From positions 32,106 to 96,105 of the forward strand of contig JBBTRH010000013.1 of the NCBI GenBank assembly GCA_038065275.1: a DNA stretch of 64,000 bases. Direction: 5' to 3'. This stretch comes from Patescibacteria group bacterium (GTDB lineage: Bacteria; Patescibacteriota; Patescibacteriia; SBBC01; CAIJZX01). The notes beneath the pieces are model-generated. The model had not been told where the DNA came from. It did no database searches and worked only from the letters and a program-made list of their open reading frames with translations. Of this stretch, positions 1-64,000 are shown piece after piece (within the stretch, counting starts at the first letter, position 1; each line of letters opens with the position of its first letter). The position numbers and the translations under genes were made by a program.

Positions 1-16
1 CTATGGTCCGGTGCGA

Positions 17-637
17 TCATCCGCCGCAACTGGCCGGCACTTCCCGCAGGATCGTCTGGAAACTCCTCCGTCCCCGGAAAACCTGGCCGATATACGTCGG
101 GAGTGAACTGCGTTGACGATGCCAGTGTCCGGGCGAGACGGAGAAGAGAATGCTTGAAGAAAATATCTTCTGATCAATGTCGATCTTCTCTTTTTCGAAA
201 TCTCCGGACAGTATCAGCCGCCGATGCGATTTTACCACGGCCCACAATTGAGGCGTCAACGTGTCTTCAACATTCACAATTACCACCGCGCGCTGATTCC
301 AATCTTTCAACGCGCGAAGTGACGTCAAAGGGTCAGTCCCGCGGCGCTTCAACAGCGTCACCAATTGCATCTCTTCCAACACGGCGGCCGCTTGACGGCT
401 GACCCGGCTGAAGTGAGCCGCGGATGGCTTGAGCTGGAGTTCGCTTTGCAACGCGCGGATCGCCTCCCCGGCGGCGCAGATGAAGACCACCCGTTCCCCG
501 CGGCGAATCAGTTCCGCGGTCAGGGCGACGGTAAAAAACGCCGCGCCTGATTTTGACGCGCCGTGGATGAGTAGTGGCCAATCGGAGTCGCTGAAGACCG
601 CCGGCTGGTCTGTCTCGGCGTCAACGGGGATCCACAT
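17..637 (-). CDS. hypothetical protein with a weak P-loop-like motif (HGASKSGAAFF); function unknown
   Basis: 206 aa ORF. A GxSKSG motif resembles a degenerate Walker A. No other motif recognised. Confidence 0.3.
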   Translation of the reverse strand: MWIPVDAETDQPAVFSDSDWPLLIHGASKSGAAFFTVALTAELIRRGERVVFICAAGEAIRALQSELQLKPSAAHFSRVSRQAAAVLEEMQLVTLLKRRGTDPLTSLRALKDWNQRAVVIVNVEDTLTPQLWAVVKSHRRLILSGDFEKEKIDIDQKIFSSSILFSVSPGHWHRQRSSLPTYIGQVFRGRRSFQTILREVPASCGG

Positions 638-691
638 CCGGTCCTAGGTTTGATATACTAGTCATAACGTTTATCATTATATCATCTGCCA

Positions 692-1276
692 ATGAAATAC
701 ACCCTCCCCCAGCTTCCCTACGCCAACGACGCCCTGGAGCCGTTTATCGACGCCAAGACGATGGAGATTCACCACGCCAAGCATCACCAAGCCTACATCG
801 ACAAGCTCAACGCCGTGCTGGACAAGCACCCCGACCTGATCGATACGCCGCTGGAACAACTACTGTCGAAACTGGAAACACTATCTATCCCTGACGCTGA
901 CAAGAAGGCAATCCGCAACCACGGCGGCGGGCACCTTAACCATTCTCTCTTCTGGACGATCATGGGTCCGACCAAAGAGGTTGACCTGCAACTTACAACT
1001 GAAATCCAGGAAACATTCGGCTCGCTGGAGGATTTCAAAAAACAATTCACCGACCAGACCGCGGCCATCTTCGGTAGCGGCTGGATGTGGCTCGTCCGCA
1101 ATAGTGACGGCAAACTGGAAATATATTCGACGCCCAACCAGGATTCACCGCTGATGAAGGGCGACGAACCCATCATCGGGCTGGACGTCTGGGAACACGC
1201 CTACTATCTCAAGTACCAAAACCGGCGACCGGAGTATATTCAGGCCTGGTGGTCGGTACTGAAACTTCTTCCATAA
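692..1276 (+). CDS. sod: Fe/Mn superoxide dismutase
   Basis: Classic Fe/Mn-SOD motifs: HHxKHH, metal-ligand His residues, GSGWxWL, and DVWEHAYY at the C-terminus. Confidence 0.93.
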   Translation: MKYTLPQLPYANDALEPFIDAKTMEIHHAKHHQAYIDKLNAVLDKHPDLIDTPLEQLLSKLETLSIPDADKKAIRNHGGGHLNHSLFWTIMGPTKEVDLQLTTEIQETFGSLEDFKKQFTDQTAAIFGSGWMWLVRNSDGKLEIYSTPNQDSPLMKGDEPIIGLDVWEHAYYLKYQNRRPEYIQAWWSVLKLLP

Positions 1277-1416
1277 ATAAGTGCGGCTGGCCCCGCACCG
1301 GATTCCGAGCGAAGTCGAGGGAGACTGGTGTGGGTGGAACGTCTTAAAACTACTGCCACAACCTAAGCCGAGGCGCTAGTGGTACAAAACGTTATGTTTT
1401 GTGTCGCCGCTCCGGC

Positions 1417-2565
1417 CTACCGTAGCTCGTACGCCGGGGCGTATCCGGTCGCTGTTATTTGCGGTCGAATACGGTACATCGATTGGGTAATATCTACCAC
1501 CGCACACCCTGGGGCGGAAGATGAATTTTTCCGACTATTCAAGGTAATGTTGTTTTGGGTGTTGGCCTTGCAAACCGTACCGCTTCCATACGGACTAGTA
1601 CCGCCAAGAACATATTCGAAGTCACCGTTGCATCCGTCTGTATAATAGCTAGTACAATCATTAACTGCTCCGCTCGTGCATCGACTAATCGGATCGTACC
1701 CGTTTGGACAATAGGTTGCCGTTGATGCGGTATAGACGAGTACGCAGTCGACAAACGGCGCGGGTGATGAAGCCTTATCGAAACAGTACTTGGCAGTCGC
1801 AAGTTTTTGATCGTTAGTCCCAGCGCCTGAAACATCGACGGAGTAGAGATACTGCCCAAGACATTCATCCGAGTTCGCCTTACACACTTGGACTTGCCAG
1901 ATGCCCTTGCTCCGGTTACCCAAAACGATGGAATCGGTAACATTCACCTTCCCACTAAAATATCCCGCCCAGCCTGCCCCGGCTTGCTGGCCGTAGACAG
2001 CGGAGTTATCACCATTAGCATAAGCCGCAATGGCATCGCCGCTACTGCCGGTGCCGGCCAGATTATTGTTGACCACCAGCTTACCGGCCGGGGCAGTAAC
2101 GCCGCCGATCCCGATATTGCCGCCGTTCTTAGCCAGGATGAGGTTGCGCCAGGCAACGGACTCTTCGACCGCGCCGATCTCGGCGTAGGCGGGAGAGGCC
2201 TCGGAATGAATCCCAAGGTTGAGCTTCAGATTCTGGTTGGTGTAACCCTGGATAACCAGTTGGGTGGCGCGGTTACTGCCGCCATTGCTGTCGGCACGAA
2301 CGAACAGTGAGTTGCTGGTGCCGGGGCGAAGGACCAGGTCGCTACTGCCGGCAATATCCCGTCCGGCGTTGCCGATTTCCATGACGCTGTCTCCGGCCAG
2401 GCCCGGGACGATGGCAATCACCCCCTGGTAGACGCTGAGCTTGGCAAACGGTATGCCGCCGGGATTGGTGATCGGGCCGGCGGAGACTAAAGCAACCGAG
2501 CCGAGAAGGCCCAGCACAACTGACGCTGATATGGTTAGGTATTTTGACTGTCGTGATGTGTTCAC
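1417..2565 (-). CDS. secreted or membrane-anchored protein, paralog 1 (shared N-terminal module AGPIT..PFxKLxVYQGVIAxVP..VMEIGNAGRD, Cys-rich C-terminal domain)
   Basis: N-terminal hydrophobic anchor or signal peptide. The first ~90 residues are strongly conserved with ORF 2895..4334. About 16 Cys in the C-terminal 150 aa. GTG start. Confidence 0.6.
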   Translation of the reverse strand: MNTSRQSKYLTISASVVLGLLGSVALVSAGPITNPGGIPFAKLSVYQGVIAIVPGLAGDSVMEIGNAGRDIAGSSDLVLRPGTSNSLFVRADSNGGSNRATQLVIQGYTNQNLKLNLGIHSEASPAYAEIGAVEESVAWRNLILAKNGGNIGIGGVTAPAGKLVVNNNLAGTGSSGDAIAAYANGDNSAVYGQQAGAGWAGYFSGKVNVTDSIVLGNRSKGIWQVQVCKANSDECLGQYLYSVDVSGAGTNDQKLATAKYCFDKASSPAPFVDCVLVYTASTATYCPNGYDPISRCTSGAVNDCTSYYTDGCNGDFEYVLGGTSPYGSGTVCKANTQNNITLNSRKNSSSAPGCAVVDITQSMYRIRPQITATGYAPAYELR

Positions 2566-2597
2566 TATGACTACATCGTACCCGAAAACCAGGAAAT

Positions 2598-2706
2598 GTC
2601 AACCCCGTTAGAGGTGATGGTGGCTAGCAGAAAAAAACAGGCTTATCGAGTTCATCGGCTATACCGCGGTTAGCCCTATTTCGATTTCACCTCTAACGGG
2701 GTTGAC
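2598..2706. repeat. long inverted-repeat element, long variant (GTCAACCCCGTTAGAGGTGA ... TCACCTCTAACGGGGTTGAC; 20 bp arms, ~70 bp spacer)
   Basis: Perfect 20-nt inverted repeat read directly. Belongs to the CCCGTTAGA/TCTAACGGG family also seen at 11064, 34334, 36460, 50223 and 55503. Confidence 0.8.
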
Positions 2707-2894
2707 TATTCCCGGAGCATCCCCAGTATAGCTTGTGTTCTCCTGACCTTGACTAAAAAAATCGGTTTATTTACAAAGACAGGTGCCGCTGGTGATGGTC
2801 GTGCCGCAAGCGACGACCGAGGTGCCGCTGACGCCGAATAGATTTAATGGCGCAGATTATCGATCTCGGACGATCACGAACACGAGCGCCCGTG

Positions 2895-4334
2895 CTACAT
2901 ACACAAACAGTAGCGGGAGCCGACCTGATTTGCGCAAGTGGTGGACACTGACGCTTTTATCCAAGCGCCGATACATATTTGTCCAGCGGACGCGCAAGCC
3001 CCATCACAGGAACCAGAAGAAACCTCGGCACCGGTCACTATTTCGTAGGCGCCTGCTGTATTGCCTTTGGTGGTTCGGCCGACGAACCTCGCGGCAAAAT
3101 TATTACCGCCAGCTCCCGTGCCCTGCTGAACATAGAGCCCGTAAGTTGTTTGCCCCGTGGTCGCGTTCCCACCCTGTGCTTCAATGGCGGCCGGACCATT
3201 TGCCCATAAACCACTGCCCTCATTTGATCCATTGGCTGTGATCGCTGTACCCTTATTGAGAACATTATTGTTGTTATTTACCACCTCCAATGTCGCCCCA
3301 GACCTGCCAGCCCCGACCATTTTTGATGCGCCACTAAAATATCCGGCAAAACCTTGTGAGTTCTCCTGTTGAGCATAAATCGCCGATCCGGCGGCATTGT
3401 TATTATAAGTATCAACCGTATCTAAAACATTCCCGCCGTAACTAGCTGGACTAATGCCTCGCATCACTACAATTTCCGCCTGCGGCCAGACATTTGTCGG
3501 ACCACCCAAACTGACTGGCATTCCGGAAATATTACCGGCTGTTAGCACTTGCTGTAATGTCGGCGTAGCGCCCCCCGGGGGCCAAGAAGAATTACACACG
3601 CCACTTAGACAGAGCGATCCGACCGTCAGTTCGCCGGGGATATTTACTTTACCATTGGTGGAATCAATGGTGAGCCGTTCAAAATTATCATTAAAAATTC
3701 TGAAGTATTTATCGTTACTGTCAATTCTCCAGTCAAGAGTTCCGCCCGTGCCTTTTTGGATGGTCATTTCTCCGCCCTCAATACTGGCTGGAACTGCCGC
3801 GGTTAGCGTCAGGTAATTAGCTGTCAGTTGAGCGGTGTTGTTAAGTATTATGCTGGTAGTCGATGTATTGCCGGTGTCAAGTACTTGTTGGAGGTTTTGA
3901 GAACCCGCCCCCCCGCCTGGCCAGACATTGCGGCAGTCCGCGCCAATACATAGACGGCCGCCTTTAACGTCCCCAACTGTTTCTATTTTACCCGGGATGT
4001 TTAGGCTAGTAACCAGACCGTCTTTATAGAACTTGGCGTAGTTAACTGCCCCGGTATCCAACGATCCCGGCCGCAGGTAGATATCCCCGGTACTGGCGAC
4101 ATCCCGTCCGGCATTACCAATCTCCATCACCGCCGAGCCGTCGGCGGGCACAACCGCGATCACCCCCTGGTACACGCCGAGCTTGGTAAACGGCTGGTTG
4201 CCGGAACCGCCGGTGATCGGGCCGGCCACTACCGGCTGGACGGCGAAAAATATGGCCGCGGCCGCTAAGGAAGCCAGCGCCGCATTTCGGAAAATTCCGG
4301 TTTTTCGCTTTGTCTTAGCCGTAGCCATACGCAT
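2895..4334 (-). CDS. secreted or membrane-anchored protein, paralog 2 (same N-terminal module; internal duplicated LQQVL..GN and C..C..WPGGG repeats; Cys-rich C-terminus)
   Basis: N-terminal TM/signal. Conserved module is shared with 1417..2565. Internal tandem duplication (SQNLQQVLDTGNTST / TPTLQQVLTAGNISG; CIGADCRNVWPGGG / CLSGVCNSSWPPGG). Looks tail-fibre or adhesin-like. Confidence 0.6.
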   Translation of the reverse strand: MRMATAKTKRKTGIFRNAALASLAAAAIFFAVQPVVAGPITGGSGNQPFTKLGVYQGVIAVVPADGSAVMEIGNAGRDVASTGDIYLRPGSLDTGAVNYAKFYKDGLVTSLNIPGKIETVGDVKGGRLCIGADCRNVWPGGGAGSQNLQQVLDTGNTSTTSIILNNTAQLTANYLTLTAAVPASIEGGEMTIQKGTGGTLDWRIDSNDKYFRIFNDNFERLTIDSTNGKVNIPGELTVGSLCLSGVCNSSWPPGGATPTLQQVLTAGNISGMPVSLGGPTNVWPQAEIVVMRGISPASYGGNVLDTVDTYNNNAAGSAIYAQQENSQGFAGYFSGASKMVGAGRSGATLEVVNNNNNVLNKGTAITANGSNEGSGLWANGPAAIEAQGGNATTGQTTYGLYVQQGTGAGGNNFAARFVGRTTKGNTAGAYEIVTGAEVSSGSCDGACASAGQICIGAWIKASVSTTCANQVGSRYCLCM

Positions 4335-4437
4335 ACTGCAGTATACACGATTTCGGCCCGGGTGCTAACCAACGATAGTTGACGGTGTTTGGACTGTCAT
4401 ACCGCCGGGGCCGCGGACCCCGACCCGCCGGCCGGCC

Positions 4438-4698
4438 CTATAGTTCCGGTTCCTGGGATGAAGATTGATCCCGAAAGATGCCGAAATTTTCCAGCGCCCC
4501 GTATTTTTTCTCAAGTTGCCGCGCCGTCGGTTCCTCCGATCCAAGCAGGTCCGTCCGTAGCCAAATTTGATGCAACTCGACGTACCGGCTGGCGTCCTCG
4601 TTAGACCACCCCTGCGATTCTAACCAGCGGATCCGCTGGAACACGGATTCGGCTTCCTGTTGCTGACGCTGGCGGCGTTCTTCGGAGTCCTCGGGCAT
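4438..4698 (-). CDS. hypothetical small protein at the 3' end of the suf operon
   Basis: 86 aa ORF directly downstream of sufU on the same strand. No recognised motif. Confidence 0.35.
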   Translation of the reverse strand: MPEDSEERRQRQQQEAESVFQRIRWLESQGWSNEDASRYVELHQIWLRTDLLGSEEPTARQLEKKYGALENFGIFRDQSSSQEPEL

Positions 4699-4714
4699 AG
4701 TGAGCAGTATAGCA

Positions 4715-5086
4715 CTAGTGATGACCGATCGCTTGCTGGACCGCTTCCAGCGGCAGGGTAGCGCACCTCAGCCGCGCCGGATTGACTTCGACGCCGAGTA
4801 TGGCCAGGATATCGTCGTTGGTCAGCTTGGCGATTTCTGATCGGTTCAAGTTTTTCAACTTCTCGCTCAACATCGAGGCCGACGCCATCGTAATGGTGCA
4901 CCCGCGTCCAGTGAATTTTACATCGCTCACGTTGTCATCGGCGTCAAACACTAAATAAAAATCTAGCTCATCTCCGCATAGCGGGTTGGCCGCGTGGGCT
5001 TTAGCTTGAGCGTCAGGCAACTCCCCGAAATTACGAGGGTGTTTGTAGTGATCTAGTATATTTTGTTGGTACATTTCGAGACTCAT
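4715..5086 (-). CDS. sufU: Fe-S cluster assembly scaffold / sulfur acceptor SufU (NifU-like N-terminal domain)
   Basis: LDHYKHPRNFG, CGD, and GCTISMASASMLSE motifs typical of IscU/SufU. Adjacent to sufS. Confidence 0.85.
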   Translation of the reverse strand: MSLEMYQQNILDHYKHPRNFGELPDAQAKAHAANPLCGDELDFYLVFDADDNVSDVKFTGRGCTITMASASMLSEKLKNLNRSEIAKLTNDDILAILGVEVNPARLRCATLPLEAVQQAIGHH

Positions 5087-6408
5087 GCGAACACCTCTTG
5101 AATTTTTTTAATCCCTCGCACCAACGCGTCAATATCTTCCTTGGTGTTGTAAAGGTAGCATGACGCCCGCGCCGTGGCTACCAATCCGAACTTTTGGTGG
5201 AGCGGCATGGCGCAGTGGTGCCCGGCCCGGACAGCGACCCCCTGCTCGTCCAGGATCGAGCCGATGTCGTGGGGGTGAACCCCGTCAATCGTGAAAGCGA
5301 AGATAGCGCCTCTTCCCTTCCCCTGCTCCCCTTCGGCAAGCTCAGGGTCGCCGCCCCCTTTCGAATTCGGAAGGGGGCTGTCCGTAGGACTGGGGGAAGG
5401 GGTTAGAACCCCAAGCACAGCAACGCCAGGAATCTTTCCAAGCTGCTCCAGCCCATACCGCGTCAATTCCTGCTCATGTTTCCATACATTCTCCATCCCC
5501 AAGTTCGATAAGTAATCCACCGCCGCCCCTAACCCAATCGTTCCGGCAATATTCGGCGTGCCCGCTTCAAATTTCCACGGCAACTCGTTCCATGTCGCTT
5601 TCTCTTTCGTCACTTCCAGAATCATGTCTCCGCCGCGCTGATACGGTTCCATCTGTTCTAACAGTTCCTGCTTGGCGTAGAGCACGCCGATGCCGGTCGG
5701 CCCGAGCATTTTATGTCCGGAGAAAACCAGAAAATCAGCGTCGAGATCTTGGACATCAACCGGCATGTGCGGCACGGATTGCGCGGCATCAACGAGGATC
5801 TTCGCGCCGACCGCGTGCGCTTTGCGCGCCAGCGTTTTGACATCGTTCACGGTGCCCAACACATTCGACATCTGCGTCACCGCTACCAGTTTTACGCCTT
5901 TAAGCAAATCATCAATGTTTGAGAGGTCGAGTTGGCCGTCATCAGTGATGGGGATCCAGCGTATTAAGCCGGCCCCCTCCTCAGTCGAGGAGGGGCGAGG
6001 GGGTGGTGTTGCCAAACCTTGGGCAACCGCAAACCACGGCACAATGTTCGCGTGGTGTTCCATTTCGGACAACAGAATTATATCCCCCGACTTCAGCGTT
6101 TTCCCAAAGCTGTCTGCCACCAAGTTGATTGCTTCGGTCGTCCCGCGGACAAACACAATTTCTTTGGTGGACTTGGCGTTGATGAATTTGCGGATTTTCT
6201 CGCGTGCTCCTTCGTACGCATCCGTGGCTTTCACCGATAATTCGTAGACGCCGCGGTGGACGTTCACACCATATCGTTCGTAATATTCCCGCTCGGCGTC
6301 AATGACCTGTTTTGGTTTCAATGACGTCGCGGCCGAATCTAAATACACCAATTTCGGATGGTGACCGAAAATGGGGAAGTCTTTTTTCAAGTCGGCAATG
6401 TCAAACAT
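5083..6408 (-). CDS. sufS: cysteine desulfurase SufS (class V aminotransferase); ORF may extend to 6456
   Basis: HANIVPW, SGHKMLGPTGIGVLY and RAGHHCA motifs. Likely start is MFDIADLKKDFPIF at 6408. Contains Pro/Ser-rich low-complexity insertions. Confidence 0.88.
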   Translation of the reverse strand: MFDIADLKKDFPIFGHHPKLVYLDSAATSLKPKQVIDAEREYYERYGVNVHRGVYELSVKATDAYEGAREKIRKFINAKSTKEIVFVRGTTEAINLVADSFGKTLKSGDIILLSEMEHHANIVPWFAVAQGLATPPPRPSSTEEGAGLIRWIPITDDGQLDLSNIDDLLKGVKLVAVTQMSNVLGTVNDVKTLARKAHAVGAKILVDAAQSVPHMPVDVQDLDADFLVFSGHKMLGPTGIGVLYAKQELLEQMEPYQRGGDMILEVTKEKATWNELPWKFEAGTPNIAGTIGLGAAVDYLSNLGMENVWKHEQELTRYGLEQLGKIPGVAVLGVLTPSPSPTDSPLPNSKGGGDPELAEGEQGKGRGAIFAFTIDGVHPHDIGSILDEQGVAVRAGHHCAMPLHQKFGLVATARASCYLYNTKEDIDALVRGIKKIQEVFA

Positions 6409-6410
6409 GA

Positions 6411-6803
6411 TTAGATTTTCATCATCCGACGACAGTTTTTGTGTCCGCAGCGGCATCGCACATCTTCGCCAAAGGCCATTTCGTATCCATAATCACTCGT
6501 GATCTCCTCGCCTTTGCAAATGGTCCGAATCGCGCGATCACCCATCCAGCGTCGATCAATGTGCGTATTGGGAAGGCAGGAATGGTTGATGAATCTAGCC
6601 GGAGGAGCATAGAGAATGTACCGGCCACGAGTAAACGCTGAAACATAGGTCTGTTCTTTTCTGGACAGTTTCTTTACCTCCGCGAGAGTTAATATTTTCG
6701 CGCCGATCCAGTGTAAAACAATTTCACCCTTACGAAAACTACGGTTAGCAAACGCGCCCTGTCCATGAATCTTTGACTTCTTCACCACGACGTCGGCGTT
6801 CAT
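6411..6803 (-). CDS. SET-domain protein (putative protein-lysine methyltransferase) embedded in the suf operon
   Basis: NHSCLPN, E..SDYGY and post-SET CRCGHKNC motifs. 130 aa, which is the minimal bacterial SET size. Confidence 0.8.
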   Translation of the reverse strand: MNADVVVKKSKIHGQGAFANRSFRKGEIVLHWIGAKILTLAEVKKLSRKEQTYVSAFTRGRYILYAPPARFINHSCLPNTHIDRRWMGDRAIRTICKGEEITSDYGYEMAFGEDVRCRCGHKNCRRMMKI

Positions 6804-7483
6804 ACCAGAGAAAACTTATTTTTCATCACGTCAATAATTCTGGTTTGCCATATTATATCAAGTTTCGAAAGAATAGCGGTAACGAACCCCTGTACAATCA
6901 TCGCCTCCGCCTGTGCCTCCGACAGCCCCCGCGACATCAAATAAAATTTCTGGGCTGGGTCAACGGGCTTGGCCGTGGCTCCGTGGCTGGCTTTGACTTC
7001 ATTGGCTTCAATTTCCAGGCCAGGAATTGCCTTGGCTTTCGCGTCGGCGGATAATAGGAGAGAATCTTGCTGGAGGAAATCATTACTATTCTGCGCGTTT
7101 TTCAGGATTTTAATCATGCCGTTGAATTCCAGCGATGACTTTCCAGCCAGCACTGCCTTGAACTCGGTTCGTCCCCGAGTATTCGGCGCGGCATGGGTAG
7201 TGTCGAGTTTGAGATTGAGCACATCATCCCCACGGCCGAGAAACAATCCGATAATATCCACCTCCGCGCCCTCGCCCGCTAGAACAATTTCACGATGACG
7301 GCGTTCGGGTAATGACAACAAAACTGGCACGATGTACAAGAGCTTCTGACCGGCTTCAACCGTTATTCGCTTGATAGGTTCGGTCAGGATGTCGACGAAC
7401 GAACTCAGCCTCGTCCTCTCCTCCGATGAGGAGGGGTGGATTGCCGCCTGGCGAGACGGGGTGGTCCAAAAAGCTGTGTTCAT
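6800..7483 (-). CDS. sufD: Fe-S assembly protein SufD (short SufB/D-family protein)
   Basis: C-terminal SufBD-family signature ([32 protein letters not shown]). Sits between sufB and sufS. Confidence 0.7.
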
Positions 7484-8889
7484 CCAACCGACCCTTCCAT
7501 TTCCAACTGAATTAACTTATTTAACTCCACTGCATACTCAAGCGGTAATTCCTTCACGATGGGTTCTATGAATCCACTCACAATCAAACCCGTCGCCGTC
7601 GGCTCGTCCAATCCGCGCGACATCAAGTAGAACAACTGTTCCTCCCCGACTTTCGAAACCGTCGCCTCGTGACCGAGCGTCACTTCCTTAGCTCGAATCT
7701 TCATGGTCGGGTACGTATCAGATCGTGATTTGTCATCAAGAATTAGCGCATCGCACTTCACATTCGACTTTGACCCCTTCGCATTTGGCGCCATGTGCAC
7801 TAGGCCGCGATATGAAGTTCGGCCACCGTCTTTGCAAATAGACTTTGAGGTAATGATCGACGATGTTTCCGGCGCGTTGTGAATCGCTTTGCCGCCAGCG
7901 TCTTGGTGTTGGCCCGCGCCGGCGAAAGCGATTGACAATACTTCACCATGTGCTTTCCGGCCGACGAGATACACACTCGGATATTTCATCGTCACCCGCG
8001 AACCTAAATTGCCGTCAATCCACTCCATCGTTGCCTCTTCTTCGACCCGCGCCCGCTTCGTCACGAGATTATACACGTCGCGCGACCAATTCTGAATCGT
8101 GGTGTAGCGCACGCGCGCGCCCTTAGCCACGAAGATTTCCACGACTGCCGCGTGCAGTGAGTCGCTGGCATACACCGGCGCGGTGCAACCTTCCACGTAA
8201 TGTACGTACGAGCCTTCCTCGGCAATAATCAGCGTCCGCTCAAACTGGCCCATGTTCTTGGCGTTGATGCGGAAGTAGGCTTGGAGCGGCATCTCGACGC
8301 GGACGCCCTGCGGTACGTACACGAACGACCCGCCGGACCAGACCGCACTGTTGAGCGCCGCGAATTTGTTATCATTGGGCGGAATGAGCGCGCCGAAATG
8401 TTTTTTCACGATGTCCGGATAGTCACGAAGCGCCGTGTCCATGTCCGTAAAAATTACGCCCTGCTTACTTAATGAACTAATTAACGAATGATAAATAACC
8501 TCACTATCATACTGCGCCCCGACGCCAGCCAGCCACTTTTTTTCTGCTTCAGGAATTCCTAAACGATCAAAGGTAGCTTTCATTGATTCCGGTACATCAT
8601 CCCACGTCCGTCCCTGCTCGACCACGGGTTTCATGTAATAATATATTTCGTCGAAGTCGATGTGCGACAGGTCGGCTCCCCACAACGGCATCTGTTTTTT
8701 CTTGAACACATTGTACGCCTGCAACCGCTTCTCGGTCATCCAGCCCGGCTCTTTCTTCCACAGCGAAATCGCTTTGACCACGTCTTCGTTCAATCCCCGC
8801 GGCGTCTGGCCGACTGACACGTTGGGCATGCTGAAGCCCCACCGGTAGGTGTCGAGGGATTTGGTTACTTGTTGGGCTTTAGTGGACAT
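7480..8889 (-). CDS. sufB: Fe-S cluster assembly protein SufB
   Basis: 469 aa. Typical SufB N-terminus and a C-terminal SufBD block ([20 protein letters not shown]). Confidence 0.9.
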
Positions 8890-9028
8890 TGGTTGGTGTA
8901 GAAAACATCCTTATGATAGAATCTATATAGTTGGTCTGACTTGCAATTTGGCTGCCCCGCAATGGTCGTGGTCCATGCCCGAAGGTCAGATTCATCTAGA
9001 CAGAGCTCGCCAAGTGGAGCCTCGCCAA

Positions 9029-9109
9029 CAGGAGTTGGCGGCTCCACTTGATACCGGACGGGGCGGAACCCCGCATCCGTCCCGCCAGCGGGCGGGACCG
9101 GTGCGCGGG
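9029..9109. repeat. GC-rich structured intergenic element, copy A (CAGGAGTTGGCGGCTCCAC ... AACCCCGCATCCGTCCCGCCAGCGGGCGGGACCGGTGCGCGGG)
   Basis: Near-identical 50-nt core and 19-nt 5' block shared with 63522..63636. Nested stems GTCCCGCC/GGCGGGAC and CCCGC/GCGGG. Confidence 0.7.
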
Positions 9110-9198
9110 TGAGTCACTGGTGGGGTGGTGTCCAGAGACTTTGGGGTTCCACCTTCTGCATCCCGGGCGGCAAGCGCAAGCGAACCGCCCTTCTTTTT

Positions 9199-9930
9199 TT
9201 AGATAACGAATTCATATCCTGTCTTTTCAAGCTCCATTGCCAGTTCCGGCCCGCCCGTCTTCACGATTATCCCACCAATGAGCACCTGGACGACATCGGG
9301 TTTAATGTAATTGAGTAATCGTTGGTAGTGGGTAATGATCAACATACCGCGCTCGGGACTTCGTAGCGCGTTGACTCCGTCGGCCACGATTCTCAAGGCG
9401 TCGATATCCAACCCCGAATCCGTTTCGTCAAGAATGCACATCGACGGCTGTAATATCGCCATCTGCAGAATTTCCGCCCGCTTTTTTTCGCCCCCGGAAA
9501 ATCCTTCGTTGACGCCGCGGGTGATAAAATCTTCGTTCATGCCCATGGTCTTCATCTTATCCTGCATCATCGCGAAAAACTCCGGCACGGCCATTGGTTT
9601 GGTCCGTCGAGCATTCAGCGCCGTCCGTAAAAAGTTTCCCATCGATACGCCGGCCACTTCCGGCGGGTACTGGAACGACAGGAACAGTCCAAGTTTTGAA
9701 CGGTCGTCTGGACTCATCACCAGGACATCCTGCTCTTTGTATGTCACGCTACCGCTCGTCACTTCGTATTTCGGGTGACCCATGAGGGTGGCCGCCAAGG
9801 TCGATTTCCCCGATCCGTTCGGCCCCATGATGGCGTGGACCTGGCCGGCGGGGACGGTCAATGATAAACCTTTGAGAATCTCCTTATTCTCAACAGTGAC
9901 GTTTAGATTTGTAATGACCAGCTGATTCAT
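9199..9930 (-). CDS. sufC: Fe-S cluster assembly ATPase SufC
   Basis: Walker A GPNGSGKST, ABC signature LSGGEKKR, and a SufC-like length of 243 aa. Confidence 0.92.
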   Translation of the reverse strand: MNQLVITNLNVTVENKEILKGLSLTVPAGQVHAIMGPNGSGKSTLAATLMGHPKYEVTSGSVTYKEQDVLVMSPDDRSKLGLFLSFQYPPEVAGVSMGNFLRTALNARRTKPMAVPEFFAMMQDKMKTMGMNEDFITRGVNEGFSGGEKKRAEILQMAILQPSMCILDETDSGLDIDALRIVADGVNALRSPERGMLIITHYQRLLNYIKPDVVQVLIGGIIVKTGGPELAMELEKTGYEFVI

Positions 9931-10382
9931 GCCGGTAATTCCTTAACCGCGTGTTTTTGTAAACTTCCGTCGTCAGCCAGCCAAACTTCTGCCTCAAACT
10001 TTTTGCCTTGGATCAATCGCGGCAACCAAACACGGTCGTCCGCCCAACATTGATCATACGGAATGGCCTCGACCGGCCACCACTGCGGTCGCATTTCCTC
10101 GGTCTCGCGGGGTTCACCTTGGTACTCCTCCGTGCGAAAAACATGGACCAACCATTCTTTTCCGCCGGGGTCGTGAAAATGGATCCGCCCCTGTGGCTCA
10201 GCCAGCGTCACGTCCACCTCAATCTCCTCCTTTACTTCGCGCTTCGCCGCCGCTCGCGCTGTTTCTCCTGCTTTAAGCTTCCCGCCCGCCCCGTTCCACT
10301 TCCCCTGACCAAACCCTCGCTTCTTCATGGCGAGTAGAACCTGAGTGCCTTTGAAAATATATACGAGCGTGCCTTCAGTCAT
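9927..10382 (-). CDS. Nudix hydrolase
   Basis: Nudix box GKLKAGETARAAAKREVKEEIEV (Gx5Ex7REVxEE). Confidence 0.78.
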   Translation of the reverse strand: MTEGTLVYIFKGTQVLLAMKKRGFGQGKWNGAGGKLKAGETARAAAKREVKEEIEVDVTLAEPQGRIHFHDPGGKEWLVHVFRTEEYQGEPRETEEMRPQWWPVEAIPYDQCWADDRVWLPRLIQGKKFEAEVWLADDGSLQKHAVKELPA

Positions 10383-10405
10383 GCTTATTGCCTAAATCCT
10401 TCACC

Positions 10406-10798
10406 TTAAATCTTCTCTCTTAAATCTTTCAACTTTTTCAGGCATCCCCCGCACAACCCGCCGGCTCGCAGGGTGGCCACAAACACGCGTTGTTGACCGA
10501 ACATCCGCCGGTTGACGCTGGTCGGCAGGGTTTGGCTTTTTAGGCGCTGCGTTTTCCCGCACCGTTGACAGCTGAACTCCGCTTCGTGCCAGGCGTGGCC
10601 GATATAGCGACGCCCGCCATCGAGTCCTTCCACCGTGAAAATCTCGCCGCGGGCGACCAGGGTGTCAAGATTGCGGAATAGAGTCGCCTCAGCCAACTGC
10701 GGCAACCGGCGGCGAAGATCGGCCGAGGTCAGCGGCTCGGGAGCGAATTTCACCGCCCGGAGGATGGCTTGGCGTTGCGGACTGTGGCGGCGGCGCAT
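10406..10798 (-). CDS. Fur-family metalloregulator (Fur/PerR/Zur-like), first gene of the suf cluster
   Basis: N-terminal wHTH. H..H..CxxC and C-terminal CGGC metal sites. Size is 130 aa. Confidence 0.7.
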   Translation of the reverse strand: MRRRHSPQRQAILRAVKFAPEPLTSADLRRRLPQLAEATLFRNLDTLVARGEIFTVEGLDGGRRYIGHAWHEAEFSCQRCGKTQRLKSQTLPTSVNRRMFGQQRVFVATLRAGGLCGGCLKKLKDLREKI

Positions 10799-10804
10799 GG
10801 ACTT

Positions 10805-10825
10805 AAGTGAGAGTGACTCTCATTT
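10805..10825. promoter_or_regulatory. palindromic operator-like site AAGTGAGAGTGACTCTCATTT immediately upstream of the fur-family gene start
   Basis: 9/10 bp inverted repeat around a central G, abutting the ATG (10796-10798). Candidate autoregulatory box. Confidence 0.35.
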
Positions 10826-10934
10826 AGCGTAACATAATGTTTCCGGGTTGTCGACCCGCAATTGCGCGCCTCGAGTTGCTTTACACCGCCACGACAAAAA
10901 ATCCTGCCCACCGGCGGTGCGTCTCAAAATCGCC

Positions 10935-11063
10935 TTATTTTCCCGTAAACAGGTAGGCCACCGCGGCGACCGTACCGACGATCAAGCCGATGGCCAGGAT
11001 CAGGTAGATGGCCACGGAGTGTTTAGTCTTCGTGCTCGTGGTAGTGTTGGTCGGGGCGGACAT
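10935..11063 (-). CDS. small membrane ORF (42 aa, MSAPTNTTTSTKTKHSVAIYLILAIGLIVGTVAAVAYLFTGK)
   Basis: ATG directly follows the inverted-repeat element exactly as at dnaG, rpoD and groES. A single TM helix is predicted. Below the 60-aa ORF-track cutoff. Confidence 0.35.
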   Translation of the reverse strand: MSAPTNTTTSTKTKHSVAIYLILAIGLIVGTVAAVAYLFTGK

Positions 11064-11146
11064 ATCCCGTTAGAAACTACCTCTAATCGGCGTTGAATAC
11101 ATAGGGAAGAGATGTTGTGTCCCGCACTAGTTTCTAACGGGACATA
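11064..11146. repeat. long inverted-repeat element (ATCCCGTTAGAAACTAC ... TAGTTTCTAACGGGACAT) abutting the start codon
   Basis: Read directly. Same family as 34334, 36460 and 50223. Confidence 0.8.
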
Positions 11147-11265
11147 GGCCGGCAGTGTAGCACACTCACCCGGCCCCACGGAAGCCATGGGTGCCCGGCC
11201 TTCGTCCCGACGCGTGAGAGCCGGTCGGGACTTCGGCGGAGGAGGCTAAAACCGTAGAGCCGGGT

Positions 11266-12063
11266 TCACCGACTGACAACGAGCGCGATTTTGGCGCCCT
11301 GGTCGACGTCGCCGCCGTTCCAGTCGTGCATGGCGTTCATAATCACTTCCGGATCGTACAGGTAGTCGGCGCCGCGGCGCGTGCCGGGGTCGTTAGTGAT
11401 GAACCGGCCGTCCTTGGTGTACCCTTTCAAGACCAGCATATGATAGAGCGGGCCGGGCCGTTTGAAGTTCGGGTTTTTAAGCAACCGACCGGCGGCCGGC
11501 ACGACGACTGGTTGCCCAGCGGCGATGGCTGATTTGAGTTCGGCCACGGTCGGGTTGGTGAGCAGTTGGACCGAAGTGCCGCCATACAATCCCTCAACCA
11601 TCTGCGCGGTTTGGGCCGCCGTAGTGTCCTTGAAAAAACCGAAGGTGTCGAGTTCCCATTGTTTAATCTGCTGGAGGGCTGATTCGGCATCGGCGGCGTC
11701 AGCGATGCCGCGACCCTGGAAGAAGCGTCCGACCATCAGGACCGCCGCTTCCTCGCAAAATTCCTCGTGTTCCGCATCCCAGTTGGCGTTCGGCGCCTGA
11801 CTGGTGAACGGCACGGCCAGGTTTTTCTCCCGCGGCATCTCCGTCACCGGGATCCGGACCGTAACATCGTGAGGACGGTTGACGTCCGGCGGAGCGACCT
11901 GGTTCAGCGGCGGGGCGGTGGTGTTGATGGACGCCGGTTCGGCGGTCGGAATTTTCGGCGGCCTTAGGTCAGACCACCAGGAGCGAAGTCGTGAACTCGA
12001 CGCGCCCAGCCACAAGCCGGCCGAGACGGCGACGACCATGAACGCGAGGGTCGGGCGGGCCAC
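11266..12063 (-). CDS. membrane-anchored peptidase C39-like domain protein (BtrH-like cysteine peptidase fold)
   Basis: N-terminal TM. FCEEAAVLMV (Cys motif) and a later YHMLVLKGY...D His motif resemble the C39-like family. Confidence 0.45.
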   Translation of the reverse strand: MARPTLAFMVVAVSAGLWLGASSSRLRSWWSDLRPPKIPTAEPASINTTAPPLNQVAPPDVNRPHDVTVRIPVTEMPREKNLAVPFTSQAPNANWDAEHEEFCEEAAVLMVGRFFQGRGIADAADAESALQQIKQWELDTFGFFKDTTAAQTAQMVEGLYGGTSVQLLTNPTVAELKSAIAAGQPVVVPAAGRLLKNPNFKRPGPLYHMLVLKGYTKDGRFITNDPGTRRGADYLYDPEVIMNAMHDWNGGDVDQGAKIALVVSR

Positions 12064-12069
12064 GACCGC

Positions 12070-12789
12070 TCAGGCTTTTCCGTAGACCGGGATTTTCGCC
12101 CCGCTGGTGCCGCTGGCTACGTCTGACAACAGGTAACAGATCAGCTCGGCGATTTCGTCGGGCCGGACCCAGGTTGAGTAGTCGATATCGGGGAAGGCGT
12201 GCCGGTTGGCCGGCGTGTCGATGATGCTCGGCAGAACCGTGTTTGCGGTAATGTTGTGCGCCTTAACCTCGTTACTGACCGATTCCATCAGCCACATCAC
12301 GCCGACTTTGGCCACGTTGTAAGCGGCGGAGTTCGGACTGGCTTGGATCGCCTGGCGCGATCCAACGCCGACGATCCGGCCGTAATTCGCTTTGACCATG
12401 GCCGGCAGGACGGCCCGGGTCATCAGGAACGCGGAGTGCAGGTTGAGCGTCAATTGCGCGTTCCAGTCCTCCCAGCTCATGTCGATCACGGAATCACGGG
12501 CGTAGCCGCCGACCAGATTGGCCAGGCCGTCAATGCGGTGGAACTGGTTGATCACATGGTCGGTCAGTTCGGCCACCGCTTTCGGGCTGGTGACGTCAAC
12601 GTTAAACGGCGTCAAGTTCAGGCGTTGCTGATCGCTCAGTTTGGCCGACAAGACGTCGAGTTCTTCTTTCTTGGTGAATGTCACCACCGCTTGCGCGCCG
12701 CGCTCAAGCAGCTGGCGGACGACCGCCTGCCCGAGGGCGCCGGTGCCGCCGCTGACGATGATGACTCGTGAGGAAAAATCGTCGGTCAT
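12070..12789 (-). CDS. short-chain dehydrogenase/reductase (SDR) family oxidoreductase
   Basis: Gly-rich motif VSGGTGALG and YNVAK catalytic motif. Confidence 0.85.
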   Translation of the reverse strand: MTDDFSSRVIIVSGGTGALGQAVVRQLLERGAQAVVTFTKKEELDVLSAKLSDQQRLNLTPFNVDVTSPKAVAELTDHVINQFHRIDGLANLVGGYARDSVIDMSWEDWNAQLTLNLHSAFLMTRAVLPAMVKANYGRIVGVGSRQAIQASPNSAAYNVAKVGVMWLMESVSNEVKAHNITANTVLPSIIDTPANRHAFPDIDYSTWVRPDEIAELICYLLSDVASGTSGAKIPVYGKA

Positions 12790-12792
12790 AGG

Positions 12793-14388
12793 TTACGTCA
12801 ATTTCAGTCTACCATCAGTCCAGCGCCGCGCCAACTCGATCAGCCAGCGCGTTCCGGCGCCGGTCGCGCCCGGGGCCAGATGCTGACCTTCGATCGAGGA
12901 CATGGTCGGCGCGATATCGAGGTGGATCCAGGGCGTCTTCTTGATGAATTGGTAGAGGAACATCGCGCCTTCGATCGCCCCGCCCCAGCGCTCCTTGCCG
13001 GAATTGGTCACGTCGCCAAACGTGCCCTTCACCATCGGCGCGTACTCCTCCCACAGCGGTAGCGGCCAGCCATAGTCGCCGCTGGCTTCGGCGATCTCTT
13101 GAGCTTGTGTTCGTAGTTTGTCGTCAGGCGAGAACATCGCCATCGCCTGCTGTCCGAGCGCGACCACGGCCGCGCCGGTCAGCGTGGCCACGTCGACAAC
13201 CAGCACCGGTTCATAGTGTTTCTGCGCGTACGTCAACGCATCGGCCAGGATGACCCGTCCTTCGGCGTCGGTGTTGCCGACTTCGATCGTCGTGCCGGAC
13301 ATGGATCTCAGGACGTCACCGGGACGGAAACCCGAACCCGACGGCATGTTTTCCACCGCCGGGATAATGCCGATGACGTTGATCGGCAGTTTCAAGCGGC
13401 TGATGCCAACAAGCGCACCGAGCACCGCCGCTCCGCCGGCCATGTCCATGTGCATTTCTTGCATACCTGTCGACGGCTTGAGGTTGAGACCGCCGGAGTC
13501 GAAGGTTACGCCCTTACCAACAAGGACGAGTGGCTTGTGCTTCGCCGGTCCGCGGCGGTATTCCAGCACAATGAACCGCGGCAGTTCAGCACTCCCCTTC
13601 GCCACGCCCAGCAATGCACCCATGCCGAGCTTCTGCATTGCCGCTTCGTTGAGGACACGGCAGGTTAGCTTCTCTGCCTTGGCAATTTTCTGTGCTTCGG
13701 CCGCCATGATCCGCGGATTTAAATGGCTCCCCGGCGCGTTGGCCATCGCTCGGGCCATGTTCGTCGCCTCGCCGACCACAATGCCGCGCTTGATAGCGGT
13801 TTGCGCTTCGCGGCTGGCCGTGCCGATGATTGTCACGGATCGAACGTCGTGCCATCCGGATTTCGGCGCTTTCTTCAGCGCGTGGTAGTCGTAGTCGGCC
13901 AGCAGGAAGTTCTCGGCCATGTGGTTAGCGTTGTCCGGAATGAGGCGTAGCGGCATGATGGTCAATGAGCGCCACTTGTGCTCATGGGCTAGGCGAATCA
14001 CCTTCCGGTCGAGCAGTCGGTCACGCCGGTCGTTCCATTCTGCCCGTTTTCCCAAACCGGCCACGACAATGGTGGTGAACCGGCCGCGGACCAGCCGCAG
14101 GACGTGCGTGCTCGGCCACTCCATCGTCACGTCCTTCCGTCCGACCCAGGTTGACACGAGCTTGCGTACGTCCGTCGGGAGCTTGATCCAGTACGGATGT
14201 TCCTGAGGCTTCTGCTTCTCGAAGAACGCTAAGACAAGCGCGTCTGCTTTCGAGAGTGTCGTCGGCGGTCGGATGGTGATTTTCATGGGCACAGTATAAC
14301 GAAAAAGAGCCAGGGAAACAAGCTCACAAGGCGTGTTTTCTCTTTGTTCAACAACATACCCACGAGGAACAGGATGCTCTGTGCCCAA
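12793..14388 (-). CDS. pepA: leucyl aminopeptidase (M17 family)
   Basis: VGKGVTFDSGG and the NTDAEGRVILADAL signature. Confidence 0.9.
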   Translation of the reverse strand: MGTEHPVPRGYVVEQRENTPCELVSLALFRYTVPMKITIRPPTTLSKADALVLAFFEKQKPQEHPYWIKLPTDVRKLVSTWVGRKDVTMEWPSTHVLRLVRGRFTTIVVAGLGKRAEWNDRRDRLLDRKVIRLAHEHKWRSLTIMPLRLIPDNANHMAENFLLADYDYHALKKAPKSGWHDVRSVTIIGTASREAQTAIKRGIVVGEATNMARAMANAPGSHLNPRIMAAEAQKIAKAEKLTCRVLNEAAMQKLGMGALLGVAKGSAELPRFIVLEYRRGPAKHKPLVLVGKGVTFDSGGLNLKPSTGMQEMHMDMAGGAAVLGALVGISRLKLPINVIGIIPAVENMPSGSGFRPGDVLRSMSGTTIEVGNTDAEGRVILADALTYAQKHYEPVLVVDVATLTGAAVVALGQQAMAMFSPDDKLRTQAQEIAEASGDYGWPLPLWEEYAPMVKGTFGDVTNSGKERWGGAIEGAMFLYQFIKKTPWIHLDIAPTMSSIEGQHLAPGATGAGTRWLIELARRWTDGRLKLT

Positions 14389-14400
14389 TTTTTATTCAAG

Positions 14401-15165
14401 TTACGCCCCCGGAAACAGCTTGCCAAATCCGACAATCGTCAGGATACCGAGGACAAGCAGGCTGAACTGCAGCGCCATCCGCCCGACCCGCTTCTCGCGG
14501 TGGATTTCCGGGATCAGGTCGGCGGCGCTGATGTAGATGAAGTTACCGGCGGCGATGCCGATCAGCGGCAGTATCAGGCCTTGGATGTGCTGACTGACGA
14601 GGATGGTCACCCCCGCCCCGAAGGGACTGACCAGGGCGCCGAGGAAGTTCCAAAGCGCGACGTTCTTGCGGGACCAACCCGCGTGTAACATGATCGAGAA
14701 GTCACCGATCTCCTGCGGCAGTTCGTGGAAGAAGACGGCCAGGGCGGTCGTCGTCCCCAGGGCCGGACTGACGAGGTACGTCGCGGCAATGATCGTGCCA
14801 TCAATGAAATTGTGAATGCCGTCGCCGATCAGGATCAGCGGCGCCAGGACGGACTGGTGCTCGGCGTGGTGTTCTTCGGCGTGGCTGTGGTGGTGCCAAA
14901 GGAGGAGCTTCTCGATCAGGAAGAAGAACAGGAACCCGCCGACCACCCAGGCGAAGGTCGAGGTGATCTTCTCCGGCGCGTCGTGGACCGCCTCGGTCAG
15001 CAAGTCGAAAAAGGCCGCTCCGAGCAGGGCCCCAGCGGCGAAACTCACAAAGAGGCCAGAAAACTTCCGGGTCGCCCGATCTTTCCACAGCAGGAAGAAA
15101 CCGCCGGCCAGGCCGAGGATGCTGGACAGGACCGAGGCGAGGATGGCTTGGAGGGCAGGGGTCAT
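14401..15165 (-). CDS. zupT: ZIP family metal (zinc) transporter
   Basis: His-rich loop HHHSHAEEHHAEH, HELPQEIGDF motif, multiple TM helices. Confidence 0.78.
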   Translation of the reverse strand: MTPALQAILASVLSSILGLAGGFFLLWKDRATRKFSGLFVSFAAGALLGAAFFDLLTEAVHDAPEKITSTFAWVVGGFLFFFLIEKLLLWHHHSHAEEHHAEHQSVLAPLILIGDGIHNFIDGTIIAATYLVSPALGTTTALAVFFHELPQEIGDFSIMLHAGWSRKNVALWNFLGALVSPFGAGVTILVSQHIQGLILPLIGIAAGNFIYISAADLIPEIHREKRVGRMALQFSLLVLGILTIVGFGKLFPGA

Positions 15166-16526
15166 GGCACTAGCAGTATAGCATTCGGCAGGTTTCTTCC
15201 GGGACCGATGGTGTAGTTGCCGTTCTGGTAGAGCGCCGTCGACCCGCCGCCGTCGAGGTTAAGGGCATAATCGAGACCCATCGCCTGGGCTACGGCCGCC
15301 TCATCGATCACGGTCGCGCGGCGGACAATGCCGAAGGTGACCGTCGTCCCCTTCCAGCCGAGGAAGCTACGGAACGATTTGACGGTCGCTTGTTTGGTAT
15401 CAAGATGATTGCGGTTCAGGACGTTCATGCCGCCGATGACCATGATCGGGCTACTGCTGAGCGCCGCGCGAAGGACACCACTTCCGCCCGCGGCCAGCGA
15501 ATCGGCGGCCAGGCGCGTCCGCAGTTCAGCCAGGCTATGAAACTGCAGGGTCGGCGCGTAGTAGAAGAGGCGGTTGGTGGTGTCGATGGCTACGATGGGT
15601 TGCACCGTGTACTTCATCCGCACCTGGTTGATCATCGTCCCGGAAAAGGAATTGAACACCGGGTAAAAGTAGTACCCCGTTTGGCCGACGCAACTCGCAT
15701 ACTCATAAGGGCAGAAGTAGGTGCCGTGCATGCCGGCCACCGCTTTTCGGCGGTCGATGTATGTTTTTAAAGGCAAGGTCAAACAACCGTTCTTACAGTC
15801 GGCGTTCAGGGACGTGTCGGTCATGATCTTCAGCGTCGTCGCGCTCAAATCAAGCGTCATGACGTCGACCGTAAACTTTCCGCGGCTGGTGGCGACGGAC
15901 AGCTGGGTTCGTAACAGTCCGTTGGCTGGCTTGGGCGGCGCTGGCGGCGCGTCAAATCCAGCGGCGGCCGGAATCGCGGCCAGGTTGACGTTGGAGATGC
16001 CCAGGCTGAGCCGACGGAGAACGGCCAGGGATGGGGCGGTGAGTTCGTAACGCTGACGGTTGAGGGGCGAAACGTACCACTGGACAGCGTCGCCGCTCTG
16101 ATGAATGATGCGCCCAGCTAACCGTTGCCGAAGCGCTAAATTCCCGACGTCCGGACTGCCAGCCACCGGAATGTTCGCCAAGTTCGCGGATGAGACGGCT
16201 AGGCTGAGCCGACGGAGAACAACGTCGGCGCTCGTTTGATCGCCGAGGTAGTAGCGCCGCTGATTGGACGGCGATACAAACCACAAGGCGCCCCGGGCCT
16301 CAGTCTGGAGGAGAAACCGGCCGGCTAGGCGTTGCGCCAACGATGAGGCGGCCCGGGCCGGCGGCACGGTCAACCAGTCCACCTTTGCGCCAGGCGCTCC
16401 GACGGACAAGCCGATGACGACGCCGAGCAAGAGGGTGAAGATGACAAATCGACGCATACCGGATGAGTATATCATACCGATTACTTTCGGCTCGTGATGG
16501 CACCCCCACCCCCGGCTCCGCTTCAC
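15162..16526 (-). CDS. secreted protein with two tandem ~60-aa repeats and a C-terminal phosphodiester glycosidase (NAGPA-like) domain
   Basis: N-terminal TM/signal. Repeats LAQRLAGRF..WFVSPSNQRRYYL..VLRRLSL and LRQRLAGRI..WYVSPLNRQRYEL..VLRRLSL. C-terminal LNLDGGGSTAL motif. Confidence 0.5.
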   Translation of the reverse strand: MKRSRGWGCHHEPKVIGMIYSSGMRRFVIFTLLLGVVIGLSVGAPGAKVDWLTVPPARAASSLAQRLAGRFLLQTEARGALWFVSPSNQRRYYLGDQTSADVVLRRLSLAVSSANLANIPVAGSPDVGNLALRQRLAGRIIHQSGDAVQWYVSPLNRQRYELTAPSLAVLRRLSLGISNVNLAAIPAAAGFDAPPAPPKPANGLLRTQLSVATSRGKFTVDVMTLDLSATTLKIMTDTSLNADCKNGCLTLPLKTYIDRRKAVAGMHGTYFCPYEYASCVGQTGYYFYPVFNSFSGTMINQVRMKYTVQPIVAIDTTNRLFYYAPTLQFHSLAELRTRLAADSLAAGGSGVLRAALSSSPIMVIGGMNVLNRNHLDTKQATVKSFRSFLGWKGTTVTFGIVRRATVIDEAAVAQAMGLDYALNLDGGGSTALYQNGNYTIGPGRNLPNAILLVP

Positions 16527-16636
16527 TCCGCCACCCCTCCCTAATTAGGGAGGGGTTCGGGGGTGGGAGGGAACAGCGTTAACTCCGGTGATCACAACAC
16601 CCGCCCGTATTTTTCGGGCGGGTGCGTCAAATACTG

Positions 16637-16930
16637 TTAGTATTGGTTAGACCGGGGTGGGCGAGGTGTCATCGGCCGGGCTTCGTTGACGGTTAGAGTC
16701 CGTCCTTCGAAATCCTTGCCGTTGAACAGCTCGATCGCCTTCTGCGCTTCTTCATCCGTCGACATTTCGACGAAACCGAAGCCTTTAGAGCGCCCGGACA
16801 TCCGGTCGGTGATAACTGTCGCCGACACCACCGTGCCCGCTTGGGCAAACGCGTTCTGAAGCGCGTCCTGGGTGGTGCTGTACGGCAGACCGCCGATGTA
16901 GAGTTTATTGGCCATGGATAGAGAATTCAT
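16637..16930 (-). CDS. RNA-binding protein with an RRM domain
   Basis: RNP2 LYIGGL and RNP1 KGFGFVEM motifs. Confidence 0.88.
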   Translation of the reverse strand: MNSLSMANKLYIGGLPYSTTQDALQNAFAQAGTVVSATVITDRMSGRSKGFGFVEMSTDEEAQKAIELFNGKDFEGRTLTVNEARPMTPRPPRSNQY

Positions 16931-17100
16931 CTAGACTGACGCGCACCGACCTTATTCTCCACCATGTTCCGTTGTTGACGGTCGACGCATGAAGAAGTGC
17001 GCGGTAAAAAGGAGTATACCACATTTTTGGCCGTCAAGGAAAAGCGGCGGCGGCCGCTCCGGAGGAGGAATTGCCTCCTGGGTAGCGTCGACGTTTCGGT

Positions 17101-19899
17101 TTACCGTTTTAAAATCTCCCCCAAGCGCTTAATGGCTTCGCCGTAAGCCGCCCAATCCCCGTCACGTTGAGCCTGGAGCGCTTCCTCATAGACTTCGTTC
17201 GCCCGTTTTAACTCTTGAGCATCCGGGGAAGATCCGGACGGCGTGACGGCCGCCGGCTTAGTCGGATCAGCTGGCTTGGCTGAAGCACCGAACAGTTTCG
17301 ACAGACCCAGTTCCAATGTAGCCTCCATGGCGATTCTGTTTTCGTAGGCCACGATCACCCGTTTCAACTCGGGGATTTTTCCGGCATCGGCTTTCAGGTA
17401 GAGCGGTCGGACATACAGCAGGGATTCCTCGATCGGAATGACTAGCAATGGTCCCTGTATGACCTGCGACCCGCCTTGATCCCAGAGCGAAATCTGTTGG
17501 CTGATGGCCGGATCCTGGTTGATGCGGCCGATCACCTGCTTCGGTCCGAACACCAACTTGTCTTTCGGAAAACGGTAGATGACTACCTGGCCGTAGTTCT
17601 GCCCATCACTGCGGGCGACCATCCAGGCGGACAGGTTGTCTTTGCCCCGTGGCGTGAACGGCAACATCAAGATGAATTCTTCCTGCTTCTCGCCCGGTAG
17701 CTTCATGATGATGTGCCGCGGCGACATGCCGGACGCGGAGTTGGCCGACGCTCCTTCGCCTTCCGACGGAATCGCCGGAATCTCCCACTGGTCCTCTTTG
17801 TTGTAGAACACCTGCGGATCGTCCATGTGGTAGATCGAGTACATCGCCGTCTGCAAGGAAAAAATGTCCTCCGGATAGCGCAGGTGCGCCGCCAAGCTCG
17901 GCGGAATTTCGGACAGCGGTCGGAAGACGTTGGGGAAAATCTTGGCGAAGGTGTTGATGACCGGATCCGCCGCGTCGGCCTGGTAGAGGGTGACGCGACC
18001 GTCATACGCGTCAACCACCACCTTGACGGAGTTCCGGACGTAGTTGACGCTCCGGCCGTTCAACAGCGACGGCTGGGCGTACGGGTAGCGGTTGCTGGTC
18101 GTATAGGCGTCGGCGATCCAGTACACCTTGCCGTCGGCGATGACGATGTACGGATCGCGGTCAAAGGTCAGGAACGGCGCGATTTTCGCCACCCGTTCCC
18201 GAATCTGGCGGTAGTAAAGAATGCGGCTGGCGCTGTTCACGTCATTGGACAGGAGCAGTTTCAGCGATTGCCAACGTAGCGCGAACAGCGCCCGCTTGAG
18301 GAAGGAGTCGATCTTGACGCCGCCTTGGCCGGCGTAGGTCGCATACACGTTTTCCTCGCCCTTGGGATAATCAAACTCACGCGATTTCGTGTTGGTGATG
18401 ACGTAGTCGTTCGCCAACGCGCCGTAGTAAATCTCCGGACGCGTCACCTCCAGCTCCTTAACGTCGGACTTGGGGGGTATATCCTTGACGAACAAGACGG
18501 GCAGGCCTTCCGGCGTGACCTGATTGACCGGACCGGCCGCGACGCCGTACCCATGCGTGAAGGTCAGTCGTTCGTTGATCCAGTTCTTGTTCGGCAGACT
18601 GTCCGCCGCCAACTCGCGCGGCGATAACATGATTTGACGGATTTTCCCGTCCACCATGTAGCGGTCGTTATCGACTTCGGTGAACTCGTAGTAGGTGCGA
18701 ATTTCCTGAATCTGCGAGAAGGTCGAGAGTAGCGGCTGGCGATCCCACAGGCGGACATTCTTAACCGTCAGATCGTTGGCCGCGATATCGGCCGCGGTGA
18801 TCGGTTTGTCCCCCGAGATATCCCGCTCCTCGATTTTATCCAGGGCGTAGGCCTGACGCGTGGCGGCGATATTCCGCTTGATGTAGGGAGTTTCCTTGAC
18901 CAGCTCGTTCGGGTCGACCATCAGTTTTTGGACCGCCAGCGGAATCAGTCCGGACGCGATACCGACGATTAGATACAGCCCGATGGCCGTCATCAACGGC
19001 AACGCCTTCCCCCGCACCGCCCAGATCGCCGCCGCGACCGCCGCCAGGGCGGCCGTCGCGACCGATGCCCACATCATCGGGATGCGAACCGTAACGTCCG
19101 TGAACCCGGCCCCAGCCACTAGACCGGCTTGGTTCGTAAGCAACCGAAAGAGCGACAGATACGCTCCGGCCGCGACCGTAGCCATGAACAACGCCAGCAA
19201 GATGCCGAGATGAGTTTTCACCCGCCCGGTCAGTTTCAACTGCTTGAGCGCCCGCAGTCCCGGTCTATTGGCGGAGCCAGATCCGGCCTGTCCCGTACCT
19301 TCTTGGTGCGGGGCTACGCCGGAAAAATTCAGACTGCCCCGCAAGACATAGACCAAGATACAACCGATCATAGTCAGCGCAATCAGCGTCTTGATCAAAC
19401 TCAGTCCGGCTTGCCAGACGGGTAACGTGAATATATAGAAACCGATGTCCTGATTGAAGGCCGGATCGGCGGTACCGAAACTCGTCCGCGCCAGGAAGCT
19501 CAGCACCGCCTGCCAGTTGGCCGCCGCCACCAGTCCGAAGACAAGCGCGATCGCGACGCTGATGACCGCCATGAACTTTCTGACCACCCGCTGGTCAACG
19601 CTCGCCGGCTTGCCGAATAACGACGCCGGCAGGGTCAGCATCCACGGCGTAGTTGAGCGCATCGCCACCGAGAAATTGGCGAGCAACCAGGCTGTCACCA
19701 CGACCGTGGTCCCCGCCACCAGCAGTATTTTTGCGACCAGGGAGGTGACGAAAATTTGCGTGTAGCCGACTTCGGAGAACCACCACCAGTCGGTCACGAT
19801 GGAAGCCGCGTTCGAAAAAACTATCAGTATCACAAACGCGACAAGAATAAGCCTACGAATGGGGTATTTTTTTCTGGTTGTAGACACTACAGGGGGCAT
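17101..19899 (-). CDS. UPF0182 family large membrane protein (ORF could extend to 19989)
   Basis: About 930 aa. N-terminal multi-TM region with WWWFSEVGY, a large extracytoplasmic domain and acidic C-terminal tail, as in UPF0182 proteins. Confidence 0.65.
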   Translation of the reverse strand: MPPVVSTTRKKYPIRRLILVAFVILIVFSNAASIVTDWWWFSEVGYTQIFVTSLVAKILLVAGTTVVVTAWLLANFSVAMRSTTPWMLTLPASLFGKPASVDQRVVRKFMAVISVAIALVFGLVAAANWQAVLSFLARTSFGTADPAFNQDIGFYIFTLPVWQAGLSLIKTLIALTMIGCILVYVLRGSLNFSGVAPHQEGTGQAGSGSANRPGLRALKQLKLTGRVKTHLGILLALFMATVAAGAYLSLFRLLTNQAGLVAGAGFTDVTVRIPMMWASVATAALAAVAAAIWAVRGKALPLMTAIGLYLIVGIASGLIPLAVQKLMVDPNELVKETPYIKRNIAATRQAYALDKIEERDISGDKPITAADIAANDLTVKNVRLWDRQPLLSTFSQIQEIRTYYEFTEVDNDRYMVDGKIRQIMLSPRELAADSLPNKNWINERLTFTHGYGVAAGPVNQVTPEGLPVLFVKDIPPKSDVKELEVTRPEIYYGALANDYVITNTKSREFDYPKGEENVYATYAGQGGVKIDSFLKRALFALRWQSLKLLLSNDVNSASRILYYRQIRERVAKIAPFLTFDRDPYIVIADGKVYWIADAYTTSNRYPYAQPSLLNGRSVNYVRNSVKVVVDAYDGRVTLYQADAADPVINTFAKIFPNVFRPLSEIPPSLAAHLRYPEDIFSLQTAMYSIYHMDDPQVFYNKEDQWEIPAIPSEGEGASANSASGMSPRHIIMKLPGEKQEEFILMLPFTPRGKDNLSAWMVARSDGQNYGQVVIYRFPKDKLVFGPKQVIGRINQDPAISQQISLWDQGGSQVIQGPLLVIPIEESLLYVRPLYLKADAGKIPELKRVIVAYENRIAMEATLELGLSKLFGASAKPADPTKPAAVTPSGSSPDAQELKRANEVYEEALQAQRDGDWAAYGEAIKRLGEILKR

Positions 19900-20059
19900 A
19901 CTGCTGGCCACCGTTACATCCAGGCGGAATGTGAGCCGATGCGATGAGGGTGGCGTCCCGATGATACCAACAATCAGACCGGCAGGCAAGCTCGGGATGC
20001 TCAGGGGTTTAGATTCGAGTCCCGAGCCTTACCCGCCGGCCAAACGGGCTAACGCGAAC

Positions 20060-20707
20060 CTATGTTTTTAACTTGAAGCTCCTGGCCACTTCGTAGAACT
20101 TATCTTTGTACCCGACCCACTTCTCAGTAGTGGTATTAAACGACACAACGTAGTACTTTCCGTCCGCCAAATAGACGGCCATCAAAACCGTGTACGCTAC
20201 GTCCTGCTGGCTCAACTCCATGGCCGCGAACTTGGCCGGCAGTCCGTTGACAGTTTCATTGCTGGCGGCGAAGGTTTTAGCCGAGGGAATTGACGAGGTG
20301 ATGCCGTTGACCGTCGTCTGGTAGACCTGGTCGAGCGTCTTGCCGTTCGCATTGTCGAACGATACCGCGATGTAGGATTTGAAATTGATCTTGGCGGCGG
20401 CGCTACCGGCGGCGTGTGATTCTTTCAAATTTTGGAACGAGGCCAACGTGCCGGGTATCTGGCCCTGGACCCACCCGGCTGGCTGGATGACGGAAAAATC
20501 ATCGCTGACGTACAGGCTGTCGGCCGCAGTATCGGCGTTGACGTTAGCATTCACCGTAGCATTCGTCACGTTAGCGTCGTTGACCGTCTTCGTGTCAGTA
20601 GAATTTCGGGTGAACCAATAAATCCCGAATCCGGCGATGACCGCCATCACGACAACAACGACCGTCAGTATGGCGACGTTGGGTTTTTTCACTGCTGGCT
20701 GGTCCAT
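20060..20707 (-). CDS. membrane-anchored hypothetical protein (possible PsbP-like/DUF1795 fold)
   Basis: Single N-terminal TM. Asn/Thr-rich linker followed by a globular domain. Weak resemblance only. Confidence 0.35.
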   Translation of the reverse strand: MDQPAVKKPNVAILTVVVVVMAVIAGFGIYWFTRNSTDTKTVNDANVTNATVNANVNADTAADSLYVSDDFSVIQPAGWVQGQIPGTLASFQNLKESHAAGSAAAKINFKSYIAVSFDNANGKTLDQVYQTTVNGITSSIPSAKTFAASNETVNGLPAKFAAMELSQQDVAYTVLMAVYLADGKYYVVSFNTTTEKWVGYKDKFYEVARSFKLKT

Positions 20708-20727
20708 GTGTTTTTCTTAATCTTGGT

Positions 20728-21054
20728 CTACCATTTGTGTGACTTGTAGGAGGGTGCGCCGTACGAAGGTGTCTTGTAACTCGGCAGCTTGTAGGTCGGC
20801 GCCGAATACTTTGGTACGGCGTACTTGTACGGATTCACGGTACCAATGTTGCCGGTGTATGGGTTATAATTACCCCTCGTTGAGTAGTTATCGAATTTCG
20901 TACTGTTTGGAATGGTCCGGTAGTAGCCTTGGACATAGGCTCCATTGCTTTTTGTGTATCCTTTGACATAAGAGGGTGCCGCCTGAGCAAAAAACGGGGT
21001 TGACAAGCCAAAAAGCACGACCGTTGTGAGAAGAGGAAAAAATAACTTTTTCAT
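20728..21054 (-). CDS. small secreted Tyr-rich protein with P(S/T)YK repeats
   Basis: Clear signal peptide (MKKLFFPLLTTVVLFGLSTPFFAQA). C-terminal repeats KYSAPTYKLPSYKTPSYGAPSYK. Confidence 0.5.
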   Translation of the reverse strand: MKKLFFPLLTTVVLFGLSTPFFAQAAPSYVKGYTKSNGAYVQGYYRTIPNSTKFDNYSTRGNYNPYTGNIGTVNPYKYAVPKYSAPTYKLPSYKTPSYGAPSYKSHKW

Positions 21055-21102
21055 AGGCCACCAATCAGTTGTCCATGGTTTAGACTACTCTTGATTCGCT
21101 AA

Positions 21103-21519
21103 AAAAGCAAACGAGGCCCACCGCTCCGGAGGTCGCCCCGCACCACCCGTCGCTACGTCTACTACAACTGCACGCAAGCTCGCGCCATTGATTGCGGAGA
21201 ACCGTACATCCGCGAAGAAGAACTAGTGGCGGAACTACTCAGAACGGTAGACAAGTTGCCGCTCAACCAGATCACCGCTCGGGAAAAATTACAACAGGAG
21301 ATGGAGCGGTTCCGGCGGTTTACCGAGAGCGTCCTGGGCGACCAACTGGCGAAGACCAAGATCGGCCATATCGATCTACGGAGCTTTGCTAAATACATTC
21401 TCCAAGAGGGATCACGGGAAGAAAAGCGTGAACTGCTGTCCTGCCTGAAAACCAAACTGTTTCTCAAGGACCGCCACATTCTGACCGAGCTCCCGAAGGC
21501 CGAAAAAACCTTGCAATAA
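21103..21519 (+). pseudogene. 3' fragment of a large serine recombinase gene (zinc-ribbon plus coiled-coil C-terminal region only)
   Basis: Translation gives ...RRYVYYNCTQARAIDCGEPY..., the recombinase zinc beta-ribbon, followed by a coiled-coil tail. No N-terminal catalytic domain. Preceded by an in-frame stop at 21100. Marks the left edge of the low-GC island. Confidence 0.5.
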
Positions 21520-21802
21520 TCACTAATTTACACTAAACTATGACTTAGTTCGACGCTTTTTCTAACGCATCTCTAGCTCGAACGTTCTTTCTCCACACTA
21601 ATTGCCTAAACCGTTCTTCGGAACGGCATGGCATCACAATAACCCTGCAAGGTATAGAGCTCCTAGTCAGAGCATCCTTGCAGGGTCATGCGCCGAAAGG
21701 TGTATGGGTGGTCGTAAGGCCATCGCTGGCTAGGGGCTTTGTGTATATACGCACGATACACAAAAACCCTTCCATGATCACCTATCAGAAAGGGAATTCT
21801 CT

Positions 21803-22132
21803 ATGGCTCTTATAAAATGTCCTGAATGCGGTACTGAAGTTTCAGACAAGGCGCTCCAGTGCCCGAAGTGCTCCTATCCGATCTCTACCGCACCATCTCA
21901 ACAGACTCCGGAAGATATCCAGACCATCCAGCAAACAAGCAAGCGATTAAAGAAACAAATCATCATTGCCATTGTGCTTATTATTGGCGGCATTATTTTA
22001 ATATCAACTGGCGCAAACGCAGATAAGGAAGCAACCAGGGCGCTACTGTTCACATTCGGCACACTAGCCGCCCTGCTCGGAGCCATCTGGTATATCATCG
22101 TCCGTATCAGGATTTGGTGGAATCACCGGTAA
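21803..22132 (+). CDS. zinc-ribbon (CPECG...CPKC) membrane protein with two TM helices
   Basis: N-terminal CxxC-x14-CxxC, then two hydrophobic helices. First gene of the low-GC island. Confidence 0.5.
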   Translation: MALIKCPECGTEVSDKALQCPKCSYPISTAPSQQTPEDIQTIQQTSKRLKKQIIIAIVLIIGGIILISTGANADKEATRALLFTFGTLAALLGAIWYIIVRIRIWWNHR

Positions 22133-22163
22133 TAAATATATCAACGGTAATTCACACGCGAAC

Positions 22164-22778
22164 GTGAATCCCCAAGGAAAGGCGCAACAATGGCTTGAAC
22201 CGGTACTGGACCAGGCGGCCAGAGTTTTGGTAAAGAACATCCTAAATGATCCAAAGCATCCGCGGTACATCACAGAGCGAGAAGCTGAATTGATCCATCG
22301 AGGCGTCGAGCAAGGAATCATCCAGATCGAGGGGAACATCTTCCGCCTGCCAACCACCAACAAAGGACGATATGACGCATTCACTCTGAACCGTGAGTAC
22401 TTCGTGCAGTTTGCGACCCTCGTTGACCTTATCACCGAACACGGCTACCCAGCTTCTGATTGCCGGTTTGAATACCACTTGATGGATATCTGCGTCTTTA
22501 AAGGTGGCCAGCCCTACATTTACATTGAAACGAAGGTCGGCGACCAGTCTTCGAAGAAGCTGATCGAGGAAATGACCAATACCTACGCGAGCCAGCTGGT
22601 GTCGTTCTTGGACAAACCGGATCGTGGGATCGATGCTTTGCGCAAAGCCAAGTACATATTTCGTGATCGTCCAAAATACTTCGGGGTGATCAACCCCAGC
22701 ATGAGATACTTCTACGAAGTGCATTATACCGAGACTGGTTTTTCCTTAGAAACCATTTCCGATCTTCCGAAAAACTAA
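22164..22778 (+). CDS. hypothetical protein
   Basis: 204 aa ORF in the low-GC island. No motif recognised. Confidence 0.4.
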   Translation: MNPQGKAQQWLEPVLDQAARVLVKNILNDPKHPRYITEREAELIHRGVEQGIIQIEGNIFRLPTTNKGRYDAFTLNREYFVQFATLVDLITEHGYPASDCRFEYHLMDICVFKGGQPYIYIETKVGDQSSKKLIEEMTNTYASQLVSFLDKPDRGIDALRKAKYIFRDRPKYFGVINPSMRYFYEVHYTETGFSLETISDLPKN

Positions 22779-22824
22779 CGGGGCAATAACTGAGGAAGAT
22801 ATCGTCTTCGTCTGGGCATATTCT

Positions 22825-23583
22825 TTATTTATTCTCCACGTTGTTCACCGCATCTCGATAGGCGCAATAATCACAATCCTCTCCAGCTGGCGGGATGGCT
22901 TTGCTATTTAAACAGGCATGGGCGTCAATAATGGCTTGCTCGACCCACGAATCATCGCCTTCGTAGGGTATGACCTTAATATCGAATTCCAGTTTCCCAT
23001 CGAATGCTTCGGCATCGCTATTACCATTGCAGTAAACGAAATATCCCGTATTAGAAACCTTGAACCCATTACGGCGAAATAGCCACTGGTAGACTTCCAT
23101 CTGCCGCTTGTACCCGATCTGCCAATCGGCATCAAGATTGACCTCGTCCTTCTTTGAGGTAGCCTTATAGTCGACGATGATCAGCTCTCCATTCGGACGA
23201 ACCCACAGGTCGTCTACTCCGCCAGTAATCTTGAAATTGGTATCGGCATGATGATATGTTACGCCCCGTCGTAACGAGTCCCGCCATTCATCGATTTTCT
23301 CATGTGCCAGCGGGATAGCATCGATCTTATACTTCTTTTGTAAAGGATGCTTTGTGCCCTTAGCGCGGTGGATATCAAATTCCCGCTTAAGAAGTTCATC
23401 AACGGCAGAATTGAGCGAAAACGGGTACCCTGGCGGTTGAGCTATCCCAAGTCGTCGATCTAAGTAGAAACATCGTGGACAGTTCAGGAAGAGGTCTATC
23501 TTTGAGCGACTGAGTCGAAACGGTTCGGTACTGGCCGGATCGTAGAGATTCTTGACTCTTTGTGGGGTGTAGTATTTGGACAC
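22825..23583 (-). CDS. Cas4/RecB-like PD-(D/E)xK nuclease with predicted 4Fe-4S cluster (no CRISPR locus nearby)
   Basis: N-terminal CPRC. Nuclease motifs GGVDDLWV (D) and IIVDYK (DxK). QMEVY (QxxxY). C-terminal C-x12-CDYC cysteine triad. Confidence 0.6.
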   Translation of the reverse strand: MSKYYTPQRVKNLYDPASTEPFRLSRSKIDLFLNCPRCFYLDRRLGIAQPPGYPFSLNSAVDELLKREFDIHRAKGTKHPLQKKYKIDAIPLAHEKIDEWRDSLRRGVTYHHADTNFKITGGVDDLWVRPNGELIIVDYKATSKKDEVNLDADWQIGYKRQMEVYQWLFRRNGFKVSNTGYFVYCNGNSDAEAFDGKLEFDIKVIPYEGDDSWVEQAIIDAHACLNSKAIPPAGEDCDYCAYRDAVNNVENK

Positions 23584-23662
23584 GTTCGTTAGATTTGCAT
23601 TATCGTTTCTGGTTCCATCGGTTATCTAAATTTCGCCTTCGAAGATGAGGATTTTGGGCATG

Positions 23663-23968
23663 TTATCGTTGCCACCACCGAATAAACTTTCCGATAAGCC
23701 AAACGAAGCCACCAAACACAGACAAACTAAAGCCCTCCGCATAACGCGCACTTTGAAAGCTTAGGTTTGTTTTGTCGGATCCCATAAAATACAATCCCGA
23801 GAAAGCAATTAATGCACCAATAATCATTACAATTTTCCCAAATTTGCTACTCGAAGTTGAAACAGAAGTCCGACCACGAAAGAATAAACTGATAATAAAA
23901 AATATCCCGCTAATAACTAGGCCTTGGAAAAAACTTTTATCAAAGAAATCCATACTATTCGCTTTCAA
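23663..23968 (-). CDS. small membrane protein (2-3 TM)
   Basis: 101 aa hydrophobic ORF downstream of hsdS. Overlaps the hsdS end by 14 nt. Confidence 0.35.
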   Translation of the reverse strand: MKANSMDFFDKSFFQGLVISGIFFIISLFFRGRTSVSTSSSKFGKIVMIIGALIAFSGLYFMGSDKTNLSFQSARYAEGFSLSVFGGFVWLIGKFIRWWQR

Positions 23969-25031
23969 ACTCCTCTCTCAAAATTCCCCGCTTCAACGCC
24001 GTAAAATCCGCCGCCTGCTTCGCCTGCAATTCCTGAAGTGCGCGGGATTTTTCGGAAAGCGCATCAAGCTTTTCAACAATCATTTTTTGTTCTACAAGGG
24101 AAGGAAGCGGAATATCCAATTTTGAATATTGTGAAATCCAATAACGTTTATGTGAAGAGTGATCTAGGTTAATAGTTTGCATCAAGTAAAACAAATACCT
24201 TGTATCTGCAACCTCCCTCTTGGCATGTAATATTTTCATTGCTGACGATTTTACCTTGAATGGAAAATCTACGTATTGGATTGCTGTAGTAAAGTCATCA
24301 AATATTATTACCGGCAGCTTTTCTTTTGGAAAGATATTTTCTGTTTCATTTGTGTTTCCTAAAATAAAAGTTTTGCCCGCGGTCAACACCGGCGTTTTAA
24401 ACGAATCAATGTAATTTTTGGAACGGACTATGTATTTGCCTGGTTGTTCATAATCTAAGGCATCCTCCAGTTTTATTTTCTGCCACCCCTTCTCTTCTCC
24501 CTCCTCAAACACCCCATGCAATGCCGCGGGCAACAGTTGCGCGGCAAGTCTCGCCGACTCCGCACGAAGTCGGGATGTTTCGTCAATTTTTGCAAATTGC
24601 TGTTCTATTTTCGCGACGATCTTCTTTTGTTCGACGAGGGGTGGGACTTTGACTTCCAAATTTGAATATTCTGAAATCCAGTAACGTTTATGGGTTGCAT
24701 GATTAACATGCAACGTCTGCAATAACAAATAGAAGTATTTAGGATCCGCAATGCCCTCTTTCGGGTGTAGAATCTTCATTGCCGAAGATTTTACCTTGAA
24801 TTGAAAGGTGACAAATTTAGTCGCGGTGGTGAAATCATCAAAGATAATTACTGGCAGCCTCTCGGAGGGAAATATATTGTCCTTTTCGGCAGTATTCCCT
24901 AAAACAAAAGTTTTTCCAGCCGTTAGCACAGGAGTTTGATAATCCTTATTGTAGTGCTTAGTTTTTACGATATACTTTGTAGGCTGCTCGTAATCTAGCA
25001 CTTCACCGAGTTTTTTTGTGGGGTAGGTCAT
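23955..25031 (-). CDS. hsdS: type I restriction-modification specificity subunit HsdS
   Basis: Two duplicated target-recognition halves (YEQPxKYIVxxKxY...VLTAGKTFxLGNT...LPVIIFDDFTTA repeated) separated by a coiled-coil spacer. Confidence 0.85.
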   Translation of the reverse strand: MTYPTKKLGEVLDYEQPTKYIVKTKHYNKDYQTPVLTAGKTFVLGNTAEKDNIFPSERLPVIIFDDFTTATKFVTFQFKVKSSAMKILHPKEGIADPKYFYLLLQTLHVNHATHKRYWISEYSNLEVKVPPLVEQKKIVAKIEQQFAKIDETSRLRAESARLAAQLLPAALHGVFEEGEEKGWQKIKLEDALDYEQPGKYIVRSKNYIDSFKTPVLTAGKTFILGNTNETENIFPKEKLPVIIFDDFTTAIQYVDFPFKVKSSAMKILHAKREVADTRYLFYLMQTINLDHSSHKRYWISQYSKLDIPLPSLVEQKMIVEKLDALSEKSRALQELQAKQAADFTALKRGILREEFESE

Positions 25032-25952
25032 TTATTCGTCGTCTTTTTGGTACTTGATACGATTTTCATTTTTTTTAATTAGGTGTAAACATGCCAACAA
25101 GGTCGCATAGTAAAAGTAAAACATCCAACTAAGCCAAACCGTCTTATCATAATTTGTTTTCTGTTGCTTATTGGCGTGACGAATTCCAAAGTTGTTAGCT
25201 ATATTAAATAGATCGCTTTCATCCTTTGAGTTAAGAACTTTTTCAATTTTTGGTTTTAAGTGCTCAAAACAATCAGCAAGAGCACGGATCGCATCCTCTC
25301 GGTCACTTATTGTTGAGCCATATTTTCTAAATTTGTTTGCCGCATGTTCCATTTTTTCCCTTACCGTTACGTCGCCTGTGGGGACCGGCGATTCAGAAAT
25401 ATTTCGTAAGTGGGATGGTAACAAAGTCAATATTTCACCTTTTGTACTTAGCTCAAAACCGTCTCCATAGTCGTTAAGGAATTGGTTTATCTCTTGAGCA
25501 AATTCAATGGGGCCTAATCCCAAATCATCAAAACGTGTATAGTGCCAACCACAACTATTCCAATTATGGTAAGTGGCGCCTTGTTCAAGGGGTAATGAAA
25601 TATGATCAAAAAAGAATTCGATAATATCGAACAAATCATCTTCGGAATATCCCTTATACTTCTCCGAAAACGGCCAAACATTTGCCCTCCGAAGCCTACG
25701 AAGTACATATCCTTCGATATTTGTTCCGACTTTCCCTGGAATATCCCCGTCTGTACAGTTAGTGCCAAGGAATTCCTGAAAGTACCCTCGCGTTGAAAAG
25801 TCTTGCCAAATACTAAAAACAATTTCTTTCAAAGAATCGAGAGAGATTTTTTGTGAGTGGTCTTTTCTTAAAGAATAGTATTTTCTTGCCACAATGGTGA
25901 TGCTATGGATTGCAATACTTTTTGTAGAGCTTACGGGTAGTAACCACAGCAC
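25032..25952 (-). CDS. uncharacterised protein nested in the type I R-M operon (candidate defence/Abi component; REKMEH resembles an HEPN Rx4H motif)
   Basis: 306 aa. Start abuts the hsdS start (25031/25032). No known domain recognised. Confidence 0.45.
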   Translation of the reverse strand: MLWLLPVSSTKSIAIHSITIVARKYYSLRKDHSQKISLDSLKEIVFSIWQDFSTRGYFQEFLGTNCTDGDIPGKVGTNIEGYVLRRLRRANVWPFSEKYKGYSEDDLFDIIEFFFDHISLPLEQGATYHNWNSCGWHYTRFDDLGLGPIEFAQEINQFLNDYGDGFELSTKGEILTLLPSHLRNISESPVPTGDVTVREKMEHAANKFRKYGSTISDREDAIRALADCFEHLKPKIEKVLNSKDESDLFNIANNFGIRHANKQQKTNYDKTVWLSWMFYFYYATLLACLHLIKKNENRIKYQKDDE

Positions 25953-26790
25953 TCTCCACTTTGAGACTTTTTAGATAATCTTCGCTTGGAATCTTATAGT
26001 CTTTGTGCACAAACTTATTTGCCTCCACTCTTATTTGTTCGATATCATCGCATACCTGTTCAAGAAGTTCTTTGTCCTCGTGAAAGTCTGTAGATTTTGA
26101 TCGTATATTTGACAGAAGTAATTCGAGTCCACGATAACGGCCTTTGTTTTTATCATACCAAATTTCATGATTACCTTGATTGTACGAGCCATTAACGATC
26201 TTCGGAAATACAATTTCGCAAATTCTAACCACCAACGCCTCTAACAATTTTCGACTAAGTATTATTACTGCGAGCAGCTGTCCATTTAAATAGGACTCAT
26301 TAATCTCTTTGCGAATATAATCAAGAAACAAATCATTAAAATCATATGGAAGGTAGTCCGGCCCAACAAAATCTTCTTCAATTTCTAGAACTGATAATTT
26401 TTTACTTGCATTATCGAAATTAACACCCGTTGCCCGAAGAAGGTTAACTATTAATTGATGCCAGTTTTTAATGTACTCGCCATAATAGTTCCATCCATCG
26501 TTTCGGGTACCGATTATTTTTGAGTCAAAAACAATTTCTTGAAGTATTGGGAGGTATTTGTATGAAGGAACCGTTTGCATGAAGTTAGCAAAATCATAAT
26601 TTGGTTCACTCATGAAGGAGTACAATGGAATACTATATGGCGATCCTCCTGCAGCTAGTTCTGAATACTTTCCACTGTTGTATTCTATCCCGAACTTCTT
26701 GAGAAAAATTTTAAAGTCTTCCGCACTATAGCAGTGTATGTATAATCGCTCAGCGTACACCCAGATCTCTTGGTTGAGTTTAAGACTCAT
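25903..26790 (-). CDS. uncharacterised protein nested in the type I R-M operon (candidate defence/Abi component; DUF4145/HEPN-like is possible)
   Basis: 295 aa. Start overlaps the hsdM stop (ATGA, 26787-26790). C-terminal helical region with RVEANKFVH. Confidence 0.45.
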   Translation of the reverse strand: MSLKLNQEIWVYAERLYIHCYSAEDFKIFLKKFGIEYNSGKYSELAAGGSPYSIPLYSFMSEPNYDFANFMQTVPSYKYLPILQEIVFDSKIIGTRNDGWNYYGEYIKNWHQLIVNLLRATGVNFDNASKKLSVLEIEEDFVGPDYLPYDFNDLFLDYIRKEINESYLNGQLLAVIILSRKLLEALVVRICEIVFPKIVNGSYNQGNHEIWYDKNKGRYRGLELLLSNIRSKSTDFHEDKELLEQVCDDIEQIRVEANKFVHKDYKIPSEDYLKSLKVESAVVTTRKLYKKYCNP

Positions 26791-28208
26791 AAAAGTTTCT
26801 CAATTTCGGTCAACATTACCGAAATATGACTCTCCGTATTTTGCATTTCTTTTAATAGCCCCTTAGGAGTTTTATGATCGGTCGCAATTCCAGCGACCGG
26901 ATTCTTACAATCCAAATTGTAATTCCGCTTCTGAATTTCTTTGATCGACACTTTCCACGCATGCTCATTCGTTTTCCGATTCTTCCACCATACCTTCACT
27001 GGTTCAAACTCTTCGCTTCGGATCGGCCGTCCTTTCGTGTATTGCTTCATGCCTTCTGGCAACGGCAATTCGTAGTACCAAATCTCTTTGGTCGGCGTGC
27101 CTTTTTGGAAAAACAGCAGATTCGTATTGACGCCAGCATACGGATTAAAGACGCCTTGCGGGAGACGAACGATCGTTTGGAGATTACATTTTTCGAGAAG
27201 CTCCCGTTTAATTGCCGTTTTCACGCCCTCGCCAAAGAGCGTTCCGTCGGGCAGGACAATCCCCGCTCGGCCGGTTGGCTTCAGTAAATTCATGAACAGC
27301 ACGAGGAAAAGGTCGGCGGTTTCTTTCGTCCGAAATTCGCGCGGGAAGTTCTGCTCGGTGCCATCCTTTACATATCCTCCAAACGGTGGATTTGCAAGGA
27401 TAATATCAACACGGTCTTTTGGACCATACTCGCGCAATGGCTTCGAGAGGGCATCGCCACGATGAATCTGGTCAGGCGCTTCAACGCCGCGCAGAATAAG
27501 GTTTGTCACCGCGAGCGTAAACGGGAGTTGCTTTAATTCGTTCCCATGCAGCGATTGTTGCAGACGCTGCTCTTCCTTGCGCGTTTTGACCTGGGTACGA
27601 ATATGTTCAAGAGCACTGACAAGGAATCCGCCAGTCCCACAGGCCGGATCGAGAACGATTTCACCGAGCTTCGGGTTAACCATCTCAACCACAAATTTTG
27701 TAAGCGCTCGTGGAGTATAGAATTCTCCGTAGTTTCCAGCGCTTTGCAGCTCCTTGAGGAGATGTTCGTAAATATCATTGAACTCGTGTCGGTCCCCTTG
27801 CTTATTAAAATCGACTTCGTTCAGTTTATTGACGACTTGCCGGATGAGCGTTCCGGACTTCATGTAATTATAAGAGTCAGCAAAAACCTCTTTGATCAGG
27901 AGACCACGCGTGTCGTCGGTTGCGACCTTTAGATCTTTTAATCCGGGAAAAAGTTGATTGGTAATAAAATTCAACAAGTCGTCACCAGTTATTCCTTCCG
28001 GATCTGCGGCCCAGTTTCGCCAGCGAAGTTTTTTTGGAATTGCTGAAACATACTTCGGATTAACGAGTTCAGCAAATGTTTCTTGATCATCAATAATTTT
28101 CAAGAACAACATCCAGACGAGTTGATTCAACCGCTGTGCGTCACCGTCGACGCCCTGGTCTTTCCACATAATGTCTTGTATCGCCTTGATAACGGCTTGA
28201 AGTGACAT
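26787..28208 (-). CDS. hsdM: type I restriction-modification N6-adenine DNA methyltransferase HsdM
   Basis: Motif I LDPACGTGGF and motif IV LANPPFGG. HsdM N-terminal domain. Confidence 0.92.
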   Translation of the reverse strand: MSLQAVIKAIQDIMWKDQGVDGDAQRLNQLVWMLFLKIIDDQETFAELVNPKYVSAIPKKLRWRNWAADPEGITGDDLLNFITNQLFPGLKDLKVATDDTRGLLIKEVFADSYNYMKSGTLIRQVVNKLNEVDFNKQGDRHEFNDIYEHLLKELQSAGNYGEFYTPRALTKFVVEMVNPKLGEIVLDPACGTGGFLVSALEHIRTQVKTRKEEQRLQQSLHGNELKQLPFTLAVTNLILRGVEAPDQIHRGDALSKPLREYGPKDRVDIILANPPFGGYVKDGTEQNFPREFRTKETADLFLVLFMNLLKPTGRAGIVLPDGTLFGEGVKTAIKRELLEKCNLQTIVRLPQGVFNPYAGVNTNLLFFQKGTPTKEIWYYELPLPEGMKQYTKGRPIRSEEFEPVKVWWKNRKTNEHAWKVSIKEIQKRNYNLDCKNPVAGIATDHKTPKGLLKEMQNTESHISVMLTEIEKLL

Positions 28209-28211
28209 AGA

Positions 28212-30569
28212 TTAGGCGTAGAGTGTTTCTTGAATTTTGTTGATGACGACGAAGTATTGCTCTCGACCACCGAAGATATCATTCACGATTTGCACCGGCG
28301 TGCCGAATGATGTAAACGGCGACACCTCAAGGTCTTTAATATCATCAATCGCCGTGATGCCTTGATCTTCATATTTCTCGAGTAAGGCATCAATCACCTC
28401 GCGGGCTTTCCCTTCGTACTTCGCAAAGTAATCGAGCTTCTTCACATTATTCGCCCGTTCTTTCCGGGTCAGCGGCGTTTTTCCGTACGCAACGTGACAA
28501 ATGAGGTCAAACGGGTCCAGACCTTTGCCAACTTCAGCTGCGATGTCATCAAAGAACACACCCCGTTGTTCAAGTTCGGTGATGATCGCCTCTTTCTTGT
28601 CAGCTTTTGTCCAGGCAGTCAAAAACTCATCAAGCGATCGATATTCTTTGAGGATATTCTGTTTCGTGTAATCCTTCAGCGATTCCGTAATGAGCTTCCC
28701 ATCTTCACCAATATACTGAACGCGTTCGTTAATCACCTGAACCGGAACGTCGCGCACTACGTACTTTTTGACTGGCTCACCGCCAATCGGGGGCCATGGA
28801 CTAATAAGGGTACCTCCTGGTTCTTGCCCGGGTGTCCCTGTACCTCCGTTCTCCGGGGGTTCTACTGGCGGAACAATTGGATCTCCTCCTTTGGGCTCGT
28901 AAATAACAACTGGATCACCGTCAAAGTCAGGATCGGCAAACAGTTCCGTCACGCCCCGGAAGTCGAGAATCGTAAAGAATAGTTTTCCGTAATCTTCGCG
29001 CACACGGGTGCCGCGTCCGATGATCTGCTTGAATTCGGTCATGGATTGAATATTTGCATCCAGGACGATCAGCTTGCACGTCTGCGCATCGACGCCCGTG
29101 GTCATCAGTTTTGATGTCGTGGCAATCACCGGGTATGGACTTTCTGGATCGATAAAGTGGTCAAGTTCACCAGCCGATTCTGGGTTATCGCCCGTAATCC
29201 TGACGACGTAGCGATGATTTGCTCCAGCGAGTTCCGGGTTCGCGTTGACGAGCGCCTGTCGCATTCGTTCAGCGTGATCGATGTCGACGCAGAAGACAAT
29301 AACTTTCTGCATCGGATCGGTGGCCTGCATGTATTCGGTAATCTTCTCGGCCACCAGTTTCGTCCGCTCATCAATCACCAATTCTCGATCAAAATCTTTT
29401 CGGTTGTAGATACGATCTGGAATCTCATTCCCATGAACATCCGTCTTTCCTTGTTCTGGGCGGTAGCCCTCAACATCGCGATCAAACGTCACACGTATGA
29501 CTTTGTACGGCGCGAGAAATCCATCATCAATGCCCTGGCGGAGTGAATAGGTATAGATTGGTTCACCAAAATACGTTTGGGTCGAGATATCTTTCGTTTC
29601 TTTCGGCGTAGCTGTTAACCCAATCTGGGTCGCGCTTTGGTAGTAGTCTAAGACATCGTGCCACAAGGCATTTTCCCGTGCGCTGCCGCGATGGCACTCG
29701 TCGATAATGACGAGATCGAAGAAGTCAGGTGAAAACTGCTTGAACGTCTGTTTCTCTTCTTCAACTCCGGTCACGCTTTGATACAGCGCGAGATATATTT
29801 CGTAGGATTTATCTGCGTTGCGATTTTTGATCTTGTACATCTTATCGCCAAACGGCTTGAAGTCGTTCATGACCGCTTGGTCAGCTAAAATGTTCCTATC
29901 CACGAGAAAGAGGATGCGTTTGGCTGTTTTTGCTTTCCATAACCGCCAGATGATTTGAAATGCCGTATACGTTTTCCCCGTTCCGGTCGCCATAACCAAC
30001 AGCAAGCGTTTTTGCCCTTTCGTAATTGCTTCGATGGTTCGATTAATGGCGACGCGTTGAAAATATCGCGGCTCTTTTCCGTTCAGCTCCTGGAAGTAGT
30101 CTTGTTCAACGATCGATCGGGCGTCTGAAGTAATTTGATGGTTGGCAAGATACTGCTGATAGAGGTCTTCCGGACTTGGAAATGCATCTAAAGCGATTTC
30201 TTCTTCGTGCACTTTTCCCTTCGGAAGACGAACGTGGGTTAAGAATCCGCTTCCGTTCGAACTGTAGACGAAAGGAATATCAAGCACATCTGCGTAGCCG
30301 AGGGCTTGCTGCATTCCATCACCCACGCCGTAACTCGCATCTTTCGCTTCAATGATTGCCAATGGGAGATTATTTTTGTAGTAAAGAATGTAGTCCGCGC
30401 GCTTTTTTTCACCTCGTGTCACGGTTTTACCACGAACAATGATCCGGCCAGCGGTGAACGAAACCTCTTCCCGAATTTGGGTCTGCAAATCCCATCCAGC
30501 TTTTACCAAAGCAGGGGTTATATATTTCGTACAAATATCGCGTTCGGACAATGATTCTTTAGCCACCAT
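28212..30569 (-). CDS. hsdR: type I restriction endonuclease subunit HsdR (compact form)
   Basis: N-terminal PD-(D/E)xK (AIIEAKDA). SF2 helicase motifs MATGTGKT and IIDECHRG. Pro/Gly-rich linker before the C-terminal domain. Confidence 0.9.
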   Translation of the reverse strand: MVAKESLSERDICTKYITPALVKAGWDLQTQIREEVSFTAGRIIVRGKTVTRGEKKRADYILYYKNNLPLAIIEAKDASYGVGDGMQQALGYADVLDIPFVYSSNGSGFLTHVRLPKGKVHEEEIALDAFPSPEDLYQQYLANHQITSDARSIVEQDYFQELNGKEPRYFQRVAINRTIEAITKGQKRLLLVMATGTGKTYTAFQIIWRLWKAKTAKRILFLVDRNILADQAVMNDFKPFGDKMYKIKNRNADKSYEIYLALYQSVTGVEEEKQTFKQFSPDFFDLVIIDECHRGSARENALWHDVLDYYQSATQIGLTATPKETKDISTQTYFGEPIYTYSLRQGIDDGFLAPYKVIRVTFDRDVEGYRPEQGKTDVHGNEIPDRIYNRKDFDRELVIDERTKLVAEKITEYMQATDPMQKVIVFCVDIDHAERMRQALVNANPELAGANHRYVVRITGDNPESAGELDHFIDPESPYPVIATTSKLMTTGVDAQTCKLIVLDANIQSMTEFKQIIGRGTRVREDYGKLFFTILDFRGVTELFADPDFDGDPVVIYEPKGGDPIVPPVEPPENGGTGTPGQEPGGTLISPWPPIGGEPVKKYVVRDVPVQVINERVQYIGEDGKLITESLKDYTKQNILKEYRSLDEFLTAWTKADKKEAIITELEQRGVFFDDIAAEVGKGLDPFDLICHVAYGKTPLTRKERANNVKKLDYFAKYEGKAREVIDALLEKYEDQGITAIDDIKDLEVSPFTSFGTPVQIVNDIFGGREQYFVVINKIQETLYA

Positions 30570-30668
30570 AGCAACAATTTACTCCTTTTTCGCTAAGAAA
30601 TCAAGGAAAACAGATGTCGGAGTGAGCACGGTGACGTAAGCCACCGTGCTCAAAACCTTTCGGTTATC

Positions 30669-30959
30669 TCAACGACATTCGACGAGGCTAAGGAGGTTAT
30701 TTGTCTCCCGCCCATCCGAGACGGTACGAACGAATGGGTTCAGGTTTCGTGAGACTGCCGTTTGGACATACACCTTATGCCCGAAGGCATCTGTCACATA
30801 GGCAATCCCATGCTGGTCTTTGATCCAATTGTATAATTGGATCCGCGACCACTTTCCCTGAATCCCGGTATCGTCTTCAACCCACCCGAGAAACGAGATC
30901 GCCTCATGAGGGTTGTCATGGTAACCGTTATCCTTATTGATGCAGGTAATCCGGATCAT
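30669..30959 (-). CDS. DUF3892 family small protein
   Basis: MIRITCINKDNG... and C-terminal ...NNLLSLVEC match the DUF3892 pattern as remembered. Confidence 0.5.
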   Translation of the reverse strand: MIRITCINKDNGYHDNPHEAISFLGWVEDDTGIQGKWSRIQLYNWIKDQHGIAYVTDAFGHKVYVQTAVSRNLNPFVRTVSDGRETNNLLSLVECR

Positions 30960-30971
30960 ACGATTCGAGGG

Positions 30972-31214
30972 TTAGTGTTTCGTGTCATGGGACGAGCGCG
31001 GGTCGTTACCGGGCGAGACTGTATCGCTATCCCGAATCGACCCCTTCGGGCTGTGAATACGGACTTCACCGCCACCGCTATTTGCTGACATCTCTTTGGC
31101 GGCTTTCTCGGCTTCTTTCTGAGTGTCAAAGTACCCGCTGACGCGACCAGCGCCCTCGCGCTTTGCACCCCATTTATCGATCTCTTTGTTCTTCGTGACG
31201 TGATAGTTGGCCAT
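30972..31214 (-). CDS. DUF2188 family small protein (ORF-track extension to 31490 is probably not translated)
   Basis: MANYHVTKNKEIDKWGAKREGAGRVSGYFDTQKEAEKAAKEMS...GNDP matches the DUF2188 consensus as remembered. Confidence 0.5.
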   Translation of the reverse strand: MANYHVTKNKEIDKWGAKREGAGRVSGYFDTQKEAEKAAKEMSANSGGGEVRIHSPKGSIRDSDTVSPGNDPRSSHDTKH

Positions 31215-31526
31215 AGTATTGTATGACGTAGCTAATGATAAGATCCATGACGTTTGATTCGGAAGGATTGTTTCCCAAGCATGGGCGGAACCAACCAGGC
31301 TAGATTGTTTGTGATAACGGGCAAATAGATAAGCAAGTAAGAGTGTGGTATAATCCGAGTACCAAAAAGTCTGCCATCCTAGCGATTTTTTTGGCCTGAC
31401 AGGGGCGTTAACCCTGTTCGGATTTGAAGGAACATGGTCGTCTCGACCATGTTCCTTTGCTTCATAGTCGAGCGCCGTGACTTCTAGCAAATAGGGTAGC
31501 AGGGTGGCTTGAAAATGTCAAAGAGC

Positions 31527-31564
31527 AATGTACAGTTGACAGTACATTATTATCATGGTAGGAT
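31527..31564 (+). promoter_or_regulatory. sigma70-type promoter (TTGACA-17-TAGGAT) with an overlapping inverted repeat AATGTACA-N7-TGTACATT (candidate XRE operator)
   Basis: TTGACA at 31536-31541. 17-nt spacer. TAGGAT at 31559-31564, 6 nt before the ATG at 31571. Palindrome flanks the -35. Confidence 0.5.
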
Positions 31565-31570
31565 ATCCAC

Positions 31571-31909
31571 ATGGACATATCCCCAACCATGATGCTTCAT
31601 AGGGGTATCGGGAGGAAAATTCGTGAACGCCGGAAGGAGCGCAACCTACGTCAAGCCGAACTAGCTGTAGCAATACACTGTTCGCGTGCAACCTTGGTCA
31701 ATGTTGAGAGTGGGCGACAACAGCCCACGTTGGATTTGCTTTACAAACTTTCATCTCAGTTGCATTGCTCATATATAGATTTACTACCCACTGAAGAAGA
31801 GATTGAAAAAATGAAGACCGAAGCGGGGTCTGCTATCATGACGCCCGAAAAGGAAAAAAGTATCATTTCTGATTTAAAGGCTAAAGCAAAGGAAAGGGAG
31901 GTGAATTGA
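31571..31909 (+). CDS. XRE-family helix-turn-helix transcriptional regulator
   Basis: HTH_3 pattern LRQAELAVAIHCSRATLVNVESGRQQP. Confidence 0.8.
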   Translation: MDISPTMMLHRGIGRKIRERRKERNLRQAELAVAIHCSRATLVNVESGRQQPTLDLLYKLSSQLHCSYIDLLPTEEEIEKMKTEAGSAIMTPEKEKSIISDLKAKAKEREVN

Positions 31910-32424
31910 AAATGACAACACCAGTAATAAATATTGAGCAGGAAACGAAAAAAGTCCGGGTAGCCTGTGGAGCTACCACAATACCCGTTGACGTTAGAAA
32001 GATCATTGGGTCATTAGGTCTCAAGTTAATGTCAACTGACCTGAATGATTCACTATCAGGAGCTTTCTTAAGGAAAGAAAAAATTGTGGTTGTAAACAAG
32101 AATCACTCATTACTCCGAAAAAGATTTACCATTGCCCACGAAATTGGACACTACAAATTACACGAAACTGAGAATGACAAAGAATTTATTGATGGGATAT
32201 TTAAAAGAGAAAAAGGGGCAAACGCTAACACTCTAAAAGTTGAGATGGAAGCAAATCAATTTGCCGCCTCCCTCTTAATGCCAAGGGACGAAATTATTCA
32301 AGAGTTCCATAAGCAGGATCCAGTTACAGGCGATTACATTACTGATTTATCGGAGAAGTTCAAAGTGAGTCATGAATCTATGAACTACCGGTTAATCAAT
32401 TTAGGGCTTACAGTTCCGCAATAG
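31906..32424 (+). CDS. ImmA/IrrE-family metallopeptidase (DUF955)
   Basis: HEIGH zinc motif (FTIAHEIGHYKLH). Overlaps the XRE gene stop (ATGA). Classic XRE-ImmA pair. Confidence 0.78.
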   Translation: MKMTTPVINIEQETKKVRVACGATTIPVDVRKIIGSLGLKLMSTDLNDSLSGAFLRKEKIVVVNKNHSLLRKRFTIAHEIGHYKLHETENDKEFIDGIFKREKGANANTLKVEMEANQFAASLLMPRDEIIQEFHKQDPVTGDYITDLSEKFKVSHESMNYRLINLGLTVPQ

Positions 32425-32496
32425 ATTACGGATATTATAAAGATCAACAACCACCGACATCAGTCGGTGGTTGCTTAGATAAGCAAAATGCCACTC

Positions 32497-32525
32497 TACC
32501 CAGGAACAGGATTCGAACCGACAAA
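32497..32525 (-). other. degenerate partial copy of a tRNA 3' end (T-arm plus acceptor: GTCGGTTCGAATCCTGTTCCTGGGTA)
   Basis: Resembles the 3' end of the interrupted tRNA-like gene at 32768 (GTCGGTCCGAATCCGACCCTGGGAGCCA). Candidate integration scar. Confidence 0.35.
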
Positions 32526-32578
32526 AACATTGGCGTTACGAACGTACTTATGCGTTTTTTACGCAAAAAGCCCCACCG

Positions 32579-32650
32579 CTCCGGGGACAGGATTCGAACC
32601 TGTGACCAATCGCTTAACAGGCGACCGCTCTACCGCTGAGCTACCCCGGA
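32579..32650 (-). tRNA. tRNA-Asn (anticodon GUU)
   Basis: Hand-folded cloverleaf: acceptor UCCGGGG/CCCCGGA, D-stem GCUC/GAGC, anticodon stem GUCGC/GCGAU with loop CUGUUAA, T-arm ACAGG-UUCGAAU-CCUGU, discriminator G. Confidence 0.8.
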
Positions 32651-32767
32651 GCATTGGGGCCTTGTTCAATATTTATCGATGTAAATTTTCTGATCCGGAG
32701 TGGGAGACGACTGGCCAAGCAACTAGGCAAACCGGATAGGGGTCGGTCTCCCAGCAACTTCGCCAGT

Positions 32768-33023
<256 letters not shown>

Positions 33024-33127
33024 ATCAATAGCACTCAACTATCTAGAATGTTCAACGAACTGGCGCCGGACTCCTTGCCCCGGAATAAGCGGCGATAGTA
33101 TACCGGTCTCCGGGTGAGACGTCAACG

Positions 33128-34333
33128 CTAGTAATCCCTCAACTTCTTCATGTGTTGATGCTGTTGGATTTTCTCCAGCGCTTTCGATTCGATCTGACGG
33201 ATCCGTTCGCGCGTCACCCCGAACTCCTGGCCGACTTCTTCCAGCGTGTGCGCCACGCCGTCGTTTAAGCCAAAACGCATTTCCAGAATTTTCTGTTCGC
33301 GCGGACTGAGCGACTCAATGATTCGGCGCACGTCGTCCCGCAACAGCTGGAGAGCCGCGACTTTGTCCGGCGACACCGTCTTGACGTCCTCGATGAAGTC
33401 GCCGAGCGTCGAGTCCTCGTCGTCTTCGCCGACTGAGGTTTCCAGCGAGACGGTGTCCTGGGAAATTTTCATGACGTGGCGTATTTTGTCGATCGGCTCG
33501 CCCATTTCGGCGGCGATTTCTTCCGGCAGCGGCTCCCGGCCGAGGTCTTGAATCAACTGCCGCTGGATTTGCTGAAATTTATTGATCGTCTCGACCATGT
33601 GGACCGGGATGCGGATGGTCCGCGACTGGTCAGCCAGGGCGCGGGTGATGGCCTGGCGGATCCACCAGGTGGCGTAAGTCGAGAACTTGTAGCCCTTGCG
33701 ATAGTCGAATTTTTCCACCGCCCGAAACAGGCCGATATTCCCTTCTTGAATTAAGTCCAGCAACGACAGCGAGCGGCCGGTGAACTTCTTGGCGATCGAG
33801 ACCACCAAACGCAAGTTGGCTTCCACCAGGCGCTTCGAGGCTTCAACGTCGCCCGCTTCTTTCCGCTTGGCCAGCGACACCTCGTCTCCGGCCGTCAGCA
33901 ACGGCACCTTGCCGATTTCCCGCAGGTACATTTGGATCGAATCATTGGAGATGTCGCCCAGGTCGAAATGGCGCTCGTCGAGCGGCAAATGCTTCTTGGA
34001 ATGGCTGGACTCGAGGAAAGCCGGCTTGATCGGCTCGAGGATACCGCCAGCGCTTTCGACGATCTGGATGCTGTGTTTTTCGAACTCATCGAGGGCCGCT
34101 TCGTACTGGTCGATGTAGGCTTCCAGGTCGGGGAAGGCGTACAGCAGTTCCGTCTCCGTCAGGAACCCGCGCTGGCGGCCTTTGCGGACCAGCTCACGAA
34201 CCGTATCCAGCGGAACGACGGGGACGGCGGCGCGTTTACCGCGCTTGTCCGCTTTCAATGTTTTAGCGCGCCGAACCGGCGGACGTCTCTTTATCGGCGC
34301 TCGCTTGACGCGCTTGGTGGTTTTCTTAGGCAT
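33128..34333 (-). CDS. rpoD: RNA polymerase sigma-70 factor RpoD (primary sigma)
   Basis: Regions 2-4 conserved ([40 protein letters not shown]). Downstream of dnaG. Confidence 0.93.
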
Positions 34334-34440
34334 CCCGTTAGAAGTAAAATAAATCAGGTTGACTAGCTATTCGCCAGTTGGTTTCATCCACCGTCCCATT
34401 ATTGGTACACCCAAGTTCAATTACTTCTAACGGGAGCATG
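34334..34440. repeat. long inverted-repeat element (CCCGTTAGAAGTAA ... TTACTTCTAACGGG) abutting the rpoD start codon
   Basis: 14-bp arms read directly. Flanked by CATG on both sides. Confidence 0.8.
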
Positions 34441-34617
34441 GAAAAAATTACGATTGAAATTAGTCAAATGGAGCCCCCCGCCTGCGTGCCGTAGCGACGG
34501 CACTCCGGCGCGCAGGCACGAGCAAGCCCGCGGCACCTCACTGACGCCCTGGTGGGGCGAACATCCCGCACCTCCGCCCGAAGCGGATGGTGCGCGGATG
34601 AAACTGACAAAGGAACG

Positions 34618-36459
34618 CTAGGCCAGCGACCGAAGTTGGTCGGTCACGGCCTGGACTCGGGCCAGCAAGTCGGTTAGTTGGCTGGCGTCGGCGCCGTCCA
34701 GTACCGGACGGTTCTGGGCGCCGCCTGATTGTTCCAGGCGGCGGATGTCGGCCTCGAGCCGACGGAGTTCGAGCGATAGAGCGCGCCGTTTCAGGGCCGC
34801 TACCATCGTTAAAATATCGTGTTCGACGCTCGGCGTAATGCCCGTCGGGTACTCATGGTCCCCGCGGAGGGTTAGAAGCGTAAACAGCTCCTGTTGTTCC
34901 GGGTCGAGTGACGATGCTTGATCCGCCAGGGCCTGGCGGGTAGAAAAGTGTTTTTCACTATACCAGATGACCAGGGTCTTGTACAGGGTTTGCAGGTCGG
35001 GGCCGACGAGCATGTCCGGATCGAACTGCCCGGACAGTTGGTCAAGAAGCTTCGGCTCACGCAGGAGGAGCGCGATCAATCGCTCCGACACCGCCCGAAA
35101 TCGATCCGTCCGCCGGTCGGGGGATTCCGCCGATTCCTTGACTGCGCTCGATGTCGCGACCGGCGCCGCCTTCGGTTTCGCCGACATTGATTGGCGGAGG
35201 ACCGCGACATCAACCCGCACCAGGTCGGCCAGGTGCTGGAGATAATGGGCCTGTTCGACCTGATCGCCGAGCTGGGCGATGATCGGCAGGAGGAATTTCA
35301 CTGCGGCCTTCTTATCGTCGACTTTGTTCAGGTCGCGGCCGCTCGTCGCTTCCTGGACGTAATACTCCATCACCGGCTGAGCCGCAACAATCGCCTTCTG
35401 CCAGGCCGGCAAGTCATGGCGGATGAGCTCGTCCGGATCTTTCCCCTGGCTCAGCCGCACGATGCGAACGTCCATCTTGGCCAGTAAAGCTTGATCGACG
35501 CCGCGGAGCGCCGCCTGAGCCCCGGCCGCGTCCTGGTCGAATGCTAACACCAGGTTTTGTGTGAATCGTTTCAGGAGTTGCACCTGATCGGCGGTCAAGG
35601 CGGTGCCGGATGAGGCCACCGCGTTGTTCACGCCCGCTTGGTGCGACATCAGGCAGTCCATCTGTCCTTCCACCAGCACCGCCCGGCCGGCGCGCTTGAT
35701 GTCCTGTTTCGCTTTGTCGAGCGCGTAGAGCACCCGACCTTTGTCGTAGACGATGGTTTGCGGCGAATTGATGTACTTGGCCGGGACCGGTCCTTGAGGA
35801 TCGATCAGCACCTCGAGCACCCGGCCGCTGAAACCGACCACCGTTCCGTGGACATCGCTGATCGGGAACATGATCCGGTTGCGGAAGCGGTCGTAGAAGC
35901 CGGCGCCGCGGTCTTTACGGATCGTTAACCCGGCTTGGAAAATATCATCGTCGGCAAATCCTTTTTTCTTAAGCGCTTGGTAAGTAATGTCCCATCCGGA
36001 CGGCGCGTAACCGACTCCGAAATCTTCAAGTGATGTTTCATTAACTTGCCGCTGGGCCAGATATTTTCGCGCCGGTTCAGCATCGGAAGTTTTTCGCAGT
36101 ACCTCTTGGTAGTACCGACTGACCCACCGCAGGACGTCAAGAACTTTCGTTCGCTGGGTTTGCTCCTCTTTGTTGTACTCGCGGAGCTGGACACCGGCGC
36201 GTTTGGCTAAGAGCCGCAGGGCTTCCGGAAAATCCAAACCTTCCTGCTCTTGGACAAAGGTGAAGATATCGCCGCCCTTCCCGCAACCGAAACAGTGCCA
36301 CGACCCCCGCTCCCGCGAGACCATGAACGACGGCGTCTTCTCGTTGTGGAACGGGCACTTGCCCTTCCAATTCGATCCGGCCGCTTTCAGCGGCACCGAC
36401 TCGCTGATGAAGTCAACGAGGTCGAGGCGCTGTTTGATATCCTCTACTGGAGTTGGCAT
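34618..36459 (-). CDS. dnaG: DNA primase DnaG
   Basis: CHC2 zinc finger CPFHNEKTPSFMVSRERGSWHCFGCG. TOPRIM domain. Confidence 0.93.
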   Translation of the reverse strand: MPTPVEDIKQRLDLVDFISESVPLKAAGSNWKGKCPFHNEKTPSFMVSRERGSWHCFGCGKGGDIFTFVQEQEGLDFPEALRLLAKRAGVQLREYNKEEQTQRTKVLDVLRWVSRYYQEVLRKTSDAEPARKYLAQRQVNETSLEDFGVGYAPSGWDITYQALKKKGFADDDIFQAGLTIRKDRGAGFYDRFRNRIMFPISDVHGTVVGFSGRVLEVLIDPQGPVPAKYINSPQTIVYDKGRVLYALDKAKQDIKRAGRAVLVEGQMDCLMSHQAGVNNAVASSGTALTADQVQLLKRFTQNLVLAFDQDAAGAQAALRGVDQALLAKMDVRIVRLSQGKDPDELIRHDLPAWQKAIVAAQPVMEYYVQEATSGRDLNKVDDKKAAVKFLLPIIAQLGDQVEQAHYLQHLADLVRVDVAVLRQSMSAKPKAAPVATSSAVKESAESPDRRTDRFRAVSERLIALLLREPKLLDQLSGQFDPDMLVGPDLQTLYKTLVIWYSEKHFSTRQALADQASSLDPEQQELFTLLTLRGDHEYPTGITPSVEHDILTMVAALKRRALSLELRRLEADIRRLEQSGGAQNRPVLDGADASQLTDLLARVQAVTDQLRSLA

Positions 36460-36543
36460 GCCACATTAGAAACTACCTAAATGAGAAGCTATTTGCATAT
36501 GTATCGATTACCTTCGCCCCCATAGGTTTCTAACGGGGCATGG
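36460..36543. repeat. long inverted-repeat element (CCACATTAGAAACTACCT ... AGGTTTCTAACGGGGCATGG) abutting the dnaG start codon
   Basis: Imperfect arms (CCACA vs CCCCG). Same family as the others. Confidence 0.7.
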
Positions 36544-36610
36544 TTCATTACGCTAAGCTGTAAACAGTATATCAATTTCTTTCATTATCCGCCCGCCTTA
36601 TCACACAGTA

Positions 36611-36640
36611 TCACACCGCGGGTTTCGAAACCCGCGGTGT
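36611..36640. terminator. perfect 15-bp hairpin CACACCGCGGGTTTC/GAAACCCGCGGTGTG followed by a T-rich tract, at the boundary of the type IIG R-M island
   Basis: Read directly. Lies 3' of the type IIG gene stop (36644). The T-tract is on the plus side, so it is probably bidirectional. Confidence 0.45.
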
Positions 36641-36643
36641 GGG

Positions 36644-39600
36644 TTATTTGTTTAGCTTATCAATCTCCCCCATTATTCGTCCGGTTTCGAGTAGCGCCAC
36701 GATCATCTGCTGATAATGCTCAATGTCTTCGTTGGTCAGGGTACGGCCTTTGCGGTCTTTCAGCCACTTTTGCGCCGGTTGATACCCGCCGATATAGAAA
36801 TTCCATGCTAATTCAGGAACTTGGCCGAAATACTGCTCGGTATTAATGAACACTTTGTTGTCTTTGTATGCTATTTTCTCGACCATATCCGATCCGGTCG
36901 CCGGATAGGTTGTAATGAATTTATTCACCTGCGGCGATTCGAGCAGGTGGAGCAACCGCAATTCGGTCCCTAGTGCTACTAGTTTTTTGAAAGTTATTGC
37001 ATCTTTCGGATACGGTACTCTAGGAAAATCAATCTTTAGAAATTCTTTGTATTTATCGCGATAACTCGGTGAGTGTAAAACGGCGTAAATATAATCAAGG
37101 ATATTTTCCGGCGTTACTTTACCGACCCTTTTTTCTATATCGCTAACAATTTCTTTTATTAGATTTGGTGTTTTTGTGCCATCTTCATAATAGAGGTACA
37201 ACGGAAAAAAGCGAGAATTATCAAAAGGAGAAATGGCGTCTTTGTCTAGTATCTTGTTAGAAACAAAAACATTGTTCACGTTCCCTCTGCGCGAGTTTCT
37301 TACTGTAATCAATGAGAGATTTGCATTCAACATGCTTTTCATTAAAGGAGATCTCGGGTAGGCCATGAAACCCTTTGTTTTTCCGGAATAATAGGTAAAG
37401 CGTTGTTCAAATGGATGATAGGTAACCTGCACGATTTGGCCTTTCCCCCCTTGAACATCTTCCCTAGCTAGATTAACCGTCCAATCCCTTCCATCGTCAG
37501 CTATATCGTATTTGGATCGTAGTTCTTTTATTTCAAGGTTGGTAAAATCGTTCAAAACATTGGCAATCTCATTGTTAGTAAATTGATATACCAGACCATC
37601 TCGCTTAGTTTGTATTCCAGAGTTAAATTCATTAAAAACTTCGTCGATTTTCAATCCTTTTCGATATTCTTCTTCATCGTTAAAATCTTTCGGCACAAAG
37701 AAATAATTCGGCTCCGGACAATCGAGTTTTACCCATTTGAGATTTTTAATATCGCTTTCATTAAGCTTGGTGAATTTATCTTCCCGCTTACCGTAAATTT
37801 CCGCGTGATGAACCTGGCCAAGGCCGGTTTTCTCTTTCGCGGTGCGGACAAAGATGGATATCGCGACGCCCTGCTGGATGTCGAACACGTTCTCGTCTTG
37901 TCCCCCGTCCGGAGCTTGTTCTTTCTTTTTGGAGTTGCCGTGCAAGTCAAGAATGTAAACATCGTCAAATGTTTCCAACAGGTGCTTTCGCATCTGGCGG
38001 TGCGTAATGCCGTCGATATAGGAATTATTGGTGATCATGGCGACGACGCCGCTCTTGTTTTTCTCGATAAAATGTTCGGCGTAGCGAATAAACTTAATGT
38101 AATCGTCGTCCAGGTTGATTTTCCGCTCGCCTAGTCCGCGTTTATAGTCCTGGATCAAATTCTGTATCCACGCGCCCTTGTTCGACGAGCTGACGCTGTA
38201 CGGCGGATTGCCGATAACCACCATGATCGGTGTGTCGTTCTTGATGACCGCCGCGCTTTTCGCTTCCTCGGCGATCGCGCCGCCGAAACCCAGGCTGAAG
38301 ATTTCGCCCTGGGGTTTTGGATCCTCAAGCGAATTCGTGAGAAATACTTTCAGGCGGGTCTTGCCGTTTCGTGTTTCATTAAAGTGCTTGAACCCGGTAT
38401 CCCGCAGCTTCATGCTGATCTTGAGGTGCGCAATCGTATATGGCACCATCATCAGCTCGAAGCCATGCAATCGTGGTAGTAGCTCATGGTGTACATATGA
38501 CGGCCAGCCGCCGCCTTGCCCGTGTTCCTGATACGCCTGGTATATCTTGTCGATCGTGGCGCTGATGAACGTTCCGGTGCCCGCCGCAGGATCAAGGATT
38601 TGTACCTTATGCTTCCCGTCATCTAGCTTAGCTGTATCCGCCAAGCCCCGCGCCAAGCCGAAATCCCGGCGCAGAATCTCGTCAACAGAGCGGATGATGA
38701 AATTCACGACCGGCAGCGGCGTATAGTACGCGCCCATCCGTTTGCGTAAGACAGGATCGTATTCTTTTAGGAAGTCCTCGTAGAAATGAATGATCGGATC
38801 GGCGTCGTCCAGAAACTCCTCGACCAGTTTCTTGATATCGGCGTGCTGGAACACCTCGCAGAGCTCGTCCACAATGTAGCCGAGCCGCTTGTCGAAATTT
38901 ACCCCGGCGATATGGTCGAAGAATTGTTTTAGGAACGGATTCGACGCGGGCACCAGCTGGTCGGCTTCCTGTCGCGAAAACGTGGCGGGAGTTTCATCGT
39001 TATACCGCGCCGTGAACAGTCCGTACACCAGGGTCTGGGCATACATGTCGGCAAACGCGTCAATGGTCAGGTCGTGGACCAGCATTTTCTTGATCGCTTC
39101 GTACAACTGCATAATTTCCGTGTTTTTTTCCGATTCATGCGACAGAAACTGCCGCGCGTTGTCGCGAATGCGCTGACCTTTGCCGCCCATGATCTTAGCC
39201 AGGTGTTTTCCCGATTTGATCGGTTCTTTGTGCGACTGCGCGAAATCCACCGAGGTTTTCGCCAGATGTTCGTACTCGGCCGGAACTGGCGTGATGGTGC
39301 GCTGTTTTAGGTCGTGCTTCGCGATTACGATCGGCTCTTCATACCGCAAGCCGTTGCGATAAAAACGGAATTCGACATAATCCGTCAGCACCAAATTGGC
39401 GTAGCCGTAATATCGCGCCATTTGTTCCGACTTTTCGATTTTATCTAGCGGCACGCCGATATCTTTAACCTCAATGTACAAAATCGGCACGTCGTGGCTG
39501 AGCACAACAAAATCAGGTTTATTGCCCTGTCGAGCTTTCGCGTCATGCAAAATATGGACATTTTTGACCGCGGCAAAAACCTCTTTTAGCAGAGTTTCGA

Positions 39601-39688
39601 AATCAGCGCGGTAGCCCATTTCGCTCGTTTCTTCGCGCGCGAACTTGGCGGCCACGGACTGCAGGTACTGTTCAAACACATTCGACAT
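36644..39688 (-). CDS. type IIG restriction-modification enzyme (MmeI-like fused endonuclease / N6-adenine methyltransferase / TRD)
   Basis: N-terminal PD-ExK (PDFVVLSHDVPILYIEVKD). MTase motif I ILDPAAGTGTF and motif IV VIGNPPYS. 1014 aa. Lower GC than the flanks. Confidence 0.8.
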   Translation of the reverse strand: MSNVFEQYLQSVAAKFAREETSEMGYRADFETLLKEVFAAVKNVHILHDAKARQGNKPDFVVLSHDVPILYIEVKDIGVPLDKIEKSEQMARYYGYANLVLTDYVEFRFYRNGLRYEEPIVIAKHDLKQRTITPVPAEYEHLAKTSVDFAQSHKEPIKSGKHLAKIMGGKGQRIRDNARQFLSHESEKNTEIMQLYEAIKKMLVHDLTIDAFADMYAQTLVYGLFTARYNDETPATFSRQEADQLVPASNPFLKQFFDHIAGVNFDKRLGYIVDELCEVFQHADIKKLVEEFLDDADPIIHFYEDFLKEYDPVLRKRMGAYYTPLPVVNFIIRSVDEILRRDFGLARGLADTAKLDDGKHKVQILDPAAGTGTFISATIDKIYQAYQEHGQGGGWPSYVHHELLPRLHGFELMMVPYTIAHLKISMKLRDTGFKHFNETRNGKTRLKVFLTNSLEDPKPQGEIFSLGFGGAIAEEAKSAAVIKNDTPIMVVIGNPPYSVSSSNKGAWIQNLIQDYKRGLGERKINLDDDYIKFIRYAEHFIEKNKSGVVAMITNNSYIDGITHRQMRKHLLETFDDVYILDLHGNSKKKEQAPDGGQDENVFDIQQGVAISIFVRTAKEKTGLGQVHHAEIYGKREDKFTKLNESDIKNLKWVKLDCPEPNYFFVPKDFNDEEEYRKGLKIDEVFNEFNSGIQTKRDGLVYQFTNNEIANVLNDFTNLEIKELRSKYDIADDGRDWTVNLAREDVQGGKGQIVQVTYHPFEQRFTYYSGKTKGFMAYPRSPLMKSMLNANLSLITVRNSRRGNVNNVFVSNKILDKDAISPFDNSRFFPLYLYYEDGTKTPNLIKEIVSDIEKRVGKVTPENILDYIYAVLHSPSYRDKYKEFLKIDFPRVPYPKDAITFKKLVALGTELRLLHLLESPQVNKFITTYPATGSDMVEKIAYKDNKVFINTEQYFGQVPELAWNFYIGGYQPAQKWLKDRKGRTLTNEDIEHYQQMIVALLETGRIMGEIDKLNK

Positions 39689-39950
39689 GGCTCAAGCCTA
39701 CCACAACACTAAGAAAAAACGAACACCGGTCTCGGCCTAGAGAAAAGTGCTGCCCTCTCCTGCCCAGAGCGGAGGATGCGAGATTCCCCGTACCACTCCG
39801 CTACGCTCCGGGTGCGTGGCAGGCGAACTCCCGATACCTTGCCGTCTACTCCCCTTATTCGTCCGGCGCGGAGGGCGAGACCCCGCACTATGCGCTTCGC
39901 GCAAATGCGGAGCAAGGATTCGAACGAAGTTACTTCAGATTCGGGCCGGG

Positions 39951-40035
39951 CGGAGAGAGAGGGATTCGAACCCTCGAACCCTTGCGGGTTGCACGCTTTC
40001 CAAGCGTGTGCACTCGACCACTATGCGATCTCTCC
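39951..40035 (-). tRNA. tRNA-Ser (anticodon GGA), long variable arm
   Basis: Hand-folded: acceptor GGAGAGA/UCUCUCC, D-stem GCAU/GUGC, anticodon stem CACGC/GCGUG with loop UUGGAAA, long variable arm, T-arm GAGGG-UUCGAAU-CCCUC. Confidence 0.75.
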
Positions 40036-40384
40036 GCCCGGCCCATATCTTTCTAACGCGTTTAACTAGAAAATCACATACGACATTTTTCTTTCGGCGG
40101 AATATTCACGTTCGGTTTCACCGGAAAAGTATATGCATTAGACCACGGCGCCTGTCCCGAATCCGAGTGTAACGAGGGCTTCGAGACGAACCCTCCGCTC
40201 CGCGCAAAACTCGAATGTACTTTCTACTAACTTGTATTGTAATATCCTTGTTCACGGCAGGTGTCACCCTCCGTGTCAACAGACAGTAGTCTACCATAGG
40301 CCAAATGTCAACGGAAAGAAAAAACTCCCGCCGTGGAACGTCAGACGTTCCGGGGAACGGGAGTACGGCATGATGGAGGACGAT

Positions 40385-40768
40385 TCAGGTCGAGATGAAC
40401 GGCGGGGTGGCGGCGGGAACGGTGTCCGCGGACGGCGCGGCGATCGGAGTCTGAAGGCTGATCGCTTCGATCTTGTCCGGCAGTTCGTCGACCGTCCAGC
40501 CATCAGCCAGGTTGGGCGGCGCATACTTCGCCAGGACCGAGCGCGCCGATCGGCGGCACTCGGCCAACTTGCGCTGGAGCACCGAGCTGTGCGGATGAAG
40601 CTGGGCCAGGTGGACAGCCCGCAGATAACACCGCAGGGGACCCGCTTGCTGGCCTTCGATGGCCGTCAAGCGAATGCTCAGCATGCGGCTGAAACCAGCC
40701 GACTGCAACAGGGACTGGGTGCGGCCGATCCGCTGTTCGAACTCGTCCGGACCGTTCTGGGTGTCCAT
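40385..40768 (-). CDS. hypothetical protein (coding strand ambiguous; an overlapping plus-strand ORF exists)
   Basis: 127 aa ORF with protein-like composition. The opposite-strand ORF 40232..40939 is Arg/Gly low-complexity. Confidence 0.25.
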   Translation of the reverse strand: MDTQNGPDEFEQRIGRTQSLLQSAGFSRMLSIRLTAIEGQQAGPLRCYLRAVHLAQLHPHSSVLQRKLAECRRSARSVLAKYAPPNLADGWTVDELPDKIEAISLQTPIAAPSADTVPAATPPFIST

Positions 40769-40871
40769 GTTGACTACCCTCCGTGCAGGTCAACACCGAT
40801 AAGAATGGGCGGTACGACGCCGACCACAAAGCCGACGCAATGGACGTACCCTACCCGAAGTACGTTGCGCT

Positions 40872-40992
40872 GTCAACCCAGCACCACCCAGCACCACTTT
40901 TGTCTAGTTTTAGCGTGCGTTAGGTATCTTGCTTTCTAAGTATAATGAGTTTTTCTGTGGCAAAAAGCAAGGAAAAGTGGTGCTGGGTTAAC
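40872..40992. repeat. MITE-like element copy 1 (TIR GTCAACCCAGCACCAC...GTGGTGCTGGGTTAAC; internal 10-nt duplication CCCAGCACCA)
   Basis: About 93% identical to copy 3 at 50404..50514. Right end fuses to a CCCCGTTAGAG half-site. Confidence 0.75.
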
Positions 40993-40996
40993 CCCG

Positions 40997-43009
40997 TTAG
41001 AGCCGTCGGTCAGCCGACCGGCTGAGTTGCCTTGCCCCTGCCAGGGGGCTGACTGCCCCGCCGGCGGCTCGCAGGTCAGTGACCGCGGCCGGCGGCGTGA
41101 CGTCGACGCTCAAGAGGAACAACGCGTCGGATGAGTTTGCCGTGACGCTGGTCGCCACGGAACCGTCATTCACCTCGGGCGCCGCCGTCCCCAGGATTTT
41201 TTGATAGGGTTTTTCCAGCGTCACCGTCTGCGGCGCGGCTGACGGATTGACCAGCACCGCGCCGTGATCGAAGTCGCGCCGGTAGACGTTAGTCAGCCCC
41301 GTTTGGAAATGCACGTCATCGAGCCAGACGGCGCCGGCCGCCGCCGCCAAGTCGAAGCGGACCGTGGCGTTGGCGTTTGCGGTTGACGGCGTCAGCGGCA
41401 GTTGATACTGTCGCCATGCGGTCGTGATCGGCAGGCTGACGGTGCCCGCTCCGCCGGTGTCAAGCACGAGGTCAATCGTCCGCGCCGCCGAGGCTTTAGC
41501 CCAGAACGTCAGGCCGTAGGTCAGCCCGGCGGTGACGGGAAAAGTGTCAGTCGCCGCGACCGAGGTGAAATTGTGGAACGAGCTGCTTTGACCGACGTCG
41601 GCGCGGAGACTGCGAGCGCCGACTGCTACGGTCGAATCATCAGTCGTGATCGTCGACTGGGTCGCGGGGGCCGTGACCGCCGTCCAGCCGGCCAGCCCGT
41701 TTTCGAATCCGTTATTCGCTGTTATCAAGTCGGCGGCCGGATTAAGCCAGACCATCTGGTAAGCCTCGGTCGTCGGTTGTCCGAGCCAACCGGTATCGCT
41801 CGCATTCGTGGTCGATCGGCCGGTCGCCAGGTTAACGGCGTATTCGTCATACCACCATTGATCGTACCGGAAGCCGTTGAGGCGCGGGTCCGTGACGCGA
41901 GCGCCGTTGCCGAAAAAACTGAATCCCGCTCCGAGTGAAGCGCTACCCAACCCAAAACGTTCCAGTCGGCGGTCGATCGCCGTGGTCCCGGTCGTGGAAG
42001 CGGCGTTCGATGAGATGAAGTTGTATTGCGGAGCTCGATAGCGGAGTTTGTCTTGAAAGTAGCCGCCGACTGGCCAGTACATGTTCGTGTACCAGGTCCC
42101 GCCCTCTTGTTGGGGGAAATACTCCTGCATCCAGCCGTTAAACGATCCATAGAGGCGGGGCGCGCCGGGAGTGCAGTTGCCGCTGATGATGAAATTCGGG
42201 TCGTCGATCAACGACCGGACTGTCTCTCCGAGAATGGTCTGCCCGTTGGTCCAGCCCTGAAAGAATTCCGCCGCCGAAACGTAACCGGCGCGGACGTAGT
42301 CAAATTTCTTGGTCGGCGTTTCGATCCACGGAATATCCGGGCAATAGACATCAAGAAACAGGCCGTCCCAGAGCCGCTGGCCAGCCGCATTGCGGGCATT
42401 GGCGACGGTGCCGGCCATCAGCTGGGCGATTGCCGCCGCCGTGGTGTAGGTGTATGAACCGTCCGGATTTTGAATCCGTTTAGCCAGATTGACGTTCACC
42501 AGATCGGCGTCGGTCGAGTGAATGCTCGGGTCGGCCGGCGGGTCGCTTTGGTAGTAGAGCCAACTGGCGTTCGGGCCGGGCGTCGGTCCCGCCCCGTCGT
42601 TGATCAACGTCCAGTACTGCTTGAACCAAGTGGATGAGTCGTAGTTGCCATACCAGATAAGGTGACCCAAAACATAGGCCAAGAGCTTGATCGCGGGGTT
42701 TCGTTGTCGCAATTGGCCGATCACGTCGGGGCGCAGATCAGTCAGCGGCGTGGCATCGATCGTCACCAACTGGTATTTCGCCGTTTGATCCAACGTTGAG
42801 GCGTTGAGCGTGCCGTCGTCGTTGAGTAGCGGCCAGCCCGAGGCCCGCACGCTGTCGTAGAGCCCCAGCCGCGGATAATTCAACTCTCCGCCCGCCGACA
42901 CCGGACCGGCCTGGACAATCGGGGTTTGGTGTGTACCGCTGATCAGCCACGCCGCCAACCCAAGCAAGCCAGTGATGATTACAATCGGGACGCGCAGTTT
43001 TATCGACAT
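40997..43009 (-). CDS. secreted putative glycoside hydrolase-like protein with C-terminal carbohydrate-binding-like domain
   Basis: Signal/TM at the N-terminus. Trp/Tyr/Gly/Asn-rich composition typical of TIM-barrel GH-like enzymes. C-terminal NGFENGLAGWT block resembles CBM4/9. No catalytic motif assigned. Confidence 0.4.
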   Translation of the reverse strand: MSIKLRVPIVIITGLLGLAAWLISGTHQTPIVQAGPVSAGGELNYPRLGLYDSVRASGWPLLNDDGTLNASTLDQTAKYQLVTIDATPLTDLRPDVIGQLRQRNPAIKLLAYVLGHLIWYGNYDSSTWFKQYWTLINDGAGPTPGPNASWLYYQSDPPADPSIHSTDADLVNVNLAKRIQNPDGSYTYTTAAAIAQLMAGTVANARNAAGQRLWDGLFLDVYCPDIPWIETPTKKFDYVRAGYVSAAEFFQGWTNGQTILGETVRSLIDDPNFIISGNCTPGAPRLYGSFNGWMQEYFPQQEGGTWYTNMYWPVGGYFQDKLRYRAPQYNFISSNAASTTGTTAIDRRLERFGLGSASLGAGFSFFGNGARVTDPRLNGFRYDQWWYDEYAVNLATGRSTTNASDTGWLGQPTTEAYQMVWLNPAADLITANNGFENGLAGWTAVTAPATQSTITTDDSTVAVGARSLRADVGQSSSFHNFTSVAATDTFPVTAGLTYGLTFWAKASAARTIDLVLDTGGAGTVSLPITTAWRQYQLPLTPSTANANATVRFDLAAAAGAVWLDDVHFQTGLTNVYRRDFDHGAVLVNPSAAPQTVTLEKPYQKILGTAAPEVNDGSVATSVTANSSDALFLLSVDVTPPAAVTDLRAAGGAVSPLAGARQLSRSADRRL

Positions 43010-43035
43010 CGTGCGATTATGTAGGTGGGCGAAGT

Positions 43036-44358
43036 TTATTGGTCGCCTTTATCCGTTTCAAACCTAGAACCATACTTCTGTTTGATGTATCTGACAATAT
43101 GACGGTACTTGCTCGGCCGGAGAATGTAGGTGGCCCCACGGATGTCACGTTCGGCTTGCGGACCGTACATTCTGGCCAATTCATGCGCCTCGACGATGTG
43201 CCGCAGAACTGTTCGTAACGATTCGCCAAAACCGCTCGCGGTCTTCATCGCTAAGAAGGCTAACTCACTATCAGGATTTTCTCTGGCGATGGCTTCAAGC
43301 GCGCCGGCGCACTCCCACGCCTCCTTACCGGCCGTCGACCCATACTTAGCCATCAGGCTGAATGAAGGGTTAGTCTTCAGGGGTAGTGTCATGGGTTTCT
43401 CGTTTAAAAAGACTTCCGGGTGTTTCGACATTTCCGCCCGTAGCCCGTCGTATCCGGCTAACAATTCGTCATGCAATAAGTCCACTAATTTTTCGGCTGG
43501 CCGTTCTAATAGTTCTTTCAGGCTTTGTCGCTCACTATTGAGAATAACCTCCGGCGCATGTATCTCCTCAAGTTTGCGTAGGCGCTCGTATCTGCTCTTG
43601 ATGAGTCGGGCCGGTTCACCGTGCCAAATGGGTGCCGCGTCCACAATGTTGTGCAGTCGTTCATGTTCAATAGTCGCCTTTGTCGCGATGCCTCGATCAG
43701 TCGCGTAGGAAAATGGTGAGTCATGGGAATGATACCCGGTGGCGCCAGGATATTGTGCGTCGATGTACTCTGGCACCATCACAAAGGTCACGCCAAAGGT
43801 ATCGAAAACTATGCGCTGTATTGATGAGCGATCAACCGGCGCGCCTTGGGCCTCAGTTGCGTCACGGAGCAAGCCGGCCCGATCGTGACGATAGCGGGCG
43901 ACGCGTTCAGCTTTTTCTGCCAGTCGGGCCGTCAGCCGGTCTAAATCCAAACGAAAAAGAAAATCGTCGTCGTGCTCGATATCATCCATCCGTTTGCTGA
44001 CCGCCCTCAACTCCTCATCATCACGCTCCACTTGAGCAAGTTGTTCCTCGGTCATATCCTCTATTTCTTGGTCGCTGCCCCCTTTCGTCAACTCTTCGTG
44101 CCGAACCGCTAGTCGGCTCCATTCATCTCGCCGTTGGATTTCCGAATCTGACGCATCGGCCCATAAGTGCGACCGAAAGTCTTTCAACTTACGCCGGGCT
44201 TCATCCGATTTCGGCGCGAACATTTCCTGGTCGACGATCGACTGAACCTCTAAAGCCTGCCCAACTCGTTTGTCCAGTTGGACGAACAGCTTCTCACGAC
44301 GGCTTTCCGAATGCTTCTCTTCCGGGCTATTCGGATGGTATCTTTCCGATCCATTCAT
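43036..44358 (-). CDS. hypothetical protein (acidic/coiled-coil N-terminal half)
   Basis: 440 aa ORF. No motif recognised. Confidence 0.4.
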   Translation of the reverse strand: MNGSERYHPNSPEEKHSESRREKLFVQLDKRVGQALEVQSIVDQEMFAPKSDEARRKLKDFRSHLWADASDSEIQRRDEWSRLAVRHEELTKGGSDQEIEDMTEEQLAQVERDDEELRAVSKRMDDIEHDDDFLFRLDLDRLTARLAEKAERVARYRHDRAGLLRDATEAQGAPVDRSSIQRIVFDTFGVTFVMVPEYIDAQYPGATGYHSHDSPFSYATDRGIATKATIEHERLHNIVDAAPIWHGEPARLIKSRYERLRKLEEIHAPEVILNSERQSLKELLERPAEKLVDLLHDELLAGYDGLRAEMSKHPEVFLNEKPMTLPLKTNPSFSLMAKYGSTAGKEAWECAGALEAIARENPDSELAFLAMKTASGFGESLRTVLRHIVEAHELARMYGPQAERDIRGATYILRPSKYRHIVRYIKQKYGSRFETDKGDQ

Positions 44359-44379
44359 GGCGCATCACCAGACCGAATA

Positions 44380-46770
44380 TCATGTTCTAAGCTTCTCGTT
44401 CAGCATCTGGGTCGTCTTGATTACCGTATCCGGATTGAGCGACATCGAATCAATGCCTTGTTGGGCTAGGAACAGCGCGATATCGGGATAATCGGATGGC
44501 GCTTGGCCGCAGAAACCGATTTTTCGGCCGGCGGCTTTGGCGCCTTTAATGCCCTTGGCGAACATGGCCATGACCGCGGGATTATGTTCGTCGTAGATGT
44601 GACTGACGATTTCCGAGTCGCGATCAACGGCTAAGGTGAACTGGGTCAGGTCGTTCGAACCGATCGAGAAGCCGTCAAAGATTTTGGCAAATTCGTCGAC
44701 GAGAATCACATTCGATGGCACTTCCATCATGCAGTAGACCTGCAGACCGTTCCGGCCGCGGATTAGTCCGTTCTCGGCCATGAGTTTAAGCACTCTCTCG
44801 CCTTCTTCGACCGACCGGCACATCGGGATCATCAGCTTTAAGTTGGTCAGGCCCATTTTTTCCCGGACGATGCGCATGGCCTTCAGTTCCAAGACGAACG
44901 CTTCCTGGTATTCCTGGCTGTAGTACCGCGCGGCGCCGCGCCAGCCCATCATCGGGTTGTCCTCCTCCGGTTCAAACTCTTTCCCGCCGATCAGCGTCGC
45001 GTACTCGTTGGTCTTGAAGTCCGACAAACGCAAGATGACGTCTTTCGGATAGAAGGCGGCGGCGATCATCGCCGCGCCGGAAGCCAACTTGTCGACATAA
45101 AATTTCGTCTTGTCCGCGTAGCCGGCTGTCCGCCCCGCAATCAGCTTCTTGGCGCGCTTGTCTTTCAGCCGCGGATATTTGATCAACGCCATCGGGTGGA
45201 TGCCGATCCACGAGGCGGTGATGAACTCCTCGCGGGCCAGGCCGACGCCGTCGTTCGGAATGAGACTCTGGGCGAAGGCTTGGTCGGGATTGCCGACGTT
45301 CATCATGATCTTGATCGGCGGACGCTTGAGAGCCTTCAGGTTATGAGTGACGACCTTGAACTTCAACGCACCGGCATAAACCGCCCCGCTTGATCCTTCC
45401 GAACAGCTGACGGTCACCTCCTGGCCGGTTTTGATCGCCCTAGTAGCATTCTTGGTGCCGACCATGGCCGGAATGCCGAGCTCGCGGGCGATAATGGCGG
45501 CGTGGCAGGTCCGGCCGCCGCGGTTGGTGACGATGGCCGCCGCAATCTTCATGATCGGTTCCCAATCCGGGTCGGTCATGTCCGTCACCAGCACTTCGCC
45601 GGCCTTGAACTGGCTGATGTGTTTAGCATCGAGGATGACGCGCGCTCGGCCGACGCCGATTTTCGTTCCGACCGGCGCGCCGGTCACTAACGGCTTGGCT
45701 TTGGTCGGCGCCAGCCGATATTCTTCCAAGACGTCACGGTTGGCGTGAGAATGCACGGTCTCCGGACGAGCTTGAACGATGAATAGATGCTTTGATCTTC
45801 CGTCCTTGGCCCACTCCATGTCCATCGGTTTGCCGTAGTGCCGTTCGATAATCACCGCCCATTTGGCAAGTTGTTCGATTTCCCGGTCGGACAGTATGAA
45901 TTTCGTCCGGTCGGCCGGCGGCACCGGAATGTTCTTGGTCGGGTGCTTGTGGTCGCCGGTATAGATCATTTTGATCAGCTTGTCGCCCATCTTGTGGGTC
46001 AGGATGGCGTGTTTGCCTTGAGAGAGCGTCGGCTTGAACACGTAGAACTCATCCGGGTTGACCCGGCCAAGGACGACGTTTTCGCCCAGGCCCCACGACC
46101 CGGTCAGCAAGACGGCGTCGCGAAAACCCGACTCCGTATCAATCGAAAACATCACGCCCGAACAGGCTTTATCGGACCGAACCATTTTTTCCACCGCCGC
46201 GCTCAAGCCGATCGAGAAGTGATCAAATCCTTTGTCGTGCCGATAGGAAATGGCGCGGTTGGTGAACAGTGAGGCGAAACATTTCTTGACCGCCAGAAGA
46301 AGATCGGCCTCGCCGCGGATATTGAGGTATGTTTCCTGCTGGCCGGCAAACGAAGCGTCCGGCAGATCCTCAGCGGTGGCGGAAGAACGGACCGCTACAT
46401 CGACATTAGTAAAAAATTCTTTTTCCAGTTTTCGATAATTCGCCACGATTACCCTCTTCAGATCGGGCGGCAGTTCAGCGGCCAAGATGGTATTCCGCAC
46501 TTTTTCTCCGCGCTCCGATAAATTTTTCATGTCCGAAGTATCAAGGTCGCGCAATATTTTTTTTATTTCCTGCTTGATGCCCGCTGTTTTCAGGAAGTGA
46601 AAATAGGCGGTCGCGGTGACCGCAAAACCGTTTGGAATACGCACGCCTTTCGGCATCAGCAACGAATACATTTCCCCCAGTGAAGCATTTTTTCCGCCGA
46701 CCAAAGGTACATCGGTGTTGCGTAGGTCTTTGAACCAGAGCACGAGCTGTTTGCGGCGGGACGTAGGCAT
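44380..46770 (-). CDS. ppsA: phosphoenolpyruvate synthase (pyruvate, water dikinase)
   Basis: PEP-utilising enzyme mobile-domain His motif GGRTCHAAIIARELGIPAMVG. N-terminal ATP-grasp and C-terminal PEP-binding domains. 796 aa. Confidence 0.88.
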   Translation of the reverse strand: MPTSRRKQLVLWFKDLRNTDVPLVGGKNASLGEMYSLLMPKGVRIPNGFAVTATAYFHFLKTAGIKQEIKKILRDLDTSDMKNLSERGEKVRNTILAAELPPDLKRVIVANYRKLEKEFFTNVDVAVRSSATAEDLPDASFAGQQETYLNIRGEADLLLAVKKCFASLFTNRAISYRHDKGFDHFSIGLSAAVEKMVRSDKACSGVMFSIDTESGFRDAVLLTGSWGLGENVVLGRVNPDEFYVFKPTLSQGKHAILTHKMGDKLIKMIYTGDHKHPTKNIPVPPADRTKFILSDREIEQLAKWAVIIERHYGKPMDMEWAKDGRSKHLFIVQARPETVHSHANRDVLEEYRLAPTKAKPLVTGAPVGTKIGVGRARVILDAKHISQFKAGEVLVTDMTDPDWEPIMKIAAAIVTNRGGRTCHAAIIARELGIPAMVGTKNATRAIKTGQEVTVSCSEGSSGAVYAGALKFKVVTHNLKALKRPPIKIMMNVGNPDQAFAQSLIPNDGVGLAREEFITASWIGIHPMALIKYPRLKDKRAKKLIAGRTAGYADKTKFYVDKLASGAAMIAAAFYPKDVILRLSDFKTNEYATLIGGKEFEPEEDNPMMGWRGAARYYSQEYQEAFVLELKAMRIVREKMGLTNLKLMIPMCRSVEEGERVLKLMAENGLIRGRNGLQVYCMMEVPSNVILVDEFAKIFDGFSIGSNDLTQFTLAVDRDSEIVSHIYDEHNPAVMAMFAKGIKGAKAAGRKIGFCGQAPSDYPDIALFLAQQGIDSMSLNPDTVIKTTQMLNEKLRT

Positions 46771-46780
46771 GGGATGCGGG

Positions 46781-47377
46781 TTAGTGTTTCGATTGACGAA
46801 TCAGGGTGATGATCAAGACCGTACTGACCGCCGCCAGCGCGGCCAGGACCGTCGTCAGGACGGTCTCGACGATGATCAGCAGGCCGTTGGTGATGGTCGG
46901 GTTAAGGATATACTTGCTGACCGAGGCGGCCAAGCCCAGGCCAATGCCAGCAAAGACGCCAGTGGTCAAGCTCTCGACTTTTCCGCCGTCCCGCCGCGCC
47001 ACCAGCCAAGCCAGGCCGATGACCGCTAGCGCTTCGACGGCGACGATCAACTCGCGGCGCTGTTGGGCAAGGACCAGCAGAGCGACGAGTAACATGGCGC
47101 CGATCATCCAGCGGCGAATCAGCCCGACATACCGATCGACGCTCCATTTTCCGATCATCGCCCGGGTCGGCGGTAACGTCTGGGTATCGGTCATGGCCGC
47201 AGTATAACATCTTTTCGGCTCAATTTCAACGCGTAGCCCAGCACCACTTTGGCTCCAATAATGTCTTATACCATATTCATGTTTTATGAAAAAACAGCAA
47301 TACCGTATATCTCCGTGAATCGACCAAAGTGGTGCTGGGTTGACAACGCCGGTAACCGGCGATAGAGTCAGCCACAA
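46781..47377 (-). CDS. integral membrane protein of unknown function
   Basis: 198 aa with about 5 hydrophobic helices. Confidence 0.45.
   Translation of the reverse strand: MWLTLSPVTGVVNPAPLWSIHGDIRYCCFFIKHEYGIRHYWSQSGAGLRVEIEPKRCYTAAMTDTQTLPPTRAMIGKWSVDRYVGLIRRWMIGAMLLVALLVLAQQRRELIVAVEALAVIGLAWLVARRDGGKVESLTTGVFAGIGLGLAASVSKYILNPTITNGLLIIVETVLTTVLAALAAVSTVLIITLIRQSKH
47227..47345. repeat. MITE-like element copy 2 (shares only the ~20-bp termini CCCAGCACCACTTTGG...CCAAAGTGGTGCTGGGTTGAC with copies 1 and 3; unrelated AT-rich interior)
   Basis: Termini read directly. Left end has a 5-nt insertion (TCAAC-GCGTA-GCCCAGCACCAC). Confidence 0.6.
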
Positions 47378-47409
47378 CGTTGCTCGTCGACAACTTCGGA
47401 GGGTTCATA

Positions 47410-47934
47410 ATGGCTAAGACCACGTTTGACGCCTATGGCAATGACCCGTGTATGCCGCTCATTACCACCCAGCAACTGGCGGAAGTCTTCTGCCGATCGT
47501 TCGCGCGGTCGGACACGGAAGCCGTCGAGCGGATGATCGACCGCGAATTGACGCATGACCACCGGTACATCCTCGGGCGCGTCGATGAACGACTCGCCGG
47601 TTTCGTCAGCTGGCGTCGCTGGGGGGAAGACCGGCACCGGTTAGCCGAGCTTTTCCATATCGGCGTCGACCTTGCCAACCCGGAGGCATCGGGGCTTGGA
47701 CGCCAGTTGATCGGCGCGATGGAAGAAGACGTCCATGCCTACTTTCGTCTTCACGGTCAGCTCGGAGGGCGGAAGATCTTCATCCTGACCCACGCCGACA
47801 ACTATCGCGCCCATAACCTCTACCGCCGGTGCGGGTACCGGCACCAGGCCACGCTGCCGGCATTCTTCCACTCCCGCATCGACGCGGTCAGTACCGGCGA
47901 GGAGTATTACTTCGCCCGGGATTTCCCCGGGTAA
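47410..47934 (+). CDS. GNAT-family N-acetyltransferase (probable)
   Basis: Acetyl-CoA-binding-like segment HIGVDLANPEASGLGRQLIGAMEE and C-terminal NLYRRCGYR. Likely start is MAKTTF at 47410 rather than 47380. Confidence 0.5.
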   Translation: MAKTTFDAYGNDPCMPLITTQQLAEVFCRSFARSDTEAVERMIDRELTHDHRYILGRVDERLAGFVSWRRWGEDRHRLAELFHIGVDLANPEASGLGRQLIGAMEEDVHAYFRLHGQLGGRKIFILTHADNYRAHNLYRRCGYRHQATLPAFFHSRIDAVSTGEEYYFARDFPG

Positions 47935-48227
47935 GATGCGCCGGGCCCTTGACCGCCGGCGCTTCACGTATTAGGCTTCCGGTTGCATCCCGCTCCACAT
48001 CAGGACCAGTACAGCGGAGGGCCATGGCGCGAGAACGAGCCGGCCTCAGAGCCGAGCGGTGAGCAGTGGTTCGCAGTTCGTCGCAAAAAAACCAAATACG
48101 CCCAGTCAAACCCGGCGCCAACCATGGGAATCCATGTGCTGGCGTCCGGGTTCTTTTTTTGGAGATACTCAGCGCGGCCGGGTATTCGCCCGGCCGCGCC
48201 TATTCATTAACTTAACTGCGCCAGCGG

Positions 48228-49895
<1,668 letters not shown>

Positions 49896-49931
49896 TTAAC
49901 TAACAATTTAACAAACTAACGAGCTAATGAG

Positions 49932-50222
49932 CTAGTTCAATATTCCGACCAGGTCGTCCTCATCGGCGATCATGTAGTCGGCACCGTCGATCTTGACCTT
50001 TTCGGTGCCGTACTTTTTTAGAATCACTTTGTCGCCGACCTTGATCTCCGCCGGTAGTTCCTTCCCATGGTCGATTTTCGGCGCGCCGACGGCGATGATT
50101 TCGCCGCGTTCGAGCTCTTCCTTCTCGACCGTATCCGGCAGGACGATGCCCGACTTGGTCATTTTCTCTTCTTTGATCAGCTTGATCAGGGTCTTGCCCC
50201 GCATCGGTTTTAGTGTCGTCAT
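49932..50222 (-). CDS. groES: co-chaperonin GroES
   Basis: 96 aa with a typical GroES mobile loop. Directly upstream of groEL. Confidence 0.95.
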   Translation of the reverse strand: MTTLKPMRGKTLIKLIKEEKMTKSGIVLPDTVEKEELERGEIIAVGAPKIDHGKELPAEIKVGDKVILKKYGTEKVKIDGADYMIADEDDLVGILN

Positions 50223-50304
50223 ATCCCGTTAGAGACTTAGTTCAATAAGATGTTGTGCCCCATCAGGTTACCCTTTGACGAAGGGGTCTCTAACGGGACA
50301 TGGG
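50223..50304. repeat. long inverted-repeat element (TCCCGTTAGAGAC ... GTCTCTAACGGGA) abutting the groES start codon
   Basis: 13-bp arms read directly. Lies in the groES leader between the CIRCE operator and the ATG. Confidence 0.8.
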
Positions 50305-50373
50305 CTTCTTAAACCTTAGGAAATAAACTGGTAAATGTTGGTCAGGTTGTAGATGTTCACAGAAAATCCACAA

Positions 50374-50400
50374 TTAGCAGTCTACAGGATAGAGTGCTAA
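50374..50400. promoter_or_regulatory. CIRCE operator (HrcA binding site) TTAGCAGTC-N9-GAGTGCTAA
   Basis: One mismatch to the TTAGCACTC-N9-GAGTGCTAA consensus. About 150 nt upstream of the groES ATG. Abuts MITE copy 3, whose terminus gives a TTGACA on the groES-sense strand. Confidence 0.7.
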
Positions 50401-50403
50401 TCT

Positions 50404-50514
50404 GTCAACCCAGCACCACTTTTGTCTAGTTTTAGCGTGCGCTAGGTATCTTGCTTTCTGAGTTTAATGAGTTTTTCTGCGGCAATAAGCGAGGAAAAGT
50501 GGTGCTGGGTCAAC
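50404..50514. repeat. MITE-like element copy 3 (TIR GTCAACCCAGCACCACTTTTG...GGAAAAGTGGTGCTGGGTCAAC)
   Basis: About 93% identical to copy 1. Internal hairpin CTTGCTTT...AAAGCAAG and a TATAAT hexamer. Confidence 0.75.
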
Positions 50515-50546
50515 TTAACGAAAAGACTCGAAAGCCCTCGAGGGGG

Positions 50547-50574
50547 TTGACAAATTTTGTTTTTTTGCTAGAGT
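50547..50574 (+). promoter_or_regulatory. sigma70-type promoter TTGACA-16-TAGAGT upstream of ORF 50668
   Basis: TTGACA at 50547-50552 and TAGAGT at 50569-50574. About 90 nt upstream of the ATG. Confidence 0.45.
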
Positions 50575-50667
50575 CCAAAGCTACTTGACTGTCCCTTCCT
50601 GCTGACCGGTTGTTGCGGTTAGCTCCTTGATATCCTACGTAGCACACGTCCACCATGGAGGTGCTTC

Positions 50668-51411
50668 ATGTCCAACCAGCCCGACACGCGCAGTCCTGAT
50701 TTGCTGGCCGGAATTCCCACCGAATTCACCACGGTGGCTGGCGCAGCTAACATGATCGCTAAGATGGCTCAGATCAAAGCGCTTCGCCCAACGGCCGAAC
50801 GCTGGTTCCAGCGGTACGACTTGCCGGTGCAACTTGATCTGATCCGTAGCCTGCGGCAGGATTCGACCTCGGCCCGGGAGCTGATCTACTTGGTGCCCGA
50901 TGCCAAGGTGTTCCTGACCCGGCTCGAGGTACCGTTCCTGCGTCGTTTGTGCGACGAGCGCGGTGCGCTGATCGCTGAGCTCACCCCGGTACAGTTGCTC
51001 ACGCTTCTGCGGTCGGTCAACAACGACGAGGCGCGACTGGCTTGGCTGACCATGATCTGTGACGCCTTCCAGGAGCACGAGGATCGTTTTCTCGACTTCC
51101 TCGACGGGATCGAGGTGGCGGAGGTTGCGGCCTGGTACTCGGTCTTGATCGCAGAGTGGGACGAGGAACTGTACGTCAGTGCTGAACAGGACCCGAAGAC
51201 CTTCGAGCCCTACTTCCACGACGGCTTTGAGTTCCTGATGGCCTTGTACGAGTGCCGGCCGGAGCTCTACCGTCAGGTCGTCAAGAACATCATGCTCGAC
51301 ATTCGCGCCGATCACGAGGCAACCAGCTTCAGCCAGTCCGAGGAGGAAATGCGGCTGACCTGGAGCGAATACACTGACGATCTGGTTGCGACTGACGACG
51401 GCCAGGAGTAA
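50668..51411 (+). CDS. hypothetical protein (acidic C-terminus), first gene of a two-gene operon of unknown function
   Basis: 247 aa. No motif recognised. High GC, strongly protein-like codon usage. Confidence 0.5.
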   Translation: MSNQPDTRSPDLLAGIPTEFTTVAGAANMIAKMAQIKALRPTAERWFQRYDLPVQLDLIRSLRQDSTSARELIYLVPDAKVFLTRLEVPFLRRLCDERGALIAELTPVQLLTLLRSVNNDEARLAWLTMICDAFQEHEDRFLDFLDGIEVAEVAAWYSVLIAEWDEELYVSAEQDPKTFEPYFHDGFEFLMALYECRPELYRQVVKNIMLDIRADHEATSFSQSEEEMRLTWSEYTDDLVATDDGQE

Positions 51412-51420
51412 GGAGACGCC

Positions 51421-52725
51421 ATGATTACCACCCGTGCAATATCGGCGGCCGTTCCCGAGGAACGGCCGCCGACGTACCTCGAGCTTGTCCTTCGTCGAGC
51501 GATCGACCTCGGACTCGCTCCGTCCACCGCCGCAGTCACGTTCGATCAGAAGATCATGGAACTGGCCGAGTTGGTGGCCGATTCTGCCACCAGTAAGACC
51601 TCGCCGACCGACGAACAGATTCGCGGTGCCATAGTGATCGTCATGACTCGGCTGGCGTACGCCCTGCGGTCCCGGGCGGGATCCGATCTTGACCAGGCGG
51701 CCCACGTTCTGGCCACGCAACCCTACGACGAACTCCTCGCCACTGGCCGGGAGATCGAGCAGAACTTCAAGCTAATGGTCGAAGGGCTCAAGAGCGCGGC
51801 CTTCAAAAAACTGCGCCGCTTGTCGGTCGAGTATCGCGCGGATACATCCCTTCTCGAATACACCGACGAGTTCGGTATCGAGTGGGTGGGCCACTACGCT
51901 TCCTCGAAGAGGGGGCGACAAGATTTCACCGAGGCCACGCTACGGTTGATGAAGATGCGGCATATGATCGAGATCGGACGAGTTTTGGAGGAAGCTCACC
52001 CGTCCTTCTTCAACCAGCACTACCGCGGTCGGTATGACCAGTGTCTCGGTAACCTGGCGGTCAATCTCGCACTACATCGGGAATTGACGACTAGGGTCAC
52101 CGTCAGTGAGATTCGTCACTTTCTCATGCGGTTCACTACTGAGACTGTCGACGCAACCTCACTCGACCAAATTGGCCAGATGCTAGGTGACCATCTCCGC
52201 TGGAAAGGCATCAAAATTGACACCTACGAATGGTTCATCGGCTGGATCTGGCCAGGATTGACGAGCTACTGGCGGATGATGGCGACATTCCCAGTTACCT
52301 ATGCCATCTGTGTCGCCAGCGAGACGTTCATTCCGGATCGTCCGTCAAAGCCGGAAACGTTGACCTTCGAGCGGGTAACGTCGACCGGCGTCAAGGACCT
52401 AGCGGAGGTATTCATCCGTATTTCCGTCAAGGACCAGTGCGAGGTCGTGCATGACCTTGATGGGCAAGTGGTGTACGTGCTTCTTCTCCGGTTGAACGAG
52501 ATGAACGGAGAGGAAGCGGTGGCGGAATTCCTCGAGAAGGCTCGGCGAGAAGACGTCGCTAAAGCACTGGCTTTCATGCCGTCGTTCAGCGTCGAAGACC
52601 TCGTCCACCCGCGGCCGGAACTCCCGGATTGGCTCAAGCTCGCAATCGAGCACCTCCAGGAAAAACCACCCCGTCGACTCGTTCTCGAACGGATGATCAC
52701 CAAGCTACGTCAACGTACCCCTTAA
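51421..52725 (+). CDS. hypothetical protein, second gene of the operon
   Basis: 434 aa. Starts 9 nt after the upstream stop. No motif recognised. Confidence 0.5.
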   Translation: MITTRAISAAVPEERPPTYLELVLRRAIDLGLAPSTAAVTFDQKIMELAELVADSATSKTSPTDEQIRGAIVIVMTRLAYALRSRAGSDLDQAAHVLATQPYDELLATGREIEQNFKLMVEGLKSAAFKKLRRLSVEYRADTSLLEYTDEFGIEWVGHYASSKRGRQDFTEATLRLMKMRHMIEIGRVLEEAHPSFFNQHYRGRYDQCLGNLAVNLALHRELTTRVTVSEIRHFLMRFTTETVDATSLDQIGQMLGDHLRWKGIKIDTYEWFIGWIWPGLTSYWRMMATFPVTYAICVASETFIPDRPSKPETLTFERVTSTGVKDLAEVFIRISVKDQCEVVHDLDGQVVYVLLLRLNEMNGEEAVAEFLEKARREDVAKALAFMPSFSVEDLVHPRPELPDWLKLAIEHLQEKPPRRLVLERMITKLRQRTP

Positions 52726-52752
52726 CCGGACGATTCCTGTCCGGTTTTTTCT
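52726..52752 (+). terminator. rho-independent terminator (CCGGAC-gattcct-GTCCGG + TTTTTTCTTTC)
   Basis: Hairpin plus U-tract immediately after the stop of ORF 51421..52725. Confidence 0.65.
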
Positions 52753-52963
52753 TTCTTTTAGGACTTGGTCTTTGCTATTAACTCGTCTTTTTTGAATGAT
52801 TTTGAACGATTTTGGCTAACTGATGAGGCAAAAACTAGCTAATTCTCGTCGAGGAAGCGGGCTTCAAGCGTCGTTAAATATCAAGTGCGTAAGTCCTATA
52901 ATTATTTACTTTAGAGAACATCGATTCGCTACTATATTGACGGGGAGGTCGGGGTGGTAGGGC

Positions 52964-54559
52964 TCAACGCAAATCCAATAATATAAATGGTGGTAATTTT
53001 ACCAGCCTCTTCCCTGCCGTATTCAACGGCGCGTTTTTTTCTTCCGTCGTCGTCAGCACCAACGGCGTCGGCGGCGGGGTTCCCGATGCATACTCAGCGC
53101 TATGCGTGTCGAGGCGCAGGATATAGAAGTAACCGGCCGGTTGTTTCTTCAACTTCGTCCCAATCAGCGACAGTTCGTTCGCTTTTTCCTGAGCGACACG
53201 ATTTGCAATGGTTTTGAGCGGCAATGCCGCCGGCAGGGCGCGAATATATCGGCCGGTCCAAGTTAGAGCAACGATTCCCATTACTCCCCCGCTCAACCCC
53301 AATATCCATTGCCGTCGGCTACAGCGCCGGCGGGCCAGCAGGGCGGCGGCGATGGCCGTCGCGACGGTCGCCGCCACCCCGAATAATATTTGCCCGGGGA
53401 TCGTCTGCCAAAACACCCGCCTCAGGCCGCGCCCCACCGGAATATGGGCCAGGACATTGCGCACAGTCGTGTCCGTCAGCAGATGACCGAACATGGCGGC
53501 GATACTAACCAGGCCCAGCGCTTGCATCCACCGCGGTTGACGCTCGGACCACCACGCCGCGGCGCCCCTGGCCAGAAGCATCGCCGCGGCCGGGTAGAGC
53601 GGCAGGATATACCACTCGCGGCGGGTTTGGATCAGGCTGAAAATAATCAGGGTAACCGCAAACCACAACAGGAGCAACCGGTCTAGACCGTTTTTTTCCG
53701 GCCCCGCCCGTCGTCCCGCTAAGACCATCGCCAACGGCAGAAAGAAACTGAACGGCCAGAACCGGTCACGGATGATGCCGAGGTACCAATGCCACGGCGT
53801 CGCGGTGAACAACGATTCAGTGGTGCGTTCGATCACGCTCAATCCGAGGTAACTGTCCCAAAATGAGCGGCCAAATCGCACCGTTTCAATAATGTGCCAC
53901 GGCGCGGCCAGCGCCACGAATGCAGCCGCGGCCCAAGCGATGTTTCCCCACCCGATCCGCCGCCAGCCGCGGCTGACGAGAATATCGATCCCGACAATGA
54001 TCAGCGGCAGGAGCCCGACTAACGACTTGGTCATCACCGCCGCGGCGCCGGCCGCGCCCCAAACGATGATCCATCGTGGCGTGGCTAAACTGCGCCAGTA
54101 TCCGTACATGGCCAGGACAATCAAGAATGTCAGCAAGCCGTCTAAATCCCCGCTTCGGAAGGCGTGGATTAGCGCGAATCGTCCCAACACAAACAGCCCG
54201 CCGGCCAGCCAGGCGACCGAACGTTTCTGCGTCGCCTGCCAGCCCCAGAGCGCCAGTAACACGGCCGTTCCCGCCCCGGCCAGCGCCGACCACAGCCGCA
54301 TCGCCAACTCCGTCGGTCCGAAGACGCCGATCAGCGGGTACGTCAACCAGAACTGTAGCGGCGGTTTCTCCAAGAAATCTTTGCCGAAGTAGGTCAGCTT
54401 GGTCCAGTCGTGCGACCGGAATAACTCGAGGTTCACATTCGCGTAAATCCCTTCATCCCAGTTCGTCAGCGGGACGCTATTCAGCCGCCAACCGAATATC
54501 ACGAGCGCCAAGGCGAGCACCGGAATCCAGACTGATCGCGGCCAAAACGTTGACATCAC
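52964..54559 (-). CDS. GT39/GT83-family glycosyltransferase (ArnT / PMT-like, dolichyl-phosphate-mannose-type membrane transferase)
   Basis: Multi-TM protein with N-terminal WDEGIYA (DE motif loop) and PPLQFWLTYPL. 531 aa. Confidence 0.6.
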   Translation of the reverse strand: MMSTFWPRSVWIPVLALALVIFGWRLNSVPLTNWDEGIYANVNLELFRSHDWTKLTYFGKDFLEKPPLQFWLTYPLIGVFGPTELAMRLWSALAGAGTAVLLALWGWQATQKRSVAWLAGGLFVLGRFALIHAFRSGDLDGLLTFLIVLAMYGYWRSLATPRWIIVWGAAGAAAVMTKSLVGLLPLIIVGIDILVSRGWRRIGWGNIAWAAAAFVALAAPWHIIETVRFGRSFWDSYLGLSVIERTTESLFTATPWHWYLGIIRDRFWPFSFFLPLAMVLAGRRAGPEKNGLDRLLLLWFAVTLIIFSLIQTRREWYILPLYPAAAMLLARGAAAWWSERQPRWMQALGLVSIAAMFGHLLTDTTVRNVLAHIPVGRGLRRVFWQTIPGQILFGVAATVATAIAAALLARRRCSRRQWILGLSGGVMGIVALTWTGRYIRALPAALPLKTIANRVAQEKANELSLIGTKLKKQPAGYFYILRLDTHSAEYASGTPPPTPLVLTTTEEKNAPLNTAGKRLVKLPPFILLDLR

Positions 54560-55707
54560 TCGGCTAAACCAAGTTCAACTAAACGGCGCCGGAACCGCTC
54601 ATTATATTCCTGGCGCCGATCCAGCTCATGAAATTTCAGCACGTCTTCCGAGATAACGACTTCCGTGGTACCGAGTTTTGCTTTGCTCTCAATGTTCTTC
54701 TCCATCTTCTTCAACTGCCGGTCACGCGCCCATGATTCAAGCCAGTGTCCAATTGGCGATGCCAAGAAAATTTCGTAAAACTGCTTGATGACGCGCAGTC
54801 CCGGGTTCGGTACCAGGAGTCTCGTCGGCCATTTCCAGACCCAAGCGTTTGGCAGAAGCTTCATCACCCAGTCGTTCGCTTGGCGGTATCGCTCGTAGGT
54901 ACCGTCATCGAGCAACGGCACCGCTTGCGCCGTCCAGAAGGTGAAGTGGATGTCCGGATCCGCACTTTTCAACGCCGAAAAATCCATGCCGTCAGTCGTG
55001 ACATAAAAACTCAAGCACACGCGGCCGGCGATGGTCGTTCCGTGCCGTCGATAGCCGAGCAGTGACACGATGCCGGTGACGATCATCCGCGCGATCCAGA
55101 TGTGGCGCGGGGCGGTGACGATCAGGAGATCGATGTCGCTGGCTGGCCGGGCGTTATCGATAGCCAGCGTGTTCACCACCGCGATCATCTTGACGAACGG
55201 GACTAGTTCAAGGAACCGCGCGGTCGAGGCGGCGCGGCGCCAAAGTTTGGCGTTGGCCGGCATCCGTTCGATTCTGGTATCGACGATCGACTGCCGCCCC
55301 GGGCAGAATACGTAGGCGCCGCGCCGCTCGAGTTTCCCCTCTTTGGCCAGCATCTCAACTTCGCGCTGGACGTCAGCGACGGTGACCGCGCTCAAGTTCG
55401 AGTTCGGGGGAGGATACAACCACCGCCACGCCTCCTCGACCGTCAACGGATAATCAAATGTGTCGTAGTAAACCAGCGCGCGGATGATTGAGGCTTGAAG
55501 AATTGACCCCGTTAGAGGCGAGCGTGGCTTACCAGCCCAGCCAGTATAATCTAGGATGCTGGGAAAATCAGCAGATCTTTCAGTGTCAGTATTCGCCTCT
55601 AACGGGGTTGACGTACGGTACATAATATGATAGGGTCGGGGCGCATAATTCCCGGCATCCCAGTGACTGGGGACTGAGGAAGTATAGCACCCCCGCTCTT
55701 TACCCAT
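54556..55707 (-). CDS. nucleotidyltransferase-fold-like hypothetical protein (true start probably near 55470-55500; the 5' part of the ORF overlaps a repeat element)
   Basis: [15 protein letters not shown] resembles an NTase hG[GS]x9-13Dh[DE]h motif. The N-terminal ~65 codons of the ORF are low-complexity and span the inverted repeat 55503..55612. Confidence 0.4.
55503..55612. repeat. long inverted-repeat element, long variant (TTGACCCCGTTAGAGGCGA ... TCGCCTCTAACGGGGTTGAC)
   Basis: 19/20-bp arms read directly. Loop contains TATAAT. The right-arm TTGAC could serve as a -35 for csrA. Confidence 0.8.
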
Positions 55708-55741
55708 CTACCCCGACTGGGGTTCAAGAAAGAGGCAAATA

Positions 55742-56026
55742 ATGTTAGTCCTGACTCGTAAGCTCGGCGAGATTATCCGCGTCGGGGATGCGGTGAAAAT
55801 CACGATCCTCGAAATAAGATCCGGGCAGGTTAAGTTGGGCATTGAGGCTCCGCCCGAGATAAAAGTACATCGGGAGGAGGTCTACGCTCGTATTCAGGAG
55901 AACCGCCGCGCCGGGCGAAAATCCAGCGCCGGACCGGATCAGCCGTCTACCGCTCGACCTGACGACACGACTCGCGGCCCCCTGTTCCTCCGCCTGATCA
56001 AGGGCCGCAAGACTAAGCCCGCCTAA
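55742..56026 (+). CDS. csrA: carbon storage regulator CsrA (long C-terminal tail variant)
   Basis: [48 protein letters not shown] is the canonical CsrA core. Confidence 0.9.
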
Positions 56027-56041
56027 CGCCCCTTGCTTCCC

Positions 56042-56071
56042 CCCATCACTCGCGAGTGACGGGGTTTTTTA
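56042..56071 (+). terminator. rho-independent terminator after csrA (CCCATCACTCG/CGAGTGACGGG + TTTTTT)
   Basis: Hairpin with one mismatch followed by a T6 run, 16 nt after the stop. Confidence 0.6.
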
Positions 56072-56226
56072 TACTCCTCCCCTGTACTCAGGGGATGGGG
56101 AGGAAGTGAAGCCGAGCGAAGCGAGAGCTGAACGACGGAGAGGGGTGTATTTCCCCCGGTACTCAGGGGGTTGGGTGTGAGTCCCAGATCGGAGGGACGA
56201 GAAGGGGGCCGGGGCGAGAGCGCGCT

Positions 56227-59241
<3,015 letters not shown>

Positions 59242-59447
59242 GACTGAGAAAAAGTAGACAAAGACGACGGACAGTATACATCCGGTGTCAAGTTCAGTCA
59301 ATGTGTGATGCCAAGTCTGGCAAAAAGGCTAATAATCTCCTATGAGACGCATAGTGCCAGACCGCGTAAGCGAAGCTTTAATTTTAGTCAAAGGGGGGGG
59401 TCGAGAGCTAACCACTCACCAGGCCTAGCCTGTGCTACACTAGCCCA

Positions 59448-60851
59448 ATGGATCATCATCGGAGCCACCAACTGTGGCTGGCAGAACAAGAAACGGTCCG
59501 GAAACTTCGAGCTGAGCGGCCGGAGTTGAACGACTACGTTGGTGAGTTCCAGCATCAAGATATCCTTCATCACATCGGGATTACTACCATCCCGGTCGGC
59601 CTCCCAATCGGGTATATCCGCTTCAGACCGGAAGACTTTATCGTTGAAGAAATTGATACTACCGGTAAACTTGCCACCATTGAGCCCGAATCAACCGCTT
59701 TGATTGCTGGCGACGATCGCCGAACCCTGTACTGTCAGTTGATAAAAATCGGCATCGCTACCCCTGAAGCGCTCGATCGGCTCAGTATTGCGACTGGAAT
59801 TGACCGCCGACGAATCGGGTACGCTGGTCTGAAAGATGCCGGAGCGGTTACCAGCCAAAATATCAGCCTCCGTGGCAGTCAGTATGAAACTGTCCATCGT
59901 GAACAAATTGAGAATGTTCTCCTCAAGCGGTTTCGATATGGCTCCGGGACAATTGCCAACGGTGATTTGCGGGGAAATCGGTTCACCCTAACCATTCGTA
60001 CCGAACAACCGATTGAACAAGCGCAACTCGACGATTACTGCCGGCATCTCAGTAAAGGCGTGGTAAACTTCTACGGGCCACAACGCTTCGGTAACCGTTG
60101 GCTCAGCCACTATTTCGGACGATACGTCCTCCGCGGTCAATACGAGAAGGCAGTGATTAGTTTCTTGACCGACGTGAATGCCGGCGAACGGAAGTACATC
60201 GGTTTGGTGCGTCAGTCTGTTCGCGAGCACTCGAAGGACTGGGCTTTCTCCGAAGAGGCATACAGCGTCTACCCGTATTCATTCCAACACGAATTGACCG
60301 TCGTGCGCTACCTGCATGAACATCCCGACGACTGGCTTGGCGCGCTGTCATCCATATCGGAACAAACTCGCCTGTGGATCTATGCGTACATGAGTTGGCT
60401 CGTCAACCAAACAATGTCCGATCTCACCTCAAGTGGACAACAGCTCCCGCGTGCGTTGCCTGTTCCGCTCAGCACGCAGGTCAACGATCAATTGCCGTAC
60501 CGCGGACTCCTTGAGCAGGACGGCCTGTCGCAGAACTTCGTTGCTAACCTTCGTCCGTTGCCGTTTATTCGGCCGCAGACGCGGTACCTAGAAACAATCG
60601 TCGTACCGAAATTCCACGGACAACTTACACACCCGATTGGGTGTGTACTTTCATTTGACTTACCGGCGGGAGCATACGCCACAACCATGCTCATGAACCT
60701 CTTCACACTCGAGAGCGGTCAACCCGCTCCGTCATGGATCAAGCCTGATGAACTCGACGCGAAAGAACTCCTTGGTACTGGTAGCATCCAACAACTGAAA
60801 CGGCAGTACGGACAGTACTTCACGGTTAAAGACATTTCCGAAAACGAATAA
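59448..60851 (+). CDS. truD: tRNA pseudouridine synthase TruD family
   Basis: RPEDFIVEE and GYAGLKDAGAVT (GxKD) motifs characteristic of TruD. Confidence 0.6.
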   Translation: MDHHRSHQLWLAEQETVRKLRAERPELNDYVGEFQHQDILHHIGITTIPVGLPIGYIRFRPEDFIVEEIDTTGKLATIEPESTALIAGDDRRTLYCQLIKIGIATPEALDRLSIATGIDRRRIGYAGLKDAGAVTSQNISLRGSQYETVHREQIENVLLKRFRYGSGTIANGDLRGNRFTLTIRTEQPIEQAQLDDYCRHLSKGVVNFYGPQRFGNRWLSHYFGRYVLRGQYEKAVISFLTDVNAGERKYIGLVRQSVREHSKDWAFSEEAYSVYPYSFQHELTVVRYLHEHPDDWLGALSSISEQTRLWIYAYMSWLVNQTMSDLTSSGQQLPRALPVPLSTQVNDQLPYRGLLEQDGLSQNFVANLRPLPFIRPQTRYLETIVVPKFHGQLTHPIGCVLSFDLPAGAYATTMLMNLFTLESGQPAPSWIKPDELDAKELLGTGSIQQLKRQYGQYFTVKDISENE

Positions 60852-60931
60852 GTGAAAGAGCCAGGTGCTTGCGCAGAGCTGGCTCTCGGTCGAAGGTGCG
60901 GCGAGCTGGTTAGCTGGCCGCGATCCGGCCG

Positions 60932-61486
60932 CTACGCCCTAGAGGGGGTCTCGATGGCCACCTCGAGCTTGGCGGGTGCGTCCCCGGCCGGGTGCCGGTG
61001 GTTGGCGTTGACGGTGACCGTCGACGTCCCGTCCAGCTGGGGGTTGACCCAGACGTGGACGAACTCGTAGGCCATCAGCATCCGCTTGGCCCAGTCGATC
61101 GACTCGGACGAAGCGGCGTCCGCGTGGTTCGGGCGCAGACAGATGACGGTGACCGGTTTCTTCTGGCCGGGACGCCGCTTGTCTGCGATCTCCTCCCAGT
61201 GCACGTCGCTGACGACGCAGCCCTGGGCAGCACACTGGTCGATCAGGCCGGCCAGATCGAGGAACTCGTTGTTGATGACCTGGCGGCCGGTGTCGATTAT
61301 ACCGGGACGAACGGCTCTCGGCGCGACGCCGACCTCCGCCGCCAGCTCAGCGTGCTTAGCCACGATCTTCGCCTCGTCGCGGCGCCCGAAGGGGATATTG
61401 TCGTCCTCCTTGGGACGAAGGCCGAAGAGCTTGACCAGAACCAGCCCGGTGTTCGCCGGGATTTGCAGGAGCCGGATGGACTGCAT
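60932..61486 (-). CDS. hypothetical protein
   Basis: 184 aa. No motif recognised. Divergent from uvrC. Confidence 0.4.
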   Translation of the reverse strand: MQSIRLLQIPANTGLVLVKLFGLRPKEDDNIPFGRRDEAKIVAKHAELAAEVGVAPRAVRPGIIDTGRQVINNEFLDLAGLIDQCAAQGCVVSDVHWEEIADKRRPGQKKPVTVICLRPNHADAASSESIDWAKRMLMAYEFVHVWVNPQLDGTSTVTVNANHRHPAGDAPAKLEVAIETPSRA

Positions 61487-61676
61487 GAAGAACCTCCAGG
61501 GTTTAGGATTGAACTACATGCGAAGACCCCATACAGGCGGCCCGGATTGAATTCAGAAAGGACGACCAGACCGAGCAGGATATCATTGTTAATGAAATAA
61601 GTCAAGACCTTTCCTGCACAAATTCCCCAACCTTAGCCAAAATCTCCATTTTCAAGACGTGATATACTAAACTAAT

Positions 61677-63470
61677 ATGACTGATTTTATTAAGGTTGCG
61701 CGCCCTCTCCCCCAAAAACCCGGCGTTTACCTTTTCCACGCCGCTGATGACACCGTTATCTACGTCGGTAAAGCAAACAACTTGCGATCGCGGGTATCGT
61801 CGTACTTCCGCCAGAGCGCCAGCCTGCCGTTAGCCAAACAGTTGATGGTCGAACAGGTCGTCCGCATCGAGCACATCATCGTCCGGTCGGAAACAGAAGC
61901 GCTACTTCTCGAATCGACGCTAATTAAAAAGTACCGGCCGAAGTATAACGTTATCCTCAAGGACGACAAATATTTCCAATACATCAAAATCGCCTGGCGC
62001 GAACGATTCCCGACAGTCAGCACCGTCCGCCGCGTGACCATCGATGGCAGTCGTTATTTCGGACCGTACACGTCGGGGTTAGCGGTACGGCAGACGATGC
62101 GCCTGCTGAAGCGGTTGTTTCCGTATAAAAGCTGTAACAATGCTCCCGAAGTCCCCTGCTTTGATTATCAACTGGGCCGCTGTCTCGGTCATGAGACTGG
62201 AAAAAGCAGTGCGGCCAAATACCGCGCGATTATTCTCAAGCTGATCGCCTTCCTCGAGGGCCGGACCGGCACGATTCTTACCGATCTGAAGCGGGACATG
62301 AAACACGCGGCGGCGCGGCGTGACTTCGAAGCCGCCGCGCTGTACCGCGACCGTCGGCGGGCATTGAATCACATCATCGAACAGCAAACGGTCGTCACGC
62401 CGCGCCGCGATTCGTTCGATGTTATGGCGCTCGCCCGCCGTGATGAGCTGGCCGCCGTTAATCTGTTCCAAATCCGTCAAGGCAAACTCGTGCAACGAGA
62501 TCAGTTCATGCTCCAGCACGTTCGCGACCAAGGCGATGCTGAGATACTGACCGCTTTCATCGAGCAATACTATAGCCAGTCAACGGTTCATCCGCGGTTG
62601 GTTGTCACGCCGGTAGCGCTGGCGCCGGAAGTCGGCCACGCGCTCCAGCTCGACATTCGCCCCGCTCAACGCGGGCTGAAAAGAAAACTGGCGGCCATGG
62701 GTCACGAAAACGCCGAAGATTATTTACAGCGCGAACGAGAACGGTGGATGAGCGAGGAATCGAAAGCTAAGCTGGCGCTCGAAGAGTTGGCGCATGCCTT
62801 AAACCTCGAAGGGCCGCCGAAGCGGATCGAAATGTATGACATCTCCAACTTCCAGGGTAAGCATCCGGTCGGATCGATGGTAGTCTTCGAAAACGGTTTA
62901 CCAAAAAAATCAGATTATCGGAAGTTCGCCATTCGCGACACGAACATTCCCGATGATCAACACCGGCTGGCCGAGGTTGTCCGCCGTCGATTTACGCATC
63001 ATGCTCAAAGTGGTCTGGCGGGCCAGGCACCCGAGTCAACGAGTGGTGCCTGGCCAATGCCTGATTTGCTCATCCTCGACGGCGGAAAGTCGCAGTTGTC
63101 TGTCGTGACAAAGAACGTGCCGGGGCTGGCCCAGCACATGTCGGTTATCGCCTTGGCGAAAGGGCGAGAGGAAATTTTCGTGCCGGGCCGGTCTCAACCC
63201 ATTCGTTTGTCCGCCGGCTCACAAGAGTTGTTTCTGATGCAACGCATCCGCGATGAAGCCCATCGTTTCGCGATCGGCTACTACCGGAAAATTCATCGCC
63301 GCGAAACCACTCGATCAATACTCGATGAAATTCCGGGTTTAGGAATAGAGGCGAAGCGGAAATTACTGCAACAATTCGGCACGCTCCAGGACATCCGCGC
63401 CGCCGGTGAGAACGAGTTGAAAAAAATCGTCGGCCCGAAGAAAACCAAATTACTGCAGGAGCACTTATAA
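61677..63470 (+). CDS. uvrC: excinuclease ABC subunit C UvrC
   Basis: GIY-YIG N-terminus (GVYLFHAADDTVIYVGKANNLRSRVSSYF), UvrBC domain, C-terminal HhH. Confidence 0.93.
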   Translation: MTDFIKVARPLPQKPGVYLFHAADDTVIYVGKANNLRSRVSSYFRQSASLPLAKQLMVEQVVRIEHIIVRSETEALLLESTLIKKYRPKYNVILKDDKYFQYIKIAWRERFPTVSTVRRVTIDGSRYFGPYTSGLAVRQTMRLLKRLFPYKSCNNAPEVPCFDYQLGRCLGHETGKSSAAKYRAIILKLIAFLEGRTGTILTDLKRDMKHAAARRDFEAAALYRDRRRALNHIIEQQTVVTPRRDSFDVMALARRDELAAVNLFQIRQGKLVQRDQFMLQHVRDQGDAEILTAFIEQYYSQSTVHPRLVVTPVALAPEVGHALQLDIRPAQRGLKRKLAAMGHENAEDYLQRERERWMSEESKAKLALEELAHALNLEGPPKRIEMYDISNFQGKHPVGSMVVFENGLPKKSDYRKFAIRDTNIPDDQHRLAEVVRRRFTHHAQSGLAGQAPESTSGAWPMPDLLILDGGKSQLSVVTKNVPGLAQHMSVIALAKGREEIFVPGRSQPIRLSAGSQELFLMQRIRDEAHRFAIGYYRKIHRRETTRSILDEIPGLGIEAKRKLLQQFGTLQDIRAAGENELKKIVGPKKTKLLQEHL

Positions 63471-63521
63471 GTGAAGCTCCGCCAGTCGCCGCCTTTGGCG
63501 GGATCCCGCTTGCGGCGGTGA

Positions 63522-63636
63522 CAGGAGCTGGCGGCCTCACCGAGATGCGGTGCGGAGCCACGTAGAAGCCAAGCGCTTTACGTGGCGGAGCGTAACCCCG
63601 CATCCGTCCCGCCCGCTGGCGGGACTGGTGCGCGGG
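63522..63636. repeat. GC-rich structured intergenic element, copy B (same core as 9029..9109 plus a ~40-nt hairpin insertion)
   Basis: CAGGAGCTGGCGGCCTCAC ... AACCCCGCATCCGTCCCGCCCGCTGGCGGGACTGGTGCGCGGG. Loop differs from copy A (CGCT vs AGCG) while the stem is kept. Confidence 0.7.
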
Positions 63637-63852
63637 ATAAACAAGTCTCCGGTCACGACCAAAGCTGAACGCCGCCAACGCCGGAAACGCCCGCGGATGA
63701 AAGTCCAGGGCGCTTCGGTCAAGAAATTACAGCAAATTATCATCCGGCGTGCGAAGGAAATATAGGGGCATTATTGACGCTTAGCACTCGTCGTGGTACA
63801 GTAGCGCGGCATCTGTTTTTCGTTGCCACTTCGCACAGAACCTCTTAAGAAG

Positions 63853-64000
63853 TATGCCTGCTTGGATTAAGTCCGCATTCCCCGCCGTCCAAATCGGCTT
63901 GTCGGTGTTACTGGTCGTTTTCATTCTCATCCAGAGCAAAGGCTCCGGCCTATCCGGCGTTTTCGGCGGCGAAGGGAACGTCTACCGGACGAAACGCGGG
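63853..64000 (+). CDS. secG: preprotein translocase subunit SecG (5' partial; continues beyond the window)
   Basis: MPAWIKSAFPAVQIGLSVLLVVFILIQSKGSGLSGVFGGEGNVYRTKRG matches the SecG N-terminus (LIQ..KG.GLSG.FGG). Confidence 0.7.

Follow-up and report, generated by a model that had tools for sequence, protein, structure and literature searches.

Bacterial MITEs such as Correia/NEMIS of Neisseria, ERIC/IRU of enterobacteria, Chunjie of Geobacter and Nezha of cyanobacteria are short, non-coding elements with terminal inverted repeats (TIRs) and a short target duplication, which lie adjacent to genes and form co-transcribed hairpins. Rickettsia palindromic elements (RPEs) are typically in-frame coding inserts and are confined to Rickettsiales, REPs have a GTAG head and are usually found at the 3' ends of genes, and REPIN and attC systems operate without target duplication. 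A hairpin lying between translation signals and coding sequence is compatible with expression in CaMV 35S leader shunting, T4 gene 60 bypass, the mitochondrial 'byp' elements and the split ribosome-binding sites of T4 genes 25 and 38. Among these precedents are mobile inserts whose take-off and landing codons match; none of the precedents is known from the bacteria considered here. The piggyBac/IS1380 literature describes 4-bp TTAA-type duplications and CCC-type ends and treats IS1380 as the prokaryotic sister group; in IS1247 the inverted repeats measure 16/13 bp and the duplication 5 bp, and piggyBac variants with TAAA, TCAA and TATG duplications have been reported.

We analysed a window of 64,000 nucleotides from a Patescibacteria group bacterium, which contains six copies of a 73-101 bp palindrome (the family-1 element). 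An earlier note on this DNA had interpreted the repeats as a lineage-specific structured leader, possibly a thermosensor. Their identity and insertion anatomy show them instead to be a small non-coding mobile DNA palindrome of MITE type, belonging to an apparently undescribed family that is found in many bacterial phyla. Four features of a MITE are present: a 13-bp TIR, a 4-bp duplication, small dispersed non-coding copies and presence/absence polymorphism. The element thus resembles Correia/NEMIS, ERIC/IRU, Chunjie and Nezha in its TIRs, short duplication, many dispersed copies and stable mRNA hairpins, but it has no sequence relation to any of them, its 9-bp core is conserved across several phyla, it lies exactly on start and stop codons with the codon inside the duplication, and its inner arm bases co-vary. 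RPEs, too, are mobile palindromes that essential genes tolerate within them or at their margins, and one copy of the present element lies in frame within fpg; most copies here, however, are found at gene borders, and those at start sites are of in-frame length less often than the rest. A variable spacer between two conserved inverted arms, with structure seemingly weightier than sequence, recalls REPIN/REP and attC. Unlike those of REPs, however, the arms are not self-palindromic and a target duplication is present, and unlike integron attC sites the arms run GTTAGA...TCTAAC on both strands and the copies stand singly at gene borders.

Palindromes of the window

Five of the six window copies carry exact CCCGTTAGA/TCTAACGGG arms. 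The repeat family reported in the earlier note is real: exact CCCGTTAGA...TCTAACGGG pairs lie at 11066-11141, 34334-34434 and 50225-50297, and two more that had been overlooked lie at 2604-2700 and 55508-55606. The copy at dnaG, which was the flagged site, is not the exact palindrome it was taken for, its gene-proximal arm having decayed to CACATTAGA, with two mismatches and the weakest fold of the set (z -1.68). The relaxed paired pattern CGTTAGA-N30-60-TCTAACG occurs twice in the window against 0.00 times in shuffles, while single arm 9-mers with one mismatch are not over-represented there (17 versus 13.1 expected). The features concerned, in window coordinates, are as follows.

2602-2597, minus strand: TTGACA, the -35 of a promoter-like site beside the 2603-2701 copy
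2603-2701, no strand: family-1 element in a divergent intergenic region; flanks TCAA 2599-2602 and TTGA 2702-2705
10935-11063, minus strand: 42-aa hydrophobic ORF
11065-11142, no strand: family-1 element at the start of the 42-aa ORF; perfect duplication CATA 11061-11064 and 11143-11146
33128-34333, minus strand: RpoD
34334-34435, no strand: family-1 element at the rpoD start; flank GCAT 34330-34333 (contains the rpoD start codon, minus strand), repeated at 34436-34439
34618-36459, minus strand: DnaG
36461-36538, no strand: family-1 element at the dnaG start (the flagged copy), gene-proximal arm decayed, C-CACATTAGA; flanks CATG 36457-36460 (contains the dnaG start codon 36457-36459, minus strand) and CATG 36539-36542
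40991-41005, plus strand: solo family-1 arm (AACCCCGTTAGAGCC), adjoining a family-2 element
49932-50222, minus strand: GroES
50224-50298, no strand: family-1 element at the groES start; flanks CATA 50220-50223 (contains the groES start codon) and CATG 50299-50302
50374-50400, minus strand: CIRCE-type operator TTAGCAGTC-N9-GAGTGCTAA
50408-50403 (TTGACA), with TAGACT ending at 50379: promoter-like site overlapping CIRCE
55507-55607, no strand: family-1 element upstream of csrA; perfect duplication TTGA 55503-55506 and 55608-55611

The window copies have stems that are perfect over 13-20 bp and predicted hairpins of -28.5 to -58.4 kcal/mol (z-scores -1.7 to -8.2), and the predicted RNA stem contains the AUG, in agreement with the earlier suggestion that the 3' arm would sequester the start region. 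The copies differ in length and interior, which is unlike a recent burst from one master; the loops are not wholly unrelated, as had been thought, since the 11066 and 50225 copies share the segment AGATGTTGTG(T/C)CCC.

Four of the copies adjoin the start codons of minus-strand genes (rpoD, dnaG, groES and the 42-aa ORF). The earlier note had read the ATG that follows each 3' arm as the gene start and the CATG at both ends as a built-in start codon; because the genes lie on the minus strand, their true start is the CAT at the left end, and the plus-strand ATG, like the terminal CATG, is the duplicated target. The remaining two copies adjoin TTGAC, a -35-like hexamer, so that a location on start codons does not describe all six. 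Upstream of csrA the right-hand TTGA forms the -35-like hexamer TTGACG, and a simple promoter scan called no promoter at this copy. Target duplication in the window takes the form of a perfect 4-bp repeat in three copies; the rpoD copy has a 4-bp repeat but lacks the left terminal base, the groES flanks agree at three of four bases, and the flanks of the 2604 copy are inverted rather than direct. The solo arm at 40991-41005 provides the stop codon of a minus-strand ORF at 40997-43009.

The groES copy sits within the 5' leader of its gene, with CIRCE and the promoter-like site upstream of it, and the CIRCE operator at 50374-50400 with this overlapping site places the groES transcription start upstream of the element. 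At rpoD, a 33-codon upstream ORF (uORF) begins at the duplicated ATG (34439-34437, minus strand), crosses the element from end to end and terminates on the TAA of its gene-proximal arm, which leaves 4 nt to the rpoD ATG. The uORF is only three codons long (M-x-R-stop) at dnaG, groES and the 42-aa ORF, the duplicated upstream ATG of dnaG reading M-P-R-stop.

Anatomy and mobility of the family

A pattern scan of 596 Gb yielded more than 120 loci, spread over Patescibacteria, Omnitrophota, Planctomycetota, Deltaproteobacteria and other MAGs, and the claim that the element is lineage-specific falls with this spread over many phyla. Some MAGs have several copies per 8-kb locus, and other genomes hold more than 130 copies; DX4.bin27 and Jorgensenbacteria RIFCSPLOWO2_01_FULL_45_25b are among the copy-rich MAGs. 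Anatomy was tabulated over 132 copies. Their 13-bp terminal inverted repeat consists of YCCCGTTAGA and three variable bases, giving the scheme 5'-Y CCCGTTAGA RRY...RYY TCTAACGGG R-3'. Copies are 63-105 bp long, one 29-bp mini-copy excepted, and contain no ORF. The bases just outside the two arms are complementary (C/G in 79 and T/A in 42 of 132), and a perfect 4-bp direct repeat, mostly TNNA and usually with R before and Y after it, flanks 73 of the 132. A 6-bp duplication was ruled out by a register check, in which 67 of the 73 pair as an inverted repeat and the outer bases of the 6-bp repeat are ~50% identical; the 4-bp reading fits better. Palindromic duplications are avoided (1 seen versus 13.8 expected), and TTAA is never used (0 versus 4.5).

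Pairing is 89-100% within the 13-bp repeat and drops to background level after arm position 12. At arm positions 10-12 and the terminal Y/R it amounts to 89%, 94%, 73% and 92%, compared with 45%, 46%, 33% and 53% after shuffling, which upholds the earlier observation that the distal arm bases co-vary while the arms stay paired. That this marks a selected RNA could not be sustained: stem mismatches on the sense strand comprise 10 G.U and 15 A.C, and without a bias of G.U over A.C the co-variation is not an RNA-specific signature. The co-variation of the three inner arm positions nevertheless goes beyond simple descent and needs either structural selection or arm-to-arm correction. In 12 of 14 strongly scoring cases an internal third arm-like motif lies beside the gene-distal arm, an orientation bias.

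Mobility is evident from comparison with relatives. Relatives with 77-80% RpoD identity have no element at rpoD, and the filled site, ...ttttttccATGC[T CCCG...CGGG]ATGCCTAAG, differs from the empty site in L121, ...ttttttctgcATGCCAAAA, by the element and a duplicated ATGC. The dnaG site is likewise empty in L121, L123 and L126, and an independent insertion fills it in L196 and L198, where the duplication is a different one, ATGAGT...ATGAGT. Near-identical copies occupy different sites of single MAGs (L020, L016/L010/L074, L103), copies are nested in L198 and L209, and the fpg copy, in L013, is an in-frame insert of 27 codons. The 4-bp duplications, together with the empty rpoD and dnaG sites of the closest relatives, identify a MITE-like element rather than a lineage-specific regulatory leader. 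In the orthologous dnaG pair L196/L198, the arms and their neighbours show 2/49 differences and the interior about 17/58 (counted from the alignment), and this conservation of the arms hints at in-situ selection beyond mere tolerance.

The 5'-CCC...GGG-3' ends and 4-bp duplication would point, by resemblance only, to an IS1380/piggyBac-type transposase acting in trans. The likeness comprises the type of end, a TIR of ~13 bp and an A/T-bounded duplication of 4 bp (4-5 bp in IS1380). It does not extend to the TTAA target of piggyBac, which is the one unused here, and the element has an extra Y/R base between duplication and CCC. Nor did we find a transposase in the roughly 2 Mb of sequence searched. 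A search of the same sequence for an autonomous parent, using arm pairs 0.6-3.5 kb apart, solo arms and recurrent neighbour proteins, yielded only housekeeping genes; a 3.1-kb unit with 330-bp inverted repeats in L016 was rejected because it carries an Ig-domain protein and not a transposase.

The earlier note had not recognized the motif as any described one, and our searches agree. Rfam, run over the whole window at gathering score, gave no match on the elements and matched only LOOT and two tRNAs elsewhere in the window. At E<=5 the rpoD copy had no match and the groES copy a single weak one (snoR127, 14.9 bits against a 37-bit gathering score, E 4.2). A literature search found no description of the element, and its arm sequences were absent from the bacterial-context papers searched.

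Gene borders and translation

True start codons host 38-42% of the 132 copies, compared with about 5% of target-like non-coding sites, so that the association with start codons proposed earlier stands for the family at large. Of the 132, 55 adjoin starts (24 of them with the stop codon of an upstream ORF in or next to the left flank), 21 adjoin gene ends alone and the other 56 adjoin neither. The downstream genes are real, as Pfam domains begin at residues 1-6 in DnaA, L1, AtpA, Mur ligases, TyrRS, RuvC, PurD, acetate kinase and others. Target sequence alone does not account for the eight-fold excess at start codons. Copies persist mainly where the duplication remakes the signal that it split, namely the start codon at ATGNAY targets (ATG...element...ATG), the overlapping stop/start junction at ATGA, the stop codon at TAAA, TAGA and TGAA, and the -35 hexamer at TTGAC. 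Since the duplication restores the split signal, the neighbouring genes stay intact.

Several further features bear on translation. At rpoD, dnaG, dnaA, rplA and groES a perfect stem of 13-20 bp ends 0-2 nt before the AUG (the dnaG arm being decayed). In 16 of 37 copies, against 7.0 expected, the uORF that begins at the duplicated start extends as far as the 3' arm, and 12 of these uORFs stop at the arm TAA, 4 nt before the AUG. In the other 21 the uORF ends well within the element, and reinitiation therefore cannot explain everything. In-frame lengths are rarer at start sites, with mod-3 classes of 10/26/14 compared with 37/32/13 elsewhere, and pairing at arm position 12 is 0.88 in start-site copies and 0.63 in the others. 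The start-codon excess, together with arms that co-vary and palindromic duplications that are avoided, suggests that an RNA or DNA hairpin is under selection. A promoter inside the element, from which a leaderless mRNA would begin at the second ATG, was ruled out, the conserved hexamer of the 3' arm at -12 to -7 being RYYTCT.

As a tentative account, essential genes might tolerate the element through ribosomes that melt or bridge the stem while on the duplicated upstream copy of the target. In the mRNA, the arms of a start-codon copy would fold into a stable stem, whose base would set the upstream target copy (with the original leader or the stop codon of the preceding gene) opposite the true AUG. 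Ribosomes initiating or terminating on this upstream copy would then prevent the stem from closing or be passed on across its base, and the true AUG would remain usable. The three-codon and 33-codon uORFs of the window would be instances of this, as would the end of the preceding cistron at other copies. Rather less likely, in our judgement, is that the palindrome is an adaptation that renders the transposon translationally invisible, with hand-over by coupled reinitiation, shunting or bypass.

Alternative explanations and meaning

The overall explanation that fits best, with a probability of about 0.7, is a non-autonomous cut-and-paste MITE residing at gene borders. Against it stands the proposal that the repeats are a host-selected cis-regulatory RNA leader, a translational control element or thermometer that hides the start codons of replication, transcription and heat-shock genes. 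The stems predicted to enclose the AUG, the co-varying arms, the better pairing of start-site copies, the arm conservation in L196/L198 and the biased orientation relative to the gene would all suit such a leader. It is nonetheless improbable, because the closest relatives lack the element at rpoD and dnaG, target duplications are present, and copies also lie next to -35-like hexamers (where, if these are real promoters, they would fall outside the transcript of the neighbouring gene), at stop codons and inside coding sequence; moreover, the downstream genes are an arbitrary housekeeping mix across phyla, the stem mismatches show no sense-strand G.U excess, and Rfam has no match. The thermosensor version of the proposal is not supported, and the window repeats are not a heat-sensing leader. 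The likeness to ROSE and fourU thermometers and to CIRCE/HrcA control of groES is that of a heat-shock gene leader with a paired start region, but thermometer hairpins are weak and interrupted by mismatches, whereas the stems here are long, perfect and, at -28 to -58 kcal/mol, far more stable. Neither the conservation in orthologues nor the constant presence in the transcript expected of a thermometer was found, and groES keeps its own control through a genuine CIRCE operator that is separate from the element.

Movement as a single-strand-DNA hairpin, recognized by its stem shape by a REP/REPIN-RAYT-type HUH enzyme or an integron-like recombinase, would account for arms that co-vary with symmetric mismatch types and no strand bias, for the variable interior and for the small local palindrome that an arm and the internal third copy can make; GTTAGA/TCTAAC also resembles the integron core GTTRRRY/RYYYAAC. 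Such systems leave no target duplication, however, yet the perfect 4-bp repeat flanks more than half the copies; the arm order is the reverse of that in attC (RYYYAAC...GTTRRRY), and there is neither a GTAG-type REP head nor a cassette array, which makes this mechanism very doubtful. We regard as equally doubtful a ribosome shunt or bypass, with take-off at the upstream duplicated codons and landing on the identical downstream copy, that would leave the insertion invisible in the protein. Take-off and landing codons are identical by construction (for example ATGAAT...ATGAAT), a stable stem begins directly after the take-off codons, essential genes tolerate the insert and palindromic duplications that would bury the codons are avoided. 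There is, though, no direct evidence for bypass, the gap of 73-105 nt is longer than those of established cases, many copies lie outside any coding or leader context, and the uORFs that run to the arm TAA fit termination-reinitiation better. Chance similarity of short palindromes, for which one might cite the unremarkable count of single 9-mers and our own estimate that an 18-base gapped pattern has a few hundred chance matches in 596 Gb, has a negligible probability and is ruled out by the shuffles, in which the pairs of the window have no counterpart, and by features shared among the matches that the pattern did not seek (complementary terminal bases in 92%, the 4-bp repeat in 55% and three extra paired positions). 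An invertible promoter was ruled out on anatomy.

In conclusion, the mobile, MITE-like palindrome gives a concrete and searchable definition (a 13-bp end, a 4-bp duplication and a preference for gene borders) to an apparently undescribed family of mobile elements common to Patescibacteria, Omnitrophota, Planctomycetota and Deltaproteobacteria. For annotation, its copies introduce spurious upstream start codons and small ORFs and can pass for regulatory RNAs. If selection on the hairpin is real, they would be a natural system in which to study ribosome reinitiation or hand-over across structure. Were the palindrome indeed an adaptation for translational invisibility, this property would let the element colonize essential genes at their start codons in the very compact genomes of many phyla. 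Selection for it would then have left its signatures in arms that co-vary, in palindromic duplications that are avoided and in the biases of orientation and length phase, and bacteria would have in this element a counterpart of viral ribosome shunting and of the mitochondrial 'byp' elements.

Window copies and the anatomy of the element

Inverted repeats had been described in the earlier note at the starts of four genes, and exact pairs of the 9-nt cores of the 5′ and 3′ arms, CCCGTTAGA and TCTAACGGG, were indeed found at three of these (11066-11141, 34334-34434 and 50225-50297), together with two pairs that it had overlooked (2604-2700 and 55508-55606). Beyond these exact pairs, a mismatch-tolerant scan of the window recovered only the flagged dnaG copy, whose left arm reads CACATTAGA (36462-36470), and one probable chance match at 7275. 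Single arm 9-mers, with one mismatch allowed, are not over-represented in the window (17 vs 13.1); the relaxed paired-arm pattern occurs twice, against 0.00 in shuffles. Predicted RNA folds of the six copies range from -28.5 to -58.4 kcal/mol (z-scores -1.7 to -8.2), the weakest being that of the flagged dnaG copy. The genes concerned are as follows.

33128-34333, minus strand, RpoD, a real gene
34618-36459, minus strand, DnaG, a real gene
49932-50222, minus strand, GroES, a real gene
10935-11063, minus strand, 42-aa hydrophobic ORF

Because these four genes lie on the minus strand, each true start codon is the CAT triplet found at the element's left end, 0-2 nt away. The ATG following the right arm, previously taken for the gene start, is a plus-strand triplet within a duplicated target, and the CATG assigned to both ends of the element is likewise duplicated target with the start codon inside it. 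Two of the six copies lie off start codons; both adjoin TTGAC hexamers, one of them within a promoter-like site.

A species-representative genome collection was scanned once with CCCGTTAGA-N55-85-TCTAACGGG, and at least 120 loci matched, in Patescibacteria/CPR (the majority of those listed), Omnitrophota, Planctomycetota, Deltaproteobacteria and other MAGs. We estimate that chance alone would produce a few hundred matches to an 18-base gapped pattern in 596 Gb; that these are not mere chance expectation follows from the traits they share that are absent from the query. Among the 132 copies in the matches listed, the base immediately beyond each arm is complementary in 121 (C/G 79, T/A 42) and the next four bases form a perfect direct repeat in 73, mostly T-N-N-A (TTTA/TAAA 22, TGAA/TTCA 21, TTGA/TCAA 8, TCCA 6). 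Arm positions 10, 11 and 12 are paired in 89%, 94% and 73% of these copies, against 45%, 46% and 33% when shuffled, which bears out the arm covariation reported earlier, and pairing falls to background past position 12. The outer-base complementarity, the direct repeats and the limits of pairing together define the unit as (4-bp duplication)(Y CCCGTTAGA RRY ... RYY TCTAACGGG R)(4-bp duplication), in which the inverted repeat at the ends spans 13 bp and the target duplication is of the staggered-cut kind. A 6-bp duplication was rejected: in 67 of the 73 the outer bases are paired in inverted orientation, and they match as a direct repeat in only about half. Palindromic 4-bp duplications (TTAA, TATA, TCGA, TGCA) are almost absent from the loci of the scan (L001-L120), occurring once where 13.8 were expected; neither TACA nor TGTA was seen there. 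The window copies agree with this unit.

Flanks of the six window copies (left flank, right flank)
Small-ORF copy: CATA, CATA
dnaG copy: CATG, CATG
csrA-side copy: TTGA, TTGA
groES copy: CATA, CATG
rpoD copy: GCAT, GCAT; left terminal base missing
2604 copy: TCAA, TTGA; inverted

The window also holds a second, separate palindromic family of the form CCCAGCACCAC(TTTT)...(AAAA)GTGGTGCTGGG, with copies of ~101-111 bp and CCC...GGG ends like those of the first.

40877-40987, family-2 copy, duplication TCAA/TTAA
47237-47339, family-2 copy
50409-50509, family-2 copy, duplication TCAA/TCAA

At groES, the -35 of the promoter-like site comes from a family-2 junction, GGG/TTGACA; by reading, such a junction also gives a -35-like hexamer to the plus-strand gene at 47411. 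A solo family-1 arm (40991-41005) directly adjoins a family-2 element, and its TTA (40997-40999) serves as stop codon for a 670-aa minus-strand ORF (40997-43009). Elsewhere in the window are a match to LOOT RNA (RF03000; 21603-21724, plus strand; 80.9 bits against a gathering score of 46.4), a tRNA (39951-40035) lying within an inverted repeat of 22 nt (39937-39958 / 40029-40050) whose arms reach past the acceptor stem, and a segment of 44% GC (24001-32000, against 53-59% in the remainder) that may be an acquired island.

Empty sites and dispersed copies

A metagenome scan with the window RpoD yielded 80 related loci, and the closest relatives (77-80% identity) carry no element upstream of rpoD. 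The filled window site, ...aattttttccATGC(T CCCG...CGGG)ATGCCTAAG, aligns with the empty site ...aattttttctgcATGCCAAAA of one such locus, L121; the dnaG start is empty in L121, L123 and L126. In a more distant lineage (L196, L198) an independent copy of unrelated interior sits on the dnaG start within a different duplication, ATGAGT...ATGAGT. Near-identical copies occupy different sites within one MAG (L020; L016/L010/L074; L103), nested copies were observed, and a few copies lie in contigs classed as viral. Moreover, an 81-bp copy lies in frame within the fpg/mutM gene of L013 (5741-5821), adding 27 codons (TPLENASRLAAGSGGSIRVPLETQSLTG) inside the N-terminal domain. One of the nested copies, a 29-bp mini-palindrome, TCCCGCTTAGAGAT-AA-ATCTCTAACGGGA, is inserted at TTAG within the arm of another copy (L198, ~1407-1542), so that two arms alone may be enough for insertion. 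Empty orthologous sites, the independent dnaG copy, and the near-identical dispersed, nested, in-frame and viral-contig copies are the behaviour of a MITE, and we put the probability that the element is mobile at about 0.8. What our data show is a non-autonomous transposon, persisting at gene borders, whose terminal repeat measures 13 bp and whose insertion duplicates 4 bp.

Several loci have further features. In place of the element, L121 and L126 have the opening 40-70 nt of the dnaG coding sequence repeated ~150 nt ahead of the dnaG start; after this second copy, shortly before the true start, comes a conserved CCTTCGACA(C)GGCTCAGGRTCTCG. In L049 (4972-5059) the conserved arms flank, by sequence reading alone, a tRNA-like sequence (anticodon CGT) whose acceptor stem runs on into the element stem. 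In L016, 330-bp inverted repeats (2046-2369, 4832-5155), each containing a family-1 copy, enclose 3.1 kb of sequence that codes for a 686-aa Ig-domain protein; this segment could be invertible or recombined.

Gene borders and the leader hypothesis

Among the 132 copies in the matches listed, 55 lie at starts of ORFs of at least 60 codons, 21 at a gene end only, where TAAA, TAGA and TGAA duplications hold the stop codon, and 56 at neither. Of the RTNNAY sites in these loci that are non-coding or in the start register, only ~5% are start codons, so the excess at starts is roughly eight-fold, in keeping with the association first noticed in the window. In 24 of the 55 the stop codon of the upstream ORF is also in or beside the left flank, an ATGA stop/start overlap split by the element. 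A Pfam scan of 30 downstream ORFs identified 26 recognisable genes, and many of these (PurD, Fmt, acetate kinase, RuvC and TyrRS among them) have a first domain match that starts within residues 1-6, so the adjacent ATG or GTG is the true start. TTGAC hexamers are regenerated by TTGA/TCAA duplications, with a promoter-like site formed at 2602-2575; in every class the signal split by insertion is restored by the duplication. The start-codon excess may in part be survivorship, as imprecise deletion in compact genomes cannot remove copies at essential borders.

The earlier note had interpreted the structure and the start-codon association, both of which are real, as a lineage-specific 5′ leader, possibly a thermosensor. 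When oriented by the downstream gene, mismatches at variable stem positions comprise 10 G.U and 15 A.C, and the signature of a sense-strand RNA is therefore absent. Copies beside -35-like hexamers may lie outside the transcript of the neighbouring gene. At groES, a CIRCE-type operator, TTAGCAGTC-N9-GAGTGCTAA (50374-50400), overlaps the promoter-like site (together 50374-50408) upstream of the element, so groES has conventional HrcA-type control there; the element thus sits inside the groES leader and does not replace groES control. A dedicated regulatory leader is incompatible with the lack of G.U bias, the copies beside -35-like hexamers and the empty orthologous sites; with groES having its own CIRCE as well, a regulatory or thermosensor function is not supported: the element is mobile DNA.

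Signals of pairing, length phase, uORFs, a third motif and palindromic duplications suggest that start-codon copies are under selection. Arm position 12 pairs better in start-site copies (0.88 vs 0.63 elsewhere), and in-frame element lengths are depleted there (10/26/14 vs 37/32/13 elsewhere). uORFs from the duplicated upstream start reach the 3′ arm in 16 of 37 copies (7.0 expected); 12 of them, including the 33-codon uORF at rpoD, have the TAA of the arm as their stop, which leaves 4 nt to the AUG. In 12 of 14 strongly scoring cases a third, internal arm-like motif stands beside the gene-distal arm, where it might allow the distal arm to pair locally first, leaving the AUG-proximal arm free. 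A palindromic duplication would lengthen the stem over the codons; the sole window copy with one (dnaG, CATG) is also the copy with a decayed stem base. Between the orthologous copies of L196 and L198, arms and neighbours differ at 2/49 positions and the interior at ~17/58 by our own alignment count.

Proposed mechanism and kinship

Comparison of the element's CCC...GGG ends and 4-bp, A/T-bounded duplication with traits taken from the literature suggests an IS1380/piggyBac-like DDE enzyme that would move it in trans, a link to which we give low confidence. No transposase was found in the ~2 Mb examined (long-range arm pairs, solo arms and recurring neighbour proteins), and TTAA is never the duplication among L001-L120 copies. 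At start codons the upstream target copy would retain the native initiation context, as in many CPR copies, where TATAAT precedes the first ATG by 6-11 nt, and in the T-rich leader at rpoD, or else the stop codon of the preceding cistron. Ribosomes acting on that copy could hold the stem open, or might cross its base by reinitiation. At dnaG a 3-codon M-x-R-stop uORF ends in the TAG of the 5′ arm, and a reading of the sequence gives the same for groES and the small ORF; coupling may take this route at these three genes, and at rpoD that of the long uORF, which stops on the TAA of the arm. We propose such translational coupling tentatively, and a hairpin-bridged hand-over of ribosomes seems improbable.

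The defining tests for attC sites, REP/REPINs and RNA thermometers exclude the element, as do those for every Rfam family, and no description of its arms was found in the literature searched (as distinct from repeat databases). It works like the hairpin-forming bacterial MITEs (Correia/NEMIS, ERIC, Chunjie) and resembles Rickettsia palindromic elements in its tolerance at genes. It is an element of an ordinary class, and three of its properties are unusual: its core is conserved across phyla, in essential genes it occupies start and stop codons precisely, and its arms co-vary while palindromic duplications are avoided.

Follow-up and report, generated by a model that had tools for sequence, protein, structure and literature searches.

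Short promoter-adjacent palindromic elements in a Patescibacteria genome are likely ORF-less relatives of a GIY-YIG-bearing hairpin element

Results

Three arm-bounded elements adjoin -35 hexamers

The stretch of DNA analyzed here (the window) comprises 64 kb of a Patescibacteria (CPR) MAG and contains three elements of about 100 nt (101-111 nt), each bounded by perfect 16-nt inverted arms and lacking a conserved ORF. With up to three mismatches allowed, the 16-mer CCCAGCACCACTTTTG occurs six times in the window, arranged as inverted pairs at 40887/40972, 47237/47324 and 50409/50494; shuffled versions of the window gave a mean of 0.54 occurrences, and none of 100 shuffles reached six. The features at these sites are as follows.

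40873..40876: left flanking 4-mer TCAA of copy 1, within the -35 hexamer TTGACA (minus strand, 40876..40871) of a 127-aa gene (40385-40768)
40877..40987: copy 1, A-type ORF-less element, CC...GG, 111 nt with its 10-nt terminal duplication counted; arms at 40887-40902 and 40972-40987
40877..40886: 10-nt tandem duplication CCCAGCACCA at the left terminus of copy 1
40988..40991: right flanking 4-mer TTAA of copy 1, three of its four bases equal to the left 4-mer
40992..41002: solo arm of a second (B) family, CCCGTTAGAG, adjoining copy 1
47201..47229, minus strand: promoter TTGAAA-17-TATACT of a 137-aa gene, separated by 8 nt from the opposite end of copy 2
47237..47339: copy 2, A-type element, 103 nt, with a CTTTGG arm variant and an unrelated interior
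47340..47368, plus strand: promoter of a GNAT acetyltransferase gene (47410-47934), -10 TAGAGT, 10/12 matches in a promoter scan
50374..50408, minus strand: groES promoter TTGACA-18-TAGACT, overlapping a CIRCE-like inverted repeat
50405..50408: left target-site duplication TCAA of copy 3, within the groES -35 TTGACA (minus strand, 50408..50403)
50409..50509: copy 3, A-type element, 101 nt
50510..50513: right target-site duplication TCAA of copy 3, identical to the left one

The promoter beside copy 1 reads TTGACA-17 nt-TAGGGT, and the TAA (minus strand) of the adjoining solo B arm forms the stop codon of a 670-aa ORF (40997-43009). The same arrangement of an A element and a solo B arm, TCTAACGGGG-T(T/C)(G/A)ACC-CAGCACC, recurs in loci L041, L094 and L105. 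At copy 2, the -35 TTGACA of the GNAT gene, identified by a Pfam match, begins with the first base beyond the GG that ends the element, and homologues of the promoter of the 137-aa gene are present in the related loci L115 and L117. The inverted repeat at groES, TTAGCACTC-N9-GACTGCTAA, which we take to be CIRCE from established knowledge of the HrcA operator, was left undamaged by the insertion of copy 3.

A first-pass annotation, made from sequence alone, had described three copies at these places, and all three arm pairs were recovered. Its estimate that copies 1 and 3 are about 93% identical held (93% over 107 aligned nt), as did its statement that the remaining copy keeps only the termini: copy 2 shares the arms alone, its interior being unrelated to the other two, and copies 2 and 3 both have 71 nt between their arms. 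The 10-nt duplication reported within copy 1 is also real, lies at the left terminus, and appears as a 10-column gap upon alignment to copy 3. A mirror-image counterpart of this duplication is seen in L042. The reported fusion of the right end of copy 1 to another repeat family was likewise confirmed by the CCCGTTAGAG half-site. Other claims held in part. The terminal repeats had been drawn to include GTCAA/TTGAC; the arms are real, but the element proper is CC...GG, and GTCAA/TTGAC belongs to the target DNA beside it. Folding predicts the internal hairpin (CTTGCTTT/AAAGCAAG) in copy 1 and a weakened version of it in copy 3; predicted hairpins are stable, with z-scores from -3.6 to -7.3. The TATAAT hexamer noted in the element carries no weight as evidence, because it reads TTTAAT in copy 3 and is missing from other family members. 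Finally, the description of the copies as intergenic and near gene ends was incomplete, as each copy directly adjoins the -35 hexamer of a promoter that faces outward.

Empty sites in close relatives

We compared these sites with those of L114 (GroEL 95% identical) and of L115 and L117 (GroEL 90-91% identical). The groES promoter region is conserved in all three relatives, and the promoters of both groES and the 127-aa gene are uninterrupted there, with TTGA present once; the empty site corresponding to copy 3 in L114 reads GTTTGACAGGTTAGCACTC. No A or B arms were found in the 12-21 kb examined of L115, L117 and L118. Because the promoters are uninterrupted in relatives with 90-95% identical GroEL, the elements in the window are insertions. 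Copies 1 and 3, for all their similarity, occupy the -35 boxes of two different genes, which denotes intragenomic spread. An orthologue of copy 2, adjoining the same TTGACA, is present at 9058-9160 of L114 and resembles copy 2 solely in the inverted orientation (score 7 vs -3; null -13, sd 4.2).

Arms, interiors, and targets across CPR genomes

More than 120 further copies occur in many CPR lineages, with the same arms (beginning CCCAGC or TCCAGC) around unrelated interiors. More than 112 loci beyond the window have arms 60-88 nt apart, and element lengths form a tight peak at 95-102 nt, yet only 12 similar interior pairs in all were found among 128 copies. Arm-only mini-hairpins of 34-48 nt exist elsewhere. 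At variable positions of the inner stem, 92, 80 and 57% of copies have Watson-Crick pairs, compared with 54, 30 and 28% for shuffled partners, and the real stems use all four pair types; from this covariation we infer that hairpin pairing is under selection.

Insertion takes place at a 4-bp target, T-N-N-A, which is duplicated. The flanking 4-mers are identical in 43 of 128 copies (2000 permutations: mean 6.5, maximum 16) and form direct repeats in 39 instances vs inverted repeats in 2. About a third of copies thus have a perfect duplication; within the window it is perfect in copy 3 (TCAA/TCAA), matches at three of four positions in copy 1 and is absent from copy 2. The commonest targets are TTGA/TCAA or TTTA/TAAA, often inside GG-TNNA-CC.

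The favored targets are conserved host motifs, namely the -35 TTGACA, GGG-TTT-ACC codons (Gly-Phe-Thr, where prepilin is cleaved) and loops of rRNA. TTGA begins 31 outward flanks, 22 of them with the full TTGACA, and TAnnnT lies 16-18 nt downstream in 26 of the 31. Contact with a -35 hexamer is seen in about a quarter of the family, and in all three copies of the window. Since the target is duplicated and the element ends in CC/GG, the -35 box is rebuilt beside the element and the promoter survives, which is the case for every window copy.

Identical arms also lie inside 16S and 23S rRNA genes (short forms in L043 and L135), around a tRNA and inside coding regions. A tRNA origin of the ~71-nt interior was considered and rejected, a tRNA being present in just one of 129 elements (L060). 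In L033, RNase P was not recovered with Rfam, and the RNase P context rests on the GGAGGAAAGTCCG motif alone. The family is strongly associated with type IV pilin genes, where the element interior provides a start codon and leader when read in one of its two orientations but not in the other. The 953 ORFs of 113 loci include no recurring neighbor transposase; pilus genes and housekeeping clusters alone recur, and an apparent recurring 'GIY-YIG cluster' proved to be the pilin cluster, joined via one fusion ORF. No A-type element was found in 2.9 million viral contigs, a tblastn search of PLSDB for the nuclease described below gave no match, and the literature searched for the arm sequence yielded only chance primer matches.

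A longer form encloses a GIY-YIG gene

Where the arms are 255-285 nt apart, they enclose a GIY-YIG ORF in 24 of 26 metagenome loci. The encoded proteins are 82-99 aa long; PF01541 spans nearly the whole protein (Pfam scores of 52-65 bits against a cut-off of 22.6), no other domain is present, and no NCBIfam family scored above its cut-off. A PDB search returned only Slx1, a structure-selective nuclease, and UPF0213 proteins as the nearest solved structures (E about 1e-3). A single arm of the long form has no hairpin of its own; the two arms pair across the ORF. Variant arms bound the same architecture in L063, P0142 and P0188, and long elements reside in the 23S rRNA genes of L119, L122, L131, L134 and L139. 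No GIY-YIG gene of this arm-flanked kind is present in the 64-kb window.

One locus connects the two forms directly. The short element at L143 2391-2489 keeps the 5′UTR, codons 1-5 and the 3′ end of the long element at L143 1982-2293, and is a plain internal deletion of this neighbor. With the exception of L143, short interiors resemble long elements only at chance level.

A second family shares ends, target, and a GIY-YIG-bearing form

The CCCGTTAGA / CCCGTTAGAG repeats (the B family) have the same ends and target as A-type elements and a GIY-YIG-bearing form of their own, with the same long architecture between B arms in L076, a relative with 95% identical GroEL. The window contains the following B-type elements.

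2603..2701: arms CCCCGTTAGAGGTGA; flanks TCAA/TTGA, each adjoining an outward promoter-like site
11065..11142: flanking CATA duplicated
34334..34435: at the rpoD start codon; GCAT duplicated at 34330-34333 and 34436-34439
36461..36538: at the dnaG start codon; left arm degenerate; CATG duplicated at 36457-36460 and 36539-36542
50224..50298: arms TCCCGTTAGAGAC; at the groES start codon
55507..55607: arms CCCCGTTAGAGGCGA; perfect TTGA duplication; right flank TTGACG-17-TAGGGT

The rpoD start region is uninterrupted in L115 and L117 (ATGCCTAAG), and the upstream copy of the 5′UTR and ATG at the groES insertion is homologous to L117. A third family, suggested by inverted pairs of GCGGCGCGGCG at 55229/55317 and 62310/62398, was dropped, both pairs lying in coding sequence. 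One pair falls within ORF 61677-63470, which has a weak GIY-YIG match (E 0.024) and which we take to be uvrC; UvrC lies nearby in relatives.

The proposal of the first-pass annotation that the termini are what is propagated holds across the more than 120 copies with unrelated interiors. It had also suggested that the shared GTCAACCC of the two families reflects either a common mobilization mechanism or a -35-like TTGAC, and it was right on both counts, since TTGA is the duplicated target inside the -35 TTGACA, CC is the common terminus, and each family includes a full-length form that carries a GIY-YIG gene. The label 'MITE-like' is supported by the terminal inverted repeats, the 4-bp duplication, the many copies and the presence/absence differences, and further by a coding sibling with the same arms and one deletion derivative. 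Looking for further copies, target duplications and empty sites in relatives had been proposed as checks, and all were found.

Discussion

Relationship to known systems

The closest known system is the Ssn system (Chenal et al. 2025, PMC11893778), made up of nucleases such as SsnA of Neisseria meningitidis (CDD family cd10448) and the hairpin repeats called NTS or SRM. The nucleases, which consist of a single GIY-YIG domain, bind single-stranded DNA hairpin repeats flanking their own gene and cut beside the repeats, and the insertion-sequence look of this repeat-gene-repeat layout was noted by the authors (PMC11893778). The CPR element likewise has a single-domain GIY-YIG protein of about 90 residues, whose gene is bracketed by short inverted-repeat DNA that is also scattered genome-wide in many copies. 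Hairpin recognition is a further putative likeness, for which stem covariation offers indirect support in the absence of cleavage data. The architecture and behavior nevertheless differ: each Ssn gene has a self-contained 20-50-nt hairpin on either side, whereas in the CPR element one arm pairs with the other, spanning the gene or a ~71-nt filler. In the Ssn work (PMC11893778), target duplication, a preference for particular targets, insertion polymorphism and an ORF-less class of ~100 nt all go unreported, and Patescibacteria are not mentioned.

GIY-YIG-encoding non-intron insertions have been described in CPR rRNA genes (Tsurumaki et al. 2024, PMC11270868), and we have little doubt that these are the same objects as our long 23S elements. 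The 'uncharacterised ORF-less insertions, mostly <200 bp' of that study (PMC11270868) fit the short forms in L043 and L135. Its main text does not contain the words inverted repeat, palindrome, hairpin or pilin.

With REP/REPIN-RAYT and IS200/IS605 the elements share non-autonomous palindromic doublets forming a long hairpin and, by inference for the CPR element, single-strand hairpin recognition; they are likewise very numerous and linked to one small nuclease-type gene that is itself repeat-flanked. The enzyme in those systems, however, is a Y1 (HUH) transposase rather than a GIY-YIG protein, REPs carry a GTAG or CGTC tag at the 5′ end in place of the CCCAGC or TCCAGC start, and REP sequences are species-specific, whereas the CPR arms are common to several CPR classes. 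IS200/IS605 elements have neither target duplication nor terminal inverted repeats.

The resemblance to classical MITEs (Correia/NEMIS of Neisseria, RUP, ERIC) and to the Rickettsia palindromic elements lies in a length of about 100-150 nt, terminal inverted repeats with a short target duplication, placement next to or inside genes, the capacity to supply or rebuild promoter hexamers, and tolerance in coding and RNA genes because the element is folded or read through. Copies of classical MITEs, however, share interiors, and their parents, where known, are DDE-transposase insertion sequences; to our knowledge none derives from a ~310-bp element with a GIY-YIG nuclease as its sole gene. A longer coding element with the same termini, as expected of a MITE, does exist here, though the enzyme is no recognized transposase. 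GIY-YIG homing endonuclease genes (I-TevI, T4 Seg) have the same catalytic domain and conserved host landing sites (rRNA, protein motifs). Homing enzymes, though, carry a separate DNA-binding domain and measure 200 aa or more, in contrast to the bare catalytic domain of the CPR proteins, and homing copies a gene by recombination into the same locus, its cognate empty allele, without target duplication or inverted repeats, whereas CPR copies occupy many unrelated loci.

A non-autonomous derivative of a GIY-YIG hairpin element

The three window copies are most readily understood as non-autonomous, ORF-less MITEs of a tiny palindromic GIY-YIG hairpin element of Patescibacteria, a reading that we consider likely and in which the chemistry of integration is inferred. 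The complete element would be ~310 bp long, with two 16-20-nt inverted arms ending in CC...GG and one gene for a single-domain GIY-YIG protein of 82-99 residues; the ~100-nt form would have lost the gene through internal deletion while retaining the arms. The arms are predicted to pair into a hairpin in single-stranded DNA, and a GIY-YIG nuclease from a full-length sibling elsewhere in the genome may act in trans, recognizing and cutting the foot of the hairpin by analogy with Ssn on its repeats. Host repair and ligation would then seal a break with a 4-nt stagger to finish the insertion. Where they now lie, the three copies probably have no function of their own, and would persist because their landing sites do no harm.

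Several points count against this reading. The trans partner in the source organism is assumed: the window lacks such a gene, and the rest of the source genome is unread, although the relative L076 has one with B arms. A perfect 4-bp duplication is limited to about a third of copies, and copy 2 has none. Hydrolytic GIY-YIG nucleases are not known to have a strand-transfer activity that would account for integration and the duplication, and the nuclease may instead be cargo of the palindrome rather than the mobilizing enzyme. Neither independent deletions nor neutral decay would predict the tight ~100-nt length, or arms that remain perfectly conserved between deep CPR lineages whose interiors are saturated. 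Length and arm conservation together hint at an added constraint or function that has not been identified.

Alternative explanations

The alternative that survives best, though we think it unlikely, is a domesticated host system in which the arms are sites for an Ssn-like single-stranded DNA nuclease controlling incoming or single-stranded DNA, for example in pilus-dependent DNA uptake, as with NTS/SsnA in Neisseria, and in which copies mark or protect genes. In its favor, Ssn hairpin repeats cluster near particular genes and modulate transformation (PMC11893778), the arms stay constant over deep lineages as interiors vary freely, the link to type IV pilin genes is strong, and the window copies adjoin promoters of housekeeping genes, groES among them. 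It is difficult, however, to see what copies in rRNA loops, start codons and pilin ORFs would mark, and target duplications together with empty sites in close relatives bespeak recent insertion rather than conserved placement.

A promoter-proximal regulatory site, with the arms as operators or UP-like sites and the ~71-nt spacing permitting DNA looping between half-sites, is very improbable. The contact of all three window copies, and a quarter of the family, with a -35 hexamer speaks for it, as does the constant inter-arm spacing. Yet the same promoters lack the element in relatives, the flanks are target duplications, and the arms also enclose a nuclease gene; the operator/UP-element reading is rejected by empty sites with intact promoters and by identical arms in 16S and 23S rRNA genes, around a tRNA and in coding DNA.

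Equally hard to sustain is a small structured or cis-acting RNA hairpin (a processing site, stabilizer or terminator) selected at the RNA level, an alternative raised by the first-pass annotation. The hairpin z-scores and compensatory stem pairing agree with it, and stems in rRNA genes resemble RNase III-excised intervening sequences. The interior is unconserved, however, and either strand folds into the same hairpin; the window copies have no T-run for intrinsic termination, and copies 2 and 3 lie upstream of promoters, outside the adjacent transcripts. Rfam gave no match at the gathering threshold across the whole window, and relaxing the cut-off to an E of 10 around copy 1 brought up nothing relevant.

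An inverton, in which the arms serve as recombination sites and the interior flips a promoter or start codon on or off, also has very little to recommend it. It would accommodate the inverted match of the L114 orthologue to copy 2 and the one-way start codon and leader at pilin genes; but no invertase gene was found nearby, 71 bp is very short for recombinase-mediated inversion, the single L114 case can be explained by independent insertions in opposite orientation, and target duplications, rRNA insertions and the nuclease-bearing form fit poorly. Integron attC sites marking gene cassettes, suggested by the ~100-nt imperfect palindrome with a variable center and AAC/GTT-like ends and by patchy GC content across the window, are effectively ruled out: the flanks are direct (39 vs 2), the opposite of R''(RYYYAAC)/R'(GTTRRRY) core sites, the elements lie 3-9 kb apart beside housekeeping genes (groESL, PEP synthase), no integrase was present among the ORFs scanned, and copies sit inside rRNA genes.

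A bolder reading and its implications

The MITE interpretation admits a bolder extension, comprising three claims: that the ~310-bp form is an autonomous mobile element whose sole protein is a bare GIY-YIG nuclease of ~85 residues, that it moves via a single-strand hairpin intermediate, and that its choice of target has evolved toward universally conserved host motifs, so that insertion leaves the host gene alive. Taken jointly, these claims are in our view less likely than not. Pointers toward them are that the duplicated target rebuilds TTGACA in -35 boxes, that ATG is duplicated at start codons, and that the right arm, when it lies in a type IV pilin gene, encodes Lys-Ser-Gly-Ala-Gly. It is possible that there the nuclease is translated as an N-terminal prepilin 'leader' and released by the host prepilin peptidase. 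Were the bolder reading correct, this would be the smallest self-mobilizing DNA element described in bacteria.

If the MITE interpretation is true, it ties the insertion-sequence-like layout of Ssn genes to the GIY-YIG non-intron insertions and short ORF-less insertions of CPR rRNA genes, and both loose ends would become one mobile element with defined ends, target and derivatives. Pairs of nuclease and arms would be candidate sequence-specific tools for cutting single-stranded DNA, as proposed for Ssn enzymes, although there are no cleavage data. A streamlined genome of ~1 Mb would tolerate roughly one such insertion per 6 kb, either through rebuilding of the -35 hexamer, start codon or prepilin cleavage site that is hit, or through folding away of the element as a hairpin. 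For CPR annotation, the elements would account for pilin leaders of unusual length, for broken-up models of rRNA and RNase P, and for spurious ORFs.

Inverted repeats and their genomic setting

With up to three mismatches allowed, the window contains six occurrences of the 16-mer CCCAGCACCACTTTTG, arranged in three inverted pairs; shuffled windows gave a mean of 0.54, and none of 100 reached six. Re-inspection of the sequence upheld the three repeat copies described in the first-pass annotation. Copies 1 and 3 of these A-type elements are 93% identical across 107 nt, with a 10-nt tandem duplication at the left end of copy 1, whereas copy 2 has only the arms in common with them; the inter-arm distance is 71 nt in copies 2 and 3. 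A second motif, CCCGTTAGA, on which the arms of the B-type elements are built, is found 12 times against an expectation of 0.43, nearly always in inverted pairs separated by 64-92 nt.

Palindromic elements of the window and their placement (rpoD, dnaG and groES assigned by Pfam)
40877-40987, A-type copy 1, adjoining the TTGACA-17-TAGGGT promoter of a 127-aa gene
47237-47339, A-type copy 2, adjoining the GNAT gene promoter TTGACA-17-TAGAGT
50409-50509, A-type copy 3, adjoining the groES promoter TTGACA-18-TAGACT, which has a CIRCE-like operator
2603-2701, B-type, with CC...GG ends and the same target as A-type
34334-34435, B-type, exactly at the rpoD start codon
36461-36538, B-type, exactly at the dnaG start codon
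50224-50298, B-type, exactly at the groES start codon
55507-55607, B-type, with CC...GG ends and target TTGA/TTGA, as in A-type

The G+C content of the window (~55%) is unusually high for a bacterium of the CPR (Patescibacteria). Its assignment rests on the GroEL at 48228-49874, which is identical to a protein from a MAG labelled Patescibacteria group bacterium. The next relatives of this GroEL are Candidatus Kerfeldbacteria, at 88%, and sequence identical to the window was found in Hainich groundwater assemblies.

Target duplication and site preference

The 128 distinct A-type copies terminate in C-C...G-G, with T-C...G-A in one subfamily, and the four bases lying just outside CC/GG form direct repeats. 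These flanking 4-mers are identical in 43 of the 128, while 2000 permutations of partners gave a mean of 6.5 and a maximum of 16; pairs include TTGA...TTGA (nine), TCAA...TCAA (nine) and TCAA...TTGA (two). Because the flanks outside CC/GG are direct repeats, GTCAACCC is the duplicated target (TCAA, equal to TTGA) followed by the terminal CC, which is why the CCCGTTAGA family seems to start as A-type elements do. GTCAACCC had already been noted in the first-pass annotation.

Outward flanks begin with TTGA in 31 of 246 cases, 22 of which read TTGACA, and a TAnnnT hexamer lies 16-18 nt beyond TTGA in 26 of the 31. These are sigma-70 promoters whose -35 box is directly bordered, on its upstream side, by the element, as is the case for all three A-type copies in the window. 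A second frequent target is TTTA inside GGG-TTT-ACC, which codes for Gly-Phe-Thr in type IV prepilins. Further insertions occupy a 16S rRNA gene (L043) and 23S rRNA genes (L134, L135), and RNase P RNA genes are putative sites in three loci (L033, L052, L064) on the basis of the GGAGGAAAGTCCG motif alone.

Several loci have unusual arrangements. In L060 763-864, the arms surround an entire tRNA gene, CCA included, as identified by ARAGORN and the Rfam tRNA model; this is the sole case among 129 elements, and the leader and trailer of this tRNA would pair as a 16-bp stem. Three elements lie within one putative RNase P RNA (L033 7413-7824), three element size classes occur in the 5′ region of a 23S rRNA (L135 515-850), and tandem or nested arrays are present in L096 895-1140, where a run of N marks an assembly gap within the array.

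Insertion polymorphism in related genomes

The A-type copies in the window are insertions. In the groESL neighbourhoods of relatives whose GroEL is 95% (L114) or 90-91% (L115, L117) identical, the groES and 127-aa-gene promoters are uninterrupted, and a single TTGA stands where the window reads TTGA-element-TTGA. Neither A nor B arms were detected in the 12-21 kb searched in L115, L117 and a further groESL-neighbourhood relative, L118. An ortholog of copy 2 resides beside the same -35 box in L114 (9058-9160), and the two interiors show only weak similarity, in inverted orientation alone (about 55% identity). It is possible either that the interior was flipped between the arms or that two independent insertions occurred.

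At groES, rpoD and dnaG, the B-type insertions duplicate a 4-mer containing ATG, and these starts are uninterrupted in relatives. The original rpoD ATG opens a 34-codon frame that crosses the element and ends at the TAA of its right arm, leaving 4 nt to the duplicated ATG.

Extent of the family and its nuclease-bearing form

When one genome per species was scanned for both arm cores 60-88 nt apart, at least 112 loci were obtained. Nearly all are from Patescibacteria of many classes (Kerfeld-, Komeili-, Kaiser-, Doudna- and Saccharibacteria, Paceibacterota and others), with a few in MAGs bearing the unverified database labels Thermodesulfobacteriota or Gammaproteobacteria. Across the 128 distinct copies, the CAGC-to-GCTG length peaks sharply at 95-102 nt, and interiors are mutually unrelated, with just 12 similar pairs; arm-only mini-hairpins of 34-48 nt were found too.

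Small GIY-YIG ORFs lie between inverted arms in three of the first loci examined: L072 (A arms), L063 (variant arms, CCCAGCACCTTGTTTG) and L076 (B arms, CCCCGTTAGAGGTT...AACCTCTAACGGGG). The last is a contig of the MAG whose GroEL is 95% identical to that of the window, and its left arm supplies a Shine-Dalgarno-like AGAGG and its right arm the stop codon. When metagenomes were scanned for A arms 255-285 nt apart, 24 of 26 loci contained a GIY-YIG ORF of 82-99 residues. Pfam PF01541 matches long-form ORFs far over threshold and spans nearly the whole protein, and many CPR groups have homologues that carry the annotation "GIY-YIG nuclease family protein". In the homologues inspected, the arm sequence changes along with the protein (TCCAGCACCTTTTG; CCCCTCACAACTTTT).

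The ORF-less short forms descend from nuclease-bearing forms. In L143, two elements lie 100 nt apart; the short one retains the 5′ UTR, first five codons and 3′ end of the long one, and is a plain internal deletion of it. No arm-flanked GIY-YIG nuclease gene was found within the 64-kb window.

Small GIY-YIG genes also occur in two other contexts (L038 2840-3330; L162 and L163). In one, the gene is inserted in a tRNA gene whose 5′ half is duplicated; in the other, a "23S rRNA intervening sequence protein" (PF05635) gene stands on either side of it, and the inverted repeats there are 17 nt long and have a different sequence.

Fusions to prepilin genes

In four pilin genes (L123, L128, L130, L132), the GIY-YIG ORF reads on in frame across the right arm, where it encodes K-S-G-A-G, and into the F-T-L-I-E cleavage motif beyond the arm. 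The resulting single ORF has PF01541 first and the N_methyl prepilin motif after it. Short forms in pilin genes (L009, L045, L051, L113) supply a start codon and a leader of ~20 residues. Judging by the pilin and rpoD arrangements, host genes might remain expressed after insertion, which is an inference.

A hairpin as the putative active form

Pairing between the arms is under selection. Although the inner stem positions vary, 92, 80 and 57% of copies keep them Watson-Crick paired, compared with 54, 30 and 28% for shuffled partners; for the two central bases of the target, any tendency is towards anti-pairing. Judging by this pattern, the active form is probably a hairpin, in single-stranded DNA or RNA, rather than two duplex protein-binding sites.

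For this family the inverted arms and the duplication of 4 bp are established, as are its preference for certain targets and its insertion polymorphism. We propose that the nuclease would recognize the arm hairpin and cut at its foot, that host functions would complete integration at a 4-nt staggered break, and that the copies in the window may have been mobilized in trans. This mechanism is inferred only, and the route from a hydrolytic nuclease to an integrated copy with a 4-bp duplication is unexplained. Nor does this proposal account for the tight ~100-nt size of short forms, or for the contrast between arms perfectly conserved across deep lineages and saturated interiors.

A 10-nt terminal duplication recurs in two unrelated genomes, as CCCAGCACCA in copy 1 (window 40877-40896) and as GGTGCTGGGT at the other end of an element in L042 (its right end). 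It could be a by-product of end processing and is otherwise unexplained.

Relationship to known systems

REP/RAYT, IS200/IS605, integron attC sites, classical MITEs and homing endonuclease genes each have some traits in common with these elements, and each fails in at least one defining feature. The window copies are accordingly filed as MITEs in an operational sense.

Ssn nucleases, single-domain GIY-YIG enzymes of ~94 aa, bind a hairpin repeat in single-stranded DNA that flanks the gene encoding them, and cleave next to the repeat (PMC11893778). They are the one relative in function that has been characterized, and a hairpin as the probable active form matches them. The Ssn study remarked on an IS-like repeat-gene-repeat layout (PMC11893778), but reported no target duplication and did not mention Patescibacteria (PMC11893778). 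Among solved structures, those of Slx1, a structure-selective nuclease, and of UPF0213 proteins come closest to the nuclease. A survey of CPR rRNA insertions described GIY-YIG ORFs in non-intron insertions and many short, uncharacterized ORF-less insertions (PMC11270868), although its main text does not note inverted repeats (PMC11270868). No Rfam family matches the A-type elements (window at the gathering threshold; copy 1 surroundings at relaxed E), and the arm sequence was not found in the literature searched. The family itself is filed as a previously undescribed form of GIY-YIG-nuclease/hairpin-repeat systems.

Other features of the window

21603-21724, + strand, LOOT RNA (RF03000; bit score 80.9, gathering threshold 46.4), intergenic and adjoining a low-GC island
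22825-30569, low-GC block (37-49%) with a PD-(D/E)XK nuclease and a type I restriction-modification system (HsdS, HsdM, HsdR)
36644-39688, - strand, Type ISP restriction-modification enzyme of 1014 aa, immediately upstream of dnaG and within DNA of 40% GC
9052-9109 and 63579-63636, GC-rich repeat of 58 nt present twice, with 86% identity between the copies
50668-52725, + strand, two genes (247 and 434 aa) without Pfam matches, between groES and a PMT-family gene

The block at 22825-30569 is likely to be an acquired defence island. NUDIX or inositol-phosphatase genes take the place of the Type ISP gene in L115 and L117. The 58-nt repeat is internally palindromic (CCGTCCCGCC...GGCGGGACCGG) and unrelated to the A and B families. 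The 247- and 434-aa gene pair has its own TTGACA-16-TAGAGT promoter, and the interval between groES and the PMT-family gene is merely about 115-180 nt in L115 and L117.
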